64,000 nucleotides of DNA from Bacteroidota bacterium. Its GTDB lineage: Bacteria > Bacteroidota > Bacteroidia > Chitinophagales > CAIODY01. The translations under genes and the position numbers were made by a program. Where the stretch lies: assembly GCA_046051225.1 (NCBI GenBank), contig JBJOOR010000006.1:64161-128160 (forward strand), read 5' to 3'. Below the pieces are notes generated by a model. The model had not been told where the DNA came from and searched no databases. It worked only from the letters and a program-made list of their open reading frames with translations. How positions within the stretch are numbered: position 1 is the stretch's first letter; every line of letters starts with the position of its first letter. This document shows, one piece after another, positions 1 through 64,000 of the stretch.

Positions 1-591
1 TTCTAATTGCGGAAGCATCATGGCTTCGGTATGTCCGTAAGCAAATTTTATTTTAAATCCTTTATATAATTCCACGTCTTTTTCGATAGGTACAAATTTC
101 AATAATCCACTTTCTTGGATAGGTAAAATATTGTCTTTTAAAAAACTTGCTTTTTCACGATTGTTGGGCACTGTAGCCCATTTCCAATGTGCTTCATTGC
201 TCCAATAAATGGCATTTGGAAAGGCTGGCAATAATTTGCCATCAGCATTTTTTAAAATAGCACCACCGCAATGGTCAAAATGAAGATGTGTTAAAAAAAC
301 ATCTGTAATATCATTTGCCGAAATATTTATTTTTTGCAATTCTTGATGTAAAGTATGCTGATAAGTAGGCTCATAAAAGCTAAAAAATCTTGCATCTTGT
401 TTGTCGCCTAAGCCACAATCAATCAATATTTTACGGTTATCAATTTCTACTAATAAACAGCGCAAAGCCCATGTACAAAGGTTGTTTTCATCAGCAGGTA
501 CTAAATTTTTCCAAAGTTTTTTGGGTACAACGCCAAACATTGCTCCGCCATCTAATTTAAAAGTACCTGTTTCTATTACGTGTAATTTCAT
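1..591 (-). CDS. MBL-fold metallo-hydrolase (partial; C-terminus lies beyond window start)
   Basis: Reverse complement of 1..591 reads MKLHVIETGTFKLDGGAMFGVVPKKLW... and contains THLHFDHCGG (HxHxDH motif). The frame is open to position 1, so it is absent from the ORF track. Confidence 0.8.
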   Translation of the reverse strand, partial: MKLHVIETGTFKLDGGAMFGVVPKKLWKNLVPADENNLCTWALRCLLVEIDNRKILIDCGLGDKQDARFFSFYEPTYQHTLHQELQKINISANDITDVFLTHLHFDHCGGAILKNADGKLLPAFPNAIYWSNEAHWKWATVPNNREKASFLKDNILPIQESGLLKFVPIEKDVELYKGFKIKFAYGHTEAMMLPQLE

Positions 592-759
592 GTAGCAAAA
601 ATAGTATTTAGTAGTAATTATAAAATTCAAATATCAATACTTATTTCCTTATTTTCGCACCTCAAATTTTAAACCGTTATTTATTACTTATTATTGAATT
701 GGTTTCTGAAAAAACACTACTATTTAATAGGAAAATATAATACAAATTACCATTGACAA

Positions 760-3700
760 ATGACAAAAAAATATCCCGAACATAAGCAACTATCCTTACC
801 CGAAATTGATAAAAATATTTTATCGTTTTGGTTAGAAAATAAAATTTTTGAACGCAGCATTTCACAACGTGAAGGTGCTGAAAGCTTCGTGTTTTATGAA
901 GGGCCACCAAGTGCTAATGGAATGCCTGGCATTCATCATGTGATGGCTCGAACGATTAAAGATATTTTTTGTCGCTACCAAACCATGAATGGCAAACAGG
1001 TGCATCGCAAAGCAGGTTGGGATACACATGGCTTACCTGTAGAATTGAGTGTGGAAAAGAGTTTGGGCATTACTAAAGAAGACATCGGAAAAAAAATAAC
1101 GGTAGAAGAATACAACAAAAAATGCCGTGAAGAGGTGATGAAATATCAGGATAAATGGGAAGAAGTAACCCGAATGATGGGTTATTGGGTGGATATGACA
1201 CAGCCTTATATCACTTACGAAAACACTTACATCGAATCGCTTTGGTGGATTTTAAAACAATTTTACAACAAAGGATTTTTATACAAAGGCTTAACTATTC
1301 AACCTTACAGTCCTGCTGCTGGCACAGGTTTGAGCAGCCATGAATTAAATCAACCAGGTTGTTATCGGGATGTGAAGGATACAACGGCAGTAGCGATGTT
1401 TAAAATCGAAGAAGAATCTAAAAGTAAATTACCATTCGCTTCAAAGTGGGAAACTTATTTTTTAGCATGGACTACAACGCCATGGACATTGCCATCGAAT
1501 ACGGCATTGGCTGTGGGAGAAAAAATTGATTACGTTGCAGTTGATATTATCCATCCGCATAAACCAGAAAAAGTAGTAACAGTTATTCTTGCAAAAAATC
1601 TTCTAGAAAAACACATTATCCTTGAATCAACTAATGGATTAAAACCTGCATATCCTCATGGAAAAGACGTTTTAGAGGAATCTTCTAAAAATCAAAAAGG
1701 AAAGTCTTTTGCATTGAGTACTCCAATTTCAGAATTCAAAGGCAAAGATTTAGAAGGTATTCGCTACGAACAATTATTGCCGTTTGAAGCCAACACCAAA
1801 GAAAATTTAGAAGGCCCGAAAGACGCATGGAGAGTGATTTGTGGCGATTTTGTAACCACTGAAGATGGAACAGGTATAGTGCATATTGCGCCAAGTTTTG
1901 GTGCTGATGACTTCCGTGTTGCCAAACAAAATAACATCGGTGCATTGACGATGGTGGACAAACGTGGCAAGTTTTTATCGGGCATAAAAGATGGTGTTTA
2001 TCTTTTTGGCGATGAGTTTATTAAAGAGGCATATTTAACCGAAGACGAAAAGAAAATTGAATTTGCGAAGCAGAAACAAATTTTAGAAGCCGCAGGAAAA
2101 GTGAAAGAATTGAAAAGCTATTTGAGTGTGGATACTCGAATCGTTTTGAAATTGCAGGAAGAAGGAAAATTATTTAAAAAAGAAAACTACGAACACAGCT
2201 ACCCACATTGCTGGCGTACTGATAAACCTGTGATTTATTATCCGTTGGATAGTTGGTTTATTGCCGTAACCAAAGTGAAAGAGAAAATGGTGGCGATGAA
2301 TAAAACCATTAATTGGAAGCCCGAAGCCACTGGTATCGGGCGTTTTGGTAATTGGTTAGAAAATGCGAATGATTGGAATTTGAGCAGAAGTAGATTTTGG
2401 GGAACACCATTACCAATTTGGAGAACCGAAGATGGCAGCGAAGAAATCGTGATTGGTTCGATAGAGGAATTGTTGAGTGAAATTGAAAAAGCGCAAAAGG
2501 TTGGTTTCAATTCCGAATTCCGAAATCAACATTCCGAACTCGATTTACATAAACCATTTGTAGATAAAATCACGTTGGTTTCACCGTCAGGCAAACCAAT
2601 GAAACGTGAATCGGATTTAATTGATGTTTGGTTTGATAGTGGCGCCATGCCGCTTGCACAGTGGCATTATCCATTCGAGAACAAAGAAATTTTTGCAAAA
2701 AATTATCCTGCCGATTTCATTGCCGAAGGCGTTGACCAAACTCGTGGATGGTTTTATACATTGCATGCCATCGCAGTAATGTTGCATGAAATTGACCCTG
2801 AAAAATTTGCAGGCGTTGCTTATAAAAATGTAATCAGCAATGGTTTGGTATTGGATAAAAATGGAGAAAAGATGAGCAAACGCTTGGGCAATGCGGTTGA
2901 CCCGTTTGAAGCCATTCCGAAATATGGTGCTGATGCGATTCGTTGGTACATGGTTGAAAATGCCAATCCTTGGGACAATTTAAAATTTGATTTTAATGGC
3001 ATTGATGAAACACGAAGAAAATTTTTCGGCACTCTTTATAATACTTACGGATTTTTTGCCTTGTACGCAAACGTAGATAGATTCAGCTATTCAGAGCCAG
3101 AAGTACTATTAAACGAACGACCAGAAATAGACCGTTGGATAATTTCGTTGCTCCATTCTTTAATCAAAGAAGTGAAAACGGCTTACGATGAATATGAGCC
3201 AACAAAGGCTGCCAGAGCCATTCAGGAGTTTGTGGATGAGCATTTTAGCAATTGGTATATTCGGTTATGCAGAAGAAGATTTTGGAAAGGCGAATACGAG
3301 CAAGATAAAATTGCGGCTTATCAAACTTTGTACACTTGTTTAGAAACTTTGAGTCAGTTGATGAGTCCAGTTGCGCCATTTTTTGCAGAATGGCTTTTCA
3401 AAAATTTGAACGATTCTACTGGAAAAATTAATACTGATTCAGTGCATTTGAGCAATTTTCCAATTGCTAATTCTGCGTTTATTGATAAGGCTTTAGAAGA
3501 ACGAATGCAAATGGCGCAAGATATTTCTTCGTTGGTTTTATCGCTTCGCAAAAAGGTGAATATTAAAGTTCGTCAGCCGTTGCAAAAAATTATTGTTCCA
3601 ATTTTGAATGATGATTTCAAACATCAATTAACAAAAGTTCAAGACTTAATTTTGAGCGAAGTGAATGTGAAAGAATTGGAAATGATAACCGAAACCGAAG

Positions 3701-4233
3701 GCATCATCAAAAAGAAAATTAAAGCCAACTTTAAAACGCTTGGCGCAAAGCTTGGGAAACAGATGAAAGAGGGTGCAGCTCAAATTGCCAATTTTACTCA
3801 ACACCAAATTTCGGAATTGGAAAAGAATGGTTCTTTTGAATTGCAAATTGCAGATTCAAAATTTCAAATTGAATTGAATGACGTAGAAATTACTGCTGAA
3901 GATATTCCGGGTTGGCAAGTGGCAAACAAAGGGATTTTAACCGTTGCACTCGATATTAATTTAACAGAACAACTTGAAAATGAGGGGATTGCACGTGAGT
4001 TGGTGAACCAAATTCAGAAGATAAGAAAAGAAAGCAAATTTAATATCACAGATAAAATTAACGTTATATTAGAAGAAAATACTTTATTAAAAAATGCGAT
4101 AGCTGAATATAAAGGTTATATTTGCGCCGAAATTTTGGCGGAAAATATTGATTTTAAAATTAATATGATGTCAGATGTAAGTATAGAAATTAACGAACAG
4201 CCGCTAAAAATTATTGTTCACCATTTAAACTAA
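760..4233 (+). CDS. ileS: isoleucine--tRNA ligase (long type-2 form)
   Basis: 1157 aa. Class I signatures PPSANGMPGIHH (HIGH-like) and KMSKRLGN (KMSKS), plus the typical IleRS editing/anticodon-binding layout. Confidence 0.97.
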   Translation: MTKKYPEHKQLSLPEIDKNILSFWLENKIFERSISQREGAESFVFYEGPPSANGMPGIHHVMARTIKDIFCRYQTMNGKQVHRKAGWDTHGLPVELSVEKSLGITKEDIGKKITVEEYNKKCREEVMKYQDKWEEVTRMMGYWVDMTQPYITYENTYIESLWWILKQFYNKGFLYKGLTIQPYSPAAGTGLSSHELNQPGCYRDVKDTTAVAMFKIEEESKSKLPFASKWETYFLAWTTTPWTLPSNTALAVGEKIDYVAVDIIHPHKPEKVVTVILAKNLLEKHIILESTNGLKPAYPHGKDVLEESSKNQKGKSFALSTPISEFKGKDLEGIRYEQLLPFEANTKENLEGPKDAWRVICGDFVTTEDGTGIVHIAPSFGADDFRVAKQNNIGALTMVDKRGKFLSGIKDGVYLFGDEFIKEAYLTEDEKKIEFAKQKQILEAAGKVKELKSYLSVDTRIVLKLQEEGKLFKKENYEHSYPHCWRTDKPVIYYPLDSWFIAVTKVKEKMVAMNKTINWKPEATGIGRFGNWLENANDWNLSRSRFWGTPLPIWRTEDGSEEIVIGSIEELLSEIEKAQKVGFNSEFRNQHSELDLHKPFVDKITLVSPSGKPMKRESDLIDVWFDSGAMPLAQWHYPFENKEIFAKNYPADFIAEGVDQTRGWFYTLHAIAVMLHEIDPEKFAGVAYKNVISNGLVLDKNGEKMSKRLGNAVDPFEAIPKYGADAIRWYMVENANPWDNLKFDFNGIDETRRKFFGTLYNTYGFFALYANVDRFSYSEPEVLLNERPEIDRWIISLLHSLIKEVKTAYDEYEPTKAARAIQEFVDEHFSNWYIRLCRRRFWKGEYEQDKIAAYQTLYTCLETLSQLMSPVAPFFAEWLFKNLNDSTGKINTDSVHLSNFPIANSAFIDKALEERMQMAQDISSLVLSLRKKVNIKVRQPLQKIIVPILNDDFKHQLTKVQDLILSEVNVKELEMITETEGIIKKKIKANFKTLGAKLGKQMKEGAAQIANFTQHQISELEKNGSFELQIADSKFQIELNDVEITAEDIPGWQVANKGILTVALDINLTEQLENEGIARELVNQIQKIRKESKFNITDKINVILEENTLLKNAIAEYKGYICAEILAENIDFKINMMSDVSIEINEQPLKIIVHHLN

Positions 4234-4236
4234 ATA

Positions 4237-5136
4237 GTGATGGCAAAAAAACCAGCACCGAAAAAGAAAGCTCCGGTAAAACAAAGCAAACCAGCTCCTA
4301 AAAAAGTTGTAAAACCTGCTGCTAAAAAAGTAGTTAAGGCTGCAAAACCTGCTGCTAAAAAAACAGTGGCAAAAAAGGTTGCTTCTAAATCAGTGGCAAA
4401 AAAAGTATCTAAACCAATTGCAAAAGCAAAATCGGTAGCTAAAAAAGTTGCTACGAAGCCGATTGCAAAAAAGATTGTAAAGCCAACTGCAAAAAAAGCT
4501 ACCTCAAAACCAGTTGCAAAAAAGGTTGTAAAACCAGCACCGAAGCCGATTGCAAAAAAGGTAGAACCTAAAAAAGTTGAGAAAGTAAAAGTAAAAGCGG
4601 TTGTTTCTAAAAAAGAAACAAAAAATATGAGTAAAGCAAGTAAAGTGAAGGTAGAAAAACCATCAAAGCGTCAGGTTGATAATACGCCAATTCCTGAATT
4701 AAAACTGCCAATTATGCGAAAAGTTGGTCCTCAACCTATTAAGCGTTCAACCGTAGATTTAACAAGAACTAGATATCCAGATAGTGAATTGAATGAATTT
4801 AGAGATTTGATAAATGATAAAATGCAAAAATCGAAAGAAGAATTGCATTATATTCAAGAGCAAATTACTAAATCGTCTGAAAATTCTACAGCTGATACTG
4901 AAAATAGATTTGGTGGGATGGAAGATGGGGCTGGTACATTAGAACGTGAATATTTGAATCAAATGGCAACAAGATTGGGTACTTTTATTGGTCATTTAGA
5001 AAAAGCATTAATGCGAATTGATAATAAAACTTATGGCATTTGTCGTATTACGGGCAAATTAATATCAAAAGAAAGATTACGTGCTGTTCCTCATGCCACT
5101 TTAAGTTTAGAGGCTAAGGAATTAGAAAAAAGATAG
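4237..5136 (+). CDS. DksA/TraR-family protein with long Lys/Ala/Pro-rich histone-H1-like N-terminal repeat region
   Basis: The C-terminus, NKTYGICRITGKLISKERLRAVPHATLSLEAKE, matches the Bacteroidetes TraR/DksA tail found downstream of ileS. The N-terminal ~125 aa are KKxAKP / PIAKKVV repeats. GTG at 4237 is followed by ATG at 4240. Confidence 0.75.
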   Translation: MMAKKPAPKKKAPVKQSKPAPKKVVKPAAKKVVKAAKPAAKKTVAKKVASKSVAKKVSKPIAKAKSVAKKVATKPIAKKIVKPTAKKATSKPVAKKVVKPAPKPIAKKVEPKKVEKVKVKAVVSKKETKNMSKASKVKVEKPSKRQVDNTPIPELKLPIMRKVGPQPIKRSTVDLTRTRYPDSELNEFRDLINDKMQKSKEELHYIQEQITKSSENSTADTENRFGGMEDGAGTLEREYLNQMATRLGTFIGHLEKALMRIDNKTYGICRITGKLISKERLRAVPHATLSLEAKELEKR

Positions 5137-5157
5137 ATTATAATGTTGTAAAAAAAT

Positions 5158-5197
5158 AAAAAAGCAGAATTGGTAAATACTAGTTCTGCTTTTTTTA
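5158..5197 (+). terminator. rho-independent terminator after the DksA/TraR gene
   Basis: Stem agcagaa / ttctgct with a 14-nt loop, followed by a T7 run. Confidence 0.7.
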
Positions 5198-5349
5198 TCA
5201 ACAACTAATTGAATTACTTTATAGTTGATGTATTTTATTGTAAACAAATGAAATAATTTAAGCAGAAACTATATGGCATGATGGTTGCCTAAAAAGAAAA
5301 AACATTTACTTTTATAAAATTATTAAACAATCTAAAAACAAAATTAATT

Positions 5350-5784
5350 ATGTCGATGATTAAAGAATTTAAAGAGTTTGCCATGAAAGGCAATTTGGTA
5401 GACATGGCAATTGCGGTAGTTATGGCTGGTGCTTTTGGTAAGGTTACAAGTGCATTTATTGATGGCATGGTAATGCCTGCTGTAGGGATGCTTACAGGCG
5501 GTACCGATTTTAACGACAAAGTAGTAACTCTAAAAGCAGCTATAACCGAAGTAAAAGATGCAACAGGCGCTGTAATTACAAAAGCCGAACCATCTGTGGT
5601 TATTAAATATGGTACGTTCATTACGGTTACTATTGAATTTCTAATTATTGCATTTGTAATGTTTATGATAATAAAAGCAATTAATAAAATGAAAAAAGCT
5701 GAAGTAGCTGCTCCTGCCGCTCCACCTGCTCCATCTTCAACAGATAAATTATTAATGGAAATAAGAGATTCATTAAAAAAATAA
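5350..5784 (+). CDS. mscL: large-conductance mechanosensitive channel
   Basis: 144 aa. N-terminus IKEFKEFAMKGNLVDMAIAVVMAGAFGKV is the canonical MscL TM1 region. Confidence 0.95.
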   Translation: MSMIKEFKEFAMKGNLVDMAIAVVMAGAFGKVTSAFIDGMVMPAVGMLTGGTDFNDKVVTLKAAITEVKDATGAVITKAEPSVVIKYGTFITVTIEFLIIAFVMFMIIKAINKMKKAEVAAPAAPPAPSSTDKLLMEIRDSLKK

Positions 5785-5800
5785 TTATCCAACTAATTTA

Positions 5801-5835
5801 AGTCTATCAAATTAATAGTTTGATAGACTTTTTTA
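5801..5835 (+). terminator. rho-independent terminator after mscL
   Basis: Stem agtctatcaa / ttgatagact (10 bp) followed by a T run. Confidence 0.75.
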
Positions 5836-5866
5836 TTAAACCAAAACCACAATTACATATTTTAAT

Positions 5867-6829
5867 ATGAAAAAAATTACTTTATTATTTTTAGCCGCTG
5901 TGCTATTCAGTTCATCAACATTTGCCTTTATGCCAGCCGATACAGGCAAATGGGAAAAAGGTGGTACATTTAATTTAAGTTTTTCAGAAACAGGTTATCA
6001 AAATTGGGCTACAGTAACCGATGATGTAGTAACTGTAAACAGCTTATTAAGTTTATTTGCTAAGTACAAAAAAGGAAAATTAAATTGGGAAAACTATGGC
6101 GATTTTGCTTATGCTCAATCTCGATTAAGTTCAATAGGTTCGTTCAGAAAAAGTGATGATAGAATGGATGTAACATCTAAAGTGGGTTATGCTGCATCTA
6201 GTAAATTATTTTATACATTACTTTTCAACTTTAAAAGCCAATTTGCACCTGGCTATACTTATGATAATGCATTAGATAAAACTGGTACTAGAAACAGCGA
6301 TTTCTTATTACCTGCCAAAATAGAATTATCATTAGGGTTAGATTATAAACCTACCGATTACTTTTCTGTTTTCTTTTCGCCATTGGCAAACAGAATTGTG
6401 TATTGTAATACACATGATTCATCATTATTGGCTACTTATTTAAAAGTACGACCACAGGATATTGATAAAAATACTGGTAAAAGACAAGGTGGCGCTATCA
6501 ACTATCGTTATGAATTTGGTTCGTCATTAAAAATGTTGTTTCAAAAAGATGTGATGAAAAATGTAAACGTAAAAACCCGTTTAGAGTTTTTTACTGATTA
6601 TTTAGATAATGCACACAATGTGGATGTATTTGGCGATTTAATTATTTCGATGAAAGTAAATAAATACATCAGCGCTTCGGTTGGTGCTACTGTTATTTAC
6701 GATAATGATGTGGCAGTGCCAACAGGTAAAACTTATGATGCTATAACTCATAATACCACTTACTTGAGTGCAGGTCCTAGAACTCAATTTCGTCACACAG
6801 TAGGTGTTGGGTTAGCTTATAAATTTTAA
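5867..6829 (+). CDS. outer-membrane beta-barrel protein (DUF3078-like)
   Basis: Signal peptide. GGTFNLSFSETGYQNW motif resembles the DUF3078 family. Alternating beta-strand pattern and C-terminal ...GLAYKF aromatic terminus. Confidence 0.6.
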   Translation: MKKITLLFLAAVLFSSSTFAFMPADTGKWEKGGTFNLSFSETGYQNWATVTDDVVTVNSLLSLFAKYKKGKLNWENYGDFAYAQSRLSSIGSFRKSDDRMDVTSKVGYAASSKLFYTLLFNFKSQFAPGYTYDNALDKTGTRNSDFLLPAKIELSLGLDYKPTDYFSVFFSPLANRIVYCNTHDSSLLATYLKVRPQDIDKNTGKRQGGAINYRYEFGSSLKMLFQKDVMKNVNVKTRLEFFTDYLDNAHNVDVFGDLIISMKVNKYISASVGATVIYDNDVAVPTGKTYDAITHNTTYLSAGPRTQFRHTVGVGLAYKF

Positions 6830-6845
6830 TACAGCCTTATTCAAC

Positions 6846-6880
6846 AAAAAGCCCCGATAGAAATTCTATCGAGGCTTTTT
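6846..6880. terminator. bidirectional terminator between convergent genes
   Basis: aaaaagccccgatag ... ctatcgaggcttttt. A hairpin flanked by an A run and a T run. Confidence 0.7.
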
Positions 6881-6899
6881 AATTTTAGAAAATTCTTAG

Positions 6900-7196
6900 T
6901 TATAGTGCATTAAAAGCCATTATACCACCTTCTAAATTTTTAACATTTGTAAACCCTGCTGATAATAAAAATTGCTGCGCTGCTGCACTTCTACCGCCCG
7001 ATTTGCATTGCATAATTACTTCGGCATTTTTTAAATGTTCTAATTCCTCTATATTAGCTGGTAAAGTTCCTAATGGAATATTTACTGCCGTAGGAATATT
7101 TGTTTCTTCATATTCATACACTTCTCTAACATCAATAATGTTCAATTTTTCGCCATTGTTTAATCTTTGTTTTACTTCGGTTGCTGTAATTGTCAT
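6900..7196 (-). CDS. rhodanese-like domain protein
   Basis: 98 aa with the active-site loop CKSGGRS, typical of single-domain sulfurtransferases. Confidence 0.85.
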   Translation of the reverse strand: MTITATEVKQRLNNGEKLNIIDVREVYEYEETNIPTAVNIPLGTLPANIEELEHLKNAEVIMQCKSGGRSAAAQQFLLSAGFTNVKNLEGGIMAFNAL

Positions 7197-7199
7197 AAA

Positions 7200-9107
7200 T
7201 TATTCTTTTATAAATTTAGTAGTAATTGTTTTTCCGTTGGTATAATTTAATGCTTTTATAACATAAATACCGGCTTCTAATTTTTCAATATCAATAGTAT
7301 TGCTGGTAGAATGATGATTGTTTTTTAGCATAAAAAATTCTCTACCCATTATATCATATATTTTTATTTCATCTACCGTTTCATTATTAGTTTGTAAAAC
7401 AATGGTATGGGTAGCAGGGTTTGGATACAATTTATAATCTTGTATTTGATTGGCTGCTACATCATTTATAAAAGTTCCTAAGGGCACACAGCTGCCAAAT
7501 AATGGGCGCATCATCAATGCACCATTGATGATAGACGGAAACCAACCCAAGCCCGTGTTTACATATAAATGTGTATGTGCATCATCGTTTACATCAAAGC
7601 CAATATTCAAATAATCAGCTTGCAATTGAGTAAACCCAATATAAAATTTGCCCGAAGGAAGTATCTGTACAGTATCTAAAGGATAGGTAGCCCAACCATT
7701 TGTACTATCTACATATATTGGTTTTAGGAATGTTTCTTTTTGAATTTGTACATCTAAAACGCCATTCGGAATATCAATTGAACTCCATACTTTTAAATCA
7801 AAAAGCTTCGAACTTACATCGGCATTCATGTGTGCAAAATGAATTTGAATGGCTTTTAAAGTATCTGAAGTATTTAAAGCAAACTCATAAGCCAATGCTG
7901 CATCATTGCCTAATACACCATACACTTTTTCGGCTGTACCATCATCATAGGCTAGGTAATTAGAAAATTTCAATAAATAGTTGAACGTATCATTTTGATT
8001 ATTTTCGCCATTAGGGGGCTTAAAACTAAATTTTTCTTTAACTATACTGTTTCTACAACCCACTTGTGTAAGCGTATCAGGAATTGTATAAATAGGGGTA
8101 TAGCTTGGTTGTGGGGCTACAAATGAGTTGGCGTTTACATTATTCGATAATGAATTATATTTTTTGATGGTATCGCCCGATATGCCATCATATACATTGC
8201 AACGATAATCTAAATTGCCACTCACATTCCAATTATTAAAAATTTCGCATTTAAAACTGCTTGCCATTTCAGCACTTTTATTAGGTTTAAACTGTTTAAA
8301 AGGCATCGAAAAATAATTCAATAATGGGTTGGTGGGTATATTCGAAAAAGAGAAATCGCTGGTAGCATCGTTATAAGTTCTCGATTTATTAAGTTTTACA
8401 TAATCAATGTTCCAATGGTCGTTATTACCACTAATGGTGGCTATGTTTCTAAATCTAAATTGAAATAACGAATCAAAAAAAAGCGAATCGGTAAGTGGTA
8501 AAATAATGTACGAAAAATAAGCAGGTAATGGGTCGGATGAAAAACCATCTACACTCCAAATTTTAATCCAAGTACTATTTTTGTTTTTAAATTCTAATAC
8601 CAATGAATCGCCAATATCTGGGTAATCGCCATGCCCTTCGGGTTGATAAAAAAAACTAAAAAACACTGAATCTTTTGGAAATAAATTAAACAAATTTATA
8701 TGTTGCGATGATATTGTATCGGCACCGCCAAATGCAAATGGTACATAAGTATAGGCTTTGCCACTATCTGCCAATCCATCTAATGTAATACAGCCATAAG
8801 ATGGCGGATTGATAGGGTAATCATTGTTTACCAAAGCACCCGAATTTATCCAAAGCGAATCATTAGGATTCATATCTTTTGTAGAGAATGGATAATTTTT
8901 GCTTTGAATAAAATCATCAAAAAATGGAAGCTTTAATGGCTTTTTATACGTTGATTTTGCTTTGCTTTTTTGTGTAGATGATACAGTATTGTTTTTTATC
9001 CATCTACTGCCTTTTGCTTGTGCATCGTTGTTCAATATTTCTTGAGCAAACAGATGATGGCTAAGCAAAAATGAAAAAACAAATAAGAAGAATACAAAAG
9101 TTTTCAA
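7200..9107 (-). CDS. secreted protein with T9SS C-terminal sorting domain
   Basis: Signal peptide. C-terminus KLYPNPATHTIVLQT...GIYVIKAL...KFIKE is a Por/T9SS CTD. Confidence 0.75.
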   Translation of the reverse strand: MKTFVFFLFVFSFLLSHHLFAQEILNNDAQAKGSRWIKNNTVSSTQKSKAKSTYKKPLKLPFFDDFIQSKNYPFSTKDMNPNDSLWINSGALVNNDYPINPPSYGCITLDGLADSGKAYTYVPFAFGGADTISSQHINLFNLFPKDSVFFSFFYQPEGHGDYPDIGDSLVLEFKNKNSTWIKIWSVDGFSSDPLPAYFSYIILPLTDSLFFDSLFQFRFRNIATISGNNDHWNIDYVKLNKSRTYNDATSDFSFSNIPTNPLLNYFSMPFKQFKPNKSAEMASSFKCEIFNNWNVSGNLDYRCNVYDGISGDTIKKYNSLSNNVNANSFVAPQPSYTPIYTIPDTLTQVGCRNSIVKEKFSFKPPNGENNQNDTFNYLLKFSNYLAYDDGTAEKVYGVLGNDAALAYEFALNTSDTLKAIQIHFAHMNADVSSKLFDLKVWSSIDIPNGVLDVQIQKETFLKPIYVDSTNGWATYPLDTVQILPSGKFYIGFTQLQADYLNIGFDVNDDAHTHLYVNTGLGWFPSIINGALMMRPLFGSCVPLGTFINDVAANQIQDYKLYPNPATHTIVLQTNNETVDEIKIYDIMGREFFMLKNNHHSTSNTIDIEKLEAGIYVIKALNYTNGKTITTKFIKE

Positions 9108-9122
9108 AGCGTTATTAAAGTT

Positions 9123-9971
9123 TTATTGCACATCAATGGTTGAACCTTCGCCAGTTTTAATATGAGTATGCAAACTATCTAATCGTATTTTATCCGAATT
9201 TAAAGTAAGCCATATATCAATACTTTGCCCCATGTGTATCATCACTGGATTATCTAATTCATCATATACATCGGGCGACTGACGATAGATAAACGCCGAA
9301 GTAGAATCATTTATTGCATCATTATCATAAATAACTGAACCTATCGAAATATGATTTTCATTTAAAATAATTTTTGCTTCTTCTAACGACATGCCAGATA
9401 GGCTTGGCACAGGCATTTCTTCCGAGCCTAAGCCATTGGCTACTATTAAATTTACATAGCTTCCTTTTCGCAATTTCGTACCTGCATCTATTTGCTGTCC
9501 ATTTAATTCGGCATACAACACAGCATTGCTAGCATAATCGGGCTTGTAGATTACTTTACCAAAATTTAATCCATTTGTTTTTAAAATCATCATTGCTTGG
9601 CGCAATGATGCATCTTTTACATTTGGCATTTTAATATAGGGTGGCGAAAATACTTGAATAGAAACATAAATTTTTCTGCCAGGTTTTACTGGTGTGCCCG
9701 ATTTGGGGTCTTGTTCTAATATCATTCCTGGCTTTGTGCCCAATACAAATGTGCTATCCATTATTTCTACATCTAAGCCTCGTTCATCTAATAATGCACG
9801 GGCTTTGTTTAGCTGCAAGCCTTTTATCATGGGCACATTTATAGCTTTGCCATGTTGGGTAAGCCATCCCAAACTAACCAACAGAAACCAAATCAAAACA
9901 AAACTTATTACCATAGCTATTGCTATTTGATACCACAAGTATTTTGATTTTATGAAATGAAATAAATTCAC
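9123..9971 (-). CDS. PASTA domain-containing membrane protein
   Basis: N-terminal TM helix followed by three repeats of the PASTA pattern (VPxxxGxxxxxAxxxLxxxGL...). Confidence 0.8.
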   Translation of the reverse strand: MNLFHFIKSKYLWYQIAIAMVISFVLIWFLLVSLGWLTQHGKAINVPMIKGLQLNKARALLDERGLDVEIMDSTFVLGTKPGMILEQDPKSGTPVKPGRKIYVSIQVFSPPYIKMPNVKDASLRQAMMILKTNGLNFGKVIYKPDYASNAVLYAELNGQQIDAGTKLRKGSYVNLIVANGLGSEEMPVPSLSGMSLEEAKIILNENHISIGSVIYDNDAINDSTSAFIYRQSPDVYDELDNPVMIHMGQSIDIWLTLNSDKIRLDSLHTHIKTGEGSTIDVQ

Positions 9972-10138
9972 AATTGATATTTCTTTTTGAATAAATTAAG
10001 TGGCTGCAATTTACAATTGTTTTTAAAATAGACTATTGATTTGCGCTGAACAATATCAACATCTACACCTTTACAAACAATAAAAAAAGCAACCCATAAA
10101 AAAATTAAAGCAAGCAAATAGTAGGTATGCAATACAGA

Positions 10139-11227
10139 TTAAAAAATATCGCAAGGCGCTTTTCTGTTGATTACCTTTTTTTGAGGCTTGCCTGTGGTGT
10201 ACAATACGCCTAATTCGGGGCCACCACGATAATTGCTTACACTTTTTAAGCCCGAAAAGTTTAAATCGTAGCAAAGCCCAACTCTTGTATTTTTATATCT
10301 TATACCAATTGAGGGCATTATACCATCAAAGTTTTTATTGCCAGCCGATACCCTGCCTTGTGCACCAAAAAACAATAAAGCATCTTCGTATTTATAAGCC
10401 AATACTGCGCCTATATTAAATTCTTGCCCTTGCGATTGTGTTTGAAATTGTAATAACGGACGAATAGTTAATTTTGGATTAACAATATAATCGGCAGCTA
10501 CATACAGGTTATATCTTGTACCTAAACGTTGCTTAGGCCCCAAATACAAAAATGTTTCGGTAGGCGATATTAAGTGATTAAATGCTAAGCCGCCATAGCC
10601 TTTCCAACGTGGATTATTAAAATTGTGTTGATAGGCTATCCCTATATTCATATCGGGATAAATTAAAGTAGATTTATTAAAGTTTTCTTTTGAAGATAGG
10701 CTTGGATCGAATGAATTGGTAGCATAATTATATTGATTATTTACCAATACTTTGCTATAATCAATTCGTTTTTGTGTGAAGCCCAATTGTGCACCAAAGC
10801 TTAATTTATCGCCGTATGGAAGCATAATATGATAAGCCCCCGAAAGCAATACCGATAGATTTACCAACCTGCCCACACCCGATTCATCATAATACATTTG
10901 CACACCACCGCCCCAAAAATTATGCTGTTCGCCCGATGATGGCTTGGTATCTATATCATATTTAGTGGGGCGAAAGTTGTGGTCGTATGCCATACCAATG
11001 GTTCTAAATGGTTCGTTGGATACTTTATACCATTGGCTTCTATACACACCCGAAATTCTATCTACTTCGCTAAAATTGCCTGTTAAAGCAGGGTTTTGTA
11101 ATACAGGTGTTAAATAATATTGCGAAAAATGAATATCCTGTGCCTTTAATTGAAAGGATACAATCAATAATAAGATGGTATATATTTTCTTCACAGTTTT
11201 TATTTTTAATAAATTTAAGTGATGCAA
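10139..11227 (-). CDS. PorP/SprF-family type IX secretion system membrane protein
   Basis: AQDIHFSQYYLTPVLQNPALTG is the hallmark N-terminal motif of PorP/SprF. The true start may lie a few codons inside, at a GTG near 11194. Confidence 0.85.
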   Translation of the reverse strand: MHHLNLLKIKTVKKIYTILLLIVSFQLKAQDIHFSQYYLTPVLQNPALTGNFSEVDRISGVYRSQWYKVSNEPFRTIGMAYDHNFRPTKYDIDTKPSSGEQHNFWGGGVQMYYDESGVGRLVNLSVLLSGAYHIMLPYGDKLSFGAQLGFTQKRIDYSKVLVNNQYNYATNSFDPSLSSKENFNKSTLIYPDMNIGIAYQHNFNNPRWKGYGGLAFNHLISPTETFLYLGPKQRLGTRYNLYVAADYIVNPKLTIRPLLQFQTQSQGQEFNIGAVLAYKYEDALLFFGAQGRVSAGNKNFDGIMPSIGIRYKNTRVGLCYDLNFSGLKSVSNYRGGPELGVLYTTGKPQKKVINRKAPCDIF

Positions 11228-11238
11228 ATATAAATATT

Positions 11239-12072
11239 TTATTGTGGTTTAAAATAAAATTTATTGCCGTTGATAATACAATATGGTGGTTCGAATGGTG
11301 GAAAATAGGAGGCTCTTATGTACCGTTTTATTTTTTGTTTGCTCCAAGCCAAATCAATTTGCTTAATATCATTTATTTCATGGCGCAAATGAAAATTTTT
11401 CTTTCTTTTGGTAAATGAATTTTGTGGCAATAAAGTATAATTTCCTTTTATGATATTAGGCAAGGAAGTTTTAAAAAGGCGGATAGAACGATGTTCGGTT
11501 TCATCATACAAATCTTTTACAAAGCAATTTTCTGGTATCTTAAATCTATCTTCAAATACAATATCGCCATTATCAATACCCGATGCTAATTGATGAATAG
11601 TGGTGCCAAACTCTTTAGCTTTATCTATAATAGCAAATGAAAACTGATTGCACCCTCTATAATCGGGCAATGGAGCCATGTGTAGGTTTAAAGCTATTTG
11701 GCTGGCTTTATCTATATGCTGTTGTTGTAATATTTGATGATACTGCACCGAATAAATAATATCGCAATTAGGCATGGCATCAAGCGATGAAATTATTTTT
11801 ATTTTATTATGTTTGGCTAATTGCAGTACGCTTTGGTTTATATTCGGCTTTGCAATAGATTTTTTCGAAAAATGCTTGCTAGCCATCTCCATCTCATCTT
11901 TATTATCTTCAACAGCTAAGAATGGCATTTTTCGAAACCCTATATTATCATTACTTAATACACCAATTATTGTATAATTAAGCTTTTGTTGATTGGCAAT
12001 TAAATGTGCCAAACAATTATAACCAATGGGCTTTGAACCCATAAATATTATTTTTTTAGTTTCAGTTTTCAT
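11239..12072 (-). CDS. formyltransferase-family protein
   Basis: N-terminal IIFMGSKPIG nucleotide-binding start and NLHMAPLPDYRGCN (the HxSLLPxxRG-like formyl-transferase motif). Confidence 0.75.
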   Translation of the reverse strand: MKTETKKIIFMGSKPIGYNCLAHLIANQQKLNYTIIGVLSNDNIGFRKMPFLAVEDNKDEMEMASKHFSKKSIAKPNINQSVLQLAKHNKIKIISSLDAMPNCDIIYSVQYHQILQQQHIDKASQIALNLHMAPLPDYRGCNQFSFAIIDKAKEFGTTIHQLASGIDNGDIVFEDRFKIPENCFVKDLYDETEHRSIRLFKTSLPNIIKGNYTLLPQNSFTKRKKNFHLRHEINDIKQIDLAWSKQKIKRYIRASYFPPFEPPYCIINGNKFYFKPQ

Positions 12073-12123
12073 GGCTTTATTATTTCACAAATTTACAATT
12101 AAACTTTATAGTTTATTAATTAT

Positions 12124-12417
12124 ACTTCGTACTCAAGACTTTAAACTTCGTACTCAAGACTTTAAACTTCGTACTCAAGACATTATACTTCGTACTCAAG
12201 ACTTTAAACTTCGTACTCAAGACATTATACTTCGTACTCAAGACATTATACTTCGTATTCAAGACTTTATACTTCGTACTCAAGACTTTAAACTTCGTAC
12301 TCAAGACATTATACTTCTTACTCAAGACTTTATACTTCGTACTCAAGACTTTAAACTTCGTATTCAAGGCTTTAAACTTCTTACTCAAGACTCTAAACTT
12401 CTTGCCCAAGACTAAAA
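12124..12417 (+). repeat. 14 x 21-bp tandem repeat (consensus acttcgtactcaagactttaa) at the head of cassette array 1
   Basis: Counted directly. Units start at 12124, 12145, 12166 ... 12397. There are two main unit variants (..gactttaa and ..gacattat), and the last three units are degenerate. Confidence 0.95.
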
Positions 12418-12556
12418 ACGAGCAATAAAAAATAGCTGAAAAAAAATAATGGAAAGTAAAAACTTCCTTCTATTTTTGGATAGGATAAAAAGAAAACTGC
12501 CGCAATATACAAATTGGCGGCAAACCGTTTCAAAGACATCAATTCTATTATGAATC
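12418..12556 (+). promoter_or_regulatory. cassette leader copy R1 (-7 box plus TTGGCGGCAA hairpin)
   Basis: tatttttg (TAnnTTTG) at 12471-12478. Inverted repeat ctgccgcaat / attggcggcaa at 12497-12523. The ...caaagacatcaa... tail is shared with R2 and R3, ahead of the ATG at 12557. Confidence 0.55.
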
Positions 12557-13084
12557 ATGGATAAGTTCAAACAACTTTCTCTGGCAAACAAAACGCTTAT
12601 TATTTTAACAAGTGTAATGCTTGTTTATGGTTACTTGTGTCGCCTTTTAGACATTGACTTCTTTTGGGAAAGTAAAATGCTTGGTTGGGCACTTTTAATC
12701 GTAACTTTTATTGGCTTATTGTTGCAACGCATTCAAACAAAAAACAAACAAGACAAAAAAACACTTTCGGAGAATATTGCCATTGGACTTCTTGGAATTA
12801 CTTTTTTGGGATTGTGTGGCTGGTTAGTTTTTATTCCACAAACAGACAGCTATCAATTTGCAAAACAATATTTACTTACTGACAAAACGATTTCAAATGA
12901 ATTGGGTGGAGTGTATAATGTTGTTTTAGTTCCTTACGGCGGCATTACATCTTCCACTTCATACAAAGGCACAACTGGACAAGCTGACTTATACTTTATT
13001 GTAAAAGGGAAACAAAAGTTCAAAGACATTAATGTTGGACTTCATAAAGAAGTATCAGATTCAAATTGGACAATCTTAAAATGA
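12557..13084 (+). CDS. hypothetical membrane protein (cassette gene)
   Basis: 175 aa with three N-terminal hydrophobic helices and a soluble C-terminal domain. Its stop overlaps the next start (ATGA). Confidence 0.6.
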   Translation: MDKFKQLSLANKTLIILTSVMLVYGYLCRLLDIDFFWESKMLGWALLIVTFIGLLLQRIQTKNKQDKKTLSENIAIGLLGITFLGLCGWLVFIPQTDSYQFAKQYLLTDKTISNELGGVYNVVLVPYGGITSSTSYKGTTGQADLYFIVKGKQKFKDINVGLHKEVSDSNWTILK

Positions 13085-13410
13085 AATCATCAATGTTTAA
13101 AACACCATTTAGTTTTGACGGACGTATAAGACGAAAGGAATATTGCCTTTCGTTAATTATATTTATTGGTTGCTTTAGCATTATTGATATTTGTATTGAC
13201 GCTTTACCAAAAGCTGACTTTTTAGAACTGTTGTATATCCCTTTATGTTGGTTCATTTTAGCACAAGGGACGAAAAGATGCCATGACAAAGACAAAGCTG
13301 GTTGGTATCTAATTTATCCAATTTACATTTTCTCAATGATTTTTGCAGACGGCGACAAAAGAGAAAATCAGTATGGACAAAATCCGAAAGAAAACAATAT
13401 TGACTTGTAA
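13081..13410 (+). CDS. DUF805-family inner-membrane protein (cassette gene)
   Basis: FSFDGRIRRKEY ... GTKRCHDKDKAGWY ... NQYGQNP matches the DUF805 (YhaH-like) pattern. The start is taken at ATG 13081 (ATGA overlap) rather than the track start at 13066. Confidence 0.7.
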   Translation: MKSSMFKTPFSFDGRIRRKEYCLSLIIFIGCFSIIDICIDALPKADFLELLYIPLCWFILAQGTKRCHDKDKAGWYLIYPIYIFSMIFADGDKRENQYGQNPKENNIDL

Positions 13411-13526
13411 GACAATTCGGGCAACGCCAACTTGTTGTGGTTTCTATTATCTTTGTGATGGCATACGAAACACAAAGCCGCCCATGCAGCAGAGGTTAGA
13501 AACGTTGGAATCATTTTTATAAAGAC
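13411..13526 (+). promoter_or_regulatory. cassette repeat copy R2
   Basis: gggcaacgccaacttgttgtggtttct-attatctttg(-7 box at 13448-13455)...gccgcccatgcagcagaggttagaaacgttgg. Aligns with the copies at 36.3 and 37.2 kb on the reverse strand. Confidence 0.6.
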
Positions 13527-14171
13527 ATGACATATATCTTGACGATAGTATTTTTCTTTCTATACACTTTCGGACTTTTTTTATGGGACAAGAAAGTTAC
13601 ATGGAGACTTTCGCCTAAAATTTCCAAGACAATTAAATACTTTCACTACGCAGGGTTAAGCATTTTGCTTTTTGTAACAATTATGTATTCGCTTTTTGAC
13701 ATTGGATTACGTGGACAATTAGCAACGAGAGTAATTGAGATTTTTACATTATTAACAGGTTGCACATTCATTCTTATTTCGTCTAAGACAATTAACAATT
13801 GGGTTGAAAAAATTTACTTCAACATTTTTTCATTTTTACCAACAATTATAGGTTCGATTATGTGTATTCCTTTTTTGGGTGTTGTAATAATTATTTCAAT
13901 TTATGGGCATCTCTTTACACCAAACTTTGTATATTATCAAGATAATAAAATTAGAGTAGAAAGTAGTGTTAATAGCCCATTGGCAATTCCCAATACAGAT
14001 ATTTATCGTAAATATTTTCTCTTCGAAAAAAGAATTTATCGTGGTGCATACCTTGGACATGTTGATACTGTTATTGTTCTTTACGACAATGATTCGACAA
14101 GATTAATTGCTAAAACAAATACACAGTATGACGACAGTATTAAAAGAATTACTTTAAGTACAATAAAATAG
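13527..14171 (+). CDS. hypothetical polytopic membrane protein (cassette gene)
   Basis: 214 aa with about 5 hydrophobic segments and then a soluble tail. No recognisable family. Confidence 0.6.
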   Translation: MTYILTIVFFFLYTFGLFLWDKKVTWRLSPKISKTIKYFHYAGLSILLFVTIMYSLFDIGLRGQLATRVIEIFTLLTGCTFILISSKTINNWVEKIYFNIFSFLPTIIGSIMCIPFLGVVIIISIYGHLFTPNFVYYQDNKIRVESSVNSPLAIPNTDIYRKYFLFEKRIYRGAYLGHVDTVIVLYDNDSTRLIAKTNTQYDDSIKRITLSTIK

Positions 14172-14179
14172 CTCAGACA

Positions 14180-14470
14180 ATGACAATTAAAAGGACGATA
14201 ATAATTTTTATTTCAACTTTAGCAGGTTGTATTGTAGGTTTCTTGTTTAATGTTTTCGTTGTCTACAATATTATTATTCCCGACCCATGTTATTATCATA
14301 ATCATGACTTCAAAACGAGTAGGCTATTTAACTTGTTCTATGAAATAACTGGTGCAGAAGGTTATCATCCAACGCCAACAATGTTTAACATCATTTTTGC
14401 TTTGGTAGTTGGGGCATTACTCGGTTTTACATTATCATTTTATAAAACGAAAAAACAAAACAATAATTGA
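14180..14470 (+). CDS. hypothetical small membrane protein (cassette gene)
   Basis: 96 aa with two hydrophobic helices. It sits 8 nt after the previous gene with no repeat copy in between. Confidence 0.55.
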   Translation: MTIKRTIIIFISTLAGCIVGFLFNVFVVYNIIIPDPCYYHNHDFKTSRLFNLFYEITGAEGYHPTPTMFNIIFALVVGALLGFTLSFYKTKKQNNN

Positions 14471-14749
14471 AGAAAAAACAGCCCCAGACCATCGTAGTTT
14501 GTATTTGACAAGCGTATGTCTCCCGACTACGCTTTGGCGGAAAGCAATCTCTGATTGCAAAAACAAAATTATACAGTAGAAGCGAAGCTATGCTTTAGTT
14601 GTGTCGAAGTTCCACTTCGGCACTGCCTGATTCAAAATATTAATTGAACCAAGCAGCACCAAACCTGTCCCGAAGAAATCGGGAGCCCCTTCGCTCAAAA
14701 GCCATACTTCATCTTGGCGATAACATACAGTCGCTTTGCTGTTACGAGA

Positions 14750-14889
14750 CAATTTGAAAGTTCAGTTGTTTAGGCTATTTTTGTTTTCGTGTGACGGCAT
14801 ACGGAACATTAAGCCGCTAATGCAGAAAAGAATAAAAACTTTGGCGGCAATAAATCGGAACAACTTTGCAGACATCAAACAACGACAAA
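14750..14889 (+). promoter_or_regulatory. cassette repeat copy R3 (TTTG-N19-TAnnTTTG promoter plus leader)
   Basis: tttg at 14753-14756, a 19-nt spacer, tatttttg at 14776-14783, then cggc..gccg hairpin and ttggcggcaa at 14841-14850. Confidence 0.6.
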
Positions 14890-15330
14890 ATGAATAAATG
14901 GAAAATTGCTTTTTTGGTTTTCATAACAATTGCTGTTTTTTCGACAATATCTATTTTTGCTCAACAAACCAATAAAGCCGAATTAAGCAAATTAATTATT
15001 GGACAATGGATAAAAAAGATTGACAAAACCAAAGACGGCAAAGAATACTTTGGACTTAAATGCAAAGACACAATACAATATTTAATAAGTGGACAATATA
15101 TTTGGAAACAATGTGGAATTAACGAAACTGGAAACTGGAAAATATCGACAGACAATAAGAAGATTATTTTATACCAGCGAAAATGTAAATACTGGGGAAA
15201 ATATTTACAGACAAAAAACATAGGACAAATGGATATTCCAGTTGTTTCACTGACACAATCTCAACTGGTGACAATTATCTATGACGAAGAAAAGGGTGCA
15301 GTGAATCAGTTTTATAGCAGAACTCAATAA
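14890..15330 (+). CDS. hypothetical secreted protein (cassette gene)
   Basis: Start taken at ATG 14890 (MNKWKIAFLVFITIAVFSTISIFAQQ signal peptide), not the TTG at 14866 used by the ORF track. Confidence 0.6.
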   Translation: MNKWKIAFLVFITIAVFSTISIFAQQTNKAELSKLIIGQWIKKIDKTKDGKEYFGLKCKDTIQYLISGQYIWKQCGINETGNWKISTDNKKIILYQRKCKYWGKYLQTKNIGQMDIPVVSLTQSQLVTIIYDEEKGAVNQFYSRTQ

Positions 15331-15356
15331 AGCTTACACAACCCTGCTCCTTTAAA

Positions 15357-15584
15357 GCATAGCAAAGTGAATAGCCAACGAGGATGCAAAAGGTATTTAG
15401 TTTATAACTAATAAATAAAACTATTGCTACAGCAGTTTAACAAGCAATTTGAAAGTTTGGTTGTTTCTGCTACTTTTGTTTTCGTGTGGCATAGGTTAGA
15501 AACCTTGGGGCAAGCTTTGGGTACACTGCTAACATCAAACTAACTGCAAGAACCGAACAGACAAAACCAATGAGATACTTTTCA
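15357..15584 (+). repeat. cassette repeat copy R4 (228 nt, runs into the first 5 codons of the downstream gene)
   Basis: About 95% identical by eye to 16076-16304. tttg at 15448-15451, N19 spacer, tacttttg at 15471-15478. Ends in atgagatacttttca (MRYFS). Confidence 0.85.
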
Positions 15585-16037
15585 ATCATACTTATATTCA
15601 TCTTTAGTTTTTTAACTGCTTGCAACACTACACAAGTTTTGACACTTAAACACAAAAGATATTATTCGGAACGAAACATTTTAACCAGCGACACTACTCG
15701 TAAATTAATAGAAATGGTTTTCTATAACAAACCTCATATAATGGATGAAGAGTTTTTCTATAAGTTGACCTTTAAATTTATTGATACAACTGCTGCAAAA
15801 CAAAAGCGACTTATAAATTTAGTTGCAGACACTACAATTCTGAAGTGCTACTACTCAATCTTTTCCATTTGGAATTGGTCAGACGAACATTATACCATGA
15901 AAGGCGACATTGAAATAGTTGAATGGAAATACAACAGCATAACTCTCAAAGAAAATGTTTTTATAAACGACATCAGACGAAAAAAGAAATTGAAATTTAA
16001 AGGCAAACGAACATTTATAAAACACGAAGGTTGGTAA
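15570..16037 (+). CDS. hypothetical lipoprotein (cassette gene)
   Basis: MRYFSIILIFIFSFLTAC has a lipobox. 155 aa with no recognisable family. Confidence 0.6.
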   Translation: MRYFSIILIFIFSFLTACNTTQVLTLKHKRYYSERNILTSDTTRKLIEMVFYNKPHIMDEEFFYKLTFKFIDTTAAKQKRLINLVADTTILKCYYSIFSIWNWSDEHYTMKGDIEIVEWKYNSITLKENVFINDIRRKKKLKFKGKRTFIKHEGW

Positions 16038-16075
16038 CAAATATTTTACAACATTTCTGCTCGTCCTCGTTTGGG

Positions 16076-16304
16076 GCATAGCAAAGTGCATAGCCAACGA
16101 GGATGCAAGAGGTATTTAGTTTATAACTTATAAATAAAACTATTGCTACAGCGGCTTAACAAGCAATTTGAAAGTTCGGTTGTTTCTGCTACTTTTGTTT
16201 TCGTGTGGCAGAGGTTAGAAACTTTAGGGGCAAGCTTTGGGGACACTGCTAACATCAAACTAACTGCAAGAACCGAATAGACAAAACCAATGAGATACTT
16301 TTCA
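16076..16304 (+). repeat. cassette repeat copy R5 (229 nt)
   Basis: Near-identical to R4. A 10-bp hairpin (tcctcgtt.gg / ccaacgagga) lies around 16063-16105. The -7 box tacttttg is present. Ends in atgagatacttttca. Confidence 0.85.
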
Positions 16305-16691
16305 CTTGACGAACCACAACTATTAACGCTGCCAAGTAAAGACTGGTGGACAAACCGCAGAAGAAAATACAACATCGGTTTGGTGATTGCTGGTATTACT
16401 GCATTTATTTGTTACGCAATTTTAGGTTCATATTTAATCGCACCATACGACAACGAGTTTGAGATAACACTGTTTACAATTTTCTTTCAAGGCGTTGGCT
16501 ATTTAATTATGATGGCGATTGCAAACCTCTTTTACAATCTTGGTTATTGGGCTGACAAAAATTTTAATAAAGACAATAGTGAGAAATTCAGACAACGAGT
16601 ATTTAGTTTGGGGTTTTGTTTTTCATGTGGGCTTCCATTTTTAATTCCCATGCTGACAATTGTAATATATTTGGTAGAGTATAAAAAGTAA
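16290..16691 (+). CDS. hypothetical membrane protein (cassette gene)
   Basis: 133 aa with three to four hydrophobic helices. It shares only MRYFS with the previous cassette gene. Confidence 0.6.
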   Translation: MRYFSLDEPQLLTLPSKDWWTNRRRKYNIGLVIAGITAFICYAILGSYLIAPYDNEFEITLFTIFFQGVGYLIMMAIANLFYNLGYWADKNFNKDNSEKFRQRVFSLGFCFSCGLPFLIPMLTIVIYLVEYKK

Positions 16692-16736
16692 CCCTGTAGA
16701 AGTTAAGCTGCATTGGTTGTTGTAATCAAAATATAG

Positions 16737-17477
16737 TTAAAATGATTTTTTAACTAAAAATTTTTCTACTTCTAATTGTTTTTTACCCAAACTAAAATTG
16801 GTATTAATCACCATTTCAGCCAATTCAACCAATAAATGCAATTGTTGATTGGGCGTAAGATTACTATTATCTACTTCAATGGCATCATCGGCTTTTCGCA
16901 AAGGGCTTTCGGCTCTGGTGCTGTCAATTCTATCTCGTTGTGCTAAGTTGGTAATCACTTCATCAAGCGTTACAATTTCTTCTTTATTTAATAATTCATC
17001 ATATCGGCGCTGTGCTCTAATAATGGGATGTGCAGTTAAAAATATTTTTAATTCAGCATCATGAAATACCGTAGAGCCAATATCTCTGCCATCCATCACA
17101 ATACCTTTTGTAGCACCAATCTTTCTTTGTTGAGCCACCATTGCATCACGTACAGGTTTTAAAGCACTTACAGGGCTAACAAAATTGCTAACCTCCATAG
17201 TTCGTATTTCTTTTTCTACATTTTTATTATTCAACAATATTTCGGGCTTGGCTTCATTGTTTAATTCAAAATGGATATGAATATTTTGCAAAGCATCCAA
17301 CACAGCATCATTGTTTTCAATATCAATTTTATGCTGCATAAAATATAAAGTTACAGCACGATACATAGCACCCGAATCAACATAAATATATTGTAATTCT
17401 TTTGCCAACTGCCGTGCAACTGTACTTTTTCCGCAAGAAGAAAATCCATCAATGGCTATGATTATTTTTTTCGACAT
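16737..17477 (-). CDS. cmk: (d)CMP kinase
   Basis: IIIAIDGFSSCGKSTVARQLA P-loop, YVDSGAMYRA and the typical Cmk layout. Confidence 0.93.
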   Translation of the reverse strand: MSKKIIIAIDGFSSCGKSTVARQLAKELQYIYVDSGAMYRAVTLYFMQHKIDIENNDAVLDALQNIHIHFELNNEAKPEILLNNKNVEKEIRTMEVSNFVSPVSALKPVRDAMVAQQRKIGATKGIVMDGRDIGSTVFHDAELKIFLTAHPIIRAQRRYDELLNKEEIVTLDEVITNLAQRDRIDSTRAESPLRKADDAIEVDNSNLTPNQQLHLLVELAEMVINTNFSLGKKQLEVEKFLVKKSF

Positions 17478-17528
17478 TCAACAAAGGTAAAAATGAATGA
17501 TTAATTATCTTGCATCGATTTTTAAAAA

Positions 17529-18623
17529 ATGAAAATAGTTTTTACCGTTACTAATCAGCTTAATTTTGATCAGCGAATGATTCGCATTTGTACTTCGTTG
17601 CAAAATGCTGGATATGATATTACGTTGATTGGTTGGCAATTAAAAAAAGCGCCACCACTTAATCAGCTTGTATTTCAACAAAAAAGATTGCCCTTAATTT
17701 TTCAAAAAGGAAAATTAAGATACATAGAAACTAATATTCGGTTGTTTTTCTTTTTGCTATTTTTTAAATGTGATGTAATAGGCGCAATTGATTTAGATAC
17801 TATTCTGCCTTGCTATTTTGTTAGTAAAATTCGGAATAAAAAAATTGTGTATGATGCACACGAATATTTTACCGAATTAGAAGAAGTAGTACGCCGCCCC
17901 ATGATTAAAAAAACATGGTTGGCAATTGAAAAATATTGTGTACCTAAAATAAAACAGGGTTATACCATTTCGCAATCGTATGCAGATTTGTTTGAAAAAA
18001 ATTATGCTGTTAAATATCAATTGATACGAAATATTGCTTTGCTAAAACCAATTCCTGCCATAGCAAAAAAAGAAAGAATTGTTTTATACCAAGGTGCTGT
18101 AAACGAGGGTAGGGGCTTGTTTCAATTAGTAGAAGCCATGAAAAATGTAGATGCTAAATTAATTGTATGTGGCAATGGCGATGTATTTAATGATATAGAA
18201 AAATATATTGTAGCCAATAATCTTACTTCAAAAATTGAATTAAAAGGATTTATTCATCCTGCCGAATTACAAAAAATTACACCCACTGCTATGGTTGGTA
18301 TTACCTTGTTTGAAACCAATGGATTGAGTAATTATTACTCATTAGCCAATCGTTTTTTTGATTATTTGCATGGTGGTATTCCGCAATTATGCAATCAATA
18401 TCCCGAATATATAGCGATTAATAAAGAGCATGAAATTGCTAAATTGATTGATAATTTACAACCTGCTACAATTGCCCATGCATTAAACGAAATGTTGGAT
18501 AATGCAACCTATTATCAATCATTAGTTAATAATTGCTTAGCAGCCCGTGAAATTTATAATTGGCAAAATGAAGAAAAAAAACTGATTGCTTTTTATGAAA
18601 AACTATGTTCATCTTCATATTGA
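17529..18623 (+). CDS. glycosyltransferase (GT-B, family 1/4-like)
   Basis: 364 aa. The C-terminal half has a GT1-like pattern (LYQGAVNEGRGL..., ...FFDYLHGGIPQL). Confidence 0.75.
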   Translation: MKIVFTVTNQLNFDQRMIRICTSLQNAGYDITLIGWQLKKAPPLNQLVFQQKRLPLIFQKGKLRYIETNIRLFFFLLFFKCDVIGAIDLDTILPCYFVSKIRNKKIVYDAHEYFTELEEVVRRPMIKKTWLAIEKYCVPKIKQGYTISQSYADLFEKNYAVKYQLIRNIALLKPIPAIAKKERIVLYQGAVNEGRGLFQLVEAMKNVDAKLIVCGNGDVFNDIEKYIVANNLTSKIELKGFIHPAELQKITPTAMVGITLFETNGLSNYYSLANRFFDYLHGGIPQLCNQYPEYIAINKEHEIAKLIDNLQPATIAHALNEMLDNATYYQSLVNNCLAAREIYNWQNEEKKLIAFYEKLCSSSY

Positions 18624-18660
18624 TTGTAGGAACGTAGCCCTAGCGCAGATTGGCTATACT

Positions 18661-19326
18661 TTAATCTTTACTATTAAATTTAATTGCAACCTGCAAATAA
18701 TGATTAAAGAAAAATTCTGATTTTAGTTTTTCTGTTTTTAAAATTTTCATTCCTCGGCTTTCTAAAAAATTATTGTACTCATCTAAATCGTATTGATGAG
18801 GATGCAATACATCGCCAGGTATGGCTCTAAACAATTGTTTGAAAAAAGAATGGTTGTGTGCATCAATTGTAATCACCAATTGCCCATTTGGTTTTAACAT
18901 ATTGCAAAGCTTATCATAACAAAAATCAATATTACTTACATGGTTAATAGCATTCATGCAAAATATTACATCGTATTTTTTTGTAGGATTAAAATCTTCT
19001 AAAGGCATAGCAAAAAAATTAATTAAAGGATAATTGCTTCGCTTAAAATGAGGAAGATTCTTTTCGTATTCGTTTAATAAAGGGTCTTCGGCATCTATTT
19101 TTACAAAATTTGGTAAAGCCATAAAAACGCCAGCAGGACCACAACCGCAATCTAATATTTCATGCTTATCAGTAAATTGTATAGAGTCGATTTTTGAAAG
19201 TAAATTGAGCCAATAATTTTTTTTCCAAACGGCATATTCAGCAGGATTTTTATCACCCAAGTAATTTTTCCACCACTTTAACTCAATGCTTTGAGCCAAT
19301 TTCCATTTAACTGTTTTTGATTGCAT
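18661..19326 (-). CDS. class I SAM-dependent methyltransferase
   Basis: ILDCGCGPAG motif I, followed by the downstream DVIFCMNAINH and LKPNGQLVI motifs. Confidence 0.8.
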   Translation of the reverse strand: MQSKTVKWKLAQSIELKWWKNYLGDKNPAEYAVWKKNYWLNLLSKIDSIQFTDKHEILDCGCGPAGVFMALPNFVKIDAEDPLLNEYEKNLPHFKRSNYPLINFFAMPLEDFNPTKKYDVIFCMNAINHVSNIDFCYDKLCNMLKPNGQLVITIDAHNHSFFKQLFRAIPGDVLHPHQYDLDEYNNFLESRGMKILKTEKLKSEFFFNHYLQVAIKFNSKD

Positions 19327-19350
19327 GCAACAAAAGTAATTTTTTTGATT

Positions 19351-19692
19351 TTATATATCGGCAATCATTTTTTCTATTTCTTCTAGCTTATCTAATGATA
19401 ACTTACCCAGCATTTTTTTAATCTCTACTCGTTTAGATTGAGTTCTTATTTTTTGTAATGGATGGTCTTTTCTATCATCTAATAAATCATTGGGTTTCCA
19501 CTCAAAAATATCGTTGGGCGTACAGTTTAATGATATGCAAAGTTTTTCAATATGGTTTATTCTAATGTGTTCTACTTTATTGTTTTTTAGTTTATGAGCC
19601 GTAAAAGGTACAAAGCCTTCTTGCACTAAAAATTTATAAGGTTGTTCAATGCCTCTGGCTTTAAATACTCGATGAAGATTAATATGTAGCAT
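19351..19692 (-). CDS. helix-turn-helix (XRE-like) transcriptional regulator
   Basis: 113 aa. ...INHIEKLCISLNCTPNDIFEW is the typical end of a Bacteroidetes HTH_26/XRE domain. Confidence 0.7.
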   Translation of the reverse strand: MLHINLHRVFKARGIEQPYKFLVQEGFVPFTAHKLKNNKVEHIRINHIEKLCISLNCTPNDIFEWKPNDLLDDRKDHPLQKIRTQSKRVEIKKMLGKLSLDKLEEIEKMIADI

Positions 19693-19968
19693 AAAATGAT
19701 GAATTACAAAAAGTCAATAATTTTATACAAAAAAACAATTTATAGTTGGCATGTTTTAAAATAATTATTCACAAGTGTTAACTGTAGTTATACAAAATCA
19801 ATTTAAAATAATATAATATCAAAGTGAAATGTAAAAAACTCAAACTAATAAGAATCATATTTTGGCTTCAAAAAATGTTTTATTTTTGCACTGATTAAAA
19901 ATTTTATCTACCCTGCAAGTAGATTTTTATAACATAACATTTATTGTTATTCATAAAATTTTATACCC

Positions 19969-21012
19969 ATGTCAGTACTCTACAATCGTATTTCGCAAAA
20001 GGAATTAAAAGAAAAACTTTTGCAATCAAATGAAGCTCGTAAAACTGTTTCTTTTTATCATTATTTTAAAATAAATGAGCCACAACAACTTCGTGATGAA
20101 TTGTTCAAAAACCTATTTCAACTACAGGTATTGGGTAGAATATATGTGGCGCATGAAGGCATTAATGCTCAAATAAGTGTAGCTGTTGAAAATTTTGAGG
20201 CATTTAAAAATTATATTTATTCTATTGAACCAATGAATGGAATAAGACTAAATGAAGCTATTGATGATAATGGTAAAAGCTTTTGGGTATTAAAAATAAA
20301 GGTTAGAAATAAAATTGTAGCCGATGGAATTATCGACCCTGCATTTAGTATGCAAAATAAAGGCAAATATTTAAAGGCTAATGAATACAATGAACTGGCC
20401 GAAAAGCCCGATACTATTATTGTAGATATGCGTAATCATTATGAATACGAAGTGGGGCATTTTAAAAATGCTATTGAAGTGCCATCCGAAACATTTAAGC
20501 AGCAATTGCCTATGGCTGTAGATATGTTGAAAGATGCAAAAGATAAAAATATAATTATGTATTGCACTGGCGGTATTAGATGCGAAAAAGCTAGTGCCTA
20601 TATGCTTCATCATGGGTTTAAAAATGTATTTCATGTAGAAGGTGGAATAATAGAATATAGCAATAAAGCGAAAGAGTGGGGGATTGAAAATAAATTTATT
20701 GGAAAAAACTTTGTGTTTGACGAACGCCTTGGCGAACGAATAACTAATGATATCATATCGCAATGTCATCAATGTGGTAAACCTACCGATACGCATATCA
20801 ATTGCATAAATCAAGCTTGTCATTTATTGTTTATTCAATGCCATGAATGTGCTGAAAAATATAATCAATGCTGTAGTATCGCTTGTAAAGATGTAGTAGC
20901 ATTGCCCGAAGAGGAACAAAAACAATTACGCAAAGGTGTAGATAAAGGCAAAATGATTAATCATAGAAGTAAAAACAGGTTAAATAATTTACGACAAACA
21001 GGAGAGGGGTAA
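19969..21012 (+). CDS. trhO: rhodanese-related tRNA uridine(34) hydroxylase (UPF0176/YceA family)
   Basis: [16 protein letters not shown] active-site loop and a C-terminal Cys-rich tail (CHQCGKP...C..C). Confidence 0.85.
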
Positions 21013-21023
21013 ATAAAAAAATC

Positions 21024-21980
21024 TTATTGCTTAATAAACTTAAGTAAATGTAAATTATTATCCGCATCTATCAATCTAATCACATACATGGCAGCTGATA
21101 AATTTTTAACATCCACTAATAATCTATGCCCATCATAAGCTTGCTGAATAACCACATTAGATGTAGTATTTATACCTAAAACATTGTAAAAAAACAATTT
21201 GTCTTTGCTTATTCTTTGTTTCGACTCAATGGTTATTTTTTCGGTAGATGGATTAGGGAATAATAATACATCGGCAATATTGGTAGTATCAAAATCATCA
21301 TTGCATAATAATGAATCGGTGCTTACACACACATCATCAATATAATAATAGGCTGTGCAATCATAATTTTTCAGAATAGTTCGTTGAGTAGATGCATCAT
21401 TAAAAAAATTACCAATAATCAAATATTGATAATTTGAATCGGCTGTAAATGCACCCGAAATAGATACCCATTTATTTTTTTCGAGAATAATATTTTTATT
21501 TAAAATATGCGCCTTGTTATTGATGGGCGCTACAATTGAATCAGTATATTCTTTATTTGAAAACATGGCACCAAGATTATTGCTGCCACAATTTGCACTA
21601 TCGGCTAAGCTTACTTTATAGTTTATAAAATATCGAGTTCCTTTTTGTAAAGGTTCGTTTAGTTTAACGCCTAAAAATTCACGATATGGATGAATTAAAG
21701 CATTATCTAAAAAAGAATAAAAACCACAATATTTATTACCCGAATGTGCTGCTTGAAAACCAAAACCATTACCAGGTACGCCTGAAAAATCTAAGTTTCC
21801 TGTGTAAAAAAAATCAGGCGAATTGCCAAACGAACTCCAACTTGATGCTGGAATATAATCAATGCCACTTCGTAAATAATTGCCAGTAGTATCTTCAAAA
21901 CTAGGGTTTGGCACAATGTTCTGTGCCATTAATAAATTAGTAATTGATACTAAAAATATAAAAATGAAAGTTTTTTTCAT
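21024..21980 (-). CDS. secreted protein with T9SS C-terminal sorting domain
   Basis: Signal peptide, NIVPNPSFED N-terminal motif, and C-terminal LLFPNPSTEKITIES...AMYVIRLI CTD. Confidence 0.7.
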   Translation of the reverse strand: MKKTFIFIFLVSITNLLMAQNIVPNPSFEDTTGNYLRSGIDYIPASSWSSFGNSPDFFYTGNLDFSGVPGNGFGFQAAHSGNKYCGFYSFLDNALIHPYREFLGVKLNEPLQKGTRYFINYKVSLADSANCGSNNLGAMFSNKEYTDSIVAPINNKAHILNKNIILEKNKWVSISGAFTADSNYQYLIIGNFFNDASTQRTILKNYDCTAYYYIDDVCVSTDSLLCNDDFDTTNIADVLLFPNPSTEKITIESKQRISKDKLFFYNVLGINTTSNVVIQQAYDGHRLLVDVKNLSAAMYVIRLIDADNNLHLLKFIKQ

Positions 21981-22114
21981 GCTATAAATTATTTTATATG
22001 GAACATAAATTCAGTATAAAATTAAATAATATATTGATTAGTGCAATAATATTTTTAGCACATAAGTAATTATAGCCTTGCAAAATTTTAGCTTTGCACT
22101 AAAATTAATAATAC

Positions 22115-23986
22115 ATGCACTACGCTAGTCTTGAAAATGTGAGTAAGAGTTTTGGAGTACAACCTTTGTTTGAAAACATTACGCTTCATATAAATGAAGG
22201 AGATAAAATAGCACTAATAGCTAAAAATGGAAATGGCAAAAGCACTATGCTTAAAATGTTATGTGGTAAAGAATATTGCGATACAGGCAAGGCTTGGATA
22301 CATAAGGATGTAAACGTAGTATTTTTAAATCAAGACCCATTATTTGAAGAACAAAAAACGGTGTTAGAAAATATTTTTAATCATCCCAATCCGCAGTTGC
22401 AATTGATTAAAGATTATGAAAATGAATTGCAAAATAATCCCGAATCGGACGAGCTAATTAGATTGATGCACGAAATAGATAACCAAGGTGCTTGGGGCAT
22501 TGAAAACGAAGTGCACCAAATTATTAGTAAATTAAAATTATCGTTTTTAACAAAACCAATGCATCAACTAAGCGGTGGGCAGCGCAAACGAGTGGCTTTG
22601 GCAAAAACATTAATTGATGTTGGTTTTATGAATCAACACACTTTATTAATTTTAGATGAACCTACCAACCACCTTGATTTTAGTATGATTGAATGGTTGG
22701 AACATTATCTAAATAGCCATTCGCTTACTTTGCTTTTAGTAACCCATGATAGATATTTTTTAGATAACGTATGTACTACAATTATTGAATTAGAAGATAG
22801 TATTATTTATCCTTATGAAGGCAATTATGCTTACTTTTTAGAAAAAAAATCCGAACGTGAAATGGTGGCTGCTAGCGAATTACAGAAGGATAAAAATATT
22901 TTTAGACGAGAATTAGATTGGATAAGAAAACAACCCAAAGCCCGAACTGTAAAATCGAAATCGAGAATTGATGCATTTGATGAAGTGAAGCAACGAGCCA
23001 TGAAACGGAAAGATGATTTGCAATTAGAATTGCAAGTGAAAATGACAAGGCTTGGTGGTAAAACAGTTGAAATGAAAAAAGTATATAAAGCCTATGGCGA
23101 TTTAGAAATATTAAAAGGCTACGATTATACTTTTAAGAAGGGTGAACGAATTGGCATTGTTGGACCAAATGGTGTGGGTAAAAGTACATTTTTAAACTTA
23201 ATTCAAAACCTTGAACAACCAGATAGCGGCAAAATAAACATTGGTGAAACAGTTGTGTTTGGCAATTATGATCAAAAAGGATTGCATCTTAAAGAAGATA
23301 GACGAGTGATTGAATTTGTAAAAGATATTGCCGAAAATTTTGTGCTGGCAAATGGTACAAAAGTTAGTCCATCACAATTTTTACAAAAATTTTTGTTTGA
23401 AGGCGATAAGCAACATACATTTATTTCGAAATTAAGCGGTGGCGAAAAACGAAGATTGCATTTGCTAAGTGTATTGTATCAAAATCCAAATTTTTTAATT
23501 TTAGATGAACCCACAAATGATTTAGATTTATTAACCTTACAAGTGTTAGAAGAGTTTCTATTAGACTTTCCTGGTTGTGTAGCCATTGTATCGCACGATA
23601 GATATTTTTTAGATAAATTGGTTGACCATTTAATGGTGTTTGAAGGCAATGGTGTAATATCTGATTTTCCTGGCACTTATACCGAGTATCGTGAATTTTT
23701 AAAAGCCACTATTAAAGAGGACGATGATAATGAACCCGAAGAAATAAAGCCTGCCGAAAAAAAACAAACCGAAAAACCGAAATTAAATTACAACGAAAAA
23801 AAGGAATACGATAAATTAGAAAAAGAAATTGAAAAATTAGAAACCGAAAAAAAACAAATTGAGGAAAGCCTAAATACAGAAACTAATTTTGATAAAATTA
23901 ATGCTGCTTCATTGCGATTAGGCGAAATAATGAAACTAATGGATGATAAAGGTATGCGATGGCTTGAACTAGGCGAAAATTTATAG
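22115..23986 (+). CDS. ABC-F family ATPase (Uup-like)
   Basis: Two ABC cassettes (GKNGNGKST / LSGGQRKR / LILDEPTNHLD and GPNGVGKST / LSGGEKRR / LILDEPTNDLD) with no TM domain. Lys/Glu-rich coiled-coil tail. Confidence 0.92.
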   Translation: MHYASLENVSKSFGVQPLFENITLHINEGDKIALIAKNGNGKSTMLKMLCGKEYCDTGKAWIHKDVNVVFLNQDPLFEEQKTVLENIFNHPNPQLQLIKDYENELQNNPESDELIRLMHEIDNQGAWGIENEVHQIISKLKLSFLTKPMHQLSGGQRKRVALAKTLIDVGFMNQHTLLILDEPTNHLDFSMIEWLEHYLNSHSLTLLLVTHDRYFLDNVCTTIIELEDSIIYPYEGNYAYFLEKKSEREMVAASELQKDKNIFRRELDWIRKQPKARTVKSKSRIDAFDEVKQRAMKRKDDLQLELQVKMTRLGGKTVEMKKVYKAYGDLEILKGYDYTFKKGERIGIVGPNGVGKSTFLNLIQNLEQPDSGKINIGETVVFGNYDQKGLHLKEDRRVIEFVKDIAENFVLANGTKVSPSQFLQKFLFEGDKQHTFISKLSGGEKRRLHLLSVLYQNPNFLILDEPTNDLDLLTLQVLEEFLLDFPGCVAIVSHDRYFLDKLVDHLMVFEGNGVISDFPGTYTEYREFLKATIKEDDDNEPEEIKPAEKKQTEKPKLNYNEKKEYDKLEKEIEKLETEKKQIEESLNTETNFDKINAASLRLGEIMKLMDDKGMRWLELGENL

Positions 23987-24161
23987 TAATAACCCGATGT
24001 AAATTTAGTAAATCGGGTTGCAAGCAGAAAGAAAAACTTATAGCAATTGAGGCGGTACAAGTTTTTTTCAATAAACAAACCTTAATATTTTGTGTTATTA
24101 ATGATGGCATTTTATAAAAGTTAAAATTGTACTTTTGCCAACTTAAAAAAAAATTAAAAAA

Positions 24162-25091
24162 ATGGAAACAATTAAATGTTTGATAATAGGCAGTGGCCCG
24201 GCAGGATATACAGCAGCTATTTATGCATCACGAGCTAATTTAAAACCTGTAATGTATACAGGCTTAGAACAAGGCGGACAATTAATGCAAACTACAGATG
24301 TAGAAAATTATCCAGGCTATCCCAATGGCATATTAGGACCCGAGATGATGGAAGATTTTAGAAAACAAGCAGAAAGAATGGGTACTGATATTCGTTATGC
24401 TATTGTTACAAAAGTAGAACAAGGCAATCCCTACCATACTGTGCATATTGAAGATGGAACGGTTTTGAAGGCTGCAACTGTTATTATTGCCACAGGTGCA
24501 AAGGCAAAATGGTTGGGCATACCTAGCGAACAAAAATTGAATGGATATGGCGTATCAGCATGTGCCGTATGCGATGGATTTTTTTATAAAAATACCGATG
24601 TGGCTATTGTAGGCGCTGGCGATACAGCTTGCGAAGAAGCAATTTATCTTTCTAAATTGTGTACACATGTACACATGCTGGTAAGAACGGATAAAATGAG
24701 AGCCAGCAAAGTGATGCAACAACGAGTATTAGAAACGAAAAACATTACAGTATATTGGAATTGCGAAACAGATGAAATACTTGGCGATAAAGGCGTTGAG
24801 GCTGTAAGGATTTTTAATAATAAAGAAAATAGAAAATTCGAAATACCGATAAAAGGTTTTTTTGTAGCTATTGGTCATCAGCCAAGCAGCGATTTATTTA
24901 AAGGTTGGATGGATATGGACGAACAAGGCTATATTATTACAAAACCAGGCACTACGCTTACCAATATTGATGGTATATTTGCCGCTGGCGATGTACAAGA
25001 CAAAAACTATCGTCAGGCAGTTACATCAGCTGGTAGTGGCTGTATGGCTGCTTTAGATGCCGAAAGGTACTTAAGCCACCATGCACTATAA
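24162..25091 (+). CDS. trxB: thioredoxin-disulfide reductase
   Basis: GSGPAGYTAA FAD motif, redox-active CAVCDG, and GAGDTACEEA NADPH motif. Confidence 0.95.
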   Translation: METIKCLIIGSGPAGYTAAIYASRANLKPVMYTGLEQGGQLMQTTDVENYPGYPNGILGPEMMEDFRKQAERMGTDIRYAIVTKVEQGNPYHTVHIEDGTVLKAATVIIATGAKAKWLGIPSEQKLNGYGVSACAVCDGFFYKNTDVAIVGAGDTACEEAIYLSKLCTHVHMLVRTDKMRASKVMQQRVLETKNITVYWNCETDEILGDKGVEAVRIFNNKENRKFEIPIKGFFVAIGHQPSSDLFKGWMDMDEQGYIITKPGTTLTNIDGIFAAGDVQDKNYRQAVTSAGSGCMAALDAERYLSHHAL

Positions 25092-25120
25092 ATGATATTT
25101 CAGAATGAGATTAGTAAACT

Positions 25121-25150
25121 AAAAAGCCTCGAAATATTTCGAGGCTTTTT
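25121..25150. terminator. bidirectional terminator between trxB and murQ
   Basis: Perfect palindrome aaaaagcctcgaaat/atttcgaggcttttt. Confidence 0.8.
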
Positions 25151-25177
25151 AGTCTACAACATCAATAGAAATAATAT

Positions 25178-26005
25178 TTAGCTCTGCCCATAATTTTCCA
25201 CCGCTTTTTTTACACTTTTATTTAGCAATAATAATTGCTTGGCTTCTTCATATTCAAGGTCAGTTTTTTCCATTATCATTTTCACACCTCTATCCACTAA
25301 TTTGTCATTGCTTAATTGCATATTGACCATTCTGTTATCTTCAACTCTTCCCAATTTAATCATTACACAAGTTGATATCATATTCAACACAAGCTTTTGC
25401 GCTGTGCCGCTTTTCATCCTTGTGCTACCTGTTATAACTTCGGCACCAACAATAATTTCAATTTTATAATCAGATTCAAAAGCAATAGGTGAACCAGCAT
25501 TACAACAAATACAACCTGTGGTAATATTATTTTTTCGACAATGCTGTAAAGCGCCAATTACATAAGGCGTAGTGCCGCTGGCTGCAATTCCAATTACAAA
25601 ATCATTTGGGTTGATATTAAAACTTTGCAAATCTTTCCATCCTTGTTCTTTATCATCTTCGGCAAATTCCACTGCTTTACGGATAGCCGCATCGCCACCA
25701 GCTATTAATCCATTTACTAAGCCTTGTTCAACGCCAAACGTAGGCGGACATTCGCTTGCATCCACAATGCCTAATCTGCCGCTAGTGCCTGCGCCAATAT
25801 AAAACAATCTACCACCAGCCAACATCTTATCGGCTACTGCATCTACCAATAATTCAATATTATCTAATTTTTCGGCAATGGCATAAGGCACTTTTTTATC
25901 TTCAGTATTGATATATCGTAATAAATCGGCTGTAGATTTTTGTTCTAAATGGTTATATAACGAGGCTTGTTCGGTAGTTTTAATCATCAATAAATATTTC
26001 TTCAA
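25178..26005 (-). CDS. murQ: N-acetylmuramic acid 6-phosphate etherase
   Basis: SIS domain: GAGTSGRLGIVDASECPPTFG and AASGTTPYV. Confidence 0.9.
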   Translation of the reverse strand: MKKYLLMIKTTEQASLYNHLEQKSTADLLRYINTEDKKVPYAIAEKLDNIELLVDAVADKMLAGGRLFYIGAGTSGRLGIVDASECPPTFGVEQGLVNGLIAGGDAAIRKAVEFAEDDKEQGWKDLQSFNINPNDFVIGIAASGTTPYVIGALQHCRKNNITTGCICCNAGSPIAFESDYKIEIIVGAEVITGSTRMKSGTAQKLVLNMISTCVMIKLGRVEDNRMVNMQLSNDKLVDRGVKMIMEKTDLEYEEAKQLLLLNKSVKKAVENYGQS

Positions 26006-26162
26006 AAGTATAAAATCGATACTAAAACTATTGAAATAATTTACAATACGCCCTGCTATGGTTTATTAAAGTAAAATTATTAAATCAATCCGCTTAAAGC
26101 TTAGTATTTTTATATTACTTTAGCGTTTTGAAATAATGTTGTAACCCTTCATCATTCAAAAA

Positions 26163-27425
26163 ATGAATATCTTAATAAAACAAGCCAAAATAGTTGATCC
26201 CAACAGTAGTTTTAATACCCAAGTAAAAGATATTCTTATTCAAAATGGTTTGATTGTAAAAATAGAAGATTCAATTTCTGAATCTAACACAACTATAGTA
26301 GAAGCTACCGATTTACATATTTCGCCAGGCTTTTTTGATATCGGTACACACATCGGCGACCCAGGTTTTGAAAACCGTGAAGATATGGCATCGGGCATGA
26401 AAGCTGCATCCGCAGGTGGTTTTACGGGAATGGCAATATTGCCAAATAGCCAACCCACTACCGATAGTAAATCAACCATTGAATATATAAAAAACCGAGC
26501 AAAAGATAATTTAGTAGATGTATTTGCTTTAGGATGCATTACACCAAAAGCAAAAGGCGAAACATTAGCCGAATTATATGATATGCATACAGCAGGCGCT
26601 ATTGGGTTTACAGACGGATTAAATGCCTTGCAACATTCGGGTGTATTGCTTCGAGCTTTGCAATATGTATTGCCCTTTAATGGATTAATTTTACAACAAC
26701 CCAACGATGTAAATTTAAGCGAACAAGGTGTGATGAACGAAGGCGAAGCGGCTGTAAACATGGGCAGTTTCAGCATTCCGGCGATTGCCGAAGCAACAAT
26801 GGTTCAACGTGATTTATATTTAACCGAATATGCCAATTCACGAATTCATTTTTTCAATCTTACCACACCTCAATCTATTGAGCTGGTAAAGCATGCAAAA
26901 CAAAAAGGCGTACAAGTATCGGCAGGTATAAGTTCGATGTATGTAATGTTAGATGATTTGATGTTGGAAGATTTTGATACCAATTTAAAATTGATGCCAC
27001 CCATCAGAAACAAACAACAAATTGAAATAATTAAAAATGCCATTGCCGATGGAACAATAGATGTGTTTTGTAGTTGGCACCAACCACGTGATACAGAAGA
27101 AAAAGTGGTAGAATTTGATCATGCATTGTTTGGCGCAATCAATCTTCAAACTTGCTTTGCTGCTGCTATTACGGCTTTGCAAAATATCGACATAGAAAAA
27201 ATTGTAACCATGCTTAGCATCAATGCCCGAAAAATTATGGGCGTTGAAATTCCAACTATACAATTAAATCAAAAAGCAAATTTTACTTTATTCAACCCCC
27301 ATTCAGAATGGATTTTTGAAGAAAAAATGATTCATTCTAAATCTAAAAATTCTCCTTTTATTAATCAAAAATTAAAAGGAAAAATTATCGGTACTATTAA
27401 TAATAACCAATTGCAGTTAAACTAA
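26163..27425 (+). CDS. dihydroorotase-like amidohydrolase, probably non-catalytic
   Basis: Overall DHOase class I layout (AASAGGFTGMAILPNSQP). However, the DxHVHxR metal motif reads DIGTHIG and the SDHAPH motif reads SWHQPR. Confidence 0.8.
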   Translation: MNILIKQAKIVDPNSSFNTQVKDILIQNGLIVKIEDSISESNTTIVEATDLHISPGFFDIGTHIGDPGFENREDMASGMKAASAGGFTGMAILPNSQPTTDSKSTIEYIKNRAKDNLVDVFALGCITPKAKGETLAELYDMHTAGAIGFTDGLNALQHSGVLLRALQYVLPFNGLILQQPNDVNLSEQGVMNEGEAAVNMGSFSIPAIAEATMVQRDLYLTEYANSRIHFFNLTTPQSIELVKHAKQKGVQVSAGISSMYVMLDDLMLEDFDTNLKLMPPIRNKQQIEIIKNAIADGTIDVFCSWHQPRDTEEKVVEFDHALFGAINLQTCFAAAITALQNIDIEKIVTMLSINARKIMGVEIPTIQLNQKANFTLFNPHSEWIFEEKMIHSKSKNSPFINQKLKGKIIGTINNNQLQLN

Positions 27426-27429
27426 ATAA

Positions 27430-27984
27430 ATGAACACTACAGAACTTGAAATAGAAAAAGAAACTGCCAACACAGGTTTGAAATGGGGCGGCTTTTCGGC
27501 TGCGGCTTATGTGCTGATAACCTACCTAATGTTTTTGATTTTTAAAGATGCTAGATGCGTAATTGGGCCTTATTCGTATGTGCCTTATTTAGCCATGATA
27601 ATTTTTATGTTTATGGCAGCCATTGAAAAACGAAAATTAATGGGCGGCTATATCAATTTTAAAACTGCTGTATCAAATACATTTTTGGTTTTAATTATGA
27701 CGATGATTTCGTTCATGATTTTTCAATACGTATTGTATAATATAATGGCGCCACAATTAAAAGAAAGTTTAAAATATTATACCATTCAATACGTTACACA
27801 ATTTTTAAAACAAATAAAATATTCGCAAGAGCAATTTGATGAAGCTATAGATATGTACAAAAATTCATCTACCGATATGCCTATTTCCAGAATATTTCCG
27901 CAAACTTTAACATCAGTAGTTTTCGGATTTTTTTGGGCAGCAGTGATAGCTTTAATCATCAGAAAAAAACAACCTACTATTTAA
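27430..27984 (+). CDS. DUF4199-like membrane protein
   Basis: 184 aa with four TM helices. Its position immediately upstream of a GT2 gene is a common Bacteroidetes pairing. Confidence 0.6.
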   Translation: MNTTELEIEKETANTGLKWGGFSAAAYVLITYLMFLIFKDARCVIGPYSYVPYLAMIIFMFMAAIEKRKLMGGYINFKTAVSNTFLVLIMTMISFMIFQYVLYNIMAPQLKESLKYYTIQYVTQFLKQIKYSQEQFDEAIDMYKNSSTDMPISRIFPQTLTSVVFGFFWAAVIALIIRKKQPTI

Positions 27985-27988
27985 TTTT

Positions 27989-28939
27989 ATGCAAAACGGA
28001 ATAGATATATCTGTTGTAGTGCCATTACTTAACGAGGCTGAATCATTGCCCGAATTATTTGAATGGATTGATAATGTGATGAAGGCAAATAATTATACCT
28101 ACGAAGTAATTGCCGTGGATGATGGTAGTACTGATGAATCGTGGGAAGTAATTGAAGCCGCATCGCAAAAAAATAATGCTATTAAAGGCATAAAGTTTCA
28201 GCGCAATTATGGTAAATCGCCAGCTTTAAACGAAGCATTTAAAATTACAAAAGGCGATGTTATAATAACGATGGATGCTGATTTGCAAGATTCGCCAGAT
28301 GAAATTCCAGAATTGTATAAAATGATAATGGAACAAAAATTCGACTTAGTAAGTGGTTGGAAACAAAAGCGATTTGATAATGCATTTACCAAAAATTTAC
28401 CATCAAAGTTTTTCAATTCAGTAGCTCGAAGAATGAGTGGCATTATGCTTCATGATTTTAATTGTGGATTAAAAGCTTATCGCCGCAATGTGGTTAAATC
28501 TATTGAAGTGTATGGCGAAATGCATCGCTATATTCCCGTATTGGCAAAGTGGGCAGGCTTCAGAAAAATTGGCGAAAAAGTAGTTCAACATCGAGCCAGA
28601 AAATATGGTGTTTCAAAGTTTGGTTGGGATAGATTCATTAATGGTTTTTTAGATTTAATGACCATCATGTTCATTGGTAAATTTGGCAAACGCCCCATGC
28701 ATTTATTTGGATTGTTAGGCGTTTTAGCATTTATTTTTGGTAGCATGATTTCAATTTATTTAGGCATTGCAAAATTTGCTTTTAATGAATATTCAATGAC
28801 CGACAGACCTATTTTTTATATCGGATTAGTAATGATGGTAATTGGTACACAACTATTTTTAGCTGGTTTTGTAGGCGAATTAGTTACTCGAAATTCAACA
28901 GAACGAAATCATTATTTGGTTGAAAAAAGAATTGTTTAA
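27989..28939 (+). CDS. family 2 glycosyltransferase (polyprenol-phosphate sugar transferase-like)
   Basis: ISVVVPLLNE..., DDGSTD and MDADLQD (DxD) motifs, with two C-terminal TM helices as in GtrB/ArnC-type enzymes. Confidence 0.9.
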   Translation: MQNGIDISVVVPLLNEAESLPELFEWIDNVMKANNYTYEVIAVDDGSTDESWEVIEAASQKNNAIKGIKFQRNYGKSPALNEAFKITKGDVIITMDADLQDSPDEIPELYKMIMEQKFDLVSGWKQKRFDNAFTKNLPSKFFNSVARRMSGIMLHDFNCGLKAYRRNVVKSIEVYGEMHRYIPVLAKWAGFRKIGEKVVQHRARKYGVSKFGWDRFINGFLDLMTIMFIGKFGKRPMHLFGLLGVLAFIFGSMISIYLGIAKFAFNEYSMTDRPIFYIGLVMMVIGTQLFLAGFVGELVTRNSTERNHYLVEKRIV

Positions 28940-28982
28940 ATAGTCTACAGTATTAAGTTTTCAGTCATCAGTAAATACATCT

Positions 28983-29345
28983 ATGAGCAATTTTAAAACT
29001 TTATTAGCCTATCAAAAAGGATTTGAATTGGCATCTGAATTATTTACTATTTCTAAAACTTTTCCTAAAGAAGAAACCTATTCATTAACCGACCAAGTTA
29101 GGCGTTCATCAAGGTCAGTATGTGCATGCATAGCAGAAGCTTACAGGAAAAGAATTTACCCAGCACATTTTGTTTCAAAGCTTACAGATGCTGATATGGA
29201 AAATGCGGAAACTTTAGTTTGGATTGATTTTGCTGAAAAATGTAATTATATCACTATTGAATTACATCAAAAATTAACTGCAAAAAATGATGAAGTTGGT
29301 AAGTTGATTAACTATATGATAAATCATCCAGATAAATTTAAATGA
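28983..29345 (+). CDS. four-helix-bundle protein (formerly 23S rRNA intervening-sequence protein family)
   Basis: LLAYQKGFELASELFTISKTFPKEETYSLTDQVRRSSRSVCACIAEAY is the family signature. Confidence 0.85.
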   Translation: MSNFKTLLAYQKGFELASELFTISKTFPKEETYSLTDQVRRSSRSVCACIAEAYRKRIYPAHFVSKLTDADMENAETLVWIDFAEKCNYITIELHQKLTAKNDEVGKLINYMINHPDKFK

Positions 29346-29392
29346 TTTTTTACTGAATACTAAAAACTAATCACTGAATACTTCTATAAAAA

Positions 29393-30526
29393 ATGCCACA
29401 CAATAAAATAATAATCCTCGGCTCTGCACATCCACTCCGTGGCGGCTTAGCGGCATTTAATGAAAGGTTAGCCAAGCAATTTCAAGATGAACAAAATGAA
29501 GTAATTGTTTATACATTTTCTTTACAATATCCATCATTCTTATTTCCTGGCACATCGCAATACACAGATGAAGCTGCACCAAAAGATTTGAATATTAAAA
29601 TAAAAGTAAATTCTATTAATCCATTTAATTGGATAAAAGTAGGATTAGAAATAGCCAAACAAAAGCCTGATATTTTAATTGTGAAATTTTGGTTACCGTT
29701 TATGGGGCCATGTTTCGGCACAATTTTACGATTTGTAAAACGAAATAAAATAACCAAAGTAATTTCAATTTTAGATAATGTAATTCCGCATGAACATAGA
29801 ATTGGTGATAAACAATTCACTCAATATTTTTTAAAACCCGTTGATGGATTTATTGCTATGAGTGCATCCGTAAAAAAAGATTTGCATTCGTTTTTACCAC
29901 AAGCTACATGCGATTTTATTCCACACCCTATTTATGATAATTTTGGCGAAATTATTTCAAAACAAGCAGCCAGGGCTAAATTGAATATAAAGGATGATGA
30001 AAAAGTAATTTTATTTTTTGGATTTATCAGAAAATATAAAGGCTTAGATTGGATATTGGAAGCCATGAAAAATGAAGCCATGAAAAATCAAAATATTAAA
30101 CTTTTAGTGGCTGGCGAATTCTATGAAGACAGAAAATATTATGATGAAATAATAGAACGAAATCAATTGCAAAACCAATTGTATCTACATACCGATTTTA
30201 TTCCTAATGATGAAGTAAAAAATTATTTCTGTGCTGCTGATTGTGTTGTTCAGCCTTATAAAACAGCTACACAAAGTGGTATTTCTCAAATGGCTTATCA
30301 TTTCGAAAAACCAATGATTGTAACTAATGTAGGTGGATTGCCCGAAATCGTTCCAAATGAAAAAGTGGGTTATGTAGTAGAGCAAAACCCTGAAGCTATT
30401 GCTCAAGCTATTTTGAAATTTTATCAACTAAATAAAGAAAATGAAATGGTTGAAAATGTGAAAGTGGAAAAGAAAAAATACGGTTGGAATACCATTACAA
30501 ATTCTATTTATAATTTAATAAAATAA
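29393..30526 (+). CDS. glycosyltransferase family 4/1
   Basis: 377 aa. C-terminal GT1 motif ...QPYKTATQSGISQMAYHFEKPMIVTNVGGLPE. Confidence 0.85.
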   Translation: MPHNKIIILGSAHPLRGGLAAFNERLAKQFQDEQNEVIVYTFSLQYPSFLFPGTSQYTDEAAPKDLNIKIKVNSINPFNWIKVGLEIAKQKPDILIVKFWLPFMGPCFGTILRFVKRNKITKVISILDNVIPHEHRIGDKQFTQYFLKPVDGFIAMSASVKKDLHSFLPQATCDFIPHPIYDNFGEIISKQAARAKLNIKDDEKVILFFGFIRKYKGLDWILEAMKNEAMKNQNIKLLVAGEFYEDRKYYDEIIERNQLQNQLYLHTDFIPNDEVKNYFCAADCVVQPYKTATQSGISQMAYHFEKPMIVTNVGGLPEIVPNEKVGYVVEQNPEAIAQAILKFYQLNKENEMVENVKVEKKKYGWNTITNSIYNLIK

Positions 30527-30527
30527 A

Positions 30528-31115
30528 ATGTTTACAGGAATCATTGAGACTAATGGAATAGTTAAAAACATTGTTGAAGAGCAAGGCAATAAGCGATTTA
30601 GTATTGAATCTGAAATAACTAATCAATTAAAAATAGACCAAAGTGTGGCGCATAATGGCGTATGTTTAACTGTGGTATCGGTTAAAAATAATACGCATGA
30701 AGTGGTGGCAGTAAACGAAACACTTACGAAAACAAATTTGAACGTTTTAAAAGTTGGCGATAAAGTAAATTTAGAACGTTGTATGCTGATGAATGGCAGA
30801 TTAGATGGGCATATTGTACAAGGGCATGTGGATGGATTAGCCACTTGCATAAATGCCGAAGACCAAAAAGGAAGTTGGTTATTTACATTCAGAGTTGCTG
30901 AAAATTTGAATCATAGATTGATAGTAGAAAAAGGAAGTATTTGTGTAAATGGTGTTTCGTTAACGGCTTTTAATTTGATTGATAATTGTTTTTCGGTAGC
31001 CATTATTCCTTATACATTTCAACACACTACATTTTCAAATTTAAAAGTAAACGATATGGTTAATATCGAATTTGATATTATTGGAAAATATGTAGAACGA
31101 TTAAATATGAAGTAA
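30528..31115 (+). CDS. ribE: riboflavin synthase alpha chain
   Basis: MFTGIIE start and the duplicated lumazine-binding repeat (SVAHNGVCLTV / SICVNGVSLTA). Confidence 0.93.
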   Translation: MFTGIIETNGIVKNIVEEQGNKRFSIESEITNQLKIDQSVAHNGVCLTVVSVKNNTHEVVAVNETLTKTNLNVLKVGDKVNLERCMLMNGRLDGHIVQGHVDGLATCINAEDQKGSWLFTFRVAENLNHRLIVEKGSICVNGVSLTAFNLIDNCFSVAIIPYTFQHTTFSNLKVNDMVNIEFDIIGKYVERLNMK

Positions 31116-32384
31116 ATGAAAAGCTCTATCATGAATACAATCAAGGTGACCTTGTCAATATTTTGTTTCGTTGCAATATCTATTGTTTATTCAAATGCCT
31201 TCGCCAAACAAAATACTTTTGAAAAGATAAAACCATGTATAAAAATTTGTAGTATAGATAGTGTTTATAGCAACCCTTTTTTCAGCACTTTTTTTCAGCC
31301 TAATAATTTATATGGAATGGGTGAAGCCACACACGGAACAGAAGAATTTACAAAAGTTAGATGTGATATTTTCAAAAGAATGTGTGAACAATATTCTGAT
31401 TCGATTAATTGTTTATTTTTTATGGAAGCAGGATACTCTGAAGTTTTGCTTATTGATAATTTTATACATTCCAACATAAACAATGATTCAACATCAAAAC
31501 ATCTATTAAAAAAATTAGGTTATTGGACTTGGTATAATAAATCTTTAAATGATTTAATATTATTTTGTAAAACCCATAAGAACAAAAACAAAATTCATGT
31601 TATTGGTGCCGATATGCAATTTGGAGATGCTGCAACAAAAAATCTGATTCATTTTTTTTCGAATAATAATTACAGTTTAGATTCCCTTAATCTAATTTTA
31701 AATAAAATAGATATTGAATTTAATAATGGAACATTGACAAGAAAAAAATCATACATCTATTATAACTTACTTGCTAAATACAAAGATGTAATAGAAAAAA
31801 TATCATGTACAGAATCTTTGGATAAAAAACTAGCATTGTACAACTACAATGCTTTGATTCAATATCTTGAATTAAAGAAAGGTAGAGACATTAAATATGA
31901 TAATATCCGAGATTATTATATGGCTCAAAATATTTTACTTTTTAATAGAATTTATAAACACAACATCGCCATATTTTTTGCACATAATGGTCATATTTCT
32001 TATCGAACAAATGAAAGATTGAGTTCTTACAAAAATGCAGGATTTTTATTAAAAGAGAATCTTAAAGAAAATTATACTGCAATAGGAACTGATTTCAAAA
32101 AAGGTAGCTACATTGGATATAACAATCATAAGCATGGGCTTTCAGTTTATATATCAGATTCACTAAAAAGGAAAAATCATATTATGAATTTAATTCCACA
32201 TTATAATACAAATACTTTTTATCAAATCAATAAACAGTTTACAAAAAATATTATTTGTACAGATATTGGTGGCGATGGCAGAAATAGAAGGCAAACTTGG
32301 AAAATAAAATTGAAAGATTGTTACGATTTTTTGATTTTCTATAACCAAACCTATCCAACGAAAACTTACATGAAATTAAAATAA
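31116..32384 (+). CDS. erythromycin-esterase-family protein (secreted)
   Basis: YGMGEATHGTEEF motif typical of the Ere-like family, with an N-terminal signal/TM segment. Confidence 0.65.
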   Translation: MKSSIMNTIKVTLSIFCFVAISIVYSNAFAKQNTFEKIKPCIKICSIDSVYSNPFFSTFFQPNNLYGMGEATHGTEEFTKVRCDIFKRMCEQYSDSINCLFFMEAGYSEVLLIDNFIHSNINNDSTSKHLLKKLGYWTWYNKSLNDLILFCKTHKNKNKIHVIGADMQFGDAATKNLIHFFSNNNYSLDSLNLILNKIDIEFNNGTLTRKKSYIYYNLLAKYKDVIEKISCTESLDKKLALYNYNALIQYLELKKGRDIKYDNIRDYYMAQNILLFNRIYKHNIAIFFAHNGHISYRTNERLSSYKNAGFLLKENLKENYTAIGTDFKKGSYIGYNNHKHGLSVYISDSLKRKNHIMNLIPHYNTNTFYQINKQFTKNIICTDIGGDGRNRRQTWKIKLKDCYDFLIFYNQTYPTKTYMKLK

Positions 32385-32401
32385 TTATGCAATTGTAATT
32401 A

Positions 32402-32530
32402 ATGAAACATACAATTAAAATATTATTCGCATTGATTTTTACGGCATTAATTCTTCTTCAAACATCTTGCGCCAAACGTGATTGTCGTGGCAAAAAATTA
32501 CACAAAACCGAGAATGGGTTGTACATCTAA
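32402..32530 (+). CDS. putative 42-aa lipoprotein (below ORF-track size cut-off)
   Basis: MKHTIKILFALIFTALILLQTSCAKRDCRGKKLHKTENGLYI has a clean signal peptide plus lipobox (LLQTSC). Confidence 0.4.
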   Translation: MKHTIKILFALIFTALILLQTSCAKRDCRGKKLHKTENGLYI

Positions 32531-32775
32531 TTTATTATTAAAAATATTCCATTTTTCAAAGCAAATTCACGTTAAAAACTTACTCACATTTTAAGGCTTC
32601 AAATGTTTATAAAATCAAGTATTTCAGCCCGTTTTTATTAGAATAAAATCATTCCATTTTTTATCTTCGCAACACTAAAAAAATTGAAGTTAGTGGGATT
32701 GAATTATTGAATATTCAAAGCCATTCAAAACACACTTCAATAAAAAATTTTCAATTAATCAATATTAAATAGTAA

Positions 32776-35349
32776 ATGCAAAACGAAAACGAAAAGATTA
32801 TTCCCATTTTGATTGAAGACCAAATGAAAACCGCTTACATTGATTATTCGATGTCGGTTATAGTTGGTCGTGCATTGCCCGATGTTCGTGATGGTTTAAA
32901 ACCTGTTCATCGTCGTGTGTTATTTGGCATGAACGAATTAGGCATGCAACACAATAAAGCGCATAAAAAATCTGCCCGTATTGTGGGTGAGGTTTTGGGT
33001 AAGTACCATCCGCATGGCGATGCTTCCGTTTATGACACGATGGTTCGTATGGCGCAACATTGGAGCTTGCGTTACACCTTAGTTGACGGACAAGGAAACT
33101 TTGGTTCGGTTGATGGCGACCCTCCAGCAGCAATGCGTTATACCGAAGTTCGATTAACAAGATTAGCCGAAGAAATCATGATGGATTTGGATAAAGAAAC
33201 CGTTGATTTCTCTTTAAACTTTGATGATACATTAGAAGAACCAACGGTGATGCCTACTCGAATTCCTAACTTGTTGGTGAATGGTGCAAGCGGTATTGCG
33301 GTGGGTATGGCAACTAATATGATGCCTCATAATTTAACTGAAGTAATTGATGGTATTTGCGCTTACATTGATAATAAAGAAATTACTGTTACCGAAATTA
33401 TCGAGTTTATTAAAGCTCCCGATTTTCCTACAGGCGGCATTATATATGGCATGGAAGGCGTTCGACAAGGATTAGAAACAGGCAGAGGTCGTGTTGTGGT
33501 TCGTGCTAAATACGAAATTGAAACCGATGCAAAAGGCAAAGAAAAAATTATCGTTACCGAAATTCCTTATCAAGTAAATAAATCTTCGTTGATTGAGAAG
33601 ACGCATTATTTGATGCAAGAAAAAAAGATTGATGGCTTACGTGATTGCCGTGATGAAAGCGATAGAGAAGGAATGCGTATAGTTTATGAAATGAAAAATG
33701 ATGGCAATGCACAAGTTGTCATCAACCAATTATTTCAACAAACTGAATTGCAAACAAGCTATGGCGTTAATAATGTGGCATTGGTAAAAGGCAGACCGAT
33801 ACAATTAAATGTGTTGGATATGGTTCGTGAATTTGTAAGCTTCCGCCATGAAGTGGTTGTTCGCCGTACACAATTTGAATTACGTGAAGCCGAAAAACGT
33901 GCACACATTTTAGAAGGTTACATGAAAGTAATCGGTACTAAAGATGATTTGGATAGAGCGATTAAAATTATCAGAGAAAGTAGCACACCTGATATTGCAC
34001 GAACAGAATTGATGGCTGGTTTTGAATTATCTGAAATTCAAGCCAAATCAATTTTAGAATTAAGATTAAGAACTTTAACAGGATTGGAGATTGACAAGAT
34101 TCGTGAAGAGTATGAAAATATCATGAAAATCATCAATCATTTAAAAGAAATATTGGCTAACGAATCTTTAAGAATGCAAATTATTAAAGATGAAATGTTG
34201 GATATTAAAAAGCGTTTTGGTGATGCAAGAAGAAGCGAAATAGTTTATTTGGCGGAAGAAATGCGCATGGAAGATTTCATTAAAGAAGAAGATGTGGTGG
34301 TAACGATTTCGCATTTGGGTTATATCAAACGCACTGTGGCTAACGAATATCGTTCGCAAAACCGCGGTGGCAAAGGCTCGATGGGTGGCAGCACTCGTGA
34401 TGAAGATTTTATCGAACACGTATTTGTAGCATCAACACACAATACCATTTTGTTCTTTACCGAAGCAGGAAAATGCCATTGGATAAAAGTTTATCAATTG
34501 CCCGAAGGCAATAAAACTAGCAAAGGCAGAGCAATACAAAATATGTTGCAATTAGAAACTGGCGATAAAATCCGTGCATTTATCAATGTTCGCAGTTTAG
34601 AAGATGAAGAATTTATCAATAGTCATTATGTAGTGCTTTGTACAAAACAAGGTATCATCAAAAAAACAAAATTAGAAGAATTCAGTCGCCCACGTCAGAA
34701 TGGAATTATTGCGATTACGGTGAATGAAGGCGACCAATTATTGGAAGCAAAATTGACGGATGGTAATTCGCAAATATTGTTGGCAATCCACAGCGGACGC
34801 AGTATTCGTTTCCCTGAAGAAAAAGTTCGTTCAACAGGCAGAAGCTCGGCTGGTGTGTATGGTATTGAAGTGGATGAAGCGAATGATGAAGTGATAGGAA
34901 TGATTTGTGTATCGAAAGAAGATACTACTTCTACTATATTAGTGGTGTCAGAAAATGGTTATGGCAAACGAACTGCTTTAGATGAATATCGTATTACCAA
35001 CCGAGGTGGTAAAGGTGTAAGAGCATTAAACGTAACCGAAAAAACAGGAAAATTAGTTGGTTTAATGAGTGTAACCGAAGCCAACGATTTGATGATTATG
35101 TGTAAATCGGGTGTTACGATTCGTACATCGGTAAAAGATATTCGTGAGGTGGGCAGAGCGACACAAGGTGTTCGTTTAATTCGATTAGAAGAAGGTGATG
35201 AAATTGCAGCCGTAACAAAATTGGATGAAATGGAAGAAGAATCTGAAATAATATTAGATGAAAATGGCAACCCAATTGTTCCACCAACCGATTCTACCGA
35301 AACACCTGATGCAGAAGGCACAGAGCCAATTGCACCAAGTGAGAATTAA
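32776..35349 (+). CDS. gyrA: DNA gyrase subunit A
   Basis: AMRYTE active-site Tyr region, QRDR ([17 protein letters not shown]) and C-terminal beta-pinwheel repeats. Confidence 0.98.
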
Positions 35350-35357
35350 ATTTTTTC

Positions 35358-35390
35358 ACACCTGACAGGTTTTTAAAACCTGTCAGGTGT
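35358..35390 (+). terminator. 13-bp perfect hairpin immediately after gyrA
   Basis: acacctgacaggt-ttttaaa-acctgtcaggtgt. A second hairpin with a T run follows at 35399-35441. Confidence 0.7.
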
Positions 35391-35441
35391 AATACAAAAC
35401 CGCCCCGAAGTTCAAGATGAATTTTGGGGCGGTTTGTTTTT
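35371..35441 (+). repeat. direct repeat DR-L bounding cassette island 2
   Basis: ttttaaaacctgtcaggtgtaatacaaaaccgccccgaagttcaagatgaattttggggcggtttgttttt. Matches 38566-38637 with 4 substitutions and 1 indel. Confidence 0.9.
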
Positions 35442-35527
35442 GTTCTTCCGAGTTTGCAACTCGGAAAATATATTTGTTGATTTCAAATCAACAGTTAAAA
35501 ATACCGAGTTACAAACTCGACAGAACA

Positions 35528-36190
35528 TCAAGATTGACGGACTGTTGCGTTTCGCTTGTTCTCTTGATAAACTCTATACAAAATATAAATGCAAGCAGCG
35601 GTTATTAAAAATATTCCAAGTTGATTATGATATGCTGGATGGTCAGGTGGTTTTACTTTACCCAAAAAAGTTTTAACAATGAAGCTACTGATGTTGAGTA
35701 AATAAAGAATGATGACAGAATAGAGGAGCTTGTTTAGATATTTATATCTCCAAAGAATGACTGGAATTATTATAATAGATGCAAAAGTAATGACTCCATG
35801 AAGTGTTCCACCAATATCTATTGGTCCATCTAAACTAATTGATTCGCCATGACTTCTGAAACGAAGAATTACAAAAATTAAATGAATTAAATGATTGCAA
35901 GTAAACAAGGTTAGTAAAACCAAAAAAGATTCCTTTTTCTTTTCAGCACTATAAATCTTTTTCAAACCATTGTAACCAACCATTAGTAAAGTGATGAGCA
36001 TAATGAATGATGATATTCTGCCTGCTAAACGAGCACATTTGTCAAAAATAAATTCTCGTTGAATTGCAAAAAAATTATTCAAATCTAAAGTGCTTGTCCA
36101 AGTTGCCCACAAGTAAATTGATAATTCTATGCAACAAATAAGTGCAATCAAAAGTGGTAATCGTTTCTTCGTCAACATAAGTAATTTCAT
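35528..36190 (-). CDS. hypothetical polytopic membrane protein (cassette gene)
   Basis: 220 aa with about 6 hydrophobic helices. No recognisable family. Confidence 0.6.
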   Translation of the reverse strand: MKLLMLTKKRLPLLIALICCIELSIYLWATWTSTLDLNNFFAIQREFIFDKCARLAGRISSFIMLITLLMVGYNGLKKIYSAEKKKESFLVLLTLFTCNHLIHLIFVILRFRSHGESISLDGPIDIGGTLHGVITFASIIIIPVILWRYKYLNKLLYSVIILYLLNISSFIVKTFLGKVKPPDHPAYHNQLGIFLITAACIYILYRVYQENKRNATVRQS

Positions 36191-36403
36191 TTTATTAGGA
36201 TTGAAACGGATTTATGTAACTTTTATTTCTTGTAGTCAGTTTCAAGTTAGCACTGTCGCCACGGGTTGCCGCCAACGTTTCTGGGCTTTGCTGCATGGGC
36301 AGCTTGGTGTTTCCTATGCCGTCTGCCTGCACAAAGGTAATAGAAACCACAACAAGTTGGCGTTGCCCGTTAACCGCCAATGAAGCAAGCCCATGTTAGC
36401 GGT
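36191..36403 (-). repeat. cassette repeat copy R6
   Basis: On the minus strand: accgctaacatgggcttgcttcattggcggttaacgggcaacgccaacttgttgtggtttctat-tacctttg(-7 box, 36332-36339)...agaaacgttggcggcaa(36266-36275)...ATG at 36190. Confidence 0.85.
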
Positions 36404-37079
36404 AGTGCTTTTCTTGTCCGTGTAATGTCTGCAATAATTGTTTGTCAGCGTTTAATTGTTTTGAGTATGCTTTTTTTATGTCGTCAATTGTTATTTTTTT
36501 GTCCAAGTCAATTGCTAATTTGTCAATACTATTTCTGTCGGTGATGAATTTGTTTTTAGCACCGAAGTAGATGTCAAAAATATATTGCGGTGAATATTTT
36601 TGTTCCATACTTCCATAACCTCTGTAAAATTGTCCAAGCACAATGACGTCAGTGAAGCCGTCCGAATTGATGTCAGAAAACGAAACTGCTAAAATTTTTT
36701 CAAAGCAACAGTTTGGATAAGAAAAGTTTGGCGACCGATAGCAAACGCTGTCGTTGAGTTTTAAGTAAAAATTGAAATGACTCCATGATGAGTCTTTTAA
36801 ATTGAGATGTTCTGTGTAATAAAAAAAATAAGCTGAACCTTTTCCATTCAATGTCAAGTGAAATGTTTGCTCGTTAGGATTTTGTTTAGCACCTGTAAAT
36901 GTTGAATGTATGCTGTCCAACGAAACATATTCTGCGTCAGACAAAGGCTTTGGATTTGTCAATGTCATGATGCTGTTGTCTGGCAAACTGTCGAAAAGTT
37001 TTAACCTTTTCTTCGTTGTTTGTCCGAAGCAATTTGTCAAGACAAAAGTCAAAAGAAATATGGAAAATGCTTTGTTCAA
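36396..37079 (-). CDS. hypothetical secreted protein (cassette gene)
   Basis: Signal peptide MNKAFSIFLLTFVLTNCFGQ. The SDINSDGFTDVIVLGQ segment resembles an FG-GAP/calcium-binding loop. Its stop codon lies inside repeat R6. Confidence 0.6.
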   Translation of the reverse strand: MNKAFSIFLLTFVLTNCFGQTTKKRLKLFDSLPDNSIMTLTNPKPLSDAEYVSLDSIHSTFTGAKQNPNEQTFHLTLNGKGSAYFFYYTEHLNLKDSSWSHFNFYLKLNDSVCYRSPNFSYPNCCFEKILAVSFSDINSDGFTDVIVLGQFYRGYGSMEQKYSPQYIFDIYFGAKNKFITDRNSIDKLAIDLDKKITIDDIKKAYSKQLNADKQLLQTLHGQEKHYR

Positions 37080-37290
37080 ATTTGGATTATTTGAAGTCGT
37101 TTTGTCGTCATTGTTTTATTGTCAAAATGAAAATCTATTTCGTCTCAAAGCATTGCCGCCAAAGGTTTTGGGCTTTGCTGCATTGGCGGCTTGGTGTTCC
37201 GTCTGCCGTCTACCTGCACAAAGGTAGTAGAAACCACAACAAGTTGGCGTTGCCCGTCAACGGCCAATGAAGCAAGCCCATGTTAGCGGT
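37080..37290 (-). repeat. cassette repeat copy R7
   Basis: The 138-nt core at 37153-37290 aligns with 36266-36403 and is nearly identical in the promoter-upstream ~75 nt. The -7 box tacctttg is at 37219-37226 (minus strand). Confidence 0.85.
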
Positions 37291-37338
37291 TCGGTCGTCT
37301 TTTTTCTGTCGTTAGTTTTCTTGTCATTCAGTCTATTA

Positions 37339-38052
37339 CTAGTCTTTTAATTTTACTCCAAGTCTGTCAGCAAGTTCTTTTACATATTCTTTATGTCCGT
37401 TGCTTTCAATATTGTTGTAGTAGTCTTGTATTAATTTACGCCCTTTTTGTTTGTCGCTCTGTAGTATAATTAAAGCCACGTCCAATTTGGCTCTAACTGA
37501 AGAACCTTCTATAACTCCCCAATTTCTACAAATTTTGTCCCTGTTCTCAAAAGTTTCAAGCCATTGAAGTCCGTGTGAATTTAGTCCTTCAATAACTTCA
37601 ATTGCGGTCTTTTCATTGTCGTCTGAAATTGACCACCAAAGGTCTTGTTTAATTGTCAAATGAGTAAGTCGTGTTCTAATTTGGCAGTCATAGTCTTGAT
37701 AAATGTCTTTGGGTTTATTGTAGCTATCAAGTTCATAAATCTCTTTAACCATAACACCTAAGTTAACCGTAAACTTTCCATAATAATTTTCTCTAAATCC
37801 AGGAATTACATACTTGTCACCAAATTCATATCTGCCACTTTGAATATTTATTACTTGATAAATTCCGTCTTCTGTTTCTCTGTTAAATGTCCGTCCTTTT
37901 TTCTTAAATCCTAATGGTTTCAAGAAATGAAAAATTTCTTTTTGAATGTTGTCCAAATGAGTTTTAAGCTCGACCTTATTTGTCAAATTTTGGTTGTCTG
38001 ATTTTTCGTCAGCCATTTTTGGTTTGTCTTTTAAGAAGTCAAAAATTCCCAT
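37339..38052 (-). CDS. DUF4304-like protein (cassette gene)
   Basis: FLKPLGFKKKGRTFNRETEDGIYQVINIQ resembles the N-terminal signature I recall for DUF4304. Cytoplasmic, 237 aa. Confidence 0.6.
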   Translation of the reverse strand: MGIFDFLKDKPKMADEKSDNQNLTNKVELKTHLDNIQKEIFHFLKPLGFKKKGRTFNRETEDGIYQVINIQSGRYEFGDKYVIPGFRENYYGKFTVNLGVMVKEIYELDSYNKPKDIYQDYDCQIRTRLTHLTIKQDLWWSISDDNEKTAIEVIEGLNSHGLQWLETFENRDKICRNWGVIEGSSVRAKLDVALIILQSDKQKGRKLIQDYYNNIESNGHKEYVKELADRLGVKLKD

Positions 38053-38220
38053 TTGTCAACTGTTTTTTCTTTTGCTGTGTCGTCTTTTAGCCTGACCGCT
38101 AACTCGTTTATACTTGCAACTATTTCGCACTTATCCACCCATTTTCGGTTGGCTTCGTGCTACAAAGAAACACTTTATTAAATTCTCAAACAATACCAAT
38201 TGGTTTGTATGGTTGGGTGC

Positions 38221-38560
38221 TTATTTCAAAAGAGAAGGACTAATCTCAAAACTTAAGTCCGAATTTCTAAAGTAGCGTTCCTATTTCAATATTTGAGTCC
38301 TAATCTGAAAATGTGAGCTTTAATTTTCAAACATGAGTTCAGATTTCCAAAGAAGGATTCTTGTTTCCAAAAGAAGTGTCTTTATTTCCAAAGAAGCATA
38401 CTAATCTGAAATTGTGAGTTCAGATTTTCAAATTAAGGCTCTTATTTCCGAAGAAGTTTCTAAGTTTCAAAATCTGAGCACTAATCTTAAAAAGTGAGTC
38501 TTAATTTTCAAACATGAGTTCAGATTTCCAGATTAGAGTTCTAATTCCCAAAAGTATGTC
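38221..38560 (-). repeat. about 17 x 19-21-bp degenerate tandem repeat at the head of cassette island 2
   Basis: Units such as ttatttccaaagaagcatac, taatctgaaaatgtgagcttt and taattttcaaacatgagttc. A ~60-bp higher-order period is visible: 38301-38360, 38402-38460 and 38482-38541 are alike. Confidence 0.85.
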
Positions 38561-38565
38561 GTTGG

Positions 38566-38637
38566 TTTTAAAAACCTGTCAGGTGTAATACAGAAACGCC
38601 CCGAAGTTCATGATGAATTTCGGGGCGGTTTGTTTTT
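38566..38637 (+). repeat. direct repeat DR-R bounding cassette island 2
   Basis: ttttaaaaacctgtcaggtgtaatacagaaacgccccgaagttcatgatgaatttcggggcggtttgtttttt. Carries only the 3' half of the gyrA hairpin plus the second hairpin and T run. Confidence 0.9.
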
Positions 38638-38660
38638 TCTTTTTTCAATTTTAAACCAAC

Positions 38661-39041
38661 TTATTTATTTGAATGCAAACCAATTGAATTTCCTTCGGTA
38701 TCAGTGATGAAAGCCATGAATCCGTTTTCACCAATTGAAGTTTTAGGCATCGTAATTTCGCCACCAGCTTTTTCTACTTTCTTTAAAACCTTATTCAAAT
38801 CGGGGTTGCAGTTTAAATAAATTTTCACACCCGATTTGCTGGGCTTGTGCATTTTGCTTTGGCATAAGCCGCCATTGGCTTTGCCTGTGGCTGGTGCCAT
38901 GGGGAAGAAAGCCATTTGCATACCCATCATTTCCATTTGGTCCATTTTAATGCTGAAAATAGATTCGTAAAATTTTTTTGCACGGGTAATGTCTTTTACT
39001 GAAATCTCAAACCAGTTGATTGAATTTTCTGCTGCTGTCAT
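38661..39041 (-). CDS. VOC (glyoxalase/bleomycin-resistance fold) family protein
   Basis: 126 aa. INWFEISVKDITRAKKFYESIF and ...GFMAFITDTEGNSIGLH are typical VOC beta-alpha-beta-beta-beta modules. Confidence 0.85.
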   Translation of the reverse strand: MTAAENSINWFEISVKDITRAKKFYESIFSIKMDQMEMMGMQMAFFPMAPATGKANGGLCQSKMHKPSKSGVKIYLNCNPDLNKVLKKVEKAGGEITMPKTSIGENGFMAFITDTEGNSIGLHSNK

Positions 39042-39169
39042 GATGTAATGATTTTATTGTTTTAGAAATGCGATTTTGTGAATGCTAAAATAAAGCGTTT
39101 CATTTTAAGCAAAGGTTAAATGTTGGTATAGTCTGTTGCTATTAAAAATTTAATTCAAAGTTCTCTCAT

Positions 39170-41419
39170 TTACTCTTTCACAAATTTCAATACTTGCCCT
39201 GTTTGCAAATTGCGAATAAAATAAATTCCTGCGCTTTGATTAATCATATTGATAGAATAACCTTTCGCAGTTTTTTCAAAATGCGCCTTTACATTTTTTC
39301 CCAATAAATCTGTGATTTGTAAAGATGGATAATTATCTGTCTCCATGACTATTTCGCAAGCTGTGCAAGGGTTTGGAACAATCAACATTTTATTGCCTGA
39401 TGAATTCATGGCATCAATTCCAGTGTTACAATTTATCACATTGATGGTAATGGAATCATAACTATTACAAGCATTTTTTGTGCCTTGCACGTAATATTTC
39501 ATTGTATCCGTTGGCATTATAAAAACGGTTGAATTTGTTCCCAATGAGGTGGGCAACCAATGATAGGTGGTTGCACCTGTTACCATCAAAGTATCTGTAT
39601 CGCCCAAGCATAAAGGGTTTTGAGTTGCACTAATTTGAAGAACTGGCAAACTGGTGATGTTTAATTTTAAAATTATCAAACTATCGCAGCCATGTTGCGT
39701 TTGCAAAGTATCCTTGTAAGTGCCTGCCAGATAAAGGTTTTGCCCGTTGAACGAATAATAATTTCCAGCGCAAATTGTTTTGTTCAGCGTAGTGATTTTA
39801 CTTTTATTAATCGTTGCCGTGAGTGTGATAACGCTATCGCAGCCTGCGCTATTTTGCATTTGAAAAGTATAAACGCCTGACGATTTAATGGTTGAACCCA
39901 TAAAAATTATTGAATCACAAGCCATCATATTTTTGCTTTCATAGGTTGAATTACAAGGCGAATATTTTACAACAAATCCATTTCCACTTCCCCAAAAGCC
40001 AAGCCCAGTAAGCGTATCATAACCACCATTGACATTCAAATTGATTTTGGTTAAATAATTTCCACCTACATAAATATTGTTGTTAGCTGTATAAATACTG
40101 CTTGCGCTGCAATAACCCACTCCCAAAGCCGCTTTGGCAAGAATAAATTTTCCGCTTGTATCCCATTTAGAAATGAATAACCCATTGGACGCATTGGTCG
40201 GTGCATTTAAAATAAAGGAAGATGTATCAGGATTAAAATCAGCCCAAGTGCTGAATGCGCCACTCATCATTAAGTTACCTTTATCTAAATAAATGCTTTG
40301 GCATGCTGTGTTTGAGGAAGTTGAAAAACCCATCTTATTTTTTTTTGCACCCATATCTTTTGCCCAAATAAAATTGCCAGCTGAATCTAATTTCAAAATA
40401 TAAGCGTTGCTGCATGAAGTGCTGTTGGGCACTAACACACTTAAATTAAACACATTAGCACCTGGGTCGAAATCAGCTGTATCATAATAAACACCAGCAG
40501 TGTAGCTATTTCCAAGTTGGTCAACGGTGATTAAAGGATGTGTATCAAAATAACACGTTTCGATTTGTTTGAGCCAATGCATTGTTTTTCCTGAATCTAA
40601 TTTGCAGATGTAAGTATTTAAAATATTGTTGCCATCGGTTAAATTTCCTGTTGCATAAATATTTGTAGATTCAACAGAAAGGCTCACTCCATAATCATCA
40701 TAAACACTGCCTAATTGCTTTACCCATTTAAAATTGCCATTCAAATCAAACTTAGAAATGTAAGCATCTTGATGATTGCCAAACGGATAAATAGAAGTTA
40801 AAGAATCGTAGGTAGCACCTGGGTCAAAATCGCCAACGCCAGCAAAACTGCCTGTTACATACAAATTGCCCAATTTATCTAAAGCAATATCGTTGATGGA
40901 AGTGAGTTGCGAAGCACCAAATCCTTTTGCCCATTTAAAATTTCCAGCCGAATCTAATTTTAAAATAAATGCGTTAGTTGTTTTGCTCCAACTGTATAAA
41001 TTATACACCGCTGCGCTTGGGTCAAAATCAATGGTACTCACATAAGTGCCAATGATGTAGCAATTCATCGAATCATCAAACACAATTTTTTTTGCCATGT
41101 CATACGAATTACTTCCAAATGGCAATGCCCAGCGAAAATGCCCGTTGGAATCTAACTTTGAAATAAAAATATCTTCGGTAGATTGTGTTTTATAAATGAT
41201 AGAAGTAAGATTATAAGTGCCTGCACCTGGGTCGAAATCAGTTGTGCCATCAAAAAAGCCAACAGAATAAACGTTTTTGTTTTTATCAACCGCTGTGCAA
41301 GCTACATTGGCAGTGTTGCCGCCTTTTAAAGCGGCTGTCCAATTCACTTTAAAAGATTGTGCTGAAGCAAAAAAAACAGTGCTGAAAAAAAATAAAACAG
41401 TAACCAGTTTTTTATTCAT
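39170..41419 (-). CDS. SBBP/beta-propeller repeat protein with T9SS C-terminal sorting domain
   Basis: Repeated ...LDSxGNFxWAK...DFDPG... units (SBBP-like). C-terminal LIVPNP...GIYFIRNLQTGQVLKFVKE CTD. Confidence 0.75.
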   Translation of the reverse strand: MNKKLVTVLFFFSTVFFASAQSFKVNWTAALKGGNTANVACTAVDKNKNVYSVGFFDGTTDFDPGAGTYNLTSIIYKTQSTEDIFISKLDSNGHFRWALPFGSNSYDMAKKIVFDDSMNCYIIGTYVSTIDFDPSAAVYNLYSWSKTTNAFILKLDSAGNFKWAKGFGASQLTSINDIALDKLGNLYVTGSFAGVGDFDPGATYDSLTSIYPFGNHQDAYISKFDLNGNFKWVKQLGSVYDDYGVSLSVESTNIYATGNLTDGNNILNTYICKLDSGKTMHWLKQIETCYFDTHPLITVDQLGNSYTAGVYYDTADFDPGANVFNLSVLVPNSTSCSNAYILKLDSAGNFIWAKDMGAKKNKMGFSTSSNTACQSIYLDKGNLMMSGAFSTWADFNPDTSSFILNAPTNASNGLFISKWDTSGKFILAKAALGVGYCSASSIYTANNNIYVGGNYLTKINLNVNGGYDTLTGLGFWGSGNGFVVKYSPCNSTYESKNMMACDSIIFMGSTIKSSGVYTFQMQNSAGCDSVITLTATINKSKITTLNKTICAGNYYSFNGQNLYLAGTYKDTLQTQHGCDSLIILKLNITSLPVLQISATQNPLCLGDTDTLMVTGATTYHWLPTSLGTNSTVFIMPTDTMKYYVQGTKNACNSYDSITINVINCNTGIDAMNSSGNKMLIVPNPCTACEIVMETDNYPSLQITDLLGKNVKAHFEKTAKGYSINMINQSAGIYFIRNLQTGQVLKFVKE

Positions 41420-41515
41420 CGTAAATTATTTAAGAGCAACAAAAGTAAATACTTTTTTAGCTGCATCAAGATGTCTTTTTACAAGAATCAATCTTTTTTC
41501 AAAATAGCAAATAAA

Positions 41516-43417
41516 TTAATAAGCTCGTTCGTTTTTGCCTTCCATATAATTTATAAAAGCTCGGTTCACAACTTTGTTGCCACCTGGTGTTGGAAAATTG
41601 CCAGTAAAATACCAATCGCCTAAATGATTGGGGCAAGCTCTATGCAAGTCTTCAATTTTCTGAAATATTATTTTCACTTCGGCTTTGCAATCAGCTGGCT
41701 TTACTAAATGGGCGATTTTATCGGCTATTTGTTCGGCTGTAAAACTTTTATATAAAGCTTTTACTTCATTCTTCACTTGTTCTTTTGGTAAGTTTTCTTG
41801 TGCTTTGCATTTTTTATAAACTTCATCTAATAAATGTGTTTGATTAGTTTCGGCCAATAAAGTAAGCATGGCTCTAAAAGCAATAAAATCGCCCATTTTG
41901 CTCATATCAATGCCATAACAATCGGGGTAACGAATTTGCGGAGCAGATGAAACAATTACAATTTTTTTAGGATTTAATCTATCCAACATTCTGATGATAC
42001 TTTCTTTCAAAGTAGTACCTCTTACAATTGAATCGTCAATAATTACAATGGTATCTTTATGCTCTACTACGCTACCATAAGTAATATCGTAAACATGCTG
42101 CACCATCTCATTTCGGGCTGTATCCTGCGTAATAAATGTTCGTAGTTTAGCATCCTTAATAGCTATCTTTTCAACTCTTGGGCGCATACTTAATAAATCA
42201 TTCAATTTATTTTCATCCAATTGATAAGCATGCTTTTTTATATGTTCACGTTTCCATTGATTAATATAATCTTCAACACCTTTTATTAAACCATAAAAAG
42301 ATACTTCGGCGGTATTTGGAATATAACTAAATACAGTATTTTTAAAATCGAAATCAACTTCTTTTAAAACTGTTTCGGTAATATAATTACCCAATAATTT
42401 TCTTTCGGCATAAATATCTAAATCGCTTCCTCGGCTAAAATAAATACGCTCGAAACTACAACTGCTGCGCTGTGTAGGTTGTGCAAATTGTTTTTCTTCC
42501 ACCACACCATTGCGTTTTAAAATCAAAGCACTGCCAGGTGTTATTTCTTTAATGGCAGCAGCATTTACATTAAACACCGTTTGAATAGCTGGGCGTTCGC
42601 TAGCTACTACACATACTTCATCATCTAAATAATAAAATGCCGGACGTATGCCTGCTGGGTCTCTCATTACAAAGGCATCGCCATGCCCAAGCATACCCAT
42701 TAATGAATAACCACCATCAAATAATTCGGCTGATTGAGAAAGGATTTTTTGTATATCAATTTGCTCGGCTATTTCATTTACAATCTCTTTACTATTTACT
42801 CCTTTGCTTACCAACTCTTCATATATTCTATCATTTTCTTCTTCTAAAAAATGACCAATCGTTTCTAACACAGCCGTTGTGTCAAATCTATCTTTATAAT
42901 AATTGCTTTGTTTTTCTAAAAATTGAAATACTTCATCGGTATTGGTTAAATTAAAATTGCCTGCGGTGATAATATTTTTTGATAACCAACTATTGTGTTT
43001 CATAAATGGATGACAACGGTCAACGCCATTGCCACCATGTGTTCCATATCTTAAATGACCTATTAAAACTTCGCCCAAAAAACTAACATGATTTTTTAAC
43101 CATTCGCAATCGGTGGCTAAATCGGGGTTTGTTTTTTCTATTTTAGCAAAATCAGTATGTATGCGTTCAAACAATTCGGTGATGGCTTGTTTGCTATTAC
43201 TTTTTGCTATATTATAAAATGGCTGACCGCTTCGCAAATTTAATTTTACCGATGCTATACCTGCACCATCTTGGCCACGATTGTGTTGTTTTTCCATCAG
43301 CAAATACAGCTTGTTTAAGCCATACAACGGTGTGCCGTATTTTTTTTGATAGAATGATAATGGCTTTAAAAGGCGAATCATCGCAATGCCACATTCGTGT
43401 TTTATAGGATCGCTCAC
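41516..43417 (-). CDS. purF: amidophosphoribosyltransferase (long Bacteroidetes form)
   Basis: N-terminal ...HECGIA (Ntn Cys), GQDGAGIA, and PRTase motif VIIDDSIVRGTT. Confidence 0.93.
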   Translation of the reverse strand: MSDPIKHECGIAMIRLLKPLSFYQKKYGTPLYGLNKLYLLMEKQHNRGQDGAGIASVKLNLRSGQPFYNIAKSNSKQAITELFERIHTDFAKIEKTNPDLATDCEWLKNHVSFLGEVLIGHLRYGTHGGNGVDRCHPFMKHNSWLSKNIITAGNFNLTNTDEVFQFLEKQSNYYKDRFDTTAVLETIGHFLEEENDRIYEELVSKGVNSKEIVNEIAEQIDIQKILSQSAELFDGGYSLMGMLGHGDAFVMRDPAGIRPAFYYLDDEVCVVASERPAIQTVFNVNAAAIKEITPGSALILKRNGVVEEKQFAQPTQRSSCSFERIYFSRGSDLDIYAERKLLGNYITETVLKEVDFDFKNTVFSYIPNTAEVSFYGLIKGVEDYINQWKREHIKKHAYQLDENKLNDLLSMRPRVEKIAIKDAKLRTFITQDTARNEMVQHVYDITYGSVVEHKDTIVIIDDSIVRGTTLKESIIRMLDRLNPKKIVIVSSAPQIRYPDCYGIDMSKMGDFIAFRAMLTLLAETNQTHLLDEVYKKCKAQENLPKEQVKNEVKALYKSFTAEQIADKIAHLVKPADCKAEVKIIFQKIEDLHRACPNHLGDWYFTGNFPTPGGNKVVNRAFINYMEGKNERAY

Positions 43418-43540
43418 AGTAAGATTTGGTTGAAATGAAGCGCAAAGATATTGATTGAAATGAAACTATTAGCCAATCAATTGCAAATGAAATAACAATA
43501 TATCAACAGTTTAGATTGAATAATAGGGAACAGGTGTATA

Positions 43541-43570
43541 AAAAAAGCCTCTATTAAATCTAATAGAGGC
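43541..43570 (-). terminator. rho-independent terminator after the DUF4197 gene
   Basis: gcctctatta-aatc-taatagaggc, with a T run on the minus strand. Confidence 0.7.
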
Positions 43571-43597
43571 TTGTGGCAAGGTATTGATTATGTTTTA

Positions 43598-44344
43598 TTA
43601 TTTAACACTACCAAATACTTTTTGCAATAATGCTGTTACTCTTGCAGCAGGATTGGTACGAATATTTGTTTCTTCTTCGGCTATTTTTAAAAACAAACCA
43701 TCAATGGCTTTGCTTGTTACGTAGCCTGTAAGGTCGGTATTAATGGGTGTTACCAATGGTATTTGATTATAAGCACTCATGGCATCGCCCCAATATTTTG
43801 TGGCATCGGTGCTTTTTAATGAATTTTCGATTACTGGACGAAATGCTGTAGTTAATTGTGCAGTACAAGTACGTTTTAAATAATCGGTAGCACCTGTGCC
43901 ACCACCTTTTAAAATACCCATTGCATCCGAAAAACTCATTTGCCTAATTGCATTAGAAAAAATAGGAGCAGCTTGCCCAGCAGCATTTTCGGCTCCACGA
44001 TTAATAGCTAATATGGCTTTATCGCATAAATCATTTAAGCCAATGGCTCTTAATTTTGTTTCTACATTTTTAGCTTCGGGTGGTATTAATATTTTAATAG
44101 CTGCATCTTTAAAAAAGCCATCTAAGGCTGTAAGCTTGCTTGAGCCACTTGATGTGCCACGGTTTAAAGCTTCTTTTAAGCCTGCTACTACTTGGTCATT
44201 GGTAATGCCACCGCTGCCGCTTGCTGCATTCATTTCGTTGGCTACATTATCAATAGCTTTAAATACATCTTGCGATTGAATACTACCATCGCAACCTGCT
44301 AATGCTACACAAGTAGCTAATAATAGTGGTTTAATTAATTTCAT
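43598..44344 (-). CDS. DUF4197-like lipoprotein
   Basis: Lipobox LAGC. VVAGLKEALNRGT... pattern as recalled for DUF4197. Confidence 0.65.
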   Translation of the reverse strand: MKLIKPLLLATCVALAGCDGSIQSQDVFKAIDNVANEMNAASGSGGITNDQVVAGLKEALNRGTSSGSSKLTALDGFFKDAAIKILIPPEAKNVETKLRAIGLNDLCDKAILAINRGAENAAGQAAPIFSNAIRQMSFSDAMGILKGGGTGATDYLKRTCTAQLTTAFRPVIENSLKSTDATKYWGDAMSAYNQIPLVTPINTDLTGYVTSKAIDGLFLKIAEEETNIRTNPAARVTALLQKVFGSVK

Positions 44345-44347
44345 TTG

Positions 44348-45340
44348 TTAGTTGTTTATGGATTGAAAAATATGATTTGTATTAATGTTTAATTTTAAAA
44401 TAGTTTTGTTCGAACCTATTAAAAGTAAAGCTTCTTTATTTACAGAAATGATGCCATACAAATTAAAATGGGTGGGGCATTGTATTTCTTTTTGTAAACT
44501 ATTATTGGTACTAATGATAGAAATTTTACCACTACACGAACTTCCAATTTTTAAATTCTGAAACGATGTAATATCCCAAATCAATGAAGTAAAATTATGT
44601 GCAATGTTGGTACTGCAATCTATTGTTTTGCCCGATGTATAAATATGAAAATCATTAGCACCTACTAGCATTTTTAATTCAGCATTGTATTCGTGCGCTA
44701 GCATTTTATAGGTTTTGCTTTTTGCTATAATTTTGTTGCTATTCGTATTAAATGTAAGAAGTCTTGAGCCCAATAAATTATATTTTAATGCTACTAAATT
44801 ATTGTCAGCGGTATCTACATCCCATATCATACTGCCAATTGATGAATATATTTTTTTCCAAGTTAATCCGCCATCAATTGTTTTTAAAATAAAGCCGCTT
44901 GGCATTGCTTTTTTTGATAAGGCTATTTTCGAATTACCGCCACATACAAATGCTATTTTATCATTAATGGTTGTAAAATTATATAACACTTTGCTCTTGA
45001 AACCCTTTAGGTGTTGCACTTGCCATTTGTTTTCATTTTTGTAATAATGATAAATAGTGCCCTTATCGGCACATAAAATAATATGATTATCGGATAGTTT
45101 ACCAATTTTTAAAATATTTACCCCTTCATTGGGATAGGGGATATAATGTTTTTCAAAATCTGAATTAATTTCCATTAATATTCCTTTTTCGCCAGCTACC
45201 CAATAGGTGTTTGCCGATATTTGCTTAATATCATAAAATGATGAATCGTTGGCTATTGCAGAGCTGGTAATGCTAGTAAACTCTTGCGCAAAGATTACTG
45301 TAGGAAAAATAAACGCTATAAATAGGTATAAATATTTCAT
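44348..45340 (-). CDS. hypothetical secreted beta-propeller-like protein
   Basis: Signal peptide. One BNR/Ycf48-like motif (TIDGGLTWKKIY). Repetitive beta-rich sequence. Confidence 0.45.
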   Translation of the reverse strand: MKYLYLFIAFIFPTVIFAQEFTSITSSAIANDSSFYDIKQISANTYWVAGEKGILMEINSDFEKHYIPYPNEGVNILKIGKLSDNHIILCADKGTIYHYYKNENKWQVQHLKGFKSKVLYNFTTINDKIAFVCGGNSKIALSKKAMPSGFILKTIDGGLTWKKIYSSIGSMIWDVDTADNNLVALKYNLLGSRLLTFNTNSNKIIAKSKTYKMLAHEYNAELKMLVGANDFHIYTSGKTIDCSTNIAHNFTSLIWDITSFQNLKIGSSCSGKISIISTNNSLQKEIQCPTHFNLYGIISVNKEALLLIGSNKTILKLNINTNHIFQSINN

Positions 45341-45664
45341 TGAAAAAGACCACGAAAGTAGTATTTAATTTTGAAAATTAAATACAGAAAAATGGCATTA
45401 AAAGTTGGATGAGTTAATACTTTATTTTAGTTAGTATTGGCATTTATCTAAATTGTTGATGTTTACTAGTAGTTTTCATTTCAATAGCTATTTTTTTATT
45501 GCTAATAATTCACTTCAACAATAATTTTATCATCAAATAAAATAAGTTAAATGGATATATAATCGTTATCAACTTTTGCCATGTAAATAAACTTTACCTT
45601 AAATTTATATTTCAATGCAAATACTTTACGTTATTTGCAAATCAAAATTTTAACTTAATTTAAT

Positions 45665-46396
45665 ATGAATCCAATAGAACAATTCAATAAAGAAAGAACC
45701 GAAGATATAGCAGCAATGGGGCAAGATGCAGAGCTAAGAAAAAAATCATTAGAATGGATGCTACATGCCGATAAATATAAATATACTTATAATTTTAGTT
45801 GGATGGGTCGCCCAATTATTAAATATCCAAGCGATATTATAATTATGCAAGAATTGATATGGAAACTGCAACCTGATGTAATTATTGAAACAGGAATAGC
45901 GCATGGCGGTTCAATTATATTTTCAGCATCTATGCTCGAATTAATTGGAAAAGGCGAAGTGGTAGCCGTAGATATTGATATTAGAAAACACAATAAGGAT
46001 GAAATAGAAAAACATCCTATGATGAAACGCATAACCATGTACGAAGGAAGTAGTACAGACGAATCAATTGTAGAAAAAATAAGAAAACATACCGAAGGCA
46101 AAAAAACAGTATTAGTAGCCCTAGATTCTAATCATACACACGAGCATGTATTAAGAGAGCTGCAAATGTATGCCCCCATGGTTACCGTAGGCAGTTATAT
46201 ATTATGCCCCGATACATTTGTCGAATTTTTTCCAAAAGGATATGTACAAGATAGACCATGGGATGTAGGCAATAACCCAATGACAGCCGTTTGGGAATTT
46301 TTAAAACAAAATAAAGATTTTATCATTGATAAAGATATTGATAATAAACTAATGGTTACCGAAGGCATGGATGGATATTTAAAACGTATTAAATAA
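45665..46396 (+). CDS. CmcI/cephalosporin-hydroxylase-family methyltransferase
   Basis: WMGRPIIKYPSDIIIMQELIWKLQPDVIIETGIAHGGS is the CmcI family core. Confidence 0.8.
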   Translation: MNPIEQFNKERTEDIAAMGQDAELRKKSLEWMLHADKYKYTYNFSWMGRPIIKYPSDIIIMQELIWKLQPDVIIETGIAHGGSIIFSASMLELIGKGEVVAVDIDIRKHNKDEIEKHPMMKRITMYEGSSTDESIVEKIRKHTEGKKTVLVALDSNHTHEHVLRELQMYAPMVTVGSYILCPDTFVEFFPKGYVQDRPWDVGNNPMTAVWEFLKQNKDFIIDKDIDNKLMVTEGMDGYLKRIK

Positions 46397-46404
46397 CCTT
46401 AAAC

Positions 46405-47775
46405 TTGTCAATATCCAACAATAAAATTTCATTAAACACCGCCACATTTTTGGTAATCGCCAACATGATAGGTACAGGAGTGTTTACCAGTTTATTCTTT
46501 CAAGTTGGCGCTATACATAGTGGTTTTGCATTATTAATGTTATGGCTATTTGGTGGGCTAGCCGCATTATGTGGCTCATTAGTATATAGCGAATTGGCAA
46601 CCCTTTTTCCACGAAGTGGCGGCGAATATAATTTACTTACCGAAATTTATCATCCAGCAGTAGGTTTTGTAAGCGGATGGATTTCAATTACAGTAGGCTT
46701 TGCAGCCCCAGTAGCTGTAAACTCAATGATTTTAGGCGAATATGTTCATGGCGTATTTCCCAATATTAATCCATTAAAAATAGGAATTGCGGTAGTAATT
46801 ATTATCTCTATCATTCATTCCATTAGTGTAAAATTTGGAAGTCAATTTCAAAACATATTCACTATTTTAAAATTAGTATTAATAGTAATTTTAATAGCAT
46901 TTGGATTTATATTAGGTAATCATCAAAACTATCCAATAGCCCCCAATAAAGATGCATTAAAAGATATGTTGAGTATGCCTTATGCTATTTCATTAATTTT
47001 TGTTTCCTATGCATTTTCGGGTTGGAATGCAGCAGCCTATTTTGCAAGCGAAATAAAAAACCCTAAAAAAAATATTCCAAAAGCAATGGTTTTTGGAACA
47101 TTGATAGTTACAGTGTTATACTTTTTGCTCAACTATACTTTTCTTCAAAACATTCCTTTTTCAGAAATTGGTAAACCCGAAAATGCAGATACAGGCTTAA
47201 TAGCCGCCATTCATATTTTTGGCGAAAAACTCGGCAAAACCTATGGAATGTTTTTTAGTTTAGCATTAGTAGCCTCTATTAGTTCAATGATTTTTGCTGG
47301 GCCCAGAGTTACACAAGTAATGGGAGAGGATTATAAATTTTTCTCGTTTGCAGCCATCAAAAACTCGGCAGGTGCACCCTATGTAGCCACATTAGTGCAA
47401 ATGACAATTTCGCTTTTATTAATGCTTACATCATCTTACAGCGATATTTTTACATTTATTGGCTTTACCTTAAGTTTAATTACCTTACTAACCGTAATTG
47501 GAATTTTTGTAGTTAGATTTAAAAATAAAACAGTTACAGATAATTATAGAGTTTGGGGTTATCCAATTGTGCCTATTATATTTATCATATTATCGCTTTG
47601 GATGATTTATTTTACTATTGTAGGCAATACAAAAATTAGTTTAATAGGCTTTGCAACAGCGTTATCGGGTTTAGTATTTTATTATTTTTCGCCCAAAAAA
47701 TTTAATAAAAAAAATGATAATGAAGTAAATCCCAACAACTTAAAGCGCTTTAACGATACCAACGATTATCAATAA
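46405..47775 (+). CDS. APC-family amino acid permease
   Basis: VIANMIGTGVF and the ...YSELATLFPRSGGEY motif, with about 12 TM helices. TTG start as in the track. Confidence 0.85.
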   Translation: MSISNNKISLNTATFLVIANMIGTGVFTSLFFQVGAIHSGFALLMLWLFGGLAALCGSLVYSELATLFPRSGGEYNLLTEIYHPAVGFVSGWISITVGFAAPVAVNSMILGEYVHGVFPNINPLKIGIAVVIIISIIHSISVKFGSQFQNIFTILKLVLIVILIAFGFILGNHQNYPIAPNKDALKDMLSMPYAISLIFVSYAFSGWNAAAYFASEIKNPKKNIPKAMVFGTLIVTVLYFLLNYTFLQNIPFSEIGKPENADTGLIAAIHIFGEKLGKTYGMFFSLALVASISSMIFAGPRVTQVMGEDYKFFSFAAIKNSAGAPYVATLVQMTISLLLMLTSSYSDIFTFIGFTLSLITLLTVIGIFVVRFKNKTVTDNYRVWGYPIVPIIFIILSLWMIYFTIVGNTKISLIGFATALSGLVFYYFSPKKFNKKNDNEVNPNNLKRFNDTNDYQ

Positions 47776-47802
47776 TTTTTTAACAACAAAATTCTTATTC
47801 AA

Positions 47803-48180
47803 ATGAATACTAAAATTTTTATTTCATCTGTGTTATTGATAGCAATTTCTGCTACCATTATTTCATGCGACCCTAATGAAAAGCAATTGGCTAAAGAAAA
47901 AGCAAGAACTCAAGCAACTATAAAAACCGAAACCGAATCATTGCAAAATGAAGTGCTTGCGCTTAAAAATGAATTAAAAACAGTTCAATTAAAATCTGAT
48001 TTGGCAATAGCACAATCGAAATTAGAAGCTATTGAAAAACCAAAAGAATTTAAAACACAAAGCGAACAACAAATTGAAATAACTGAATTAACAAGCAAAA
48101 TTGAAAGTATTCAAAACGAAATTAGTGCTATTCAATCAGCCGTTCCTGCTATGAATACTGATACCACTGCCACTAAATAA
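47803..48180 (+). CDS. hypothetical coiled-coil lipoprotein
   Basis: Signal peptide with lipobox (TIISC). The remainder is heptad-rich. Confidence 0.55.
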   Translation: MNTKIFISSVLLIAISATIISCDPNEKQLAKEKARTQATIKTETESLQNEVLALKNELKTVQLKSDLAIAQSKLEAIEKPKEFKTQSEQQIEITELTSKIESIQNEISAIQSAVPAMNTDTTATK

Positions 48181-48253
48181 ATTAGATATTATTTTTAATA
48201 AATAGCTGTTGTATTAATTAAACCAATACCTTCGCCGAAATTTTTTTACTAGT

Positions 48254-48649
48254 ATGATTCAGCACCTGCTGCCTTTATTTTATAAATTTGTGATGTTTGG
48301 CATCATAGGCTGCATAAGCTTAGTATTAGATTTTGCTATCACTTATTTATTTAAAGAAAAAGTAAAGTGGAATAAATATGTAGCCAATAGTATCAGCTTT
48401 TGTTTGGTAGGATTTGTAAATTTTAATTTGAATCGGCATTTTACTTTTCCCGATCATAATGCAGATTATAATATTCAGCTATTAAAGTTTTTTGCGGTAT
48501 CAAGCACAGGACTTTTACTTAATAATTTCATCACTTATTATTTTACCGAAAAACGAGAATACAATTTCTATTTTTCTAAATTATTGGCAACCTTCATTGT
48601 CATATTTTGGAATTTTACAATGAATAAAGTATTTACATTTAAGCATTAA
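48254..48649 (+). CDS. GtrA-family membrane protein
   Basis: 131 aa with four TM helices. FVMFGIIGCISLVLDF and ...NFTMNKVFTF match the GtrA pattern. Confidence 0.8.
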   Translation: MIQHLLPLFYKFVMFGIIGCISLVLDFAITYLFKEKVKWNKYVANSISFCLVGFVNFNLNRHFTFPDHNADYNIQLLKFFAVSSTGLLLNNFITYYFTEKREYNFYFSKLLATFIVIFWNFTMNKVFTFKH

Positions 48650-48652
48650 TTT

Positions 48653-49396
48653 TTACCAATTACCGATTTTCACTAATTCATCTTTTATTTGCTGATAAGC
48701 TTTTTGTTTTAGCATTTCAGCATCTGTCCATTTCAAACCAGCCACTTTTATTACGGGCAAAAACTGTACATCAATAAAACCTGGCGTAATTGCAATGGCA
48801 CTAAATCTATCTAATACTTGTTGTGTACCTGTTATTACAAAAGGCTGAATATCGGTTTGTGTTTCAATAGCTATTCTAAAAGCACCGTCATAAAAATCAA
48901 TTAATGGCTCGGTACCCATATTAAAAGTTCCTTCAGGGAAAATAACAATTGAAGTACCTCTAAGTATTTGGCGTTTTAATAATTTTACACTTCTGGCTCT
49001 ATTAAAAGGGCTACTTCTATCAACTGATATGGCAACTGATTTATAGATAGGACCAAACAATGGAATTTTACCCATTTCAGCTTTTCCTAATGGTTTAAAA
49101 TATTTAGGAATAGCTAAAAAAATTAAAGCTGCATCTAAATATGAGCGATGATTGGCAATAAAAATTACCGATTTTTCTTTATCTACATGCTCTCTTCCTT
49201 TTACCCGTAATCGTATAAAAAAGCAGATAAATACAAACTTTGTCCAAGCGCAATTTATCTTAAAAATAGTTTGACTTTTTACACTTTCGGGTAAAAGCTG
49301 ACAAGCCATAATTAAACTAAATGCTATTAAAAGGGTAACGAAAAAAATGATTAAAATGTAAATTCTATAAGGCAGCCAGATTATTTTTTTCATCAA
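48653..49396 (-). CDS. 1-acyl-sn-glycerol-3-phosphate acyltransferase family
   Basis: ANHRSYLD (HX4D) and FPEGT motifs. Confidence 0.85.
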   Translation of the reverse strand: MMKKIIWLPYRIYILIIFFVTLLIAFSLIMACQLLPESVKSQTIFKINCAWTKFVFICFFIRLRVKGREHVDKEKSVIFIANHRSYLDAALIFLAIPKYFKPLGKAEMGKIPLFGPIYKSVAISVDRSSPFNRARSVKLLKRQILRGTSIVIFPEGTFNMGTEPLIDFYDGAFRIAIETQTDIQPFVITGTQQVLDRFSAIAITPGFIDVQFLPVIKVAGLKWTDAEMLKQKAYQQIKDELVKIGNW

Positions 49397-50983
49397 TTAT
49401 TGGGTAAATACTTTTATATTCTTGTTTTGAGGGGTTAAATGTACCATTAAAGTTTCAACAAATTGGTTTCCGTACTTCAAAAAATACGAAATAAAATTAT
49501 CGTGGCGTTCGTGTAAATGATTATTGGGCAATAATTTTTCTCTCCATTTTTGTATTTGTTGAATAGAATCAGATAGTTTTTTCTTATCAGCTTGCAATAA
49601 TTTTTTTTGCAAATTTTCAAATTGATTATTTATTTGAGTAGCCACAGCCAAGCTTATTGGCTCATAAGTTTTATCATGTAGTTTTATTTTTTCATTCAAT
49701 TCGGCTATTTTAGTTTGTATTGCTTCAATTTCTGCATCAACATTTAATCCTCCATTTTTTTCTGTATAATCTACAATTAAATCATTTACATTTTTAAAAA
49801 TATCTGCCACCTCAAAATTCCATTTTAATCTTTTTTGCTCTGCTTGTTCATTTATCCAAAAAATGGAATCCCGTAATTCAATTTTCGGAAAATCGATTTT
49901 ATAAAAATCAAACAAAGTTTTTAGTTGCAACCAATAAGTTACTTCGCTACCGCCACCTACAAAAGCCACATCAGGTAATATTATGCTTTGGTATAAAGCC
50001 CTTAGCACTACATTGGGGCTAAACTTTTCAGTATTTGAATCCACCAAACTTTCAATTTCATGTTTCGAAAATTTCAAATCAGTATTATTCACTTTCCAAG
50101 TTTCATTTTCTTTAATTATGCGCTCTCTACTATTGTTATCTAAATAAAAAAGATTGATTTCACGAGGAGTAATTTGAAGTTCATTATTTTCGAAATTAGC
50201 TAACCAATTTTTATCATTTAATAAAATAACTGAATTTTGGTTTATCAATTCATCTTTAATAATGGGTTTAAAATATTGTTTTAATTTGGGTTCGTTAGCA
50301 TCTAAAATTACTAACCCATAGCTACCCAATAATTCGTTTAATAAGCATCTAAATGCTTTGCTCATCGAGTATTCGGGTTGATAACTTTTTTTTAAAATAG
50401 CAATTATTTCATCTTTTCGTATTTCATTTTGAAACAGATTTTCTATTTCATTTATCACTTCATCAATTCCTGCTAAATTCATACTACCCACGGCACCGCT
50501 TTGATTAGTTTGCCAATTTATTTTTTTATTAAATAAATTTATGTGGTTTAATTCATCTATATCATGGTCTTCGCTGCCTATATAAAATACAGGCACAAAA
50601 TCATTTTCGGGAAAATCTTTTTTGTATTGTTGCGCCAATTTTATAGCCGAAATGGCTTTTACAATTGTATAAATAGGCCCAGTAAATAAGCAGGGCTGAT
50701 GAGCTGTGGTGATGGTAAAACAATTATTGTTTCGCAACAATTTAATATTATGCAATACCGATTCGTGAAGGCTTAAAAATGAATTTTGCGCTATTAATAT
50801 GTCAGCCAATTCGTTACGTTGAATAGTACTAAAATGCTTGCGGCTTTCTATTGTTTTTTTAATGTATGAATTGTTGAAATAATCATTATCCAAAAAGTGA
50901 AATAATTTATTTTCAACAGCATATTCAATAATAAATTTGCTAAATTGACGAGTGGCTTGAAGTGGTAGATAACTTAATAGCAT
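49397..50983 (-). CDS. bshC: bacillithiol biosynthesis cysteine-adding enzyme
   Basis: 528 aa. N-terminal ...FSKFIIEY..., GSEDHDIDE motif and C-terminal coiled coil, as in BshC. Confidence 0.8.
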   Translation of the reverse strand: MLLSYLPLQATRQFSKFIIEYAVENKLFHFLDNDYFNNSYIKKTIESRKHFSTIQRNELADILIAQNSFLSLHESVLHNIKLLRNNNCFTITTAHQPCLFTGPIYTIVKAISAIKLAQQYKKDFPENDFVPVFYIGSEDHDIDELNHINLFNKKINWQTNQSGAVGSMNLAGIDEVINEIENLFQNEIRKDEIIAILKKSYQPEYSMSKAFRCLLNELLGSYGLVILDANEPKLKQYFKPIIKDELINQNSVILLNDKNWLANFENNELQITPREINLFYLDNNSRERIIKENETWKVNNTDLKFSKHEIESLVDSNTEKFSPNVVLRALYQSIILPDVAFVGGGSEVTYWLQLKTLFDFYKIDFPKIELRDSIFWINEQAEQKRLKWNFEVADIFKNVNDLIVDYTEKNGGLNVDAEIEAIQTKIAELNEKIKLHDKTYEPISLAVATQINNQFENLQKKLLQADKKKLSDSIQQIQKWREKLLPNNHLHERHDNFISYFLKYGNQFVETLMVHLTPQNKNIKVFTQ

Positions 50984-51012
50984 AATGAAAAAATGGTTCG
51001 GAAAATTACAAT

Positions 51013-51041
51013 AAAAAAGCCCCGATTAAACATATCGGGGC
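51013..51041 (-). terminator. rho-independent terminator after the first M43-like protease gene
   Basis: gccccgat-taaacat-atcggggc, with a T run on the minus strand. Confidence 0.7.
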
Positions 51042-51067
51042 TATAATTGTTTTTTTAATTTATATTC

Positions 51068-52576
51068 TTATTTACTTACCATAACTTTTTCTGTTTTTAA
51101 AATTTTGTTATCGGCGTTTCTTAATTGAACAAAATATTCGCCCGAAGCCCAGTTTGAAGTTTCAACTACTTCGCTTCCGATTGTTGAATGAATAGATTTA
51201 TTCAACAATATTTTTCCATTCAAATCCATTACTGATAAATTATAACCTGCATTATTTTCAGCAACAAAATTTACTAAAAAATAATTTGAAGCAGGATTAG
51301 GAAATATTTTGATATACGAATTGTTACTCAAATCGTTTGTTGATAATGCTTTTGAAGTAATAAACGAATGGGTATTAGTATAAAAACTACTGCAAGTAGC
51401 AGCAGGATTAAATGCAACAACCAACCATTTATAAAATACAGATTCTTTCAAATTATCGTTTGCATAAATATTGGCTGTGGTATCCGAAGTTATTTTACTC
51501 CATACTTGGTTTGTATTGTTGCCTTGCTTATACACTGCTACACAATATTTTGTAGCACCAGCCACACTATGCCATTTAAAATTAATGAAATCGGCAGGCA
51601 AAGTTTCACCATTGGGTGTAATTAATCCTATAGTATCATTTATTTGAGTTGAATTTTGTGGCAGATTCAAATGCCAATTAAAATGAAATGTATCTAACGA
51701 GGCTTGCATGGCAGCTATTTGTTCTTTGCTGAACTTACTTAAACATATATCGTCAAAATTGCTCATATACAATGATGAATCAGTATTTAATGGAACACCG
51801 TTGGGGTCTTTATATCTGCAATGGTTAGATATACAACTTACCCTATCTATATTATAATCTGGTGGCGTATCGCAAAATTTATCTGCCACAGCATGGCAGT
51901 TGCTGCCATCCATTTTTTCTAATGTTTGCGGTACAATATAACCAGCTGATGGCTGATTCCAACAAGAACTATCATATACTTGAATATTTTGAAAAGTATG
52001 CGGCAAACTAAAATAATGACCTATATCATGTGTAAGTACAGTTGAATTTTTACCGCCACAAGCGCCAATCAGTACTACCACATCTCGTGTTGGCGAATAA
52101 TATCCACAAAGCCCTGGAGAACCATTAACAAAAAAAATATTTATAGCATTTAAAGTAAAATGCTTACTGCTTTGCATAATAGAATCTGCCATAGGATTAG
52201 TTTCTGAAGCATCATTATAAAACAAAGTATTGTTTATATAATCAATATCCTGATATAGAAAAAAATGGAAATTGATTGAATCTCTGGTAAAACGCATATT
52301 CAAATCGCATATATCATCAAATAATTTTTGAAGTGGGTAATAGCCCGTATGATCATCATTCCCTACAATATGAGCTTTGATAGGAATATAAATAGTAGTG
52401 TTTTTCTTTTTTCTGTATTGTGGCAATCCATCATTGCGTTGGTATGCATCAAGCCAATCTGCTTGTGTTTTACTTAATTCGGTGTTGCATCGGCTAGGTC
52501 TTTCGGTAGTTTGAGCATTTGCATTGTTGCTAAACAATAGAATAATGAAAACTAAAAAAATGAAATTATTTTTCAT
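51068..52576 (-). CDS. M43 (pappalysin/cytophagalysin)-like protein with T9SS CTD; zinc motif reads HDIGH
   Basis: VLTHDIGHYFSLPHTF (codons cat gat ata ggt cat checked on the DNA), a signal peptide, and the C-terminal IFPNP... CTD. Confidence 0.8.
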   Translation of the reverse strand: MKNNFIFLVFIILLFSNNANAQTTERPSRCNTELSKTQADWLDAYQRNDGLPQYRKKKNTTIYIPIKAHIVGNDDHTGYYPLQKLFDDICDLNMRFTRDSINFHFFLYQDIDYINNTLFYNDASETNPMADSIMQSSKHFTLNAINIFFVNGSPGLCGYYSPTRDVVVLIGACGGKNSTVLTHDIGHYFSLPHTFQNIQVYDSSCWNQPSAGYIVPQTLEKMDGSNCHAVADKFCDTPPDYNIDRVSCISNHCRYKDPNGVPLNTDSSLYMSNFDDICLSKFSKEQIAAMQASLDTFHFNWHLNLPQNSTQINDTIGLITPNGETLPADFINFKWHSVAGATKYCVAVYKQGNNTNQVWSKITSDTTANIYANDNLKESVFYKWLVVAFNPAATCSSFYTNTHSFITSKALSTNDLSNNSYIKIFPNPASNYFLVNFVAENNAGYNLSVMDLNGKILLNKSIHSTIGSEVVETSNWASGEYFVQLRNADNKILKTEKVMVSK

Positions 52577-52599
52577 GATAAATTATTTTATGATGAATT

Positions 52600-52648
52600 A
52601 AAAAGCCCTGTACAAATATGGTGGTTTATACAGGGCTATATTTTTTTT
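52600..52648. terminator. hairpin terminator between the two protease paralogs
   Basis: agccctgta ... tacagggct flanked by A and T runs. Confidence 0.65.
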
Positions 52649-52663
52649 GAAAATCTATTTTTA

Positions 52664-54178
52664 TTATTTACTTACCATAACTTTTTCTGTTTTTAAAATT
52701 TTGTTATCGGCGTTTCTTAATTGAACAAAATATTCGCCCGAAGCCCAGTTTGAAGTTTCAACTACTTCTGTTCTGCCATTAGCAGCAATTTGTTTGTTAT
52801 AAACTTGTTTGCCCGAAATATCAAATACCGTAAGTGTATAATTTCCAACAGTTGTTTCAGAAATATAATTTACAATAAAATAATTATTTACAGGGTTAGG
52901 ATAAATTTTGAAAGATGAAACAGAAGAAATAGTATTAATACCTGTAGCAGCCGAAGGAGAGAATTGAACAGCTGCGCCAAAAGTACCACATGGTTTACCA
53001 GGATTATATGCCATTACTTTAATATTATACAATACATTTTCAACCAAATTTGCATTAGCATAAAATGCAGCAAAAGTATCAGTAGTCATTACACTCCAAA
53101 CTTGGTTTGTAGCATTACCTTGCTTATAAATAGCCACACAATATTTGGTAGCACCAGGTACAGATGTCCAACTACATGTAACAAAATCGGCAGGTGGTGT
53201 ATCAATTGTATTAGGTGTTATTAAAGTAGGCGTACCTGTAACGGCATTAAAGTTTTGAGCAAGATTTAATAAATAACCAGCACGAACTGTATTATAATTA
53301 GCTTGCATAGCGCCTCGTTGCTCATGGCTAAAACGAGTAACACAAATATCATCAGCATAACTCATGTATAAAGAACTGTCTGGTCTAACAACTACGCCAT
53401 TTGGGTCTTTTCTTAGTGTGCAGATAAATGGGCATGCCCATCTATCAGGATTGTAATCGGCTTTTGTATCACAAAATTTATCGCCAGCTACATAGCAATT
53501 GCTACGATCTACTTTTTCTGGATTTGTTGGTTTCGACATACCTGTTTTTACAATGGTATCACAGTTAGCATCCCATACACCTTCCCAGCCATTAAAAGTA
53601 TGAGGTAAGCTAAAATAATGTCCTACTTCATGAGCAACTGTGGTTGCATTATGACCACCACAAGCGCCAATAATAACTACTACATCTAATCCTGGAGAGA
53701 AATAGCCGCATAAGCCTGGCGATGCAGAAACGAAGAACATATTTAAAGCACCCGAACGATGGTGTAAAGAGCTATTCATGATAGAATTTGCCATTGGGTT
53801 AGTTTGCGAACCATCATTATAAAATGAAGTATTATTAATGTAATCAATATCTTCATATAAAAAGAAATGGATACCAATAGAATCTCTATCGTAACGCATG
53901 TTTAATTCGCATACATCGGCAAATAATTTTTGTAAATCATAATACCCCGAACCATCATCTTTTCCTACTATATGCGCCTTAATAGGCACATATACAGAAT
54001 AAGTGTTTTTTTTGCGATACACTTCCGAAGCATCATTACGTTGGTATTCATCTAACCAATCTAATTGGGCTTTACTTAGTTTAGTGCCACACCAATTTGA
54101 TGGTTTCGCATCTTGTGCATTTACTTTTGCAAAGCAAAGCATCATTAAGAGTAGATAAGTAAAAGTTTTTTTAATCAT
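52664..54178 (-). CDS. M43-like zinc metalloprotease with T9SS CTD
   Basis: VAHEVGHYFSLPHTF (HExxH). Start taken at ATG 54178 (MIKKTFTYLLLMMLCFAKVNAQ signal peptide) rather than the track start at 54262. Confidence 0.8.
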   Translation of the reverse strand: MIKKTFTYLLLMMLCFAKVNAQDAKPSNWCGTKLSKAQLDWLDEYQRNDASEVYRKKNTYSVYVPIKAHIVGKDDGSGYYDLQKLFADVCELNMRYDRDSIGIHFFLYEDIDYINNTSFYNDGSQTNPMANSIMNSSLHHRSGALNMFFVSASPGLCGYFSPGLDVVVIIGACGGHNATTVAHEVGHYFSLPHTFNGWEGVWDANCDTIVKTGMSKPTNPEKVDRSNCYVAGDKFCDTKADYNPDRWACPFICTLRKDPNGVVVRPDSSLYMSYADDICVTRFSHEQRGAMQANYNTVRAGYLLNLAQNFNAVTGTPTLITPNTIDTPPADFVTCSWTSVPGATKYCVAIYKQGNATNQVWSVMTTDTFAAFYANANLVENVLYNIKVMAYNPGKPCGTFGAAVQFSPSAATGINTISSVSSFKIYPNPVNNYFIVNYISETTVGNYTLTVFDISGKQVYNKQIAANGRTEVVETSNWASGEYFVQLRNADNKILKTEKVMVSK

Positions 54179-54433
54179 TTGTTTATTTAGTTTATTTTGG
54201 TTCTTACTTTTTTTTGTTCGGCAAATATAAATGAAAATACGAGTTAAAAAAGTTTTTTTCATTCGTATCCATCAACTTTAAGTTTTGCTATATTAATTGT
54301 CGAAATAAAAAACGAAAGGGTTGCATCGAGATAAAAATATTTTTTATTTCAAAAACTTTTTTTGATTTCATAAAAATTGATTTGTACTTTTCAAAACTGA
54401 AAACAAAATACTAATCATTCAAACTTACAACAC

Positions 54434-57055
54434 ATGAATATCATCGACATTAAAGTAATGAAAGGACCAAACTATTGGTCAGTGCGCCGTCACAAGCTAA
54501 TTGTAATGCGATTAGATTTGGAAGACATGGAGCAAAAACCCACCGATAAAATTGATGGTTTTTTAGAACGCTTACAAGCATTAATGCCCTCGATGCAATC
54601 GCATCGTTGCAGCGAAGGCTGCGATGGTGGCTTTTTTATGAGGGTAAAAGAAGGCACTTGGATGGGGCATGTGATTGAACATATTGCTTTAGAACTGCAA
54701 ACATTAGCAGGTATGGATGTGGGTTTTGGCAGAACCAGAGAAACATCTACACCCGGTATTTATCATGTGGTGTTTAGTTATTTTGAAGAAAAAGCTGGCA
54801 TATATGCAGCAAAAGCAGCAGTAAAAATTGGGCAAGCTTTAACCGATAATGTGCCTTATGATTTAACTGATGATATTAATAATCTTCGTGAGTTGAGAGA
54901 AGATGAACGCCTTGGACCATCTACTGGTAGCTTGGTTGAAGAAGCTGTGAAAAGAAAAATTCCTTACATCCGTTTGAATAAAAGTTCGTTGGTACAGTTG
55001 GGTTATGGTGTAAATCAAAAACGTATTCAAGCCACAATTGCTTCAACAACATCAAGCATTGCAGTTGAAATTGCTTGCGATAAAGAAGATACAAAAAATA
55101 TTTTAAGTGCTGCTGAAATCCCTGTGCCAAAGGGTTTGATATGTGTTGACCATGAAGATTTAGAAGCTGCCATAAAAAAAATTGGTTATCCAATTGTTAC
55201 CAAACCTATTGATGGCAATCATGGCAAAGGTGCAACTACTGATATTAAAAATTGGGACGAAGCTGTTATCGCATTTGAAGCAGCAAAAAAATATTCAAGA
55301 AAAATTATTGTTGAAAAATTTATCACAGGTTTCGATCATCGAATTTTAGTGATTAACTACAAATTTATTTGTGCAGCCAAACGTACACCAGCAGCGGTGT
55401 TGGGCGATGGCAAATCTACCATTCAACAATTAATTGATAAAGTAAATGAAGACCCACGAAGAGGTTACGGACATGAAAAAGTTTTAACATCAATTAAAGT
55501 TGATTCATTTACTGAAAAAATATTGGCTGATAAAAATATTACTTTAGAAACCATTTTACCAAAAGGCGAAGAGCTTTGGTTGAAGCCTACAGCAAATATT
55601 TCGACTGGTGGTACAGCTACTGATGTAACTGATTTGGTGCATCCTTCCAATGTTTTTATGTGTGAACGAATTGCCCGAATTATTGGATTAGATATTTGTG
55701 GAATTGATATTATGGCTGAAAATTTAAGTGAGCCATTGAGTGAAAATGGTGGCGCAATTTTAGAAGTAAACGCTGCACCTGGCTTCCGTATGCATTTAGA
55801 GCCTACTATTGGTTTGCCACGAAATGTAGCTGAACCTGTGATTGATATGTTGTATCCACCTGGAGCATCGGCTCGTATTCCGATTATTGCCATTGGTGGT
55901 ACAAATGGTAAAACAACTACTACCCGAATGATGGCGCATATTGTAAAACAAATGGGACATAAAGTTGGCTTTACAACCACCGATGGTGTGTATATTCAAA
56001 ATCAATTAATGATGAGAGGCGATTGCACAGGACCAATTAGTGCTGAATTTATTTTAAAAGATCCTACTGTTGATTTTGCAGTTTTAGAATGTGCCCGTGG
56101 TGGAATTTTACGAGCAGGATTAGGTTTTCATAATTGCGATATTGCTATTGTAACCAATGTAGCCGCCGACCATCTTGGGTTGCAAGGCATTGATACGATG
56201 GAGCAATTAGCCCGTGTGAAAGCAGTAGTACCCGAAAGTGTATTGCCCGAAGGTTATGCCATTTTAAATGCTGATGATGATTTGGTGTATGCCATGCATA
56301 AAGATTTGGCTTGCAAAGTGGCTTATTTTAGTTTAGATGAAAATAATCCGAGAATCAAGAAACACTGTGCTGAAGGTGGTTTGGCGGCTGTTTACGAAAA
56401 CGGTTATGTAACTATTATGAAAGGCACTTGGAAAATTAGAGTTGATAAAGCAAGTAATTTCCCAATAACATTTGGTGGCAAAGCCGAGTTTAATATTGCC
56501 AATGTATTGCCTGTTGTATTAGCATCGCACATTCGTAATTTTAAAATTGAAGATGTGAAGCAAGCTTTGGAAACCTTTGTGCCATCGGCTGCACAAACAC
56601 CTGGGCGTATGAATATGTTCCATTTCAAAAACTTTACGGTGATGGTTGATTATGCTCACAACACACATGGTATTATGGCGATTGGGAAATTTGTGAAGCA
56701 AGTGGAAGCTACAAAACGAATTGGTGTAATTGCTGGAGTGGGGGATAGACGTGATGAAGACACGATTTCGTTAGGTGCTGAAGCGGCTAAAATATTTGAT
56801 GAAATAATTATTCGTCAGGATAGAAATTTACGTGGCAAAAGCGAACAGGAAATTATTGATTTGATTCTGCAAGGCATAAAATCGGTGAATCCAAATTTAA
56901 AAGTTACGGTATTCAAACAAGAAAAAGAATCCATCGACTTCGTTATTAAAAATGCACCAAAAGGAGCATTCATCACCATTTGCAGCGATGTAGTGCCTGA
57001 TGCTTTAGACCAAATTATGCGATTGAAAGAAGAAGAAGGAGCAGTGGTGGTTTAA
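54434..57055 (+). CDS. cphA: cyanophycin synthetase
   Basis: 873 aa. N-terminal MKGPNYWS..., an ATP-grasp middle domain, and a Mur-ligase-like C-terminal domain (GTNGKTTT). Confidence 0.93.
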   Translation: MNIIDIKVMKGPNYWSVRRHKLIVMRLDLEDMEQKPTDKIDGFLERLQALMPSMQSHRCSEGCDGGFFMRVKEGTWMGHVIEHIALELQTLAGMDVGFGRTRETSTPGIYHVVFSYFEEKAGIYAAKAAVKIGQALTDNVPYDLTDDINNLRELREDERLGPSTGSLVEEAVKRKIPYIRLNKSSLVQLGYGVNQKRIQATIASTTSSIAVEIACDKEDTKNILSAAEIPVPKGLICVDHEDLEAAIKKIGYPIVTKPIDGNHGKGATTDIKNWDEAVIAFEAAKKYSRKIIVEKFITGFDHRILVINYKFICAAKRTPAAVLGDGKSTIQQLIDKVNEDPRRGYGHEKVLTSIKVDSFTEKILADKNITLETILPKGEELWLKPTANISTGGTATDVTDLVHPSNVFMCERIARIIGLDICGIDIMAENLSEPLSENGGAILEVNAAPGFRMHLEPTIGLPRNVAEPVIDMLYPPGASARIPIIAIGGTNGKTTTTRMMAHIVKQMGHKVGFTTTDGVYIQNQLMMRGDCTGPISAEFILKDPTVDFAVLECARGGILRAGLGFHNCDIAIVTNVAADHLGLQGIDTMEQLARVKAVVPESVLPEGYAILNADDDLVYAMHKDLACKVAYFSLDENNPRIKKHCAEGGLAAVYENGYVTIMKGTWKIRVDKASNFPITFGGKAEFNIANVLPVVLASHIRNFKIEDVKQALETFVPSAAQTPGRMNMFHFKNFTVMVDYAHNTHGIMAIGKFVKQVEATKRIGVIAGVGDRRDEDTISLGAEAAKIFDEIIIRQDRNLRGKSEQEIIDLILQGIKSVNPNLKVTVFKQEKESIDFVIKNAPKGAFITICSDVVPDALDQIMRLKEEEGAVVV
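56969..57022 (+). repeat. 54-bp direct repeat copy A (inside the cphA 3' end)
   Basis: ttcatcaccatttgcagcgatgtagtgcctgatgctttagaccaaattatgcga. Matches 57657-57710 with 2 substitutions. Confidence 0.9.
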
Positions 57056-57656
57056 TTAATTTGAGAATTTGAAAATGGAGTACATAATTAAATATTGGTC
57101 GCAAATTGCTGTCATCCTATCTATTTTGGTTGGTGGGATTTCTTATTTTTTCAAGTTATTCTTTGAATCAAAAAATAAGAAACAAGAAATAATTTTCAAT
57201 CTTGTAAAAGCAAAGAAAATTGAGCAGTTGAAAGAATTTTATAAAAGCTATGTTGAATTTTATTCATTGTTAGAGAATTTAGAATTTTATGGAGGACAAA
57301 ATAGAAAAGTTGAAGAAAGTCAAATAAGAACCAATATTATTGAGCCATTCAAAAATTTTAAATCGAATTTAATGTACTTAAAAATATTTCTAAATCAAGA
57401 TGAATGCAATAGCTTTAATGAACTAGAAAAAAAATTAGACAACATTTTTCTAAAACTTGATTTTTCAGCAATCTCAAGGAATATACATGGATATATTTCA
57501 GATAATGATTTACAAAAAGATTTGAAGTATATTCGAGATGTTGTTCGGAAAACTGAAATCCCAAAACTACTTGAGAAAATAGAAGTGACTGTGAAAAAAG
57601 ATTTTGGAATTATTTAAATCTTTAATTCTTCAAATCATCACATCTTCAAACTCAAC
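57023..57656 (+). mobile_element. 634-bp single-gene insertion in the cphA 3' end (no transposase or recombinase)
   Basis: Bounded by the 54-bp direct repeats. Sub-terminal imperfect inverted repeat atttgagaatt (~57060) / aattcttcaaat (~57624). Confidence 0.55.
57075..57617 (+). CDS. hypothetical protein with N-terminal TM helix (cargo of the cphA insertion)
   Basis: ATG at 57075 (the track uses TTG at 57069). MEYIIKYWSQIAVILSILVGGISYFF, then a helical Lys/Glu-rich region. No recognisable family. Confidence 0.55.
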   Translation: MEYIIKYWSQIAVILSILVGGISYFFKLFFESKNKKQEIIFNLVKAKKIEQLKEFYKSYVEFYSLLENLEFYGGQNRKVEESQIRTNIIEPFKNFKSNLMYLKIFLNQDECNSFNELEKKLDNIFLKLDFSAISRNIHGYISDNDLQKDLKYIRDVVRKTEIPKLLEKIEVTVKKDFGII

Positions 57657-57728
57657 TTCATCACCATTTACAGCGATGTAGTGCCTGATGTTTTAGACCA
57701 AATTATGCGAATAATAGAATGTAATTAA
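57657..57728 (+). pseudogene. orphaned ancestral 3' end of cphA
   Basis: Reads FITIYSDVVPDVLDQIMRIIECN*, against the FITICSDVVPDALDQIMR-LKEEEGAVVV* tail of the intact gene. Confidence 0.65.
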
Positions 57729-57752
57729 ATTTCAATGTTTTAATTTGTTAAT

Positions 57753-58493
57753 CTATTTCTTTTCAAGAATATTTCTAATCACCACACTAGCGCAGTATAA
57801 CCCAAAAATGGCTGGCATATAAGATATAGTGCCAATGAACGAACGTTTTTTGCTTCCTTTTGGGTTGATAGTCATTTCGTCATTTTTCACTAACTCATCC
57901 GAAAATACAGCTTCAAAGCCTTTCCTGATACCAAGCCTATGCAAATATTTTCGTACATCAAATGCTAATGGACAAGTGTGCGTTTCTTCAATCGGTACTA
58001 TTTTTATTCGAGTAGGGTTTAATTTTCTACCAGCTCCCATCGAACTTATCAATGGAATTTTTTTATCCAAACAAGCTTTAATAAAATATACTTTGCTGCT
58101 TAATGTGTCTATACAATCAATGGCATAATCATACTTTGCTGCATCTAATATTTCATGCGTTTTTTCATCTCTAATATAAGCATCATAAATAATTAAATTT
58201 ACATCAGGATTGATGTCTTTAATTCGTTGTGCTAATACTTCTGTTTTTAATTTGCCTTCGGTGCTTCGTAATGCCACCAATTGGCGATTACAATTACTTA
58301 ATTCAACCACATCGGCATCTACAATGGTAATAGTGCCCACACCAGCTCGGGCAATGGCTTCGGCGCAATTGCCCCCAACGCCGCCAAGCCCAGCAACTAA
58401 TACATGAGCATTCATTAATTTCTTAATTTTTGTTGCCCCAATTAATAATTCAGTACGACTCATCCAACTTGGAACCTCTGAAACTTCTTCCAT
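57753..58493 (-). CDS. tcdA: tRNA threonylcarbamoyladenosine dehydratase (ThiF/E1-like)
   Basis: VLVAGLGGVGGNCAEAIARAGVGTITIVDADVVELSNCNRQ. Confidence 0.85.
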   Translation of the reverse strand: MEEVSEVPSWMSRTELLIGATKIKKLMNAHVLVAGLGGVGGNCAEAIARAGVGTITIVDADVVELSNCNRQLVALRSTEGKLKTEVLAQRIKDINPDVNLIIYDAYIRDEKTHEILDAAKYDYAIDCIDTLSSKVYFIKACLDKKIPLISSMGAGRKLNPTRIKIVPIEETHTCPLAFDVRKYLHRLGIRKGFEAVFSDELVKNDEMTINPKGSKKRSFIGTISYMPAIFGLYCASVVIRNILEKK

Positions 58494-58499
58494 TATTTT

Positions 58500-59630
58500 T
58501 TAGTGTTTTTTTAAATCTTCAATAATCCAATTTGCTGTTTTTTCTGATGCTTTGCTTTCGGCTAAAATAGAATTTAGTTTTTTATAATTGTTAATCATAT
58601 TAGTTCTGTAATCAGCATCGTTCAACAATTTATTGCATTCATTGGTTAAATTTTCAACTGTCAAATCATTTTGAATTAATTCTTTTACTACCAATTTATC
58701 CATGATTAAATTTACCAACGATATGTATTTTATTTTTACTAATCGTTTTCCTATTTGATAGCTTATCCAACTTCCTTTGTAGCAAACCACCTGGGGCACT
58801 TGCCATAATGCAGTTTCTAAAGTTGCTGTTCCGCTGGTTACCAATGCGGCATCAGCAGTTTGTAAAAGTTCGTAAGTTCTATTTTCAACAAATGAAATAT
58901 TGTTGGTTTTAATACCTTTCATGGCATCATCATACCATTGTTGATTTGCCGAAGTAGCTTTTGCAACAATAAATTTTGTGGTTGGAAATTTTTGAGCAAC
59001 AGCAGCCATAATAGGCAATTTTACTAGTATTTCTTGCTTTCTGCTGCCAGGCAATAAAGCAACTATCTTTTCAGCATTTGGTGTTGAATTATTATTTTTT
59101 ACATTATCACTAATCACTTCCATTAATGGATGCCCAACGTATTCAACTTCATAATTCCAAGTATCATAAAATGCTTTTTCGAATGGCAATATCACAAACA
59201 TTTTATCTACAAATTGTTTTATTTTTTTTACTCTTCCGCTTTTCCAAGCCCATACCTGTGGCGATATGTAGTAAAATGTTTTAAATTGATGTTGATGAGC
59301 AAATTCGGCTATTTTCAAATTAAATCCAGGGTAATCTACCAATATTACAGCATCTGGTTTCCATTGCAAAATATCAGCTTTGCAAAGCTTCATTTTTTTA
59401 AGAATATAAAACAAATTTTTAAATACTTCCCAAAAACCCATAAAAGCCATGTGCTTATAATGGGTAACCATAAAACCGCCAACGGCTTGCATTTTATCGC
59501 CGCCCCAAAATCTAAAATCAGCCGTAGCATCTTTTAGTTTAATGGCTTTCATTAAATTGCTACCATGCAAATCGCCACTTGCTTCGCCACTAATAATATA
59601 GTATTTCAATTTAGTTTTTTTAGAATGCAA
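58500..59630 (-). CDS. lpxB: lipid-A-disaccharide synthase
   Basis: YYIISGEASGDLHGSNLMKAIK N-terminus and ...TSGTATLETAL motif. Confidence 0.93.
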   Translation of the reverse strand: MHSKKTKLKYYIISGEASGDLHGSNLMKAIKLKDATADFRFWGGDKMQAVGGFMVTHYKHMAFMGFWEVFKNLFYILKKMKLCKADILQWKPDAVILVDYPGFNLKIAEFAHQHQFKTFYYISPQVWAWKSGRVKKIKQFVDKMFVILPFEKAFYDTWNYEVEYVGHPLMEVISDNVKNNNSTPNAEKIVALLPGSRKQEILVKLPIMAAVAQKFPTTKFIVAKATSANQQWYDDAMKGIKTNNISFVENRTYELLQTADAALVTSGTATLETALWQVPQVVCYKGSWISYQIGKRLVKIKYISLVNLIMDKLVVKELIQNDLTVENLTNECNKLLNDADYRTNMINNYKKLNSILAESKASEKTANWIIEDLKKH

Positions 59631-59751
59631 ATGTAGGTTTTAGTAAATCAATTTAGAACGATTAGTAAATGAAGATTATAAAATTGATAGTAATTATTTT
59701 ATTTATTAACGATCAAGTTTACTTACTTTTGCGCTTCAAAATTTTTATAAA

Positions 59752-61374
59752 ATGTTATCAAAAATTCAACCTGTTATCAACGAGCCTGTAAAAGGTTATG
59801 CACCCAACTCACCTGAAAAAATTGCGTTGAAAGCTGCACTGAAAGCGGCTAAGGCAAATGAAGTAGATATTCCGATGTACATCGGAGGCAAAGAAATTCG
59901 TACTAATAATAAGCAAGCCATTCATCCGCCACATGAAATTGCACACACCTTGGGTTATTATCATAAAGGTGATGCAAGCCATGCAAAAGCTGCAGTCGAA
60001 GCGGCTTTGGCAGCAAAAGAAAATTGGGAAAATATTTCTTTAGAAAATCGTGCAGCGATTTTTTTAAAAGCTGCTGATTTGTTGGCGAATAAATATCGTT
60101 ATGAAATGAATGCTGCAACGATGCTTGGGCAAAGCAAAAATTGCTTTCAAGCCGAAATTGATAGTGCTTGCGAATTGATTGACTTCTTGCGTTTCAATGT
60201 GCAGTTTATGTATGAAATGTACAACCAACAACCGTTGAGCGGCGCAGGCATGTGGAACAGAGTTGAGTACAGAGCTTTGGAAGGATTTATTTTGGCAGTT
60301 ACACCATTTAATTTTACAGCCATCGGCGGCAATTTGCCCACCAGTGCAGCCATGTTGGGCAATACAGTAGTTTGGAAATGTGCCAACACACAAATTTATT
60401 CAGCCAATGTAATGATGAAAATTTTGAAAGAAGCTGGATTACCCGATGGTGTTATCAATTTAATTTTTGTCGATGGCGCAACTGTTGGCGATGTTTGCTT
60501 GAATCATCCGATGTTGGCTGGTATTCATTTTACAGGTTCAACTGGCACATTTAATCACATGTGGAAAACGATTGCGAACAACATCGAAATTTATAAATCT
60601 TATCCTCGAATTGTAGGTGAAACTGGCGGCAAAGATTTTGTAATGATTCATTCTTCTGCCAATGCTGATGCAGCAGCTACAGCCCTTGCTCGTGGCGCAT
60701 TTGAATATCAAGGACAAAAATGTTCGGCAGCAAGTCGTGCTTATATTCCATCTAATTTAGCAGATGAAATTTTGAGTAAATTGAAATCACAAATTCAATC
60801 GTTCAAAATGGGAACGACCGAAGATTTCAGCAATTTTATCAATGCTGTGATTGATGAAAAATCATTCGACAGCATTGCGAAATATATTGATGCAGCAAAA
60901 AAATCAGACAAAGCAAAAATAATTGTGGGTGGCAATTACGATAAATCGAAAGGTTATTTTATTGAACCAACAGTGATTCAAACTACTGATGCAGCCTACG
61001 TTTCGATGTGTGAAGAAATTTTCGGACCAGTATTAACAGTATATGTTTATCCCGAAAATGAATTTGAAAAAGCGATGCAAACTTTGGATAACACTTCGCC
61101 TTATGCTTTAACAGGTGCTATCATTGCACAAGATAGAAATGCCGTAGAACTGGCTCTGCGTAGGCTTCGCCACAGTGCTGGTAATTTTTACATCAACGAT
61201 AAACCAACAGGCGCAGTGGTTGGGCAACAACCATTTGGCGGCGGCAGAAAATCTGGCACGAATGATAAAGCTGGTTCAATTTTAAATTTGTATCGTTGGG
61301 TGAGTGCAAGAACAATTAAAGAAACATTCGACCCACCAATGGATTACAAATATTCATTTTTGAGTGAAGCATAA
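59752..61374 (+). CDS. pruA: L-glutamate gamma-semialdehyde (1-pyrroline-5-carboxylate) dehydrogenase
   Basis: Aldehyde dehydrogenase motifs VGETGGKD and EYQGQKCSAASR. The length and N-terminus are typical of PruA. Confidence 0.9.
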   Translation: MLSKIQPVINEPVKGYAPNSPEKIALKAALKAAKANEVDIPMYIGGKEIRTNNKQAIHPPHEIAHTLGYYHKGDASHAKAAVEAALAAKENWENISLENRAAIFLKAADLLANKYRYEMNAATMLGQSKNCFQAEIDSACELIDFLRFNVQFMYEMYNQQPLSGAGMWNRVEYRALEGFILAVTPFNFTAIGGNLPTSAAMLGNTVVWKCANTQIYSANVMMKILKEAGLPDGVINLIFVDGATVGDVCLNHPMLAGIHFTGSTGTFNHMWKTIANNIEIYKSYPRIVGETGGKDFVMIHSSANADAAATALARGAFEYQGQKCSAASRAYIPSNLADEILSKLKSQIQSFKMGTTEDFSNFINAVIDEKSFDSIAKYIDAAKKSDKAKIIVGGNYDKSKGYFIEPTVIQTTDAAYVSMCEEIFGPVLTVYVYPENEFEKAMQTLDNTSPYALTGAIIAQDRNAVELALRRLRHSAGNFYINDKPTGAVVGQQPFGGGRKSGTNDKAGSILNLYRWVSARTIKETFDPPMDYKYSFLSEA

Positions 61375-61405
61375 ATTTTTAATAAAAATAAAATAAATAT
61401 ATACA

Positions 61406-61600
61406 ATGGAAGATTTAGTAAAACAAATTAGTGAGAAAGCAGGCATAAGCGAAGAGCAAGCAAAATTAGCATTAGAAGCTGTTGTGGCTTTTGCAAAAGA
61501 AAAAGTACCACCAGCATTTCAAGGCATGGTTGATGGCTTATTAAAAGGCGAAAAACCATCAGGTATGGGCGGAATGTTAGGCGGATTATTTGGAAAATAA
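61406..61600 (+). CDS. small hypothetical protein
   Basis: 64 aa with a helical N-terminus and a Gly/Met-rich tail (GMGGMLGGLFGK), followed by a strong terminator. Confidence 0.5.
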   Translation: MEDLVKQISEKAGISEEQAKLALEAVVAFAKEKVPPAFQGMVDGLLKGEKPSGMGGMLGGLFGK

Positions 61601-61613
61601 ATTTGTTCGATTG

Positions 61614-61650
61614 AAAAAAGCCGCTCTAAATATATTGGAGCGGCTTTTTT
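61614..61650 (+). terminator. rho-independent terminator
   Basis: aaaaaagccgctc ... gagcggctttttt. Confidence 0.8.
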
Positions 61651-61730
61651 AGTTTTAATGAATAAAAAAAACAAATGGAGTTATAGGTGGTTAGGCTGTA
61701 TTTGGTTAGGTTTGCCAAAAGCTAAATAGC

Positions 61731-62774
61731 ATGAATCATCAGTTTTATATGCAACAATGCATTGATTTGGCATTAAAAGGTATTGGCAATGTAGCACCCA
61801 ATCCTATGGTAGGTGCAGTGTTGGTGCATGATGATAAAATAATTGGCGAAGGATGGCACAGGCAATACGGCGAAGCTCATGCAGAAGTGAATTGCATTAA
61901 TTCGGTTGCTGCCAACCATCAACATTTAATTGCCGAAAGCACCTTGTATGTAAACCTAGAACCGTGCAATCACACTGGCAAAACGCCACCATGTACAGAT
62001 TTTATTCTTCAACATGGTATAAAAAAAATAGTAGTGGGTTGTGTAGATGCCAATCCATTGGTAGGTGGTAAGGGTATAGCTAAATTGAAAACTAATAATT
62101 GCCATGTAGTGTACCCAATTCTAGAAAAAGAAAACATTGAATTAAATAAGCGATTCTTTACTTTTCATCAAAAAAAACGACCTTATATATTTTTAAAATA
62201 TGCTCAAACCAAAGATAGATTTATTGCCGCCGATAATTATAATGCAATAAAAATATCAAACAATTTGGTAGATGAAAAAATGCATGAAATGCGTAGCCAC
62301 GAAGCTGCCATTATGGTGGGCTACAACACAGCTTGGCATGATAATCCAAGACTTACTGCTAGGCTTACTAACAGCACACATCAACCCTTACGAATTGTGA
62401 TAGACAGGCAGAATAAACTACCTGTTTCGCATCATTTATTGAGTGATAAATTAGCTACTTTAATTTTAAATGAAGTGGTAAATAAGCATGAAAATAATAA
62501 GGAATATTTACGGTTAGATTTCAATTATTTGCTGCCCCATTTAATGAACGAACTTTATAAAAGAAATATCAATTCGATGATTGTTGAAGGTGGAGCTATT
62601 TTATTGCAGAATTTTATCAATGAAAATTTATGGGATGAAGCCATTGTGATTACTAATACAGAATTAAGCATTCATCATGGAATAGATGCTCCAATATTAA
62701 TTGCAAAGCCAAACACTTCTATTACAGCTGAAAATAATTGCATTAATTATTTCAGAAATACAAACACCATTTAA
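61731..62774 (+). CDS. ribD: bifunctional riboflavin biosynthesis deaminase/reductase
   Basis: HAEVNCI and LEPCNHTGKTPPC deaminase zinc motifs, with a C-terminal reductase domain. Confidence 0.93.
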   Translation: MNHQFYMQQCIDLALKGIGNVAPNPMVGAVLVHDDKIIGEGWHRQYGEAHAEVNCINSVAANHQHLIAESTLYVNLEPCNHTGKTPPCTDFILQHGIKKIVVGCVDANPLVGGKGIAKLKTNNCHVVYPILEKENIELNKRFFTFHQKKRPYIFLKYAQTKDRFIAADNYNAIKISNNLVDEKMHEMRSHEAAIMVGYNTAWHDNPRLTARLTNSTHQPLRIVIDRQNKLPVSHHLLSDKLATLILNEVVNKHENNKEYLRLDFNYLLPHLMNELYKRNINSMIVEGGAILLQNFINENLWDEAIVITNTELSIHHGIDAPILIAKPNTSITAENNCINYFRNTNTI

Positions 62775-62777
62775 TGA

Positions 62778-64000
62778 ATGAAAAAACTAAATTTATTTGA
62801 TGCCACTTTAATTGTTGCTGGTAGTATGATTGGCAGCGGCATTTTTATTGTAAGTGCCGATATGGCTCGAACTGTTGGTGGCGCAGGTTGGATGCTAATG
62901 CTATGGGTGTTGGCAGGTGTGATGACATTACTTGCAGCCCTTAGCTATGGCGAATTAGCAGGCATGATGCCCAAAGCTGGCGGACAATATACTTACCTAA
63001 AAGAAGCCTATAATCCGTTTGTTGGATTTTTGTATGGTTGGACATTGTTTACCGTAATTCAATGCGGCACAATTGCAGCCGTTGCTGTAGGTTTTTCGAA
63101 ATTTGTAGGTGTGTTTTTTCCATCGTTAAGCGAAAACAATGTGCTGTTCGATTTTTTATTTATAAAAATTACAGGTGCTCAACTATTGGGTATAGCTATG
63201 TTAGCGGTGCTTACTTATTTCAATTCAAAAGGCATACAGTATGGCAAAATAATTTTACGAATATTTACTTCGGCTAAACTAATTGCTTTGTTTGGGTTAG
63301 TAATTTTAGGCTTATTTGTATTTGCCGATAGCCAAATTTGGAACAAAAATCTTACTCACTTTTGGAATGCAGCCTCTTATACCGTTGATAAAAAAACAGG
63401 CTTAGAAAATTTCGAACCTTTATCGAATATTGGGTTATTAATGGCTATGGGTGTAGGTATGGTTGGCTCTTTATTTAGTAGCGATGCTTGGAACAACGTA
63501 ACATTTATTGCTGGCGAAATTGAAAACCCAAAGAAAAACATTCCACGAAGCTTAATCATTGGGGTTTTGATGGTTACAATTATTTATATTTTGGCCAATA
63601 TTGCTTATTTAAAATTGCTACCATTTTTAGGCACAATGGATACTTTATCGGTAAAAGAAATGGGAATTATGTTTGCGCCAAATGATAGAGTAGGGGTATC
63701 GGCAGCCACTATGATGTTTAACGATTGGGGCACTTCTATCATGGCGGTATTAATTATTATTTCAACATTTGCTTGCAATAATGGTTTGGTGATGGCAGGT
63801 GCTAGGGTGTATCAGCAAATGGCTTTAGATGGATTATTTTTTGATAAAATGAAAACCAATAATGCTAATAATGTGCCTTCGTTTGCTTTATGGATTCAGT
63901 TTGTATGGTGCAGTATCTTATGTTTAAGCGGTAAATACAACGACTTGCTAAACTATGTGATTTTTGCCGTTCTTATATTTTATATCTTAACAATTGTGGG
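62778..64000 (+). CDS. APC-family amino acid permease (partial; continues beyond window end)
   Basis: Translated by hand: MKKLNLFDATLIVAGSMIGSGIFIVSADMARTVGGAGWMLMLWVLAGVMTLLAALSYGELAGMMPKAGGQY... The frame stays open to 64000. It is not in the ORF track because there is no stop. The ATG at 62774 hits a stop after 8 codons. Confidence 0.8.
   Translation, partial: MKKLNLFDATLIVAGSMIGSGIFIVSADMARTVGGAGWMLMLWVLAGVMTLLAALSYGELAGMMPKAGGQYTYLKEAYNPFVGFLYGWTLFTVIQCGTIAAVAVGFSKFVGVFFPSLSENNVLFDFLFIKITGAQLLGIAMLAVLTYFNSKGIQYGKIILRIFTSAKLIALFGLVILGLFVFADSQIWNKNLTHFWNAASYTVDKKTGLENFEPLSNIGLLMAMGVGMVGSLFSSDAWNNVTFIAGEIENPKKNIPRSLIIGVLMVTIIYILANIAYLKLLPFLGTMDTLSVKEMGIMFAPNDRVGVSAATMMFNDWGTSIMAVLIIISTFACNNGLVMAGARVYQQMALDGLFFDKMKTNNANNVPSFALWIQFVWCSILCLSGKYNDLLNYVIFAVLIFYILTIV

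What the first reader, a model, noticed from the sequence alone, without database searches (positions are those of the whole stretch)
13411..13526. The repeat family itself: Bacteroidetes -7 box (TAnnTTTG), TTGGCGGCAA box and bulged inverted repeats
I aligned the seven copies in sense orientation (R1 12418-12556, R2 13411-13526, R3 14750-14889, R4 15357-15584, R5 16076-16304, R6 36403-36191 rc, R7 37290-37080 rc). They share a core: [gggcaacgccaac]ttgttgtggtttct-N3-5-TAnnTTTG-(g/t)tg..cggcat/gacgRaaca..aagccgc..atgcag..agaaacgTTGGCGGCAA..(g)acatcaa/ctaac..ATG. TAnnTTTG is the established Bacteroidetes sigma-A -7 element. In R3, R4 and R5 a TTTG sits exactly 19 nt upstream, matching the -33/-7 consensus spacing. 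Each cassette therefore appears to carry its own promoter plus a conserved 70-140-nt leader. Superimposed on this are imperfect inverted repeats: gccaac..gtttct upstream of the -7 box pairs with agaaacgttggc about 70 nt downstream, leaving an 8-nt bulge. The 7-8-mer (A/G)TTGGCG(G/T) occurs up to three times per copy in a direct-inverted-direct arrangement. The cggc/gccg mini-hairpin tolerates a G-T pair in R6, which would fit RNA folding. Candidate roles are a shared operator for one regulator, a cis-regulatory leader RNA, or an attC-like recombination site. The sequence alone does not discriminate between them.
Basis: partly seen in the sequence, partly recalled or inferred. Interest (0 to 1): 0.8.

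Follow-up and report, generated by a model that had tools for sequence, protein, structure and literature searches.

The report
Integron-type cassette recombination sites in Bacteroidota
The repeats are the hairpin recombination sites (attC-like) that separate mobile gene cassettes in two small chromosomal cassette arrays; they belong to a large Bacteroidota family whose partner recombinase lacks the domain that defines classical integron integrases.

Summary
The repeat family is real. It is best explained as attC-type recombination sites, not primarily as promoters with leader RNAs.

**Window copies**
- A covariance model built only from unrelated metagenome copies hits R6 (57 bits) and R7 (48 bits) over its full length.
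- R2-R5 are decayed relics that no longer fold.
- R1 is only the post-crossover half, as expected at an attI-like junction.

**The wider family (about 132 nt)**
- It has YTAAC/GTTRGC ends and a covarying stem.
- It sits right after an ORF stop, in co-oriented arrays.
- In 90 consecutive pairs, the 5' end of a site is complementary to the 3' end of the preceding site. This is the signature of circular cassettes crossing over at G|TT.
- 'TTGGCGGCAA' is the R' core plus a 15-bp extended R stem.

**Recombinase**
- None was found among the window ORFs scanned.
- In related loci a tyrosine recombinase sits at the array's 5' boundary next to an attI-like junction.
- It is Xer/XerA-like and lacks the IntI-specific insertion.

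**Promoter reading**
- A strict TAnnTTTG occurs in only 20 of 131 family members.
- It lies 78-150 nt from the cassette ATGs, against 23-33 nt for housekeeping genes here.
- A promoter role is unproven and at most secondary.

**Closest known systems:** integron CALINs and Bacteroidales rAID-1.

The parts
12120..12413 (.). Tandem repeat, 14 x 21 nt (TTAAACTTCGTACTCAAGACT), at the 5' edge of array 1
   Evidence: TRF: 90% matches, score 448; the repeat finder D1. Function unexplained.
12495..12525 (+). R1: attI-like junction plus the R' box of the first cassette. The crossover-equivalent point is 12513|12514. TTGGCGGCAA is at 12514-12523.
   Evidence: Only the 3' half aligns with the family. The sequence left of the junction (GCCGCAATATACAAA|TT) resembles by eye the attI-like junctions of recombinase-bearing loci; this was not scored.
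12514..13504 (+). Cassette 1: ORFs 12557-13084 (membrane protein, no Pfam family) and 13081-13410 (DUF805)
   Evidence: ORF list, Pfam, gene calls on the source contig
13418..13510 (+). R2: attC relic truncated at the 5' end. It lacks R''/L''. The R' GTT is at 13504-13506, and homology ends after GTTGG.
   Evidence: 92% match to the R6 core (I2). No covariance-model hit. No significant fold, z -0.9.
13505..14840 (+). Cassette 2: ORFs 13527-14171 and 14180-14470, plus about 250 nt without an ORF. That stretch holds a possible extra R'-like box, TTGGCGGAAA, at 14534-14543.
   Evidence: The extra box is not verified.
14717..14852 (+). R3: full-length but decayed attC (GATAAC ... TTTGGCGGCAA)
   Evidence: Central block matches. 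The model hits only the 3' part, 15.9 bits, E 0.17. No fold, z +0.1/+0.3.
14841..15504 (+). Cassette 3: ORF 14890-15330 (signal-peptide protein)
15372..15512 (+). R4: attC relic with an internal deletion of about 31 nt. Its R' is CTT instead of GTT.
   Evidence: Alignment; model 9.4 bits, not significant; fold lacks R''/R' closure
15505..16224 (+). Cassette 4: ORF 15570-16037 (lipoprotein-like)
16091..16231 (+). R5: attC relic, near-duplicate of R4 (95% over 229 nt, including the first five codons of the next ORF). Its R' is TTT.
16225..16736 (+). Cassette 5: ORF 16290-16691 (membrane protein). No attC follows; the array ends at the cmk gene.
38560..38640 (-). Left copy of the 74-nt direct repeat that brackets the array-2 module. 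It is the terminator region of the glyoxalase gene.
   Evidence: blastn: 38640-38560 vs 35441-35368, 93%
38241..38560 (-). Degenerate tandem repeat, about 16 x 20 nt, at the 5' edge of array 2
   Evidence: the repeat finder D2, TRF, sequence
38101..38130 (-). attI-like junction of array 2: GCAAGTATAAACGA|GTTAGCGGT, with GTT at 38103-38101
   Evidence: 11/15 match to the reverse complement of the R'' extension of R7. This is the best such match in the 4 kb upstream. It resembles by eye the junctions of L089 and L005; not scored.
37151..37294 (-). R7: attC of cassette A. Full length, with R'' GCTAAC and R' TTTGGC (G>T at the crossover base).
   Evidence: Covariance model R1: 48.3 bits, E 2.9e-8, positions 1-144. 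nhmmer E 1.9e-7. Bottom-strand fold z -3.0.
37339..38052 (-). ORF of cassette A (DUF4304)
   Evidence: Pfam E 9.5e-21
36264..36407 (-). R6: attC of cassette B. Full length, R'' GCTAAC ... R' GTTGGC, with GTT at 36276-36274. The stop codon TAA of the upstream ORF lies inside R''.
   Evidence: Covariance model R1: 57 bits, E 4.6e-10, positions 1-144. nhmmer E 2e-10. About 90% identical by eye to L001:4805-4948.
36396..37079 (-). ORF of cassette B (lipoprotein-like, no Pfam family)
35528..36190 (-). ORF of cassette C (membrane protein). No attC follows.
35368..35441 (-). Right copy of the 74-nt direct repeat

Best explanation
The repeats are attC-type recombination sites of integron-like gene cassettes. 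Each is an imperfect hairpin of about 132 nt that starts right after a cassette ORF.

**Anatomy of a site**
- It begins with R'' (..GCTAAC), followed by a 2-3-nt spacer and L'' (GGGYTTGSC...).
- A long covarying stem encloses a branched variable region.
- It ends with L' (..GSCAAGCCC), then nnAAAC, then R' (GTTRGC).

**Cassette boundary.** The boundary lies at G|TT of R'. The 12 nt after GTT ('TTGGCGGCAA..') belong to the next cassette and pair with that cassette's own R'' extension once it is circular.

**The two window arrays.** Both are orphan arrays.
- Array 2 (38103-35528, minus strand) keeps two intact-looking sites, R7 and R6.
- Array 1 (12514-16691, plus strand) holds only decayed relics, R2-R5.
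- Each array starts at an attI-like junction (R1 at 12513|12514; 38103).
- No recombinase was found among the window ORFs scanned.

**Shown:** family membership, covariation, cassette-specific complementarity, array architecture, and the association with a recombinase in related loci.

**Inferred by analogy with integrons:** the site acts as folded single-stranded DNA (bottom strand). A recombinase encoded elsewhere in the genome excises and inserts cassettes. The relics are no longer recombinogenic.
For: **Family membership of the window copies**
- L001, from a Chitinophagales MAG, holds a near-copy of R6/R7. It sits in an array of unrelated ORFs separated by sites that differ in sequence but share YTAAC...GTTAGC ends.
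Nearly all are ~132-nt sites of one architecture.
- On 43 of these sites, 92.8% of cells are paired. There are 98 double-change cells against 35 in shuffles (0/500 shuffles reach this). Slid controls pair at 26-47%.
- Model R1, built without any window sequence, hits R6 at 57 bits and R7 at 48 bits over its full length. It gives 217 hits in 98 loci, mostly as several same-strand sites per locus.

**Cassette signature**
- R''(k) is complementary to the tail of R'(k-1): 6.8/9 matches, against 4.7 with its own R' and 4.75 at random (Wilcoxon 1.4e-8, 55 pairs).
- With 90 pairs the complementarity runs from GTT+1 to GTT+12 and then drops to random.
- The stop codon of the upstream ORF is within 30 nt of R'' in 60% of sites. 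The next ATG is a median 55 nt after R'.
- The longest ORF between consecutive sites is on the sense strand in 91 of 126 cassettes.
- Cassette cargo is very diverse: 70 Pfam families in 84 ORFs, including Cass2, beta-lactamases and Por_Secre_tail.

**Recombinase in related loci**
- Six loci carry a recombinase, always at the 5' boundary of the array.
- In four of them an attI-like junction was located by a 13/15 match to the reverse complement of the first attC's R''.
- Loci chosen through recombinase homology alone (L128, L131) carry the same attC family downstream.

**Strand**
- With DNA parameters the bottom strand folds better in 92 of 131 sites (p 6e-7). With RNA parameters there is no bias.
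- The systematic mismatch in the R stem is A.C on the top strand, which is G.T on the bottom strand.
Against: - No recombinase was found among the 40 window ORFs scanned, so activity here is unproven.
- R7 has T instead of G at the crossover base.
- R2-R5 do not score with the model and do not fold. Calling them relics rests on sequence homology to R6/R7 only.
- The associated recombinases lack the IntI-specific insertion that contacts extrahelical bases in classical integrons. The mechanism may therefore differ from IntI.
- No clearly bulged extrahelical bases were identified.
- The IntegronFinder attC model could not be run.
- No strain polymorphism was available to show cassette gain or loss.
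Confidence: 0.85

Rival explanations
1. Promoter plus leader. Each repeat supplies a Bacteroidota sigma-A promoter (-33 TTTG / -7 TAnnTTTG) and a conserved 5' leader for the gene downstream. This could also be a secondary function layered on the attC.
For: - TAnnTTTG is present in all seven window copies, with TTTG at N19 in R3-R5.
- In R3-R5 the best-conserved 44-nt block (89-91%) is exactly this -33/-7 segment, while the hairpin has decayed.
- Across the family, AnnTTTG is sense-biased (168 vs 82) and far above shuffles (24).
- TAnnTTTG is a real upstream signal in this genome, 3.3-fold enriched before genes.
Against: - Strict TAnnTTTG occurs in only 20 of 131 family sites.
- The phased units are about 19 nt apart, which is not the -33/-7 spacing.
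- The motif lies 78-150 nt before the cassette ATGs, against 23-33 nt for housekeeping genes here.
- The full pattern occurs 5 times in the window against 6.7 expected. Three of those are copies of one another.
- The element belongs structurally to the upstream cassette.
Confidence: 0.25
2. Cis-regulatory RNA. The conserved hairpin acts in the mRNA as a leader, attenuator, terminator or insulator between genes.
For: The stem covaries, which sequence alone cannot assign to RNA or DNA. A T.G pair in the L stem is conserved on the sense strand in 36 of 43 sites.
Against: - No Rfam family matches at gathering or permissive thresholds.
- With RNA parameters there is no sense-strand advantage (66 vs 64). 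DNA parameters favour the antisense strand.
- An RNA element does not explain the complementarity between one site's 5' end and the previous site's 3' end.
- It also does not explain the adjacent recombinases with attI-like junctions.
Confidence: 0.05
3. A shared operator. The TTGGCGGCAA box and its inverted copies bind one regulator that co-regulates the small genes.
For: The box recurs in direct-inverted-direct arrangement within R6/R7.
Against: - The box varies from cassette to cassette across the family at the N and Y positions. It covaries with the R'' of the same cassette rather than being fixed.
- One-mismatch matches to the 10-mer in the window are barely above chance: 13 against 5.7 expected.
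Confidence: 0.03
4. A selfish intergenic repeat of REP or MITE type, spread by transposition and unrelated to the neighbouring ORFs.
For: Hairpin-forming, GC-rich (0.45-0.55) repeats in an AT-rich genome (0.33).
Against: - Orientation relative to the flanking ORFs is consistent, and position relative to stop codons is fixed.
- Sites occur in tandem arrays with one site per cassette.
- The cassette-specific R''/R' complementarity fits a cassette boundary, not a transposon end.
- Only the two arrays in 64 kb carry copies.
Confidence: 0.03

Closest known systems
Integron attC sites and CALINs (clusters of attC sites lacking an integron integrase; Cury et al. 2016, PMC4889954; IntegronFinder 2.0, PMC9024848)
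   Same: - Imperfect-palindrome sites with YTAAC/GTTR.. ends and a second inner inverted pair.
- Variable sequence with conserved structure.
- Located 3' of each ORF, in co-oriented arrays.
- Crossover at G|TT, so R'' matches the start of its own cassette.
- An attI-like junction at the first cassette.
- Highly diverse cargo.
- The bottom strand folds better. In integrons only the folded bottom strand is recombined (PMC11023631).
   Different: - R' is GTTRGC (C at position 6) and the R stem extends to 15 bp with a fixed mismatch.
- The spacer is asymmetric: 2-3 nt against 5-6 nt.
- No clear extrahelical bases were identified.
- The variable region holds three phased ~19-nt units.
- The recombinases next to related arrays lack the IntI-specific insertion and score below the integron-integrase cut-off.
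- The host is Bacteroidota. In complete genomes that group showed only In0 elements plus one complete integron, in Salinibacter (PMC9024848).
[quoted passage not shown]
   Same: - Bacteroidota host.
- A XerD-like tyrosine recombinase at the 5' end.
- Arrays of co-oriented short genes.
- Repetitive intergenic sequences described as 'reminiscent of integrons'.
- The recombinase is co-directional with the array in L089, L039, L128 and L131.
   Different: - rAID-1 is defined by at least 44% identity to the B. fragilis recombinase and by orphan immunity cargo.
- Cargo here is broad: restriction-modification systems, beta-lactamases, peptidases, secreted T9SS proteins.
- The named homologues are from Saprospiraceae, Cytophagales, Microscillaceae and Cyclobacteriaceae, not Bacteroidales.
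- Four of the six pattern-found loci with a recombinase have it divergent from the array.
- Sequence relatedness to the rAID-1 recombinase or to its intergenic motif could not be tested.
Species-specific attC families of sedentary chromosomal integrons (Vibrio repeats, VCR/VXR; PMC13638679)
   Same: Long attC sites (over 120 nt) that are highly similar within a lineage while flanking unrelated ORFs. R6, R7 and L001:4805-4948 are about 90% alike with different cargo.
   Different: VCRs belong to an array of hundreds of cassettes beside a canonical IntIA. Here the arrays hold 3-5 cassettes, have no integrase nearby, and are partly decayed.
Xer-dependent use of folded single-stranded DNA (CTX phage attP; recalled from the literature, not checked here)
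   Same: It shows that Xer-type recombinases without an IntI insertion can recombine a folded single-stranded hairpin. This is the step inferred for this family.
   Different: It concerns a single phage site recombining with dif. There are no cassettes and no arrays.

Membership tests
Integron attC site | Terminal inverted core sites R'' (RYYYAAC) and R' (GTTRRRY) | tested here: met
   R6 has GCTAAC...GTTGGC and R7 has GCTAAC...TTTGGC. The family consensus is YTAAC...GTTRGC, with R-box pairs 95.8% paired. One deviation: position 6 of R' is C rather than a purine.
Integron attC site | An inner inverted pair (L''/L') forming a stem conserved in structure rather than sequence | tested here: met
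   Helices 2 and 3 are 91-92% paired. Nine of their 14 pairs show compensatory changes; shuffle and slide controls are far lower.
Integron attC site | Unpaired central spacer between the R and L boxes, and extrahelical bases that mark the bottom strand | tested here: inconclusive
   A spacer exists but is asymmetric: 2-3 nt on the 5' side, nnAAAC on the 3' side. There is a conserved T.G (top) = A.C (bottom) position in the L stem, and an A.C (top) = G.T (bottom) position in the R stem. No clearly bulged G or T was identified.
Integron attC site | Cassette boundary inside R' (G|TT): R'' pairs with the start of its own cassette, not with the adjacent R' tail | tested here: met
   55 pairs: 6.8/9 against 4.7/9 (own R') and 4.75/9 (random), p 1.4e-8. 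90 pairs: the effect runs over GTT+1 to GTT+12. In the window, R7's R'' matches the start of cassette A 11/15.
Integron attC site | Position directly 3' of the cassette ORF, in co-oriented arrays | tested here: met
   The stop codon TAA of window ORF 36396-37079 lies inside the R'' of R6.
Integron attC site | Recombined by the integrase as a folded bottom strand | not testable with these tools
   Only indirect evidence: the bottom strand is more stable in 92 of 131 sites with DNA parameters.
Integron attC site | Recognised by the IntegronFinder attC covariance model | not tested
   That model is not available here, and Rfam holds no attC family that matched.
Complete integron | An adjacent integron integrase (IntI) carrying the IntI-specific additional domain | tested here: not met
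   No recombinase was found among the 40 window ORFs scanned. In related loci the recombinase matches TIGR02249 in two stretches that skip profile positions ~180-237, at 157-212 bits against a cut-off of 265. The alignment with IntI1 shows the ALER-containing insertion missing. The best PDB matches are XerA, and VchIntIA matches only in two pieces.
Complete integron | An attI site next to the integrase where the first cassette is joined | tested here: met
   This holds in related loci: 13/15 junction matches in L005, L031, L004 and L089, with the motif GCGTAAATTTRGAT|GTTAC. In the window only junction remnants are present (12513|12514; 38103).
CALIN | At least two attC sites clustered with no integrase nearby | tested here: met
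   R6 and R7 are 887 nt apart, both with E below 1e-7 against the family model. No recombinase was found among the window ORFs scanned. The IntegronFinder criteria themselves were not run.
rAID-1 (Bacteroidales) | A 5' XerD-like recombinase at least 44% identical to B. fragilis BF9343_RS08045 | not testable with these tools
The window has no recombinase. The homologues found are named from Cytophagales and Saprospiraceae.
rAID-1 (Bacteroidales) | Cargo dominated by orphan immunity genes | tested here: not met
   70 different Pfam families occur among 84 cassette ORFs, mostly enzymes, restriction-modification systems and secreted proteins. The window cassettes are DUF805, DUF4304 and unannotated membrane proteins or lipoproteins.
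Bacteroidota sigma-A promoter | -7 TAnnTTTG with -33 TTTG about 19 nt upstream, at the genome's usual distance from the start codon | tested here: inconclusive
   The -7 box is in all window copies and the -33 box at N19 only in R3-R5. The distance to the ATG is 78-150 nt, against 23-33 nt for housekeeping genes. Only 20 of 131 family sites keep the strict motif. Transcription starts cannot be tested here.
Described structured RNA (Rfam) | A match to a curated covariance model | tested here: not met
   No match in the window or in 18 loci at gathering score. Only chance-level hits appear at E up to 5.

The most novel reading that the evidence does not exclude
Environmental Bacteroidota (Saprospiraceae, Cytophagales, Chitinophagales and relatives) carry a widespread integron-like gene-capture system that has not been characterised as such.
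- It would run on a Xer/XerA-like tyrosine recombinase with no IntI-specific domain.
- It would use ~132-nt folded sites with a 15-bp R stem.
- The three phased AnnTTTG units in those sites would double as outward promoters or as arm-type binding sites.
- The system would seed small orphan arrays at secondary chromosomal sites, marked by 21-nt tandem repeats.

If so, hairpin-site cassette capture would not depend on the domain thought essential for integron function.
Probability: 0.3. Interest if true: 0.85.

Novelty: new variant of a known kind. Interest (0 to 1): 0.62.

Why it matters
Integrons are defined by an integrase whose extra domain reads the extrahelical bases of folded attC sites. 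In complete genomes they are nearly absent from Bacteroidota (PMC9024848).

Here a large, structurally conserved attC-like family shows the full cassette signature: crossover at G|TT, attI-like junctions and very diverse cargo. Yet it is tied to Xer-like recombinases that lack that domain.

If those recombinases do move these cassettes, three things follow:
- The range of integron-type gene capture extends to a major environmental phylum.
- The relation between Xer recombinases and integron integrases becomes directly testable.
- Integrase-based searches would miss these systems.

It may also give a mechanistic frame (hairpin sites, a defined crossover point) for the rAID-1 arrays of gut Bacteroidales, whose repeats have only been called 'reminiscent of integrons'. 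Whether the two are related was not tested.

For this window specifically, the result is more ordinary: two small, partly decayed orphan cassette arrays.

Tried and rejected
**Searches that led nowhere**
- Rfam scans of the window and 18 loci found nothing.
- The genome-collection scan with the central block gave a single locus, L001. That locus nevertheless turned out to be the key lead.
- Look-ups of the flanking housekeeping proteins in other assemblies returned only identical strains. Their contigs break at the repeats, so there is no presence/absence polymorphism.
- tblastn of the ten window cassette proteins against all fetched loci gave no hits, so there is no direct evidence that these particular cassettes move.
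- GC skew gave no usable information on array orientation relative to replication.

**Ideas considered and dropped**
It appears in R6's minimum-energy fold. However, its extension is not complementary to the start of cassette 1 by my own hand count (4 of 9 positions, no tool call; the random level was 4.75/9). It is part of the variable region in R6, R7 and L001.
- The conserved 'leader' after R' (GGCAAC.CGTGGCGAC..TGCTAAC..). It is shared by some cassettes only. Across 182 sites nothing is conserved beyond ~GTT+12 except A-richness.
- The 21-nt tandem repeats as expanded variable-region units. The model similarity is not significant.
- The full -33/-7 pattern as a test of promoter identity. 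It is not enriched in the window.
Full report
**Observation**

The window is a Bacteroidota chromosome segment with T9SS genes, PorP/SprF and Por_Secre_tail. It comes from a 275-kb JGI metagenome contig.

Two runs of small, mostly unannotated ORFs interrupt housekeeping genes:
- Array 1 is on the plus strand at 12.5-16.7 kb, between a formyltransferase gene and cmk.
- Array 2 is on the minus strand at 38.1-35.5 kb, between a glyoxalase gene and gyrA.

- R4/R5, R6/R7, R3/R4/R5 and the cross-array pairs are recovered at 78-95% identity.
- A 22-base central pattern hits R2, R3, R6 and R7 with none expected.
- R1 shares only its 3' end with the rest.

**The lead**

One scan of a species-representative genome collection with the central block found a single locus, L001, in a Chitinophagales MAG.
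- It holds a copy about 90% identical by eye to R6/R7.
- That copy sits in an array of unrelated ORFs. They are separated by ~130-150-nt elements of quite different sequence.
- Every element begins ..GCTAAC or ..CCTAAC and ends GTTAGC or GTTAGGC.
- Each folds as a long imperfect hairpin closed by those ends.

This is the anatomy of integron attC sites. It also showed that the true unit in the window runs from GCTAAC to GTTGGC, at 36407-36264 and 37294-37151.

**A large family**

Nearly every hit is a ~132-nt site of the same architecture.

On 43 of them the R and L helices are 92.8% paired:
- There are 98 double-change cells against 35 in shuffles (0 of 500 shuffles reach this).
- Pairing falls to 26-47% when the partner is slid by 1-3 columns.

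A covariance model built from these sites alone, with no window sequence, gave:
- R6 at 57 bits (E 4.6e-10) and R7 at 48 bits (E 2.9e-8), both over all 144 positions.
- Only the 3' part of R3, at E 0.17.
- Nothing significant for R2, R4 or R5.

R2, R3 and R5 also fold no better than shuffled sequence, and R4 folds without joining its ends. R6 and R7 are therefore members of the family. R2-R5 are relics recognisable only by homology to R6/R7. The same model finds 217 sites in 98 loci, typically several on one strand of a locus.

**Cassette signature**

In an integron array the crossover lies between the G and TT of R'. The bases after GTT therefore belong to the next cassette and match that cassette's own R''.

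This holds here:
- In 55 consecutive pairs, the 9 nt before AAC of site k are complementary to the 9 nt after GTT of site k-1 at 6.8 of 9 positions. The figure is 4.7 with the site's own R' and 4.75 at random (p 1.4e-8).
- With 90 pairs the effect spans GTT+1 to GTT+12 and then falls to random.
- There is a fixed mismatch at positions 7-8. It is A.C on the top strand, hence G.T on the bottom strand.

Sites start right after the upstream ORF:
- The stop codon is within 30 nt of R'' in 60% of sites, and inside R'' in 10%. R6 is one of the latter.
- The next ATG follows a median 55 nt after R'.

Cargo is very diverse. There are 70 Pfam families in 84 cassette ORFs, including Cass2, beta-lactamases, peptidases and T9SS-sorted proteins.

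**Recombinase and attI**

No recombinase was found among the 40 window ORFs scanned.
- Among the 120 loci, six carry a tyrosine recombinase, always at the 5' boundary of the array. In four it is divergent from the array and in two co-directional.
- In four of these, the start of the first cassette was located between the recombinase gene and the first ORF. This was done by a 13/15 match to the reverse complement of the first attC's R''. The flanking motif is GCGTAAATTTRGAT|GTTAC.
- The same test places the start of window array 2 at 38103 (11/15).
- R1 is the equivalent junction of array 1, which is why it has only the post-crossover half.

The recombinases are not canonical IntI:
- They match the integron-integrase profile in two stretches that skip positions ~180-237, and they score below its cut-off.
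- They lack the ALER-containing insertion when aligned with IntI1.
- Their best solved relatives are XerA, and VchIntIA matches only in two pieces.

Their homologues are numerous. The top 120 clusters are 69-76% identical and are named XerD or site-specific integrase in Saprospiraceae, Microscillaceae, Cyclobacteriaceae and Cytophagales. Two loci chosen through this protein alone carry same-family attCs downstream.

**RNA or DNA, and which strand**

Covariation cannot tell RNA from DNA.
- With DNA parameters the antisense (bottom) strand folds better in 92 of 131 sites (p 6e-7).
- With RNA parameters there is no bias, 66 against 64.
- No Rfam family matches.

Together with the junction logic, this favours a single-stranded DNA substrate as in integrons (PMC11023631). 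This step is inferred, not shown.

**The promoter idea**

- TAnnTTTG in the window copies aligns with the middle of three phased ~19-nt units in the variable region. Their AnnTTTG lies at 42/43, 61/62 and 79/80 nt before R'.
- AnnTTTG is sense-biased (168 against 82) and far above shuffles (24). The strict motif occurs in only 20 of 131 sites.
- In this genome TAnnTTTG lies 23-33 nt before the ATG of seven housekeeping genes. The attC-borne motif is 78-150 nt away.
- The full TTTG-N17-21-TAnnTTTG pattern occurs five times in the window against 6.7 expected, and three of those are R3-R5.

In favour of the idea, the -33/-7 block is the best-kept part of the decayed R3-R5. I rate a secondary promoter role at about 0.25.

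**Comparison with known systems**

The elements work like integron attC sites, and the window arrays fit the definition of CALINs (PMC4889954, PMC9024848). The system as a whole fails one defining test of integrons, the IntI-specific domain.

The closest Bacteroidota precedent is rAID-1 of Bacteroidales. It has a XerD-like recombinase, co-oriented short genes and repeats 'reminiscent of integrons' (bioRxiv 10.1101/471110; PMC12247911). Its cargo is immunity genes, and its sequence relation to this family could not be tested.

I found no paper in the searchable library that describes this attC family or its crossover logic.

**Verdict**

The finding is a real and well-explained feature: attC-type cassette recombination sites, two intact-looking and four decayed, in two orphan arrays.

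As an item in this window it is a member of a known kind. The family it belongs to is a variant, with an AD-less recombinase, an extended R stem and phased units in the variable region. That family deserves experimental follow-up.

Noticed in passing
window 12120-12413 and 38241-38560; L008 7102-7357; L027 2691-2926: Arrays of 20-21-nt tandem repeats (11-16 units) lie just 5' of the first junction or attC in four arrays that have no adjacent recombinase. None occurs in the six pattern-found loci that carry the recombinase. The unit sequences differ between loci. Their function is unknown.
   Followed up: partly
window 38640-38560 and 35441-35368: A 74-nt direct repeat (93% identical) brackets the whole array-2 module. 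It is the terminator region between the convergent glyoxalase and gyrA genes. This suggests the module (tandem repeat + junction + three cassettes) arrived as a unit, by site-specific or Campbell-type integration.
   Followed up: partly
window 15357-15584 and 16076-16304: R4 and R5 are 95% identical over 229 nt. The identity includes ~60 nt after R' and the first five codons (MRYFS) of two otherwise unrelated ORFs. This points to a recent duplication or gene conversion across cassette boundaries.
   Followed up: no
attC variable region, family-wide (A3 columns ~40-110): There are three phased ~19-nt units (consensus about GTGCTnnAATTGAACATTT). Their AnnTTTG lies at fixed distances (42/43, 61/62, 79/80 nt) from R' and is sense-biased. 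They could be protein-binding sites or structural branches.
   Followed up: partly
L128 9634-9978, L129 9493-9828, L130 2350-2685; L005 80-151, L031 413-483: An ssb gene lies directly upstream of the recombinase in three recombinase-anchored loci. A tRNA gene lies beside the recombinase in two pattern-found loci.
   Followed up: no
L005 450-1523, L089 256-1326 and homologues P0001-P0120: The array-associated recombinases carry a conserved N-terminal extension of ~80 aa before the SAM-like domain, with no solid Pfam match (DUF5710 at 22 bits, below its cut-off). It could be an arm-type DNA-binding domain.
   Followed up: no
window, upstream of genes starting at 12072(-), 22115, 24162, 41419(-), 43417(-), 59752, 61731: TAnnTTTG lies 23-33 nt before the start codon of seven housekeeping genes. 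This implies very short leaders as the norm in this organism.
   Followed up: yes
L003, L125, L126, L127: Contigs of the same organism from other sequencing runs end at or near R5 or R7. The repeats break short-read assemblies, so such arrays are probably under-represented in MAGs.
   Followed up: no
L001 13-761, L027 2943-4601, L128 11362-13739 and 14458-15654, L131 12310-14003: Several arrays carry restriction-modification genes, a GmrSD-like nuclease and a group II intron reverse transcriptase as cargo, or next to the first attC.
   Followed up: no
window 14534-14543: TTGGCGGAAA lies in an ORF-less stretch of cassette 2. It may be the R' box of a further, fully decayed attC.
   Followed up: no

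Follow-up and report, generated by a model that had tools for sequence, protein, structure and literature searches.

What brings two unrelated neighbouring proteins to begin with the same five amino acids, behind nearly the same promoter region? This question is raised by a lipoprotein gene and a membrane-protein gene of a Bacteroidota bacterium, each of which is preceded by one copy of a repeat of about 228 nucleotides that does not stop at the start codon. We compared the two copies with each other, with related segments of the same genome and with homologues of the genes in other assemblies; the window below is the whole 64,000-nt stretch of DNA analysed here, and some results refer to 82 kb of the same genome. 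In sequence the window is identical to a segment of the JGI contig Ga0485292_000007, and it is deposited at NCBI as well, in a MAG with locus tags RJA07_14xx. Coordinates of the features are collected in Table 1.

The repeat and the two genes behind it

The alignment of copies A and B has 229 columns, in which there are 10 substitutions and a single 1-nt indel (95.2% identity, E ~1e-99). This confirms the sequence-only reading, which had described two copies of about 228 nt that are some 95% identical and differ by roughly ten substitutions and one indel. They thus differ at 11 positions, and the longest perfect match between them is 35 nt. The spacing of the copies is 720 bp, and the 720-bp unit, consisting of one module and a gene body, is flanked by direct repeats. 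Two probes from the repeat, a 20-mer that spans the ATG and a 33-mer of the 5' end, are each found twice and no more in the window, where 0.00–0.02 occurrences would be expected. Of the alignment, 213 nt lie upstream of the ATG; the identity includes ATGAGATACTTTTCA (15570–15584 and 16290–16304) and is gone directly after it, so that the shared tract reaches 15 nt into each ORF and both ORFs open with MRYFS. The claim that the repeat supplies the start codon and these first residues to both proteins therefore stands.

The copies are oriented with their genes. No target-site duplication was recognised at the 228-nt unit, no terminal inverted repeats were seen in it when read by eye, and directly to the left of the copies there is residual weak similarity (CTGCTC...TTT). 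Rfam covariance models gave no match in the window at the gathering score, hence no known structured RNA leader family, and at E ≤ 1 a chance-level snoRNA match was the only one in the region 11900–16800. The antisense ORFs over the repeat (15470–15655 and 16121–16375, minus strand) differ in extent between the copies and were treated as spurious.

The two proteins are otherwise unrelated, as had been supposed, and the check for diverged full-length paralogues was negative: a BLASTP alignment between them consists of MRYFS alone, the profile–profile comparison (hhalign) gives a probability of 0.5%, and their topologies differ, with a signal peptide only in the lipoprotein and three hydrophobic segments in the membrane protein. 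Comparison at this level indicates that they are unrelated proteins and not diverged paralogues. The start codon of the lipoprotein gene is placed differently in two annotations, NCBI calling 155 aa and JGI only the last 98 aa. The signal peptide and the lipobox MRYFSIILIFIFSFLTAC precede every other start codon, and the sole detectable homologue (L008, 50–53% identity) has the same full-length layout with a lipobox of its own, MKRLILTYCILIILTSC; we therefore consider the JGI call too short and the NCBI call right. The membrane protein belongs to a family widespread in Bacteroidota (more than 150 homologues) and has no alternative in-frame start ahead of its conserved WW..RR.KYN motif. Both ORFs need the shared ATG. 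MRYFS is a normal n-region for the signal peptide of the lipoprotein, and a grafted MRYFS would serve equally.

In Bacteroidetes, the −7 promoter element is TANNTTTG, refined to TAHHTTTG; Shine–Dalgarno sequences are lacking, and low structure between about −20 and +20 is what tunes initiation (PMC6847099). Both copies contain TACTTTTG, which fits the refined consensus and gives a predicted leader of ~86 nt, and TAHHTTTG is kept at one alignment column in every module of the family described below. Judged by this match, the boxes of the modules presumably act as promoters. The leaders are A-rich and no more stably folded than shuffled sequence is (z +1.0 and +1.2), which is consistent with initiation regions that work without a Shine–Dalgarno sequence, where low structure is favoured from −20 to +20. 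The copied tract, ending at +15, covers most of this translation initiation region, a plausible reason why such a graft would be functional.

A hairpin preceding copy B had been proposed to terminate the upstream cassette. It exists and is stable (−24.2 kcal/mol in its 76-nt context, z −3.1). Its role as a terminator is rejected, since no T-run follows it, the terminator scan made no call there, and the corresponding position at copy A does not form a hairpin (z +0.15); it is neither a conserved feature nor a canonical terminator.

Table 1. Features of the repeat pair, the module family and the surrounding arrays (positions in the window).
Feature	Position	Strand	Description
Head of array 1	12120–12556	+	14 copies of a 21-nt tandem repeat and the first promoter region
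Module M2	13418–13532	+	Upstream of a 214-aa gene; shared tract stops at AAACGTTGG, 20 nt before the ATG
Module M3	14735–14890	+	Older member, upstream of a 146-aa gene; leader homology extends up to the ATG of this gene (MNKWK)
Repeat copy A (module M4)	15357–15584	+	~85-nt 5' spacer, promoter, ~86-nt leader, ATG and 4 codons of the lipoprotein gene
−7 box of copy A	15471–15478	+	TACTTTTG, Bacteroidota-type; predicted transcription start near 15483
Lipoprotein gene	15570–16037	+	155 aa; lipobox MRYFSIILIFIFSFLTAC
Hairpin	16063–16105	+	Straddles the left boundary of copy B, with only the right arm within the repeat
Repeat copy B (module M5)	16076–16304	+	95.2% identical to copy A; gives ATG and 4 codons to the membrane-protein gene
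−7 box of copy B	16190–16197	+	TACTTTTG, Bacteroidota-type; predicted transcription start near 16202
Membrane-protein gene	16290–16691	+	133 aa, three hydrophobic segments; chimeric N-terminus
Graft junction	16303–16307	+	Repeat identity stops at 16304; L003 gene-body homology from 16307
Module M8	36213–36404	−	Second array; left half ~92% identical to M7, right half nearer M4/M5
Module M7	37099–37290	−	In the second array; nhmmer span 37275–37099
Shared-tract end, M0 and M2			AAACGTT, inside the leader
Shared-tract end, M7 vs M8			91% over 138 nt; just after GGCGGCAA, 63–65 nt upstream of the start codons
Shared-tract end, M3 vs M4/M5			About the ATG
Shared-tract end, M4 vs M5			ATG+15, the sole pair reaching so far

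The junction in the membrane-protein gene

The closest relative of the membrane protein, P0002, is encoded on a 999-nt Logan contig (L003) from another metagenome and is 93% identical at the nucleotide level. The homology is confined to positions 16307–16691 of the window: it sets in 2 nt past the repeat and extends precisely to the stop codon, and on either side of it L003 is unrelated to the window. In place of the MRYFSL of the window, the protein on L003 has the N-terminus MEHKHIEFTT, encoded by ten different codons. Since the homology to L003 starts only after the repeat, the repeat has replaced, in the lineage of the window, the promoter region of the membrane gene together with about ten N-terminal codons. 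The junction at 16303–16307 is chimeric, with a promoter–leader–ATG unit grafted onto a foreign gene body, and any microhomology there amounts to at most ~4 nt (CACT). The proposal that shared and unique sequence meet inside the coding region, just after the start codon, is thereby borne out, and the comparison with L003 indicates that this point really is a recombination junction.

Data on the wider family fit this picture of the N-terminus. Of roughly 25 membrane-protein homologues that were inspected, none begins with MRYFS, and across 18 homologues the N-terminal region is variable up to the WW..RR.KYN motif. A module upstream of the gene on L003 was considered and dropped, the local alignments being unconvincing.

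A local family of promoter modules

A profile search with nhmmer found six copies of the module in the window (M2, M3, M4, M5, M7, and M8, with M4 and M5 being copies A and B); outside the window, the contig carries a seventh copy, M0 (E 6e-35), a short way upstream and a weak eighth one downstream. Taken together, the nhmmer profile and self-BLAST give a family of at least seven members in 82 kb of one genome, in which the 228-nt pair is the youngest pair of copied promoter modules. The promoter core of the older member M3 is 89–91% identical to M4 and M5 over 44 nt (88.6% and 90.9% for the two copies), values that do not tell a donor from a recipient copy.

The sequence-only reading had seen here a fixed promoter–leader–ATG module with a defined crossover point, and had proposed to map where identity breaks relative to the ATG. 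In the family copies the shared tracts end at variable points, in the leader, at the ATG or at ATG+15 (Table 1). This is the outcome that the sequence-only reading had itself named as refuting, and a fixed module is not supported. Left edges of the modules vary as well: the first bases of M8, CCGCTAA, form the stop codon of the upstream gene, and in M7 and M0 the same CCGCTAA follows a stop codon at a distance of 50 and 4 nt, respectively. Moreover, the modules have a mosaic structure around AAACNTTGGCGGCAA: in their left halves M0, M7, and M8 are ~92% identical to each other, and in their right halves M7 and M8 share only 50 of 85 aligned positions. The variable end points and the mosaic structure suggest that a promoter-bearing segment was copied or recombined repeatedly and imprecisely, and speak against a crossover fixed at the ATG. 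The break at AAACGTT in M0 and M2 and the mosaicism around AAACNTTGGCGGCAA could mark a preferred recombination site. The expectation that further cassette proteins would start with MRYFS was not borne out either, in the membrane-protein homologues (see above) or in the arrays, where none of the nine other proteins does so (starts: MDKFK, MKSSM, MTYIL, MTIKR, MNKWK, MGIFD, MNKAF, MKLLM).

The genes behind the modules are small and unrelated and stand in co-oriented arrays. Another array head, 17 kb upstream on this contig, is homologous to that of array 1 (75.5% over 245 nt, with the 21-nt repeat family included), and every large tandem-repeat array in the 82 kb is located at the upstream head of a module-bearing array; the heads adjoin a formyltransferase gene and a glyoxalase-family gene. 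Two arrays close with the same inverted-repeat element, and array 2 lies between two direct copies, 93 nt long, of a terminator ending in the palindrome CACCTGACAGG-N9-CCTGTCAGGTG (11-9-11). No integrase, transposase or other recombinase was found in the 82 kb among the Pfam families of the called genes or in our own scans, and an inverted-repeat scan found no conserved site at the module edges or at the junction in array 1. The GC content of the arrays (33.3% and 34.7%, against 33.1% for the window) matches the genome, and a foreign composition was rejected. Pfam annotates the cargo only with DUF805, DUF4304, and weak FG-GAP matches, while NCBIfam and PADLOC yield nothing for it, hence no defence or immunity annotation. 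Type IX secretion genes (PorP/SprF, Por_Secre_tail) are present and fit Bacteroidota.

Outside this genome, searches for the module were negative. Exact 22-mers from the leader and from the promoter part had no match in GTDB representative genomes; the leader 22-mer had no exact match in the JGI metagenome collection, where the source sample seems to be absent; and neither this 22-mer nor a 21-nt promoter pattern with one N matched IMG/VR. A BLAST search of the repeat against plasmids and phages gave no match. Among 44 metagenome loci compared by cmk-based synteny, identity did not exceed 58%, with neither synteny nor a module, and the closest cmk relatives in the protein database (75–76% identical) have different neighbours and no module at their loci. 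Protein clusters of the array proteins at 90% contain only this MAG. Given the absence of the module from the other genomes searched, the family looks lineage-specific.

Origin of the repeat pair

We consider it rather probable that a local duplication by illegitimate recombination placed the promoter, the leader, the ATG, and four further codons onto a neighbouring gene. The modules would then be putative mobile promoters of a lineage-specific family, situated in intergenic regions ahead of co-oriented small envelope-protein genes, and each would provide its downstream gene with signals for transcription and for Shine–Dalgarno-independent initiation, by means of a sigma-ABfr-type −7 box and an A-rich unstructured leader of ~85 nt. 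The 228-nt pair would have arisen by duplication of such a segment 720 bp away, with the right-hand breakpoint 15 nt inside the coding region; the promoter, 5'UTR, ATG, and codons 2–5 of one gene would thus have been joined to the body of an unrelated neighbour, and the membrane gene would have received MRYFS(L) in exchange for about ten N-terminal codons of its own. The swap may have been tolerated because that tail is not conserved in the membrane-protein family. The event was presumably illegitimate or microhomology-mediated and not site-specific, and the pair is an example of promoter capture, not of a new recombination system. Against this history stand the precise gene ends discussed below (L003 and M8) and the common break of M0 and M2 at AAACGTT together with the mosaicism around AAACNTTGGCGGCAA; the 82 kb are moreover part of a single genome, and a trans-acting recombinase or additional MRYFS cassettes may lie elsewhere in it.

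Several other histories could account for parts of the data. A metagenome misassembly could have duplicated or chimerised the repeat, given that the DNA comes from a metagenome contig and that assemblies from short reads are interrupted at these repeats; such an artefact is extremely improbable, as the 11 differing positions mean that the copies are not one identical segment collapsed or duplicated, the arrangement is present on several long contigs (JGI Ga0485292_000007, 275 kb, metagenome 3300047563; NCBI, 192 kb), and a separate Logan unitig opens with copy-B-specific bases and runs into the membrane gene. The presence of the older members M2 and M3 in the same array and the weak similarity directly left of the repeat would suit gene conversion, in which older, diverged modules already stood before both genes and a recent tract homogenised 228 nt of them. 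Such a tract, however, should stop within prior homology, whereas here it stops inside two unrelated coding sequences, and L003 shows that the N-terminus of the membrane gene was replaced, which goes beyond homogenisation; gene conversion is thus quite unlikely.

The remaining histories involve exchange of genes between modules. RecA-type recombination could swap or insert gene bodies through the shared modules as portable homology, and the 720-bp lipoprotein unit would then have entered a unit of module and membrane gene as a circle or by a double crossover. The direct repeats around the 720-bp unit have the geometry expected of such an insertion, the modules are mosaic (with the left halves of M0, M7, and M8 alike, the right halves different, and that of M8 nearer to M4/M5), the gene body at 16290 has its 93% counterpart in another context with homology limited to the ORF, and heads and tails of the arrays are repeated. 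However, this exchange presupposes MRYFS on both genes beforehand and leaves the chimeric start unexplained; the longest perfect stretch between the copies is short for it (only 35 nt), none of the assemblies contains a second MRYFS cassette or a polymorphic arrangement, and no other genome searched contains a related module, so that we hold it to be unlikely. A site-specific, integron-like system that inserts cargo into a fixed module, with a crossover just after the start codon, would account for a junction inside the coding region, for co-oriented arrays of unrelated small genes with related repeats between them, for the homology to L003 ending exactly at the stop codon, and for the 93-nt direct repeat with its 11-9-11 palindrome on either side of array 2. 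It is very unlikely, in view of the shared tracts that end at four positions in the family, with only M4/M5 reaching ATG+15, the restriction of MRYFS to this pair among the array proteins, the lack of an integrase in the 82 kb and of a conserved inverted-repeat site at the junction, and the hairpin found at one copy only.

Integrons consist of the integrase IntI, an attI site, attC cassettes, and the promoter Pc; their cassettes, each with an imperfect inverted repeat (attC) at the 3' end, are usually promoterless and expressed from Pc. The arrays described here resemble them in having co-oriented unrelated cassettes with related repeats between them and expression signals that come from the platform. 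They differ in that the 82 kb contain no IntI-type tyrosine recombinase, each module has its own −7 box, and the repeat boundaries are variable; no attC-like R''/L''/L'/R' architecture was seen by eye, and GTTGACG and GTTAACG in M7/M8 do not fit the attC core GTTRRRY, likewise by eye. The rAID-1 arrays of Bacteroidales (Ross et al., bioRxiv 10.1101/471110), which are characterised by immunity genes, a skewed GC content, and a conserved XerD-family recombinase at the start of the array, are similar in being long co-oriented arrays of small unrelated genes in Bacteroidota with integron-like repetitive intergenic sequence. In contrast to them, no XerD-family recombinase is found here at the array heads or elsewhere in the 82 kb, the GC content is not skewed, and the host is not one of the gut Bacteroidales; as to immunity genes, Pfam, NCBIfam, and PADLOC gave only the DUF805, DUF4304, and weak FG-GAP matches. 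By these features, the arrays fall outside both integrons and rAID-1 arrays.

The closest described phenomenon for the repeat pair is promoter propagation by putative mobile promoters (PMPs), that is, highly similar upstream regions before non-homologous genes, for which the mechanism of mobilisation is unknown (Matus-Garcia, Nijveen and van Passel 2012; PMC3575422). By definition, PMPs are regions ahead of the start codons of two or more genes in one genome that are at least 80% identical across 50 nt or more. The repeat pair exceeds this similarity (95.2% over 229 columns, 213 nt of them upstream of the ATG), as do M7 and M8 (91% over 138 nt), and the genes behind the pair are not paralogues, given the MRYFS-only BLASTP alignment, the hhalign probability of 0.5%, and the different topology; as with PMPs, no known mobile element is associated. 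Unlike PMPs, which are scattered pairs, at least seven members are clustered here in co-oriented arrays; the youngest pair carries the start codon within five shared codons and hence creates a chimeric N-terminus, while the survey of PMPs filtered out cases extending into the ORF (PMC3575422); and the host belongs to the Bacteroidota without Shine–Dalgarno sequences, in which the whole initiation region matters.

As far as the account in PMC3575422 goes, the cit amplification in the E. coli long-term evolution experiment is similar in that a local duplication sets a promoter before a different gene; as outlined there, it was a tandem duplication with an intact downstream gene and no shared start codon, whereas the graft described here replaces the recipient's own 5' coding end. 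Correia elements, ERIC, and REPIN, as summarised in the same source, are also short intergenic repeats that bring promoters and may overlap ORFs; unlike them, the 228-nt unit has no terminal inverted repeats (by eye), and its copies are oriented with the genes.

One broader reading of the arrays was also considered. The stop codon supplied by M8 and the homology to L003 ending at a stop codon are more precise than random breakpoints usually give. With low probability, the arrays may represent an undescribed cassette-array system of one uncultured Bacteroidota lineage, in which the module acts as both attC and Pc. Such an array would be built of a head (20/21/41-nt tandem repeats and the first promoter), gene–module units, and an inverted-repeat tail; the module would be the junction at which gene bodies are exchanged, with the recombinase encoded elsewhere, and the arrays would insert as units beside terminators, as the 93-nt repeat of array 2 would illustrate. 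The MRYFS junction, the stop codon in M8, and the ORF-exact homology to L003 would then be footprints of gene-body-precise recombination. The anatomy of the arrays, with tandem-repeat heads, mosaic modules, and an inverted-repeat tail, could reflect an unrecognised cassette platform, and, if true, this would widen the known gene-capture platforms beyond integrons and rAID-1.

For the preferred history of a local duplication, the locus provides a clean, datable case of a bacterial gene whose promoter, 5'UTR, start codon, and initial codons were all exchanged at once, with the ancestral 5' end of the recipient still identifiable in the close relative on L003. Bacteroidota lack Shine–Dalgarno sequences, and initiation is tuned over the whole stretch between about −20 and +20; a gene that arrives in a new place may therefore become expressible quite effectively by acquiring a copy of the start of another gene. 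The module family forms a natural series for how promoters spread within a genome.

Repeats at the heads and tails of the arrays

Throughout the 82 kb comprising the window and the readable flanks of the same contig, all sizeable tandem-repeat arrays are located at the upstream heads of gene arrays bearing modules, the promoter–leader repeats, and in the same orientation (see the table). Two of these heads, 17 kb apart, one in the window and the other in the flank stretch L054, are homologous (75.5% identity over 245 nt), the similarity spanning the 21-nt repeat family and the first promoter region; the genes they are predicted to drive are different, a 175-aa membrane protein for one head and a PIN_12-domain protein for the other. 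The window and L054 also have in common a “tail” element whose inverted arms (GTTCTGTCGAGTTTGTAACTCG...CGAGTTGCAAACTCG) are 43 nt long; in the window it comes after the final gene of array 2, and on L054 after a module with no cargo gene immediately downstream.

The whole of array 2 (minus strand, 38563 to 35461) is flanked on both sides by a 93-nt direct repeat, its copies being 85–93% identical; the repeated sequence is the hairpin terminator of the glyoxalase-family gene located upstream. The perfect palindrome CACCTGACAGG-TTTTTAAAA-CCTGTCAGGTG (35359–35389) forms the end of the downstream copy, and the upstream copy retains the left half of this palindrome only. The arrangement resembles that of an inserted segment whose attachment site has been duplicated.

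Repetitive sequences of other kinds are present in the window as well: two neighbouring paralogous Por_Secre_tail genes (51038–54081) share about 68% identity across 1.4 kb, and a 63-nt repeat (56969–57031 and 57657–57719, 92% identity) lies within or beside the cyanophycin synthetase region.

Coordinates of array features and of genes with differing calls (window positions unless a flank stretch, L054 or L056, is named)
Feature	Position	Remark
Tandem repeat	12120–12413	21 nt x14
Tandem repeat	38243–38554	about 20 nt, degenerate
Tandem repeats	L056 15169–15702	two 41-nt families
Tandem repeat	L054 4256–4315	21 nt x3
Apparent units	L054 about 4380–4640	about 62 nt, judged by eye
Homologous array heads	12331–12555; L054 4100–4336 (minus strand)	
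Tail element	35441–35541; L054 about 2795–2895	minus strand
Direct repeat around array 2	35351–35460; 38564–38656	
Leader regions with possible hairpin and/or conserved block	13470–13510; 14795–14850; 36270–36330; 37160–37215; 12500–12535	
Lipoprotein gene	15570–16037	JGI 98 aa vs 155 aa
Gene	13527–14171	JGI 162 aa vs 214 aa
Gene	36396–37079	JGI 190 aa vs 227 aa
Gene	35528–36190	JGI 194 aa vs 220 aa

Module leaders and gene boundaries

A possible hairpin GCCGCC...GGCGGC is seen in the leaders of modules M1, M3, M7 and M8 (few copies), and leaders of several modules contain the conserved block GACGGCATACGNAACANNAAGCCGC. The M4/M5 pair has lost both elements, a hint that these two modules may be regulated differently from the others.

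For several array genes, the JGI calls are shortened relative to the longer forms (see the table). NCBI gives the longer forms for the lipoprotein gene and the gene at 13527–14171, and that of the lipoprotein is also backed by the homologue alignment. The 227-aa gene apparently uses TTG as its start codon, and an upstream ORF of 11 codons (37076–37111, minus strand), with its ATG inside M7, overlaps this TTG. The stop codon of the 227-aa gene is contained in CCGCTAA, the first bases of M8 (36396–36404, minus strand).

Cargo of array 1

Between the 96-aa gene and M3, the 265-nt stretch 14471–14735 contains no convincing ORF, the sole call being 54 aa on the minus strand; it may have been a cassette that has since decayed, or it may specify a non-coding RNA. 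Elsewhere in the window, a stand-alone gene (28983–29345) encodes a 23S-rRNA-IVP/bAvd-like four-helix bundle.

The membrane protein encoded at 16290, behind M5, has a homologue with 74% identity in another Bacteroidota lineage (L004 9965–10393, L006), situated 36 nt downstream of lepA and lacking a module. Given this location, the family is an ordinary chromosomal gene elsewhere.

Follow-up and report, generated by a model that had tools for sequence, protein, structure and literature searches.

A decayed 20-bp minisatellite heads an integron-like cassette island and belongs to a recurrent class of tandem arrays in Chitinophagales-like Bacteroidota platforms

Results

Organization of the cassette islands

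The window, that is, the whole 64-kb stretch of DNA analysed here, carries two cassette islands, the features of which are listed in Table 1. Its contig comes from JGI metagenome 3300047563. Island 2 (approximately 35446-38563) contains three co-oriented minus-strand genes, between which lie 149-nt repeats that are 89% identical. Read along the minus strand, it is composed of a bracketing direct repeat, a tandem array of 17 x 20 bp, a promoter-like box and a hairpin, an attI-like motif, and three cassettes with attC-like spacers. Island 1 (12.1-16.7 kb, plus strand) contains seven small genes and repeats related to those of island 2. Pfam searches on the cassettes yielded DUF4304, DUF805 and otherwise weak matches only, with no recognised immunity family among them.

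The inter-cassette repeats open with ..CCGCTAAC.. and close with ..GTTGGCGGCAA, and these attC-like leaders fold end-to-end into long imperfect palindromes that have two stems, one outer and one inner (folding z-scores from -2.35 to -0.28). An Rfam search of the 64-kb window gave no match. The leader families of a related locus, L023, are unrelated in sequence and retain the AAC...GTT palindromic plan. The motif TAnnTTTG, which we take to be the Bacteroidetes -7 promoter consensus known from Bacteroides promoters, is found in the inter-cassette repeats at 13448, 14776, 15471, 16190, 36332 and 37219; each attC-like repeat has a box of its own (13411-13526, 14700-14865, 15331-15569, 16038-16289, 36263-36405 and 37150-37292). 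To judge from the sequence, each cassette here may be self-expressed, unlike the promoter-less cassettes of classical integrons.

Table 1. Features of the two islands in the window and of the related arrays in other loci
Feature	Position	Strand	Basis or remark
Sister array heading island 1, 14 units of 21 bp TTAAACTTCGTACTCAAGACT and one degenerate edge unit	12099..12413	+	90% matches
Bracketing direct repeat, left copy, gyrA terminator region	35368..35460	+	85% identical to right copy
Third and last cassette gene, 220-aa membrane protein	35528..36190	-	gene call
Second attC-like site	36263..36405	-	89% identical to first
Second cassette gene, 227 aa, signal-peptide-like N-terminus	36396..37079	-	gene call
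First attC-like imperfect palindrome, outer stem CCGCTAAC / TTGGCGG, internal putative promoter box TACCTTTG	37150..37292	-	
First cassette gene, DUF4304, 237 aa	37339..38052	-	gene call, Pfam
attI-like motif GTATAAACGAGTTAGCGGTCA	38093..38113	-	95% identical over 21 nt to L022 (E = 1e-4)
Imperfect hairpin of the head leader	38127..38160	-	position equals that of the GGGTAAGCC...GGCTTACCC hairpin of L005/L028
Imperfect Bacteroidetes-type -7 box TTTCTTTG	38163..38170	-	aligned with the box after the integrase stop in L005
Transition between array and head leader	38181..38220	.	one weak unit-like 20-mer (38181-38200), then unique sequence
Tandem array, 17 units of 19-21 bp	38221..38560	.	unit parse, self-match, internal ~9-unit (181-bp) duplication
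Bracketing direct repeat, right copy, terminator hairpin 38597-38627	38564..38656	+	adjoins last repeat unit
L005/L022 (CANFST010000076.1), at least 18 x 21 bp, unit types TGTTAAACCAACCACGACCGA and TTGCGACTTACATTTGACCAA			contig starts within array
L023, L026, L027, L028 (four other samples), 21-bp array, strictly alternating CCAGCTAACTGTAACTTTTTA / CCAGCTTGCTGGAAATCTCTG			contigs start within array
L016, degenerate 21-bp tract	9046-9297 and 9382-9466 of the locus		periodicity 0.44 vs locus median 0.315 (sd 0.026)

We found no integrase, recombinase or remnant of one in the 64-kb window, and hence no integron integrase adjacent to either island; related loci show C-terminal fragments only. The best NCBIfam match of these recombinase fragments is TIGR02249 ("integron integrase"), with an alignment that reaches the last profile position; their 89-93 bits against a cut-off of 265 bits are the low score of fragments and do not establish membership in the family. 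The rAID-1 hallmark of at least two co-directional short genes with repetitive intergenic motifs is present in island 1 (seven genes) and in island 2 (three genes). Our results indicate that island 2 is a degraded integron-like array of the rAID/CALIN type.

A scan of representative genomes with the leader pattern recovered one true relative, L005, in a Chitinophagales MAG; pattern scans of metagenome contigs (one pattern being partly mis-specified) and of viral contigs gave zero matches. Searching for the integrase fragment returned proteins of 74 aa or less only and no intact integrase-bearing Chitinophagales platform, a result that we suspect to be due in part to a coverage bias of the search.

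The tract upstream of the cassettes is a decayed minisatellite

The preliminary description had divided 38221-38560 into about 17 consecutive units of 19-21 bp, and this division was borne out. The 17 units have the plus-strand consensus TAATTTCnAAAnnTGAGTyC, and the self-match of the tract at lag 20 is 0.559, when the best self-match over lags 15-29 in 2000 shuffles had a mean of 0.329 and a maximum of 0.381. The units stand head-to-tail with a constant period above chance, as in a minisatellite, and have a mean pairwise identity of 0.58. Because they are so diverged, TRF at its default stringency reports 38343-38396 alone. The tract had been given as 38181-38560, of which 38221-38560 holds; the remaining 40 bp contain at most one unit-like 20-mer and otherwise belong to the unique head leader. 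As had also been stated, the tract is devoid of ORFs: none of 54 aa or more overlaps it and none spans it. Within the 64-kb window, periodicity of 20-21 bp is found at two places only, 12099-12413 and 38221-38560. This shows that the tract of island 2 is a decayed 20-bp minisatellite.

A higher-order period of about 60 bp had been proposed too, and we did not recover it: units three apart are 0.575 identical, against a mean of 0.581. The long-range signal lies instead at lag 181 (0.667) and at a unit offset of 9 (0.681), and is one internal duplication of about nine units. Column conservation is over-dispersed in comparison with uniform decay, with a core ATTTc..AAA..G.GT.C (P = 0/5000 for all units and 0.002-0.05 for subsets), an effect that is possibly in part an artefact, as the conserved columns are mostly A/T in a genome of 33% GC and the phasing of units was chosen to align them. 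Four assemblies of the locus, compared for strain polymorphism, are 100% identical.

The array is the terminal feature of an inserted island

Island 2 is bracketed by a direct repeat of 78-93 nt that duplicates the gyrA terminator region. Directly past the gyrA stop, at 35357-35390, lies a perfect 13-8-13 inverted repeat, CACACCTGACAGG-TTTTTAAA-ACCTGTCAGGTGT, with the shape of a lox/dif-type core. Its far-end copy (38564-38586) comprises the spacer and the right arm only, so that the bracketing duplication around the 3.1-kb island has its start within the spacer, as would be expected for a site-specific insertion. The array runs directly into the bracketing repeat and is hence the terminal feature of the inserted island. 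No direct repeats were found flanking island 1.

At the other end of island 2, the tail (35446-35522) contains two similar hairpins, TTCCGAGTTTGCAACTCGGAA and TACCGAGTTACAAACTCGACA, on either side of the palindrome TTGATTTCAAATCAA. PWM scans for inverted copies of the units gave no top matches at the island tails.

The array stands on the integrase side of an attI-like head

In several related loci the 3' end of a recombinase gene is followed by a promoter-like box, a hairpin, the motif ATAAAYnAGTTA and the first cassette (L005/L022, L017, L021, L029/L030 and L034; L017 is Algoriphagus iocasae). ATAAAYnAGTTA lies at a constant distance past the integrase stop in L005, L017, L021, L029/L030 and L034, and its copy in island 2 is the attI-like motif of Table 1, of which L017, L021, L029/L030 and L034 have related forms. 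The counterpart of the box at 38163-38170 is a perfect TAnnTTTG, TACTTTTG, in L005 and merely an offset TATCTTTTG in L017. In island 2 the array starts about 50 bp upstream of this box, and the attI-like motif lies 110-130 bp downstream of the array. By alignment with these loci, the array of island 2 is on the integrase side of a putative attI head, at the place that the integrase gene takes elsewhere.

A sister array heads island 1

The tract of island 2 had been described as placed like the 21-bp repeat at 12.1 kb, and both arrays indeed stand at the upstream end, in gene orientation, of their cassettes. No significant alignment could be obtained between the units of islands 1 and 2, in agreement with the earlier failure to align the two consensus sequences. 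The two arrays thus share an architecture and not a sequence, as first proposed, each being a 20-21-bp head made of unrelated units, and the same arrangement recurs in three more arrays from other metagenomes. The co-occurrence of repeat heads with cassettes was to be considered coincidental if other cassette arrays of the genome had no repeat head; both islands of the window have one. A translation of the island 1 array used as a protein query retrieved no true homologue.

The outer edge of the island 1 array is about 27 bp from the ATG of a divergent flanking gene. The degenerate edge (12078-12098) overlaps a TAAATTTG box on the minus strand (12088-12095), just upstream of a divergent formyltransferase-like gene (11239-12072). 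The promoter of this flanking housekeeping gene may lie inside the edge of the array.

Arrays of the same period recur in other loci

To look for similar tracts next to other copies of the cassette repeat had been suggested as a check, and the outcome was divided. Tracts are present in L005/L022, L016 and L023/L026-L028, and five related platforms (L015, L017, L018, L021 and L029) have no tandem head, L029 having only a two-copy 21-bp repeat at the head position. In all, a head of 20-21 bp period is found at the same position in five independent arrays, those of island 1, island 2, L022, L016 and the L028 type. What follows the array differs from case to case: about 40 codons of a recombinase 3' end, the attI-like head and three cassettes in L005/L022; an attI region 98% identical to that of L022 over 60 nt and then a 13-kb cassette array in L023/L026-L028; and about 0.5 kb of unique sequence, a gene for a TPR protein and then an attC-like site in L016. 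The L016 array begins just past the terminator of the upstream gene, and in each of the three cases that can be resolved (islands 1 and 2 and L016) no other feature of the island lies farther out than the array. We conclude that the array of island 2 is a member of a recurrent class of 20-22-bp tandem arrays, found in Chitinophagales-like Bacteroidota platforms at the place of a lost integrase gene.

L022 and L028 have unrelated repeat units next to attI regions that are 98% identical over 60 nt, so that these arrays are not in-situ descendants that diverged by point mutation. Judging from these contigs, the segment upstream of attI is exchangeable, its period and position being conserved. In L034 the position is a different one: tandem units of 22/44 bp fill an ORF-less cassette, which lies between the attI-like motif and an attC-like site belonging to that cassette. 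This repeat cassette occurs twice, 5 kb apart (10270-10770 and 15240-15700), with the same 5' flank and differing copy number. The integrase beside it is devoid of its N-terminal part, and IS elements interrupt the array.

Three of the arrays are homogeneous and so long that short-read contigs end in them. Five independent samples (L022, L023, L026, L027 and L028) yielded contigs that begin within 21-bp head arrays. Head repeats systematically interrupt assembly at this end of the islands and can conceal upstream content, possibly an integrase.

In many genomes (Algoriphagus, Pedobacter, Flavobacterium, Cyclobacteriaceae and Chlorobaculum), the last 40-74 codons of the integrase family stand alone, with variable breakpoints (proteins P0053-P0172; loci L017, L018, L021 and L029), and in L021 a gene for a large serine recombinase adjoins the integrase fragment. 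The integrase 3' end and the head downstream of it appear to be preferentially kept, in a search that may favour short proteins.

Readings of the array that were set aside

A unit motif shared across arrays was not recovered: PFM comparisons were mostly non-significant, and scans of consensus sequences against arrays reached p<=0.02 in 4 of about 80, which is not robust. A 10-mer, TAAACTTCGT, is common to island 1 and L016 and is suggestive only. We also rejected an origin of the units in attI-like or attC-like boxes or in the lox-like hairpin of gyrA (13+7/8 = 20/21 bp), as local alignments did not exceed those of column-shuffled units. A structured RNA is not supported by folding (z = +0.26 and -1.59 for island 2, +3.06 for island 1), and an Rfam search of the island 2 tract gave nothing, even at E<=1. 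A C-rich tract for Rho loading was rejected on the sense-strand C/G ratio, which is 0.96 in island 2 versus 1.5-2.6 in the other four arrays. An array of promoters was discarded too, the tract having a single TAnnTTTG match and the motif not being enriched in the window; in fact TAnnTTTG is below its chance frequency in these 64 kb, and the single match is therefore uninformative. In island 2, a coding heptad repeat is ruled out by the 20-bp period and the stop codons. We set aside an iteron or partition centromere, since there is no rep or par gene in either island and the units differ between arrays, and also arm-type sites of the integrase, since the units are unlike attI-like and attC-like sequences and identical attI regions are accompanied by unrelated units. 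Predicted intrinsic curvature, computed with a script of our own from wedge parameters, was weak and depended on the model: it placed the island 2 array at about the 1st-2nd percentile in one wedge model and was unremarkable in two others.

Discussion

What the tract is, where it lies and that it recurs are matters of observation, from which we infer its function. The array does not appear to act as an RNA, an ORF, an array of promoters or an integrase core site. The reading that we favour, tentatively and with less than even confidence, is that it may serve the integrase/attI end of the island as an architectural or boundary module, tolerant of sequence and constrained in phase. One unit would correspond to two turns of the helix, and every unit would then show the same helix face. 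Units on the same face could be cooperatively coated or bent by a protein that reads spacing or shape and not a fixed motif, and the role of the element would be to organise the attI/promoter end of the island or to insulate it. This is consistent with a periodicity that is far above chance and confined, in 64 kb, to two cassette heads, with a period of 20-21 bp that is constant across five arrays with unrelated units, and with a recurrent position. That the period is stable when units are unrelated, even next to attI regions that are 98% identical, points to a constraint on the period. The retention of a decayed, non-coding tract of 340 bp and the uneven conservation of columns in island 2 go in the same direction. 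As islands 1 and 2 are in one genome and their units cannot be aligned, a single sequence-specific binder is excluded. Against an architectural module, no binding protein has been identified and no candidate gene travels with the arrays; the heavy decay of the island 2 and L016 arrays is what a tract without function would show; five related platforms do without an array; the curvature is weak; and no intact integrase-bearing example was recovered.

Some of these points would equally suit a neutral minisatellite, produced by slippage or unequal crossing-over in dead DNA after decay of the integrase, functionless and linked to the head by descent only. Units are unrelated between arrays, the arrays of island 2 (58% unit identity) and L016 are decaying, five related platforms have none, integrase decay with varying breakpoints is common at these heads, and the two-copy repeat of L029 may be a proto-array. 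We nevertheless regard this explanation, the main rival, as somewhat doubtful. Independent origins should not all yield 20-21 bp, and common descent cannot account for unrelated units beside a 98%-identical attI. Neutral tracts of 300-470 bp are usually lost fast in bacteria, yet decayed ones persist here, with certain columns of the unit far better preserved than others. Taken together, the constant period across unrelated units and the contrast between L022 and L028 argue against a purely accidental by-product.

An architectural role could be extended to the whole class. On this broader proposal, which we consider rather unlikely as formulated, the phase-locked 20-22-bp arrays would be an unrecognised exchangeable module of Bacteroidota integron-like, rAID-type platforms, selected for its two-turn period and serving as a nucleoprotein scaffold or insulator that controls cassette expression or recombination competence. 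The module would form a terminal head beside attI, on the integrase side, and ORF-less cassettes in L034.

That the array represents an ORF-less repeat cassette or other exchangeable module captured by the platform, or a derivative of one, and is thus a mobile tandem-repeat element and not a fixed part of the head, seems to us unlikely. The 22/44-bp array of L034 does stand between an attI-like motif and its own attC-like site, with a second copy 5 kb downstream, and the upstream segments of L022 and L028 have been swapped beside an identical attI. In the window, L022, L028 and L016, on the other hand, the array is upstream of the attI-like motif and not between attI and attC, and the window arrays have no flanking attC-like boxes. 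Furthermore, the flanks of the L034 cassette have no significant similarity to the window heads, and the similarity of its units to those of island 2 is weak (p ~0.013 before correction for about 80 tests).

The preliminary description had named as candidate roles a nucleoprotein or silencing platform for acquired DNA and a recombination landing pad, and the position of the array would suit the latter. An array of accessory (arm-type) sites for the integrase, comparable to DR1/DR2 of attI1 or to Xis/Cox filaments beside att cores, would explain why direct repeats stand on the integrase side of the attI-like site and why the island 2 array directly adjoins the putative island junction. However, the attI-like site is a separate conserved motif well downstream of the array, units have no similarity to attI-like or attC-like sequences, and L022 and L028 combine an identical attI with unrelated units. 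There are no unit-like sites at the island tails by PWM and no integrase in the window, and 14 to 18 sites are far above any known arm. The landing-pad or integrase-binding reading of the island 2 array is thereby weakened, and we find it improbable. Least credible of all is a transcribed element, either a non-coding RNA or, upstream of the cassettes, an insulator of unstructured, C-rich sequence that loads Rho (rut): a TACTTTTG box faces the cassettes from the outermost unit (38549-38556), a terminator lies past the array on the plus strand, C exceeds G on the sense strand in four of the five arrays and the island 1 RNA is unusually unstructured, but the C/G ratio, folding and Rfam results of island 2 and the lone, uninformative TAnnTTTG match speak against it.

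Relation to known systems

To our knowledge, direct repeats at an attI have been described for attI1 only, namely the two short repeats DR1 and DR2 that bind IntI, and we know of no 300-bp minisatellite at such a site. Repeats of comparable length are found in plasmid iterons and repeat centromeres, which are cooperatively coated with protein: the 22-bp iterons of R6K, the 20-bp repeats of pSK41 parC and the 12 x 43 bp of F sopC. By analogy, the phased direct repeats of about 20-22 bp, or the 42-44-bp doublets in L022, L028 and L034, may be likened to them; here, however, the arrays are chromosomal, have no rep or par gene nearby and lack a conserved unit motif. Bacterial VNTRs or minisatellites share with our arrays the head-to-tail units, degeneration at the edges, internal segmental duplication and copies that are homogeneous in certain lineages, but the present arrays are bound to one structural position in a mobile platform, with a period conserved across unrelated units.

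Among gene-capture platforms, the architecture agrees with that published for the rAID-1 (recombinase-associated acquired interbacterial defence) clusters, in which a co-oriented XerD-like recombinase lies upstream of short genes that run in one direction, the repeats between genes are integron-like, and a motif follows just 3' of the stop codon of the recombinase (bioRxiv 10.1101/471110, PMC12247911). The definition of rAID-1 requires the 5' XerD-like tyrosine recombinase to be at least 44% identical to BF9343_RS08045 (bioRxiv 10.1101/471110). L005, L017, L021, L029 and L034 have exactly this type of head. In contrast to rAID-1, which is known from gut Bacteroidales, the arrays of the window have no recombinase, their host is Chitinophagales-like and environmental, and no recognised immunity family is found among the cassettes. 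The words "tandem" and "repeat" are absent from the main text of the rAID-1 preprint (bioRxiv 10.1101/471110), and a keyword search of the literature, limited in extent and in part to excerpts, yielded nothing relevant on such repeat arrays. The architecture also agrees with that of degraded integrons, or CALINs, which are clusters of attC sites without an integron integrase (PMC9024848). With integrons and CALINs, the islands and their related loci share imperfect ..AAC/GTT.. palindromes between cassettes, an attI-like site by the integrase 3' end, frequent decay of the integrase and TIGR02249 fragments; they differ in that sites here are about 140-150 nt long and have promoter-like boxes of their own. 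Integrons are reported as rare in Bacteroidetes and attI regions beyond class 1 integrons as poorly described (PMC9024848), and PMC12247911 gives the biogenesis of rAID clusters as unknown.

Integron-like and rAID cassette arrays are the way in which many Bacteroidota stockpile accessory and defence genes. The tandem array seems to be a recurring component of such platforms that has not been described before. If the architectural reading is true, a repeat module of constrained period at their integrase/attI end would add a new component to their structure, with regulation, insulation and mobility as candidate roles. In practice, arrays that end short-read contigs at island heads can make complete platforms look integrase-less in metagenome-assembled genomes.

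Other repeats in the window

Two further repeated structures were noted outside the islands. At 51065-54070, two adjacent segment copies about 1.6 kb apart are 73-80% identical (repeat families D3, D4, D7 and D10) and are probably tandem paralogous genes. At 4237-5136, a 299-aa protein has a long N-terminal repeat region rich in lysine, alanine and proline (AKKxxKP units), and the repeats reported by TRF at 4288-4597 are inside its coding sequence; by appearance only, its C-terminal part resembles a DksA/TraR zinc finger.

Follow-up and report, generated by a model that had tools for sequence, protein, structure and literature searches.

A repeated cphA tail around a small gene in Bacteroidota: a possible scar of recombinational tail displacement

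The cyanophycin synthetase gene cphA of a Bacteroidota bacterium is followed by a small, AT-rich gene and then by an orphaned partial copy of its own tail, as a first-pass annotation of the sequence had described. It is proposed, with roughly even confidence, that the locus was left behind when an insertion at the cphA 3′ end displaced the tail by recombination, and that this scar has since become a small variable gene slot. The locus lies in a 64,000-nucleotide stretch of genomic DNA, here called the window, and its features are collected in Table 1.

Table 1. Features around the 3′ end of cphA, in window coordinates.
Feature	Coordinates	Strand	Evidence
cphA, cyanophycin synthetase, 873 aa	54434..57055	+	Pfam Cyanophycin_syn 1.6e-46, Mur_ligase_M, Mur_ligase_C
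Copy 1, final 28 codons and stop of cphA	56969..57055	+	Repeat comparison
Short leader ending ..aatttgaaaATGG	57056..57074	+	Conserved in L001, L002 and cargo-less L179
Cargo gene ORF182, 180 aa from ATG (alternative start TTG 57069)	57075..57617	+	Relatives, structure model, Ka/Ks
3′ flank of the slot, core AATCATCACATCTTCAAAC at 57633-57651	57618..57656	+	Behind both cargo types, L001 and L002
Copy 2, orphan cphA tail	57657..57728	+	57657-57710 identical to copy 1 at 52/54 positions
tcdA/ThiF-family and lpxB block	57711..59674	-	Pfam ThiF 1.3e-41, LpxB 1.3e-89

The repeat and the gene that it encloses

The in-frame direct repeat of 54 bp reported at first pass was borne out: 52 of the 54 sites agree between positions 56969-57022 and 57657-57710, and both copies lie in the cphA frame. 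Copy 1 is codon-aligned and encodes residues F846 to R863, and copy 2 continues in the same frame to a TAA at 57726-57728 (..RIIECN*). Copy 2 departs from copy 1 by one G>A change (56982/57670) and one C>T change (57003/57691). A repeat search extended the pair to 63 nt at 92% identity, which is far above the length expected by chance in 64 kb. Within the window, only 56969-57022 (up to 57031) of copy 1 still matches copy 2, the end of which (57711-57728) is degenerate and truncated and reads IIECN*. The tcdA-lpxB block, with the tcdA/ThiF-family gene at 57753-58493 and lpxB at 58500-59630, joins copy 2 immediately past ..IMR. The repeat structure is not an assembly artefact, because the locus sequence is identical in three independent assemblies (JGI 3300047563, Logan SRR35185529 and Logan SRR35185530), across which no polymorphism was found in the window strain. 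For both ORF182 and the ThiF-family protein, exact-sequence look-ups led back to the same strain only.

The cphA gene is intact, with its own tail reading ..IMRLKEEEGAVVV*. The first-pass annotation had taken LKEEEGAVVV for a replacement tail brought in by the insert, and the orthologues reverse that reading. Tails of the LKEEE type (..IM.LKEEE..) occur in ~160 of ~160 cphA orthologues and a RIIECN ending in none; because of these orthologues, LKEEEGAVVV is the ancestral cphA tail, and RIIECN is what remains of a truncated and decayed copy of it.

The 634 bp between the repeat copies contain a single ORF, running from ATG 57075 or TTG 57069 to 57617, and encode no recombinase, in agreement with the first reading. 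GC content is 22–27% in the insert versus 36–41% in cphA, and ORF182 has the lowest GC (0.25) among the 50 large ORFs in the window (mean 0.328, sd 0.032). From its Ka/Ks of 0.15 against the L001 counterpart, ORF182 is judged to be a real gene under selection. The modelled protein pairs a TM helix at its N-terminus with a four-helix bundle (AF2 pLDDT 76, pTM 0.61). Foldseek comparison of this model with the PDB returned generic four-helix bundles only, the best being a de novo design (E 0.014), and profile searches against Pfam, PADLOC, PHROGs, NCBIfam and PDB gave nothing over threshold. A tblastn search of plasmid and phage collections gave no match. The earlier statement that the protein belongs to no recognisable family thus holds for curated libraries only, as an uncharacterised family of 74 representative clusters, all full length, does exist. 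This widespread family comprises ~180-aa, membrane-anchored helical-bundle proteins that behave as mobile cargo.

The conserved leader is native cphA-downstream DNA and gives a start codon to any cargo in the slot. No terminator is predicted between cphA and ORF182, and the two genes are probably co-transcribed. On the other side of the cargo, the 3′ flank ends at a sharp junction with copy 2 and does not resemble the part of cphA that precedes copy 1. The 19-nt flank core is conserved in three slot alleles; it occurs once in the window and is absent from all other loci (182 loci scanned) and from IMG/VR. Between the window and L002, the flank plus copy 2 are about 80% identical, compared with 69% at cphA third codon positions, and because the flank outconserves these positions, its core is possibly a functional site. 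The sub-terminal inverted repeats proposed at first pass (atttgagaatt / aattcttcaaat) did not withstand comparison: the match is 11/12 with an indel, in AT-rich DNA, and neither L001 nor L002 preserves the pair in its homologous flanks. Rfam families had no match at the cphA locus, the gyrA island, L086, L177 or L181.

The slot in related genomes and an independent case

Two relatives carry the slot. L001 has an ORF182 homologue (92% at the amino acid level) and a degenerate second tail copy. L002, with a cphA gene that is 86% identical at the nucleotide level, has an unrelated 181-aa cargo between the same flanks (hhalign probability of 0.08%). The second tail in L002 is complete and ends ..LKEEEGAVVV*, stop included, so that the full repeat unit spans 87–88 nt (2118-2205 versus 2835-2922, 84%). 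L002 lacks the 182-aa gene, has a cphA that ends in LKEEEGAVVV and possesses the downstream copy, the combination that the first-pass annotation had itself named as refuting its reading. Its orphan reads ..IMRLKEEEGAVVV*, which further contradicts the notion of a replacement tail. The second copies of L001 and L002 reach into, or wholly through, the LKEEEGAVVV* part, and the repeat copies in these genomes differ at 7–11 sites of the 54-nt core, of which L001 copy 1 contributed 41 nt to the comparison. In every slot, the cargo is AT-richer than its neighbours (GC 0.25–0.27 versus 0.38–0.40).

The window, L001 and L002, lineages up to Ks 0.72 apart, share one left junction, with an identical edge, as well as the leader and 3′ flank. 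Gene content right behind copy 2 differs in each of the three, and the L002 DNA past the copy 2 stop aligns to window positions ~59675-59751, a stretch that lies immediately ahead of the gene for aldehyde dehydrogenase. The slot structure is old and common to all three lineages; the shared junction and flanks, together with the two unrelated cargos, do not support a recent insertion of one gene into the window genome. The single origin of the slot is drawn from the shared junction and flank. Two shared derived bases, A14 (window and L001) and T35 (window and L002), were considered as proof that the second copies share an ancestor and were rejected, because they are GC-to-AT transitions in an AT-biased genome (rough chance ~0.1) and could recur.

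Divergence within the slot is uneven. Compared with L001, the window has diverged by ~20% in the flank and copy 2, a value close to Ks 0.23, and the two copies in the window differ from each other by only 3.7%. Private changes in copy 2 number 0 in the window and about 8 each in L001 and L002. A core gene common to the window and L001, sought for comparison with the cargo Ks, was not present in the sequence compared. Sliding identity of the window cphA against L002, L003 and L004 revealed no discontinuity near the 3′ end. In tblastn searches of all fetched loci, the L060 and L002 cargo proteins matched their own loci only. A metagenome scan with the cphA tail yielded no close relative (best match 75% identical), and its matches were used only as a panel for tail-duplication screening.

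In keeping with the first reading, relatives without the structure exist: the second tail copy is absent from the outgroups L003, L004, L177 and L179. Inside the clade of the window, L001 and L002, an empty allele, in which cphA is followed directly by the tcdA, AHSA1 or aldehyde dehydrogenase gene, was not found.

A similar duplication arose independently in a member of the Flavobacteriales, L060, which has a second copy of the final 56 nt of its own cphA 1.15 kb further downstream (93% identity). The 1.1-kb insert ends in a truncated adenylate-cyclase fragment that adjoins copy 2, and its end resembles a random DNA end. Among ten repeat pairs detected in 940 kb, two end exactly at the cphA stop.

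Tail displacement and competing origins of the slot

Events of the homology-facilitated illegitimate recombination (HFIR) type combine RecA-type anchoring with an illegitimate join, typically during natural transformation. It is proposed that an ancestor of the window, L001 and L002 clade received the 3′ part of a cphA gene with its stop codon and foreign downstream DNA. On the left, the incoming DNA would have recombined homologously within cphA; on the right, an illegitimate join would have formed inside the resident cphA, 28 codons ahead of its stop. cphA would thereby have been kept intact, and the resident tail shifted downstream as a functionless orphan, copy 2. No dedicated recombinase would be required. 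The donor-derived copy, 1 or 2, is not distinguishable by sequence. Correspondingly, the locus displays an orphan 3′ end downstream without the rest of the gene, homology confined to coding sequence, a sharp junction, inserted DNA of foreign GC content and, in L060, an arbitrary distal end.

Both flanks are homologous to cphA, the left one to its body and tail and the right one to the tail. A simple double crossover could therefore transfer the complete slot to the cphA gene of any relative, irrespective of the downstream context. Cargo would be exchanged by the replacement of one ORF with another, the conserved leader and 3′ flank marking the limits of the exchange. Copy 2 would decay neutrally, as is partly shown; in the window, it may have been re-homogenised with copy 1 by gene conversion, and its LKEEEGAVVV* part would have been lost where the tcdA-lpxB block adjoins. 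The cargo ORF182 is, as is again partly shown, a selected and probably cphA-co-transcribed gene for a small membrane-anchored helical-bundle protein. There is about an even chance that the slot is an old recombination scar through which small membrane-protein genes are swapped, and not a self-contained mobile element.

The edges of homology bear on how the second copy arose. In the window, L001, L002 and L060, the similarity between copies extends rightward no further than the stop codon and is cut off on the left by a sharp junction; beyond these edges, local alignments do not exceed shuffles (all p > 0.26). Homology limited to the coding part is as expected for copies derived from two alleles that share coding sequence only. 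A tandem duplication running from the cphA tail through the native neighbour, with later loss of the second neighbour copy, is largely refuted by the same alignments past the stop codon, which are no better than shuffles, and by cargo that is compositionally foreign and differs between lineages. This origin is considered very improbable, even though the leader past the cphA stop is native and present in cargo-less L179 too, and TAATTAATTTGAGAATTTG, which follows copy 1, bears a weak, post-hoc likeness to TAATTAAATTTCAATGTTTT, which follows copy 2.

An origin in situ, by a staggered-break insertion or a replication template switch that duplicated a 56–88 bp target, with later decay of copy 2, would account for two observations: every difference between copies 1 and 2 in the window and L060 is non-synonymous, as in the neutral decay of a true duplicate, and the window copy 2 is closest to copy 1 of its own genome. 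However, two independent events (L002 and L060) have repeats whose right edge falls on the stop codon, with nothing similar beyond, and a mechanical duplication has no reason to end there. As three different downstream contexts and the swap of cargo are also left unexplained, this origin is rated improbable.

Tail displacement itself encounters several difficulties. The limits of both cargos lie almost precisely at the start and stop codons of their ORFs, a precision not predicted for unaided recombination; to invoke selection for in-frame capture of the native ATG would be ad hoc. The near-perfect 54 nt in the window need the extra step of gene conversion, the well-conserved 3′ flank core could be a functional site, and no empty allele occurs within the clade, copy 2 being absent only from outgroups. 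Alternatively, the duplicated tail could be the working part of a recombinase-free mobile cassette, or an unknown trans-acting system could target coding 3′ ends in Bacteroidota; these ideas together are given a low probability. In such a cassette, a copy of the last ~55–90 bp of the gene at the far end would supply two homology arms to one gene, allowing a circle of ~0.7 kb to loop out or the unit to enter related genomes by host recombination alone. Were either idea true, the L060 case, the codon-precise re-use of the slot and the conserved flank core would represent a general mode of gene mobility.

The search for recombination machinery bears on a further origin, a decayed site-specific integrative element. 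CIMEs are decayed ICE/IME remnants that are bounded by att repeats and are found at the 3′ ends of protein-coding genes, including fda, rpsI and rpmG (PMC7563491). At cphA, an integrase-bearing element would have entered the 3′ end with an attP that restores the tail, and later deletions would have left only cargo between attL and attR, which a related element could mobilise in trans. Like CIMEs, the slot holds AT-rich cargo without a recombination gene between direct repeats of a conserved gene 3′ end, and in principle it could be mobilised in trans or in cis. A tail-restoring attP would also give repeats with the stop codon as their limit, two independent events struck this one gene end (the two cphA-stop pairs in 940 kb), and the conserved 3′ flank core could serve as an arm site. 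In contrast to CIMEs, a parent integrase-bearing element is neither known nor found for cphA: a regex heuristic covering only ~3 kb of flank per locus detected no ORF with a tyrosine- or serine-recombinase motif near ~170 cphA loci. The sole viral contig with cphA in IMG/VR has a Mu-like transposable prophage ~400 bp downstream, with no integration at an att site, and the flank motif is missing from IMG/VR and all other loci. Furthermore, the insert in L060 terminates within a host-type gene, which is truncated, and has no element arm there, the slot (0.63–0.69 kb) is smaller than classical CIMEs (1.2–13 kb), its ends do not appear element-like and lack conserved inverted repeats, and the identical core in the repeat copies is no longer than the surrounding similarity. 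A decayed element of this kind is therefore thought unlikely.

That a trans-acting integron integrase inserted a gene cassette here, using a secondary site, is disfavoured and barely credible. The insert is a promoter-less, single-ORF unit of cassette size (~0.6 kb), relatives of ORF182 occur in cassette-like arrays with ~190-nt imperfect-palindrome repeats that resemble attC (L086-L089, L181), and ORF arrays with repeats between the ORFs occur in the window itself, at 14750-16304 and also behind gyrA. Unlike cassettes, the slot has no attC-like hairpin, core-site junction or integrase, and its repeat is host coding sequence. The 146 nt past ORF182 (57615-57760) fold like shuffles on both strands (z +0.11 and −0.11), the RYYYAAC...GTTRRRY pair is not conserved in L001 or L002, there is no G|TT junction, and cassette insertion does not duplicate a target of 54–88 bp. 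The gyrA island, for which a shared mechanism had been suggested, has a duplicated terminator at its bounds and repeat-separated ORFs on the other strand; it has no junction motif in common with the cphA slot, and nothing links the two.

A diversity-generating retroelement was considered separately and rejected: no reverse transcriptase ORF lies between or beside the copies, and the changes from gene to orphan are G>A and C>T.

Related systems and implications

C-terminal displacement with homology-facilitated illegitimate recombination is the accepted model for orphan 3′ ends (PMC5361080, PMC3150448). Passages in these two papers, with Jackson et al. 2009 cited there, credit the orphan 3′ ends of Rhs, CDI and T6SS effector loci to that recombination. 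As in those loci, a conserved upstream coding region would act as homologous anchor at cphA, new DNA would bring its own gene end, and the old end would be moved downstream, promoter-less and partly conserved; the repeats would permit later recombination, and no dedicated recombinase would be involved. The variable part of Rhs, CDI and T6SS loci is a toxin C-terminus with an immunity gene, whereas cphA, a biosynthetic enzyme gene, keeps its encoded tail and it is a distinct small gene following it that varies. Moreover, the cphA slot has one orphan copy only, with no array, and nothing marks its cargo as a toxin or immunity protein.

Between 10 and 18% of small variable segments in bacterial genomes lie between direct repeats (PMC2884548). 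The cphA slot is likewise a sub-kb to kb, strain-variable segment between conserved genes, with repeats able to mediate deletion. That category is descriptive and implies no mechanism, and the slot departs from it in that the repeat is the coding tail of the upstream gene and unrelated genes occupy the same slot across species.

The ORF182 family is flagged here as a widespread, uncharacterised group. For annotation, repeat-flanked islets are not automatically integrative elements, and short orphan gene tails are marks of recombination history. If tail displacement is the right reading, the cphA slot would be a clean, small-scale case of accessory genes becoming fixed beside conserved genes without mobile-element machinery. 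A single illegitimate join would give cargo two homology arms to the same core gene, and ordinary recombination would then carry that cargo between species of different gene order.

The cphA repeat pair and the ancestral tail

The 3′ end of cphA, which encodes an intact cyanophycin synthetase, carries one copy of a direct repeat whose two copies are identical at 52 of 54 positions and can be extended by repeat search to 63 nt at 92% identity. The mismatches are G>A at 56982/57670 and C>T at 57003/57691. Copy 1 is codon-aligned within cphA, and copy 2, an orphan cphA tail, stays open in the cphA frame as far as a TAA codon at 57726-57728. A single ORF, ORF182, separates the copies; it lies in a GC trough of 22–27% (cphA, 36–41%) and has the lowest GC content among 50 large ORFs of the window. 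The sequence is identical in three independent assemblies of the same strain, so the repeat structure is not an assembly artefact.

Positions of features in the window and, where a locus is named, in related loci
Feature	Positions	Remarks
Tandem repeat, 21-nt unit	12035-12454	At least 14 copies; overlaps ORF 12026-12415
Three small ORFs (154, 155, 133 aa)	14750-16304	No clear family; ~719 bp spacing
gyrA	32776-35349	Island behind
Duplicated 93-nt terminator region	35368-35460; 38564-38656	85% identity; not coding sequence
Island behind gyrA	35461-38563	Bounded by the terminator copies
149-nt island repeats	36255-36403; 37142-37290	
Degenerate ~20-nt tandem repeats	38243-38554	~310 bp; ..ctaatctcaaaa / tttccaaag..; no Rfam match
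Paralogous secreted proteins (502, 532 aa)	51068-54262	Por_Secre_tail (T9SS) C-terminal domain
cphA (873 aa)	54434-57055	Cyanophycin_syn 1.6e-46; Mur-ligase domains
Copy 1	56969-57022	
ORF182	57075 (ATG) or 57069 (TTG) to 57617	TAA stop at 57615-57617
Copy 2	57657-57710	
L059 gene end	3855-4161; 5563-5869	Orphan; source
L060 cphA end	3766-3821; 4916-4971	Copy 1; copy 2
L083 hairpin	4540-4615	z -5.3
L086 repeats	1214-1402; 2466-2635; 3477-3674	~190 nt
L177 segment	~820-1020	~200 nt; no Rfam family at threshold
L181 repeats	440-646; 941-1143	~190 nt; 498 bp apart
L183 prophage	1281-8848	

The first-pass annotation had placed both copies correctly, but its interpretation was right only in part. 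It took the functional end of cphA for a replacement tail and ..RIIECN for the orphaned ancestral C-terminus. Among 80 cphA 3′ ends from species-representative genomes and 80 from metagenomes, all terminate in an acidic ..IM.LKEEE or LKEAE-type tail and none in RIIECN; in the closest relatives (L001–L004) the gene ends exactly in LKEEEGAVVV. This makes the functional tail ancestral and the proposed polarity wrong. The relative L002 combines a different ORF, the LKEEEGAVVV end and a downstream copy, an arrangement that the annotation itself had named as refuting its reading.

Just upstream of cphA lie two tandem paralogous genes for secreted proteins, with 73–80% nucleotide identity over long stretches.

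The slot in relatives and in an independent lineage

On a 1.9 kb ENA contig (L001), the cphA tail is followed by an ORF 92% identical to ORF182, by the 3′ flank seen in the window and by a second copy in a more advanced state of decay (FINVYCDVVPDALDLITRLEKKNE..); next come a gene of the AHSA1 family and an ABC transporter. At the same site, L002 (MAG Umea3p1_bin-1165; cphA nucleotide identity 86%, Ks 0.72) carries a multi-TM ORF of 181 aa with no relationship to the ORF182 family (hhalign probability 0.08%); the leader before it (..aatttgaagatgagaaaatttgaaaATGGA) and the 3′ flank behind it (AAATCTTCTG.TTTCCAATCATCACCTCTTCAAACCC) are the same as in the window. Its second tail is complete (FINICSNGVFDVFDKIMRLKEEEGAVVV, then a stop codon), with an aldehyde dehydrogenase gene directly after; the LKEEEGAVVV part is missing from copy 2 of the window. 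The L002 sequence after copy 2 aligns to window positions ~59675-59751, which places a tcdA/ThiF–lpxB block (57711-59674) between copy 2 and the aldehyde dehydrogenase gene in the window. The three lineages have one left junction and one flank pair in common; they carry two cargoes that are unrelated to each other, and the downstream context is different in each lineage.

The outgroups L003, L004, L177/L178 and L179 (cphA tails 83–92% at the amino acid level) have no second copy. L179 has no cargo yet retains the leader as far as ATGG, which identifies this leader as sequence native to the region downstream of cphA; a naive allele was not found within the window/L001/L002 clade. In L177, a GC-rich, apparently structured segment separates the cphA terminator from an S1-domain (CvfB-like) gene. 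Another type of orphan gene end occurs at the cphA border of L059, where a 307-nt, 97%-identical copy of the C-terminal part of a downstream 529-aa gene, by its sequence probably a T9SS-type sorting domain, directly follows the cphA stop.

In 161 screened cphA 3′ ends, a downstream self-copy was found only in the window/L001/L002 clade and in L060, a Flavobacteriales MAG whose cphA is 67% identical. Here the last 56 nt of cphA, including the stop, recur at 93% identity beyond an insert of ~1.1 kb with two small ORFs without family; a truncated adenylate/guanylate cyclase domain (C-terminal 45 residues) adjoins copy 2 on the other strand. As background, 940 kb of these loci contained only 10 direct-repeat pairs of at least 40 nt and at least 80% identity with a spacing of 250–3500 bp, and two of the 10 end exactly at the cphA stop codon.

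A comparison of the window with L001 gives about 80% identity over the 3′ flank plus copy 2, near the synonymous divergence of the cargo, which indicates that the orphan drifts roughly neutrally. Mismatches between the two copies of one genome in the 54-nt core number 7 over the 41 comparable positions in L001, 11 over 54 in L002 and 2 over 54 in the window. Copy 2 of the window has no private change; most simply, copy 1 recently overwrote it by gene conversion in this lineage. As the two window differences are GC-to-AT transitions, possibly recurrent, they are not taken as evidence of descent.

The ORF182 family and cassette-like arrays

ORF182 is a real gene, with a Ka/Ks of 0.15 at Ks 0.23 against L001. 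An exhaustive HMMER search returned 74 representative clusters, all of ~170–185 aa and matching over their full length. The AlphaFold model (pLDDT 76, pTM 0.61) predicts an N-terminal hydrophobic helix leading into a four-helix bundle, with generic fold matches only. Since 20 nt separate the cphA stop from the ORF182 start and no terminator is predicted between them, co-transcription of the two genes appears likely from sequence. The ORF182 stop is in frame with copy 2 in the window genome, and hypothetical readthrough would add IFNSSNHHIFKLN-FITIYSDVVPDVLDQIMRIIECN; this relation is probably coincidental, because a 1-nt indel disrupts the frame in L001.

Family members occupy varied accessory contexts, which argues that gene-tail duplication is a property of the cphA site and not of the gene family. 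At L082, L083 and L090 they lie between housekeeping genes without flanking repeats. At L083 the family member has a CCG-domain gene on one side and adenylosuccinate lyase on the other, and an 86-nt, near-perfect hairpin (CAGCTAAGCGCC...GGCGCTTAGCTG) stands directly 3′ of it. At L086–L089 and L181, members belong to arrays built on ~190-nt imperfect-palindrome repeats, similar to integron attC sites. Those of L086 start with CTAACA.ACGCC, end with GGTCGTTAG and set apart unrelated small genes, including the family member, downstream of a RelA_SpoT-domain gene. Together with the similar repeats of L087–L089, they resemble long attC sites from an integron cassette array, with only modest folding support (z -1.3, -2.1). 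The marine-sediment contig L181 has two internally palindromic repeats, another attC-like array. Insertion of an integron cassette at a secondary site is nevertheless a very improbable origin for the cphA slot, where attC is missing.

The island behind gyrA contains three minus-strand ORFs, one DUF4304 and the others without family. A 149-nt repeat lies behind both the second and the third ORF, starts with ACCGCTAACATGGGCTTGCTTCATTGGC on the gene strand and has a weak end-to-end fold (z -1.5, -2.2); the island could be an attC-like cassette array without integrase. Degenerate tandem repeats separate its last ORF from the second terminator copy. The idea that this island and the cphA slot share a trans-acting mechanism finds no support, as the island is terminator-bounded and no junction motif is common to both; the most they could have in common is an origin through anchor-gene recombination. 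Elsewhere in the window, highly conserved ~240-nt intergenic repeats (164 nt at 92%, 78 nt at 97%) precede the ORFs at 14750-16304 and extend into their start codons, forming either a cassette-like or a paralogue array.

Origin of the slot

Direct observation yields an orphan tail, a shared junction, homology confined to coding sequence, a cargo of foreign composition, an arbitrary distal end in L060 and an absence of element features. Beyond the repeat, past the stop and upstream of the left edge, local alignments in the window, L001, L002 and L060 do not exceed shuffles. The 146 nt 3′ of ORF182 show no secondary structure (z about 0, both strands), Rfam match or terminator, and the sub-terminal inverted repeat reported in the first-pass annotation is not conserved in relatives. 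The flank core AATCATCACMTCTTYAAAC occurs once in the window, is limited to the slot and is absent from the other fetched loci and from IMG/VR contigs. A heuristic screen of the ~3 kb flanks of about 170 cphA genes detected no ORF bearing tyrosine- or serine-recombinase motifs. The anatomy of the slot fits a CIME-like remnant of an integrase-borne element (PMC7563491), which is unlikely given that no parent element was found. The sole viral contig with a cphA end (IMG/VR; L183) has a Mu-like transposable prophage ~400 bp downstream, encoding a CI/LexA-type repressor, a 672-aa transposase-like protein and a 313-aa MuB-like ATPase. A diversity-generating retroelement (DGR) was rejected: no reverse transcriptase is present, and the substitutions show no adenine specificity.

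It is proposed that homologous recombination anchored in cphA, with an illegitimate join 28 codons before the stop (18 codons in L060), created the slot. Such a join would preserve cphA and displace the resident tail. Long target duplication in situ is a poor prospect, for it gives no reason to end at a stop codon in two independent events, and simple tandem duplication a poorer one, as the downstream neighbour should have been carried along and is not. Once formed by the anchored recombination, the slot would have two homology arms, both matching one conserved gene. A simple double crossover, with cphA as the left arm and copy 2 pairing with the recipient's own tail as the right, could then install it in a naive genome and leave the recipient's downstream genes right after copy 2. 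Transfer of this kind would account both for the three downstream contexts and for the varying state of the right part of copy 2: L002 has it intact, L001 in degenerate form, and in the window it is truncated. By the same logic, one cargo could be exchanged for another between the conserved leader and flank. The weak points of the scheme are the missing naive allele within the clade, the codon-precise cargo boundaries, the conserved flank core and the additional gene-conversion step it requires.

C-terminal displacement and homology-facilitated illegitimate recombination have been proposed for the orphan modules of Rhs, CDI and T6SS systems (PMC5361080, PMC3150448), and the scheme advanced here is that same model, applied to a biosynthetic gene with an unchanged tail. 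The cphA slot is best read as a further example of an already known type of recombination scar, with an uncharacterised cargo family.
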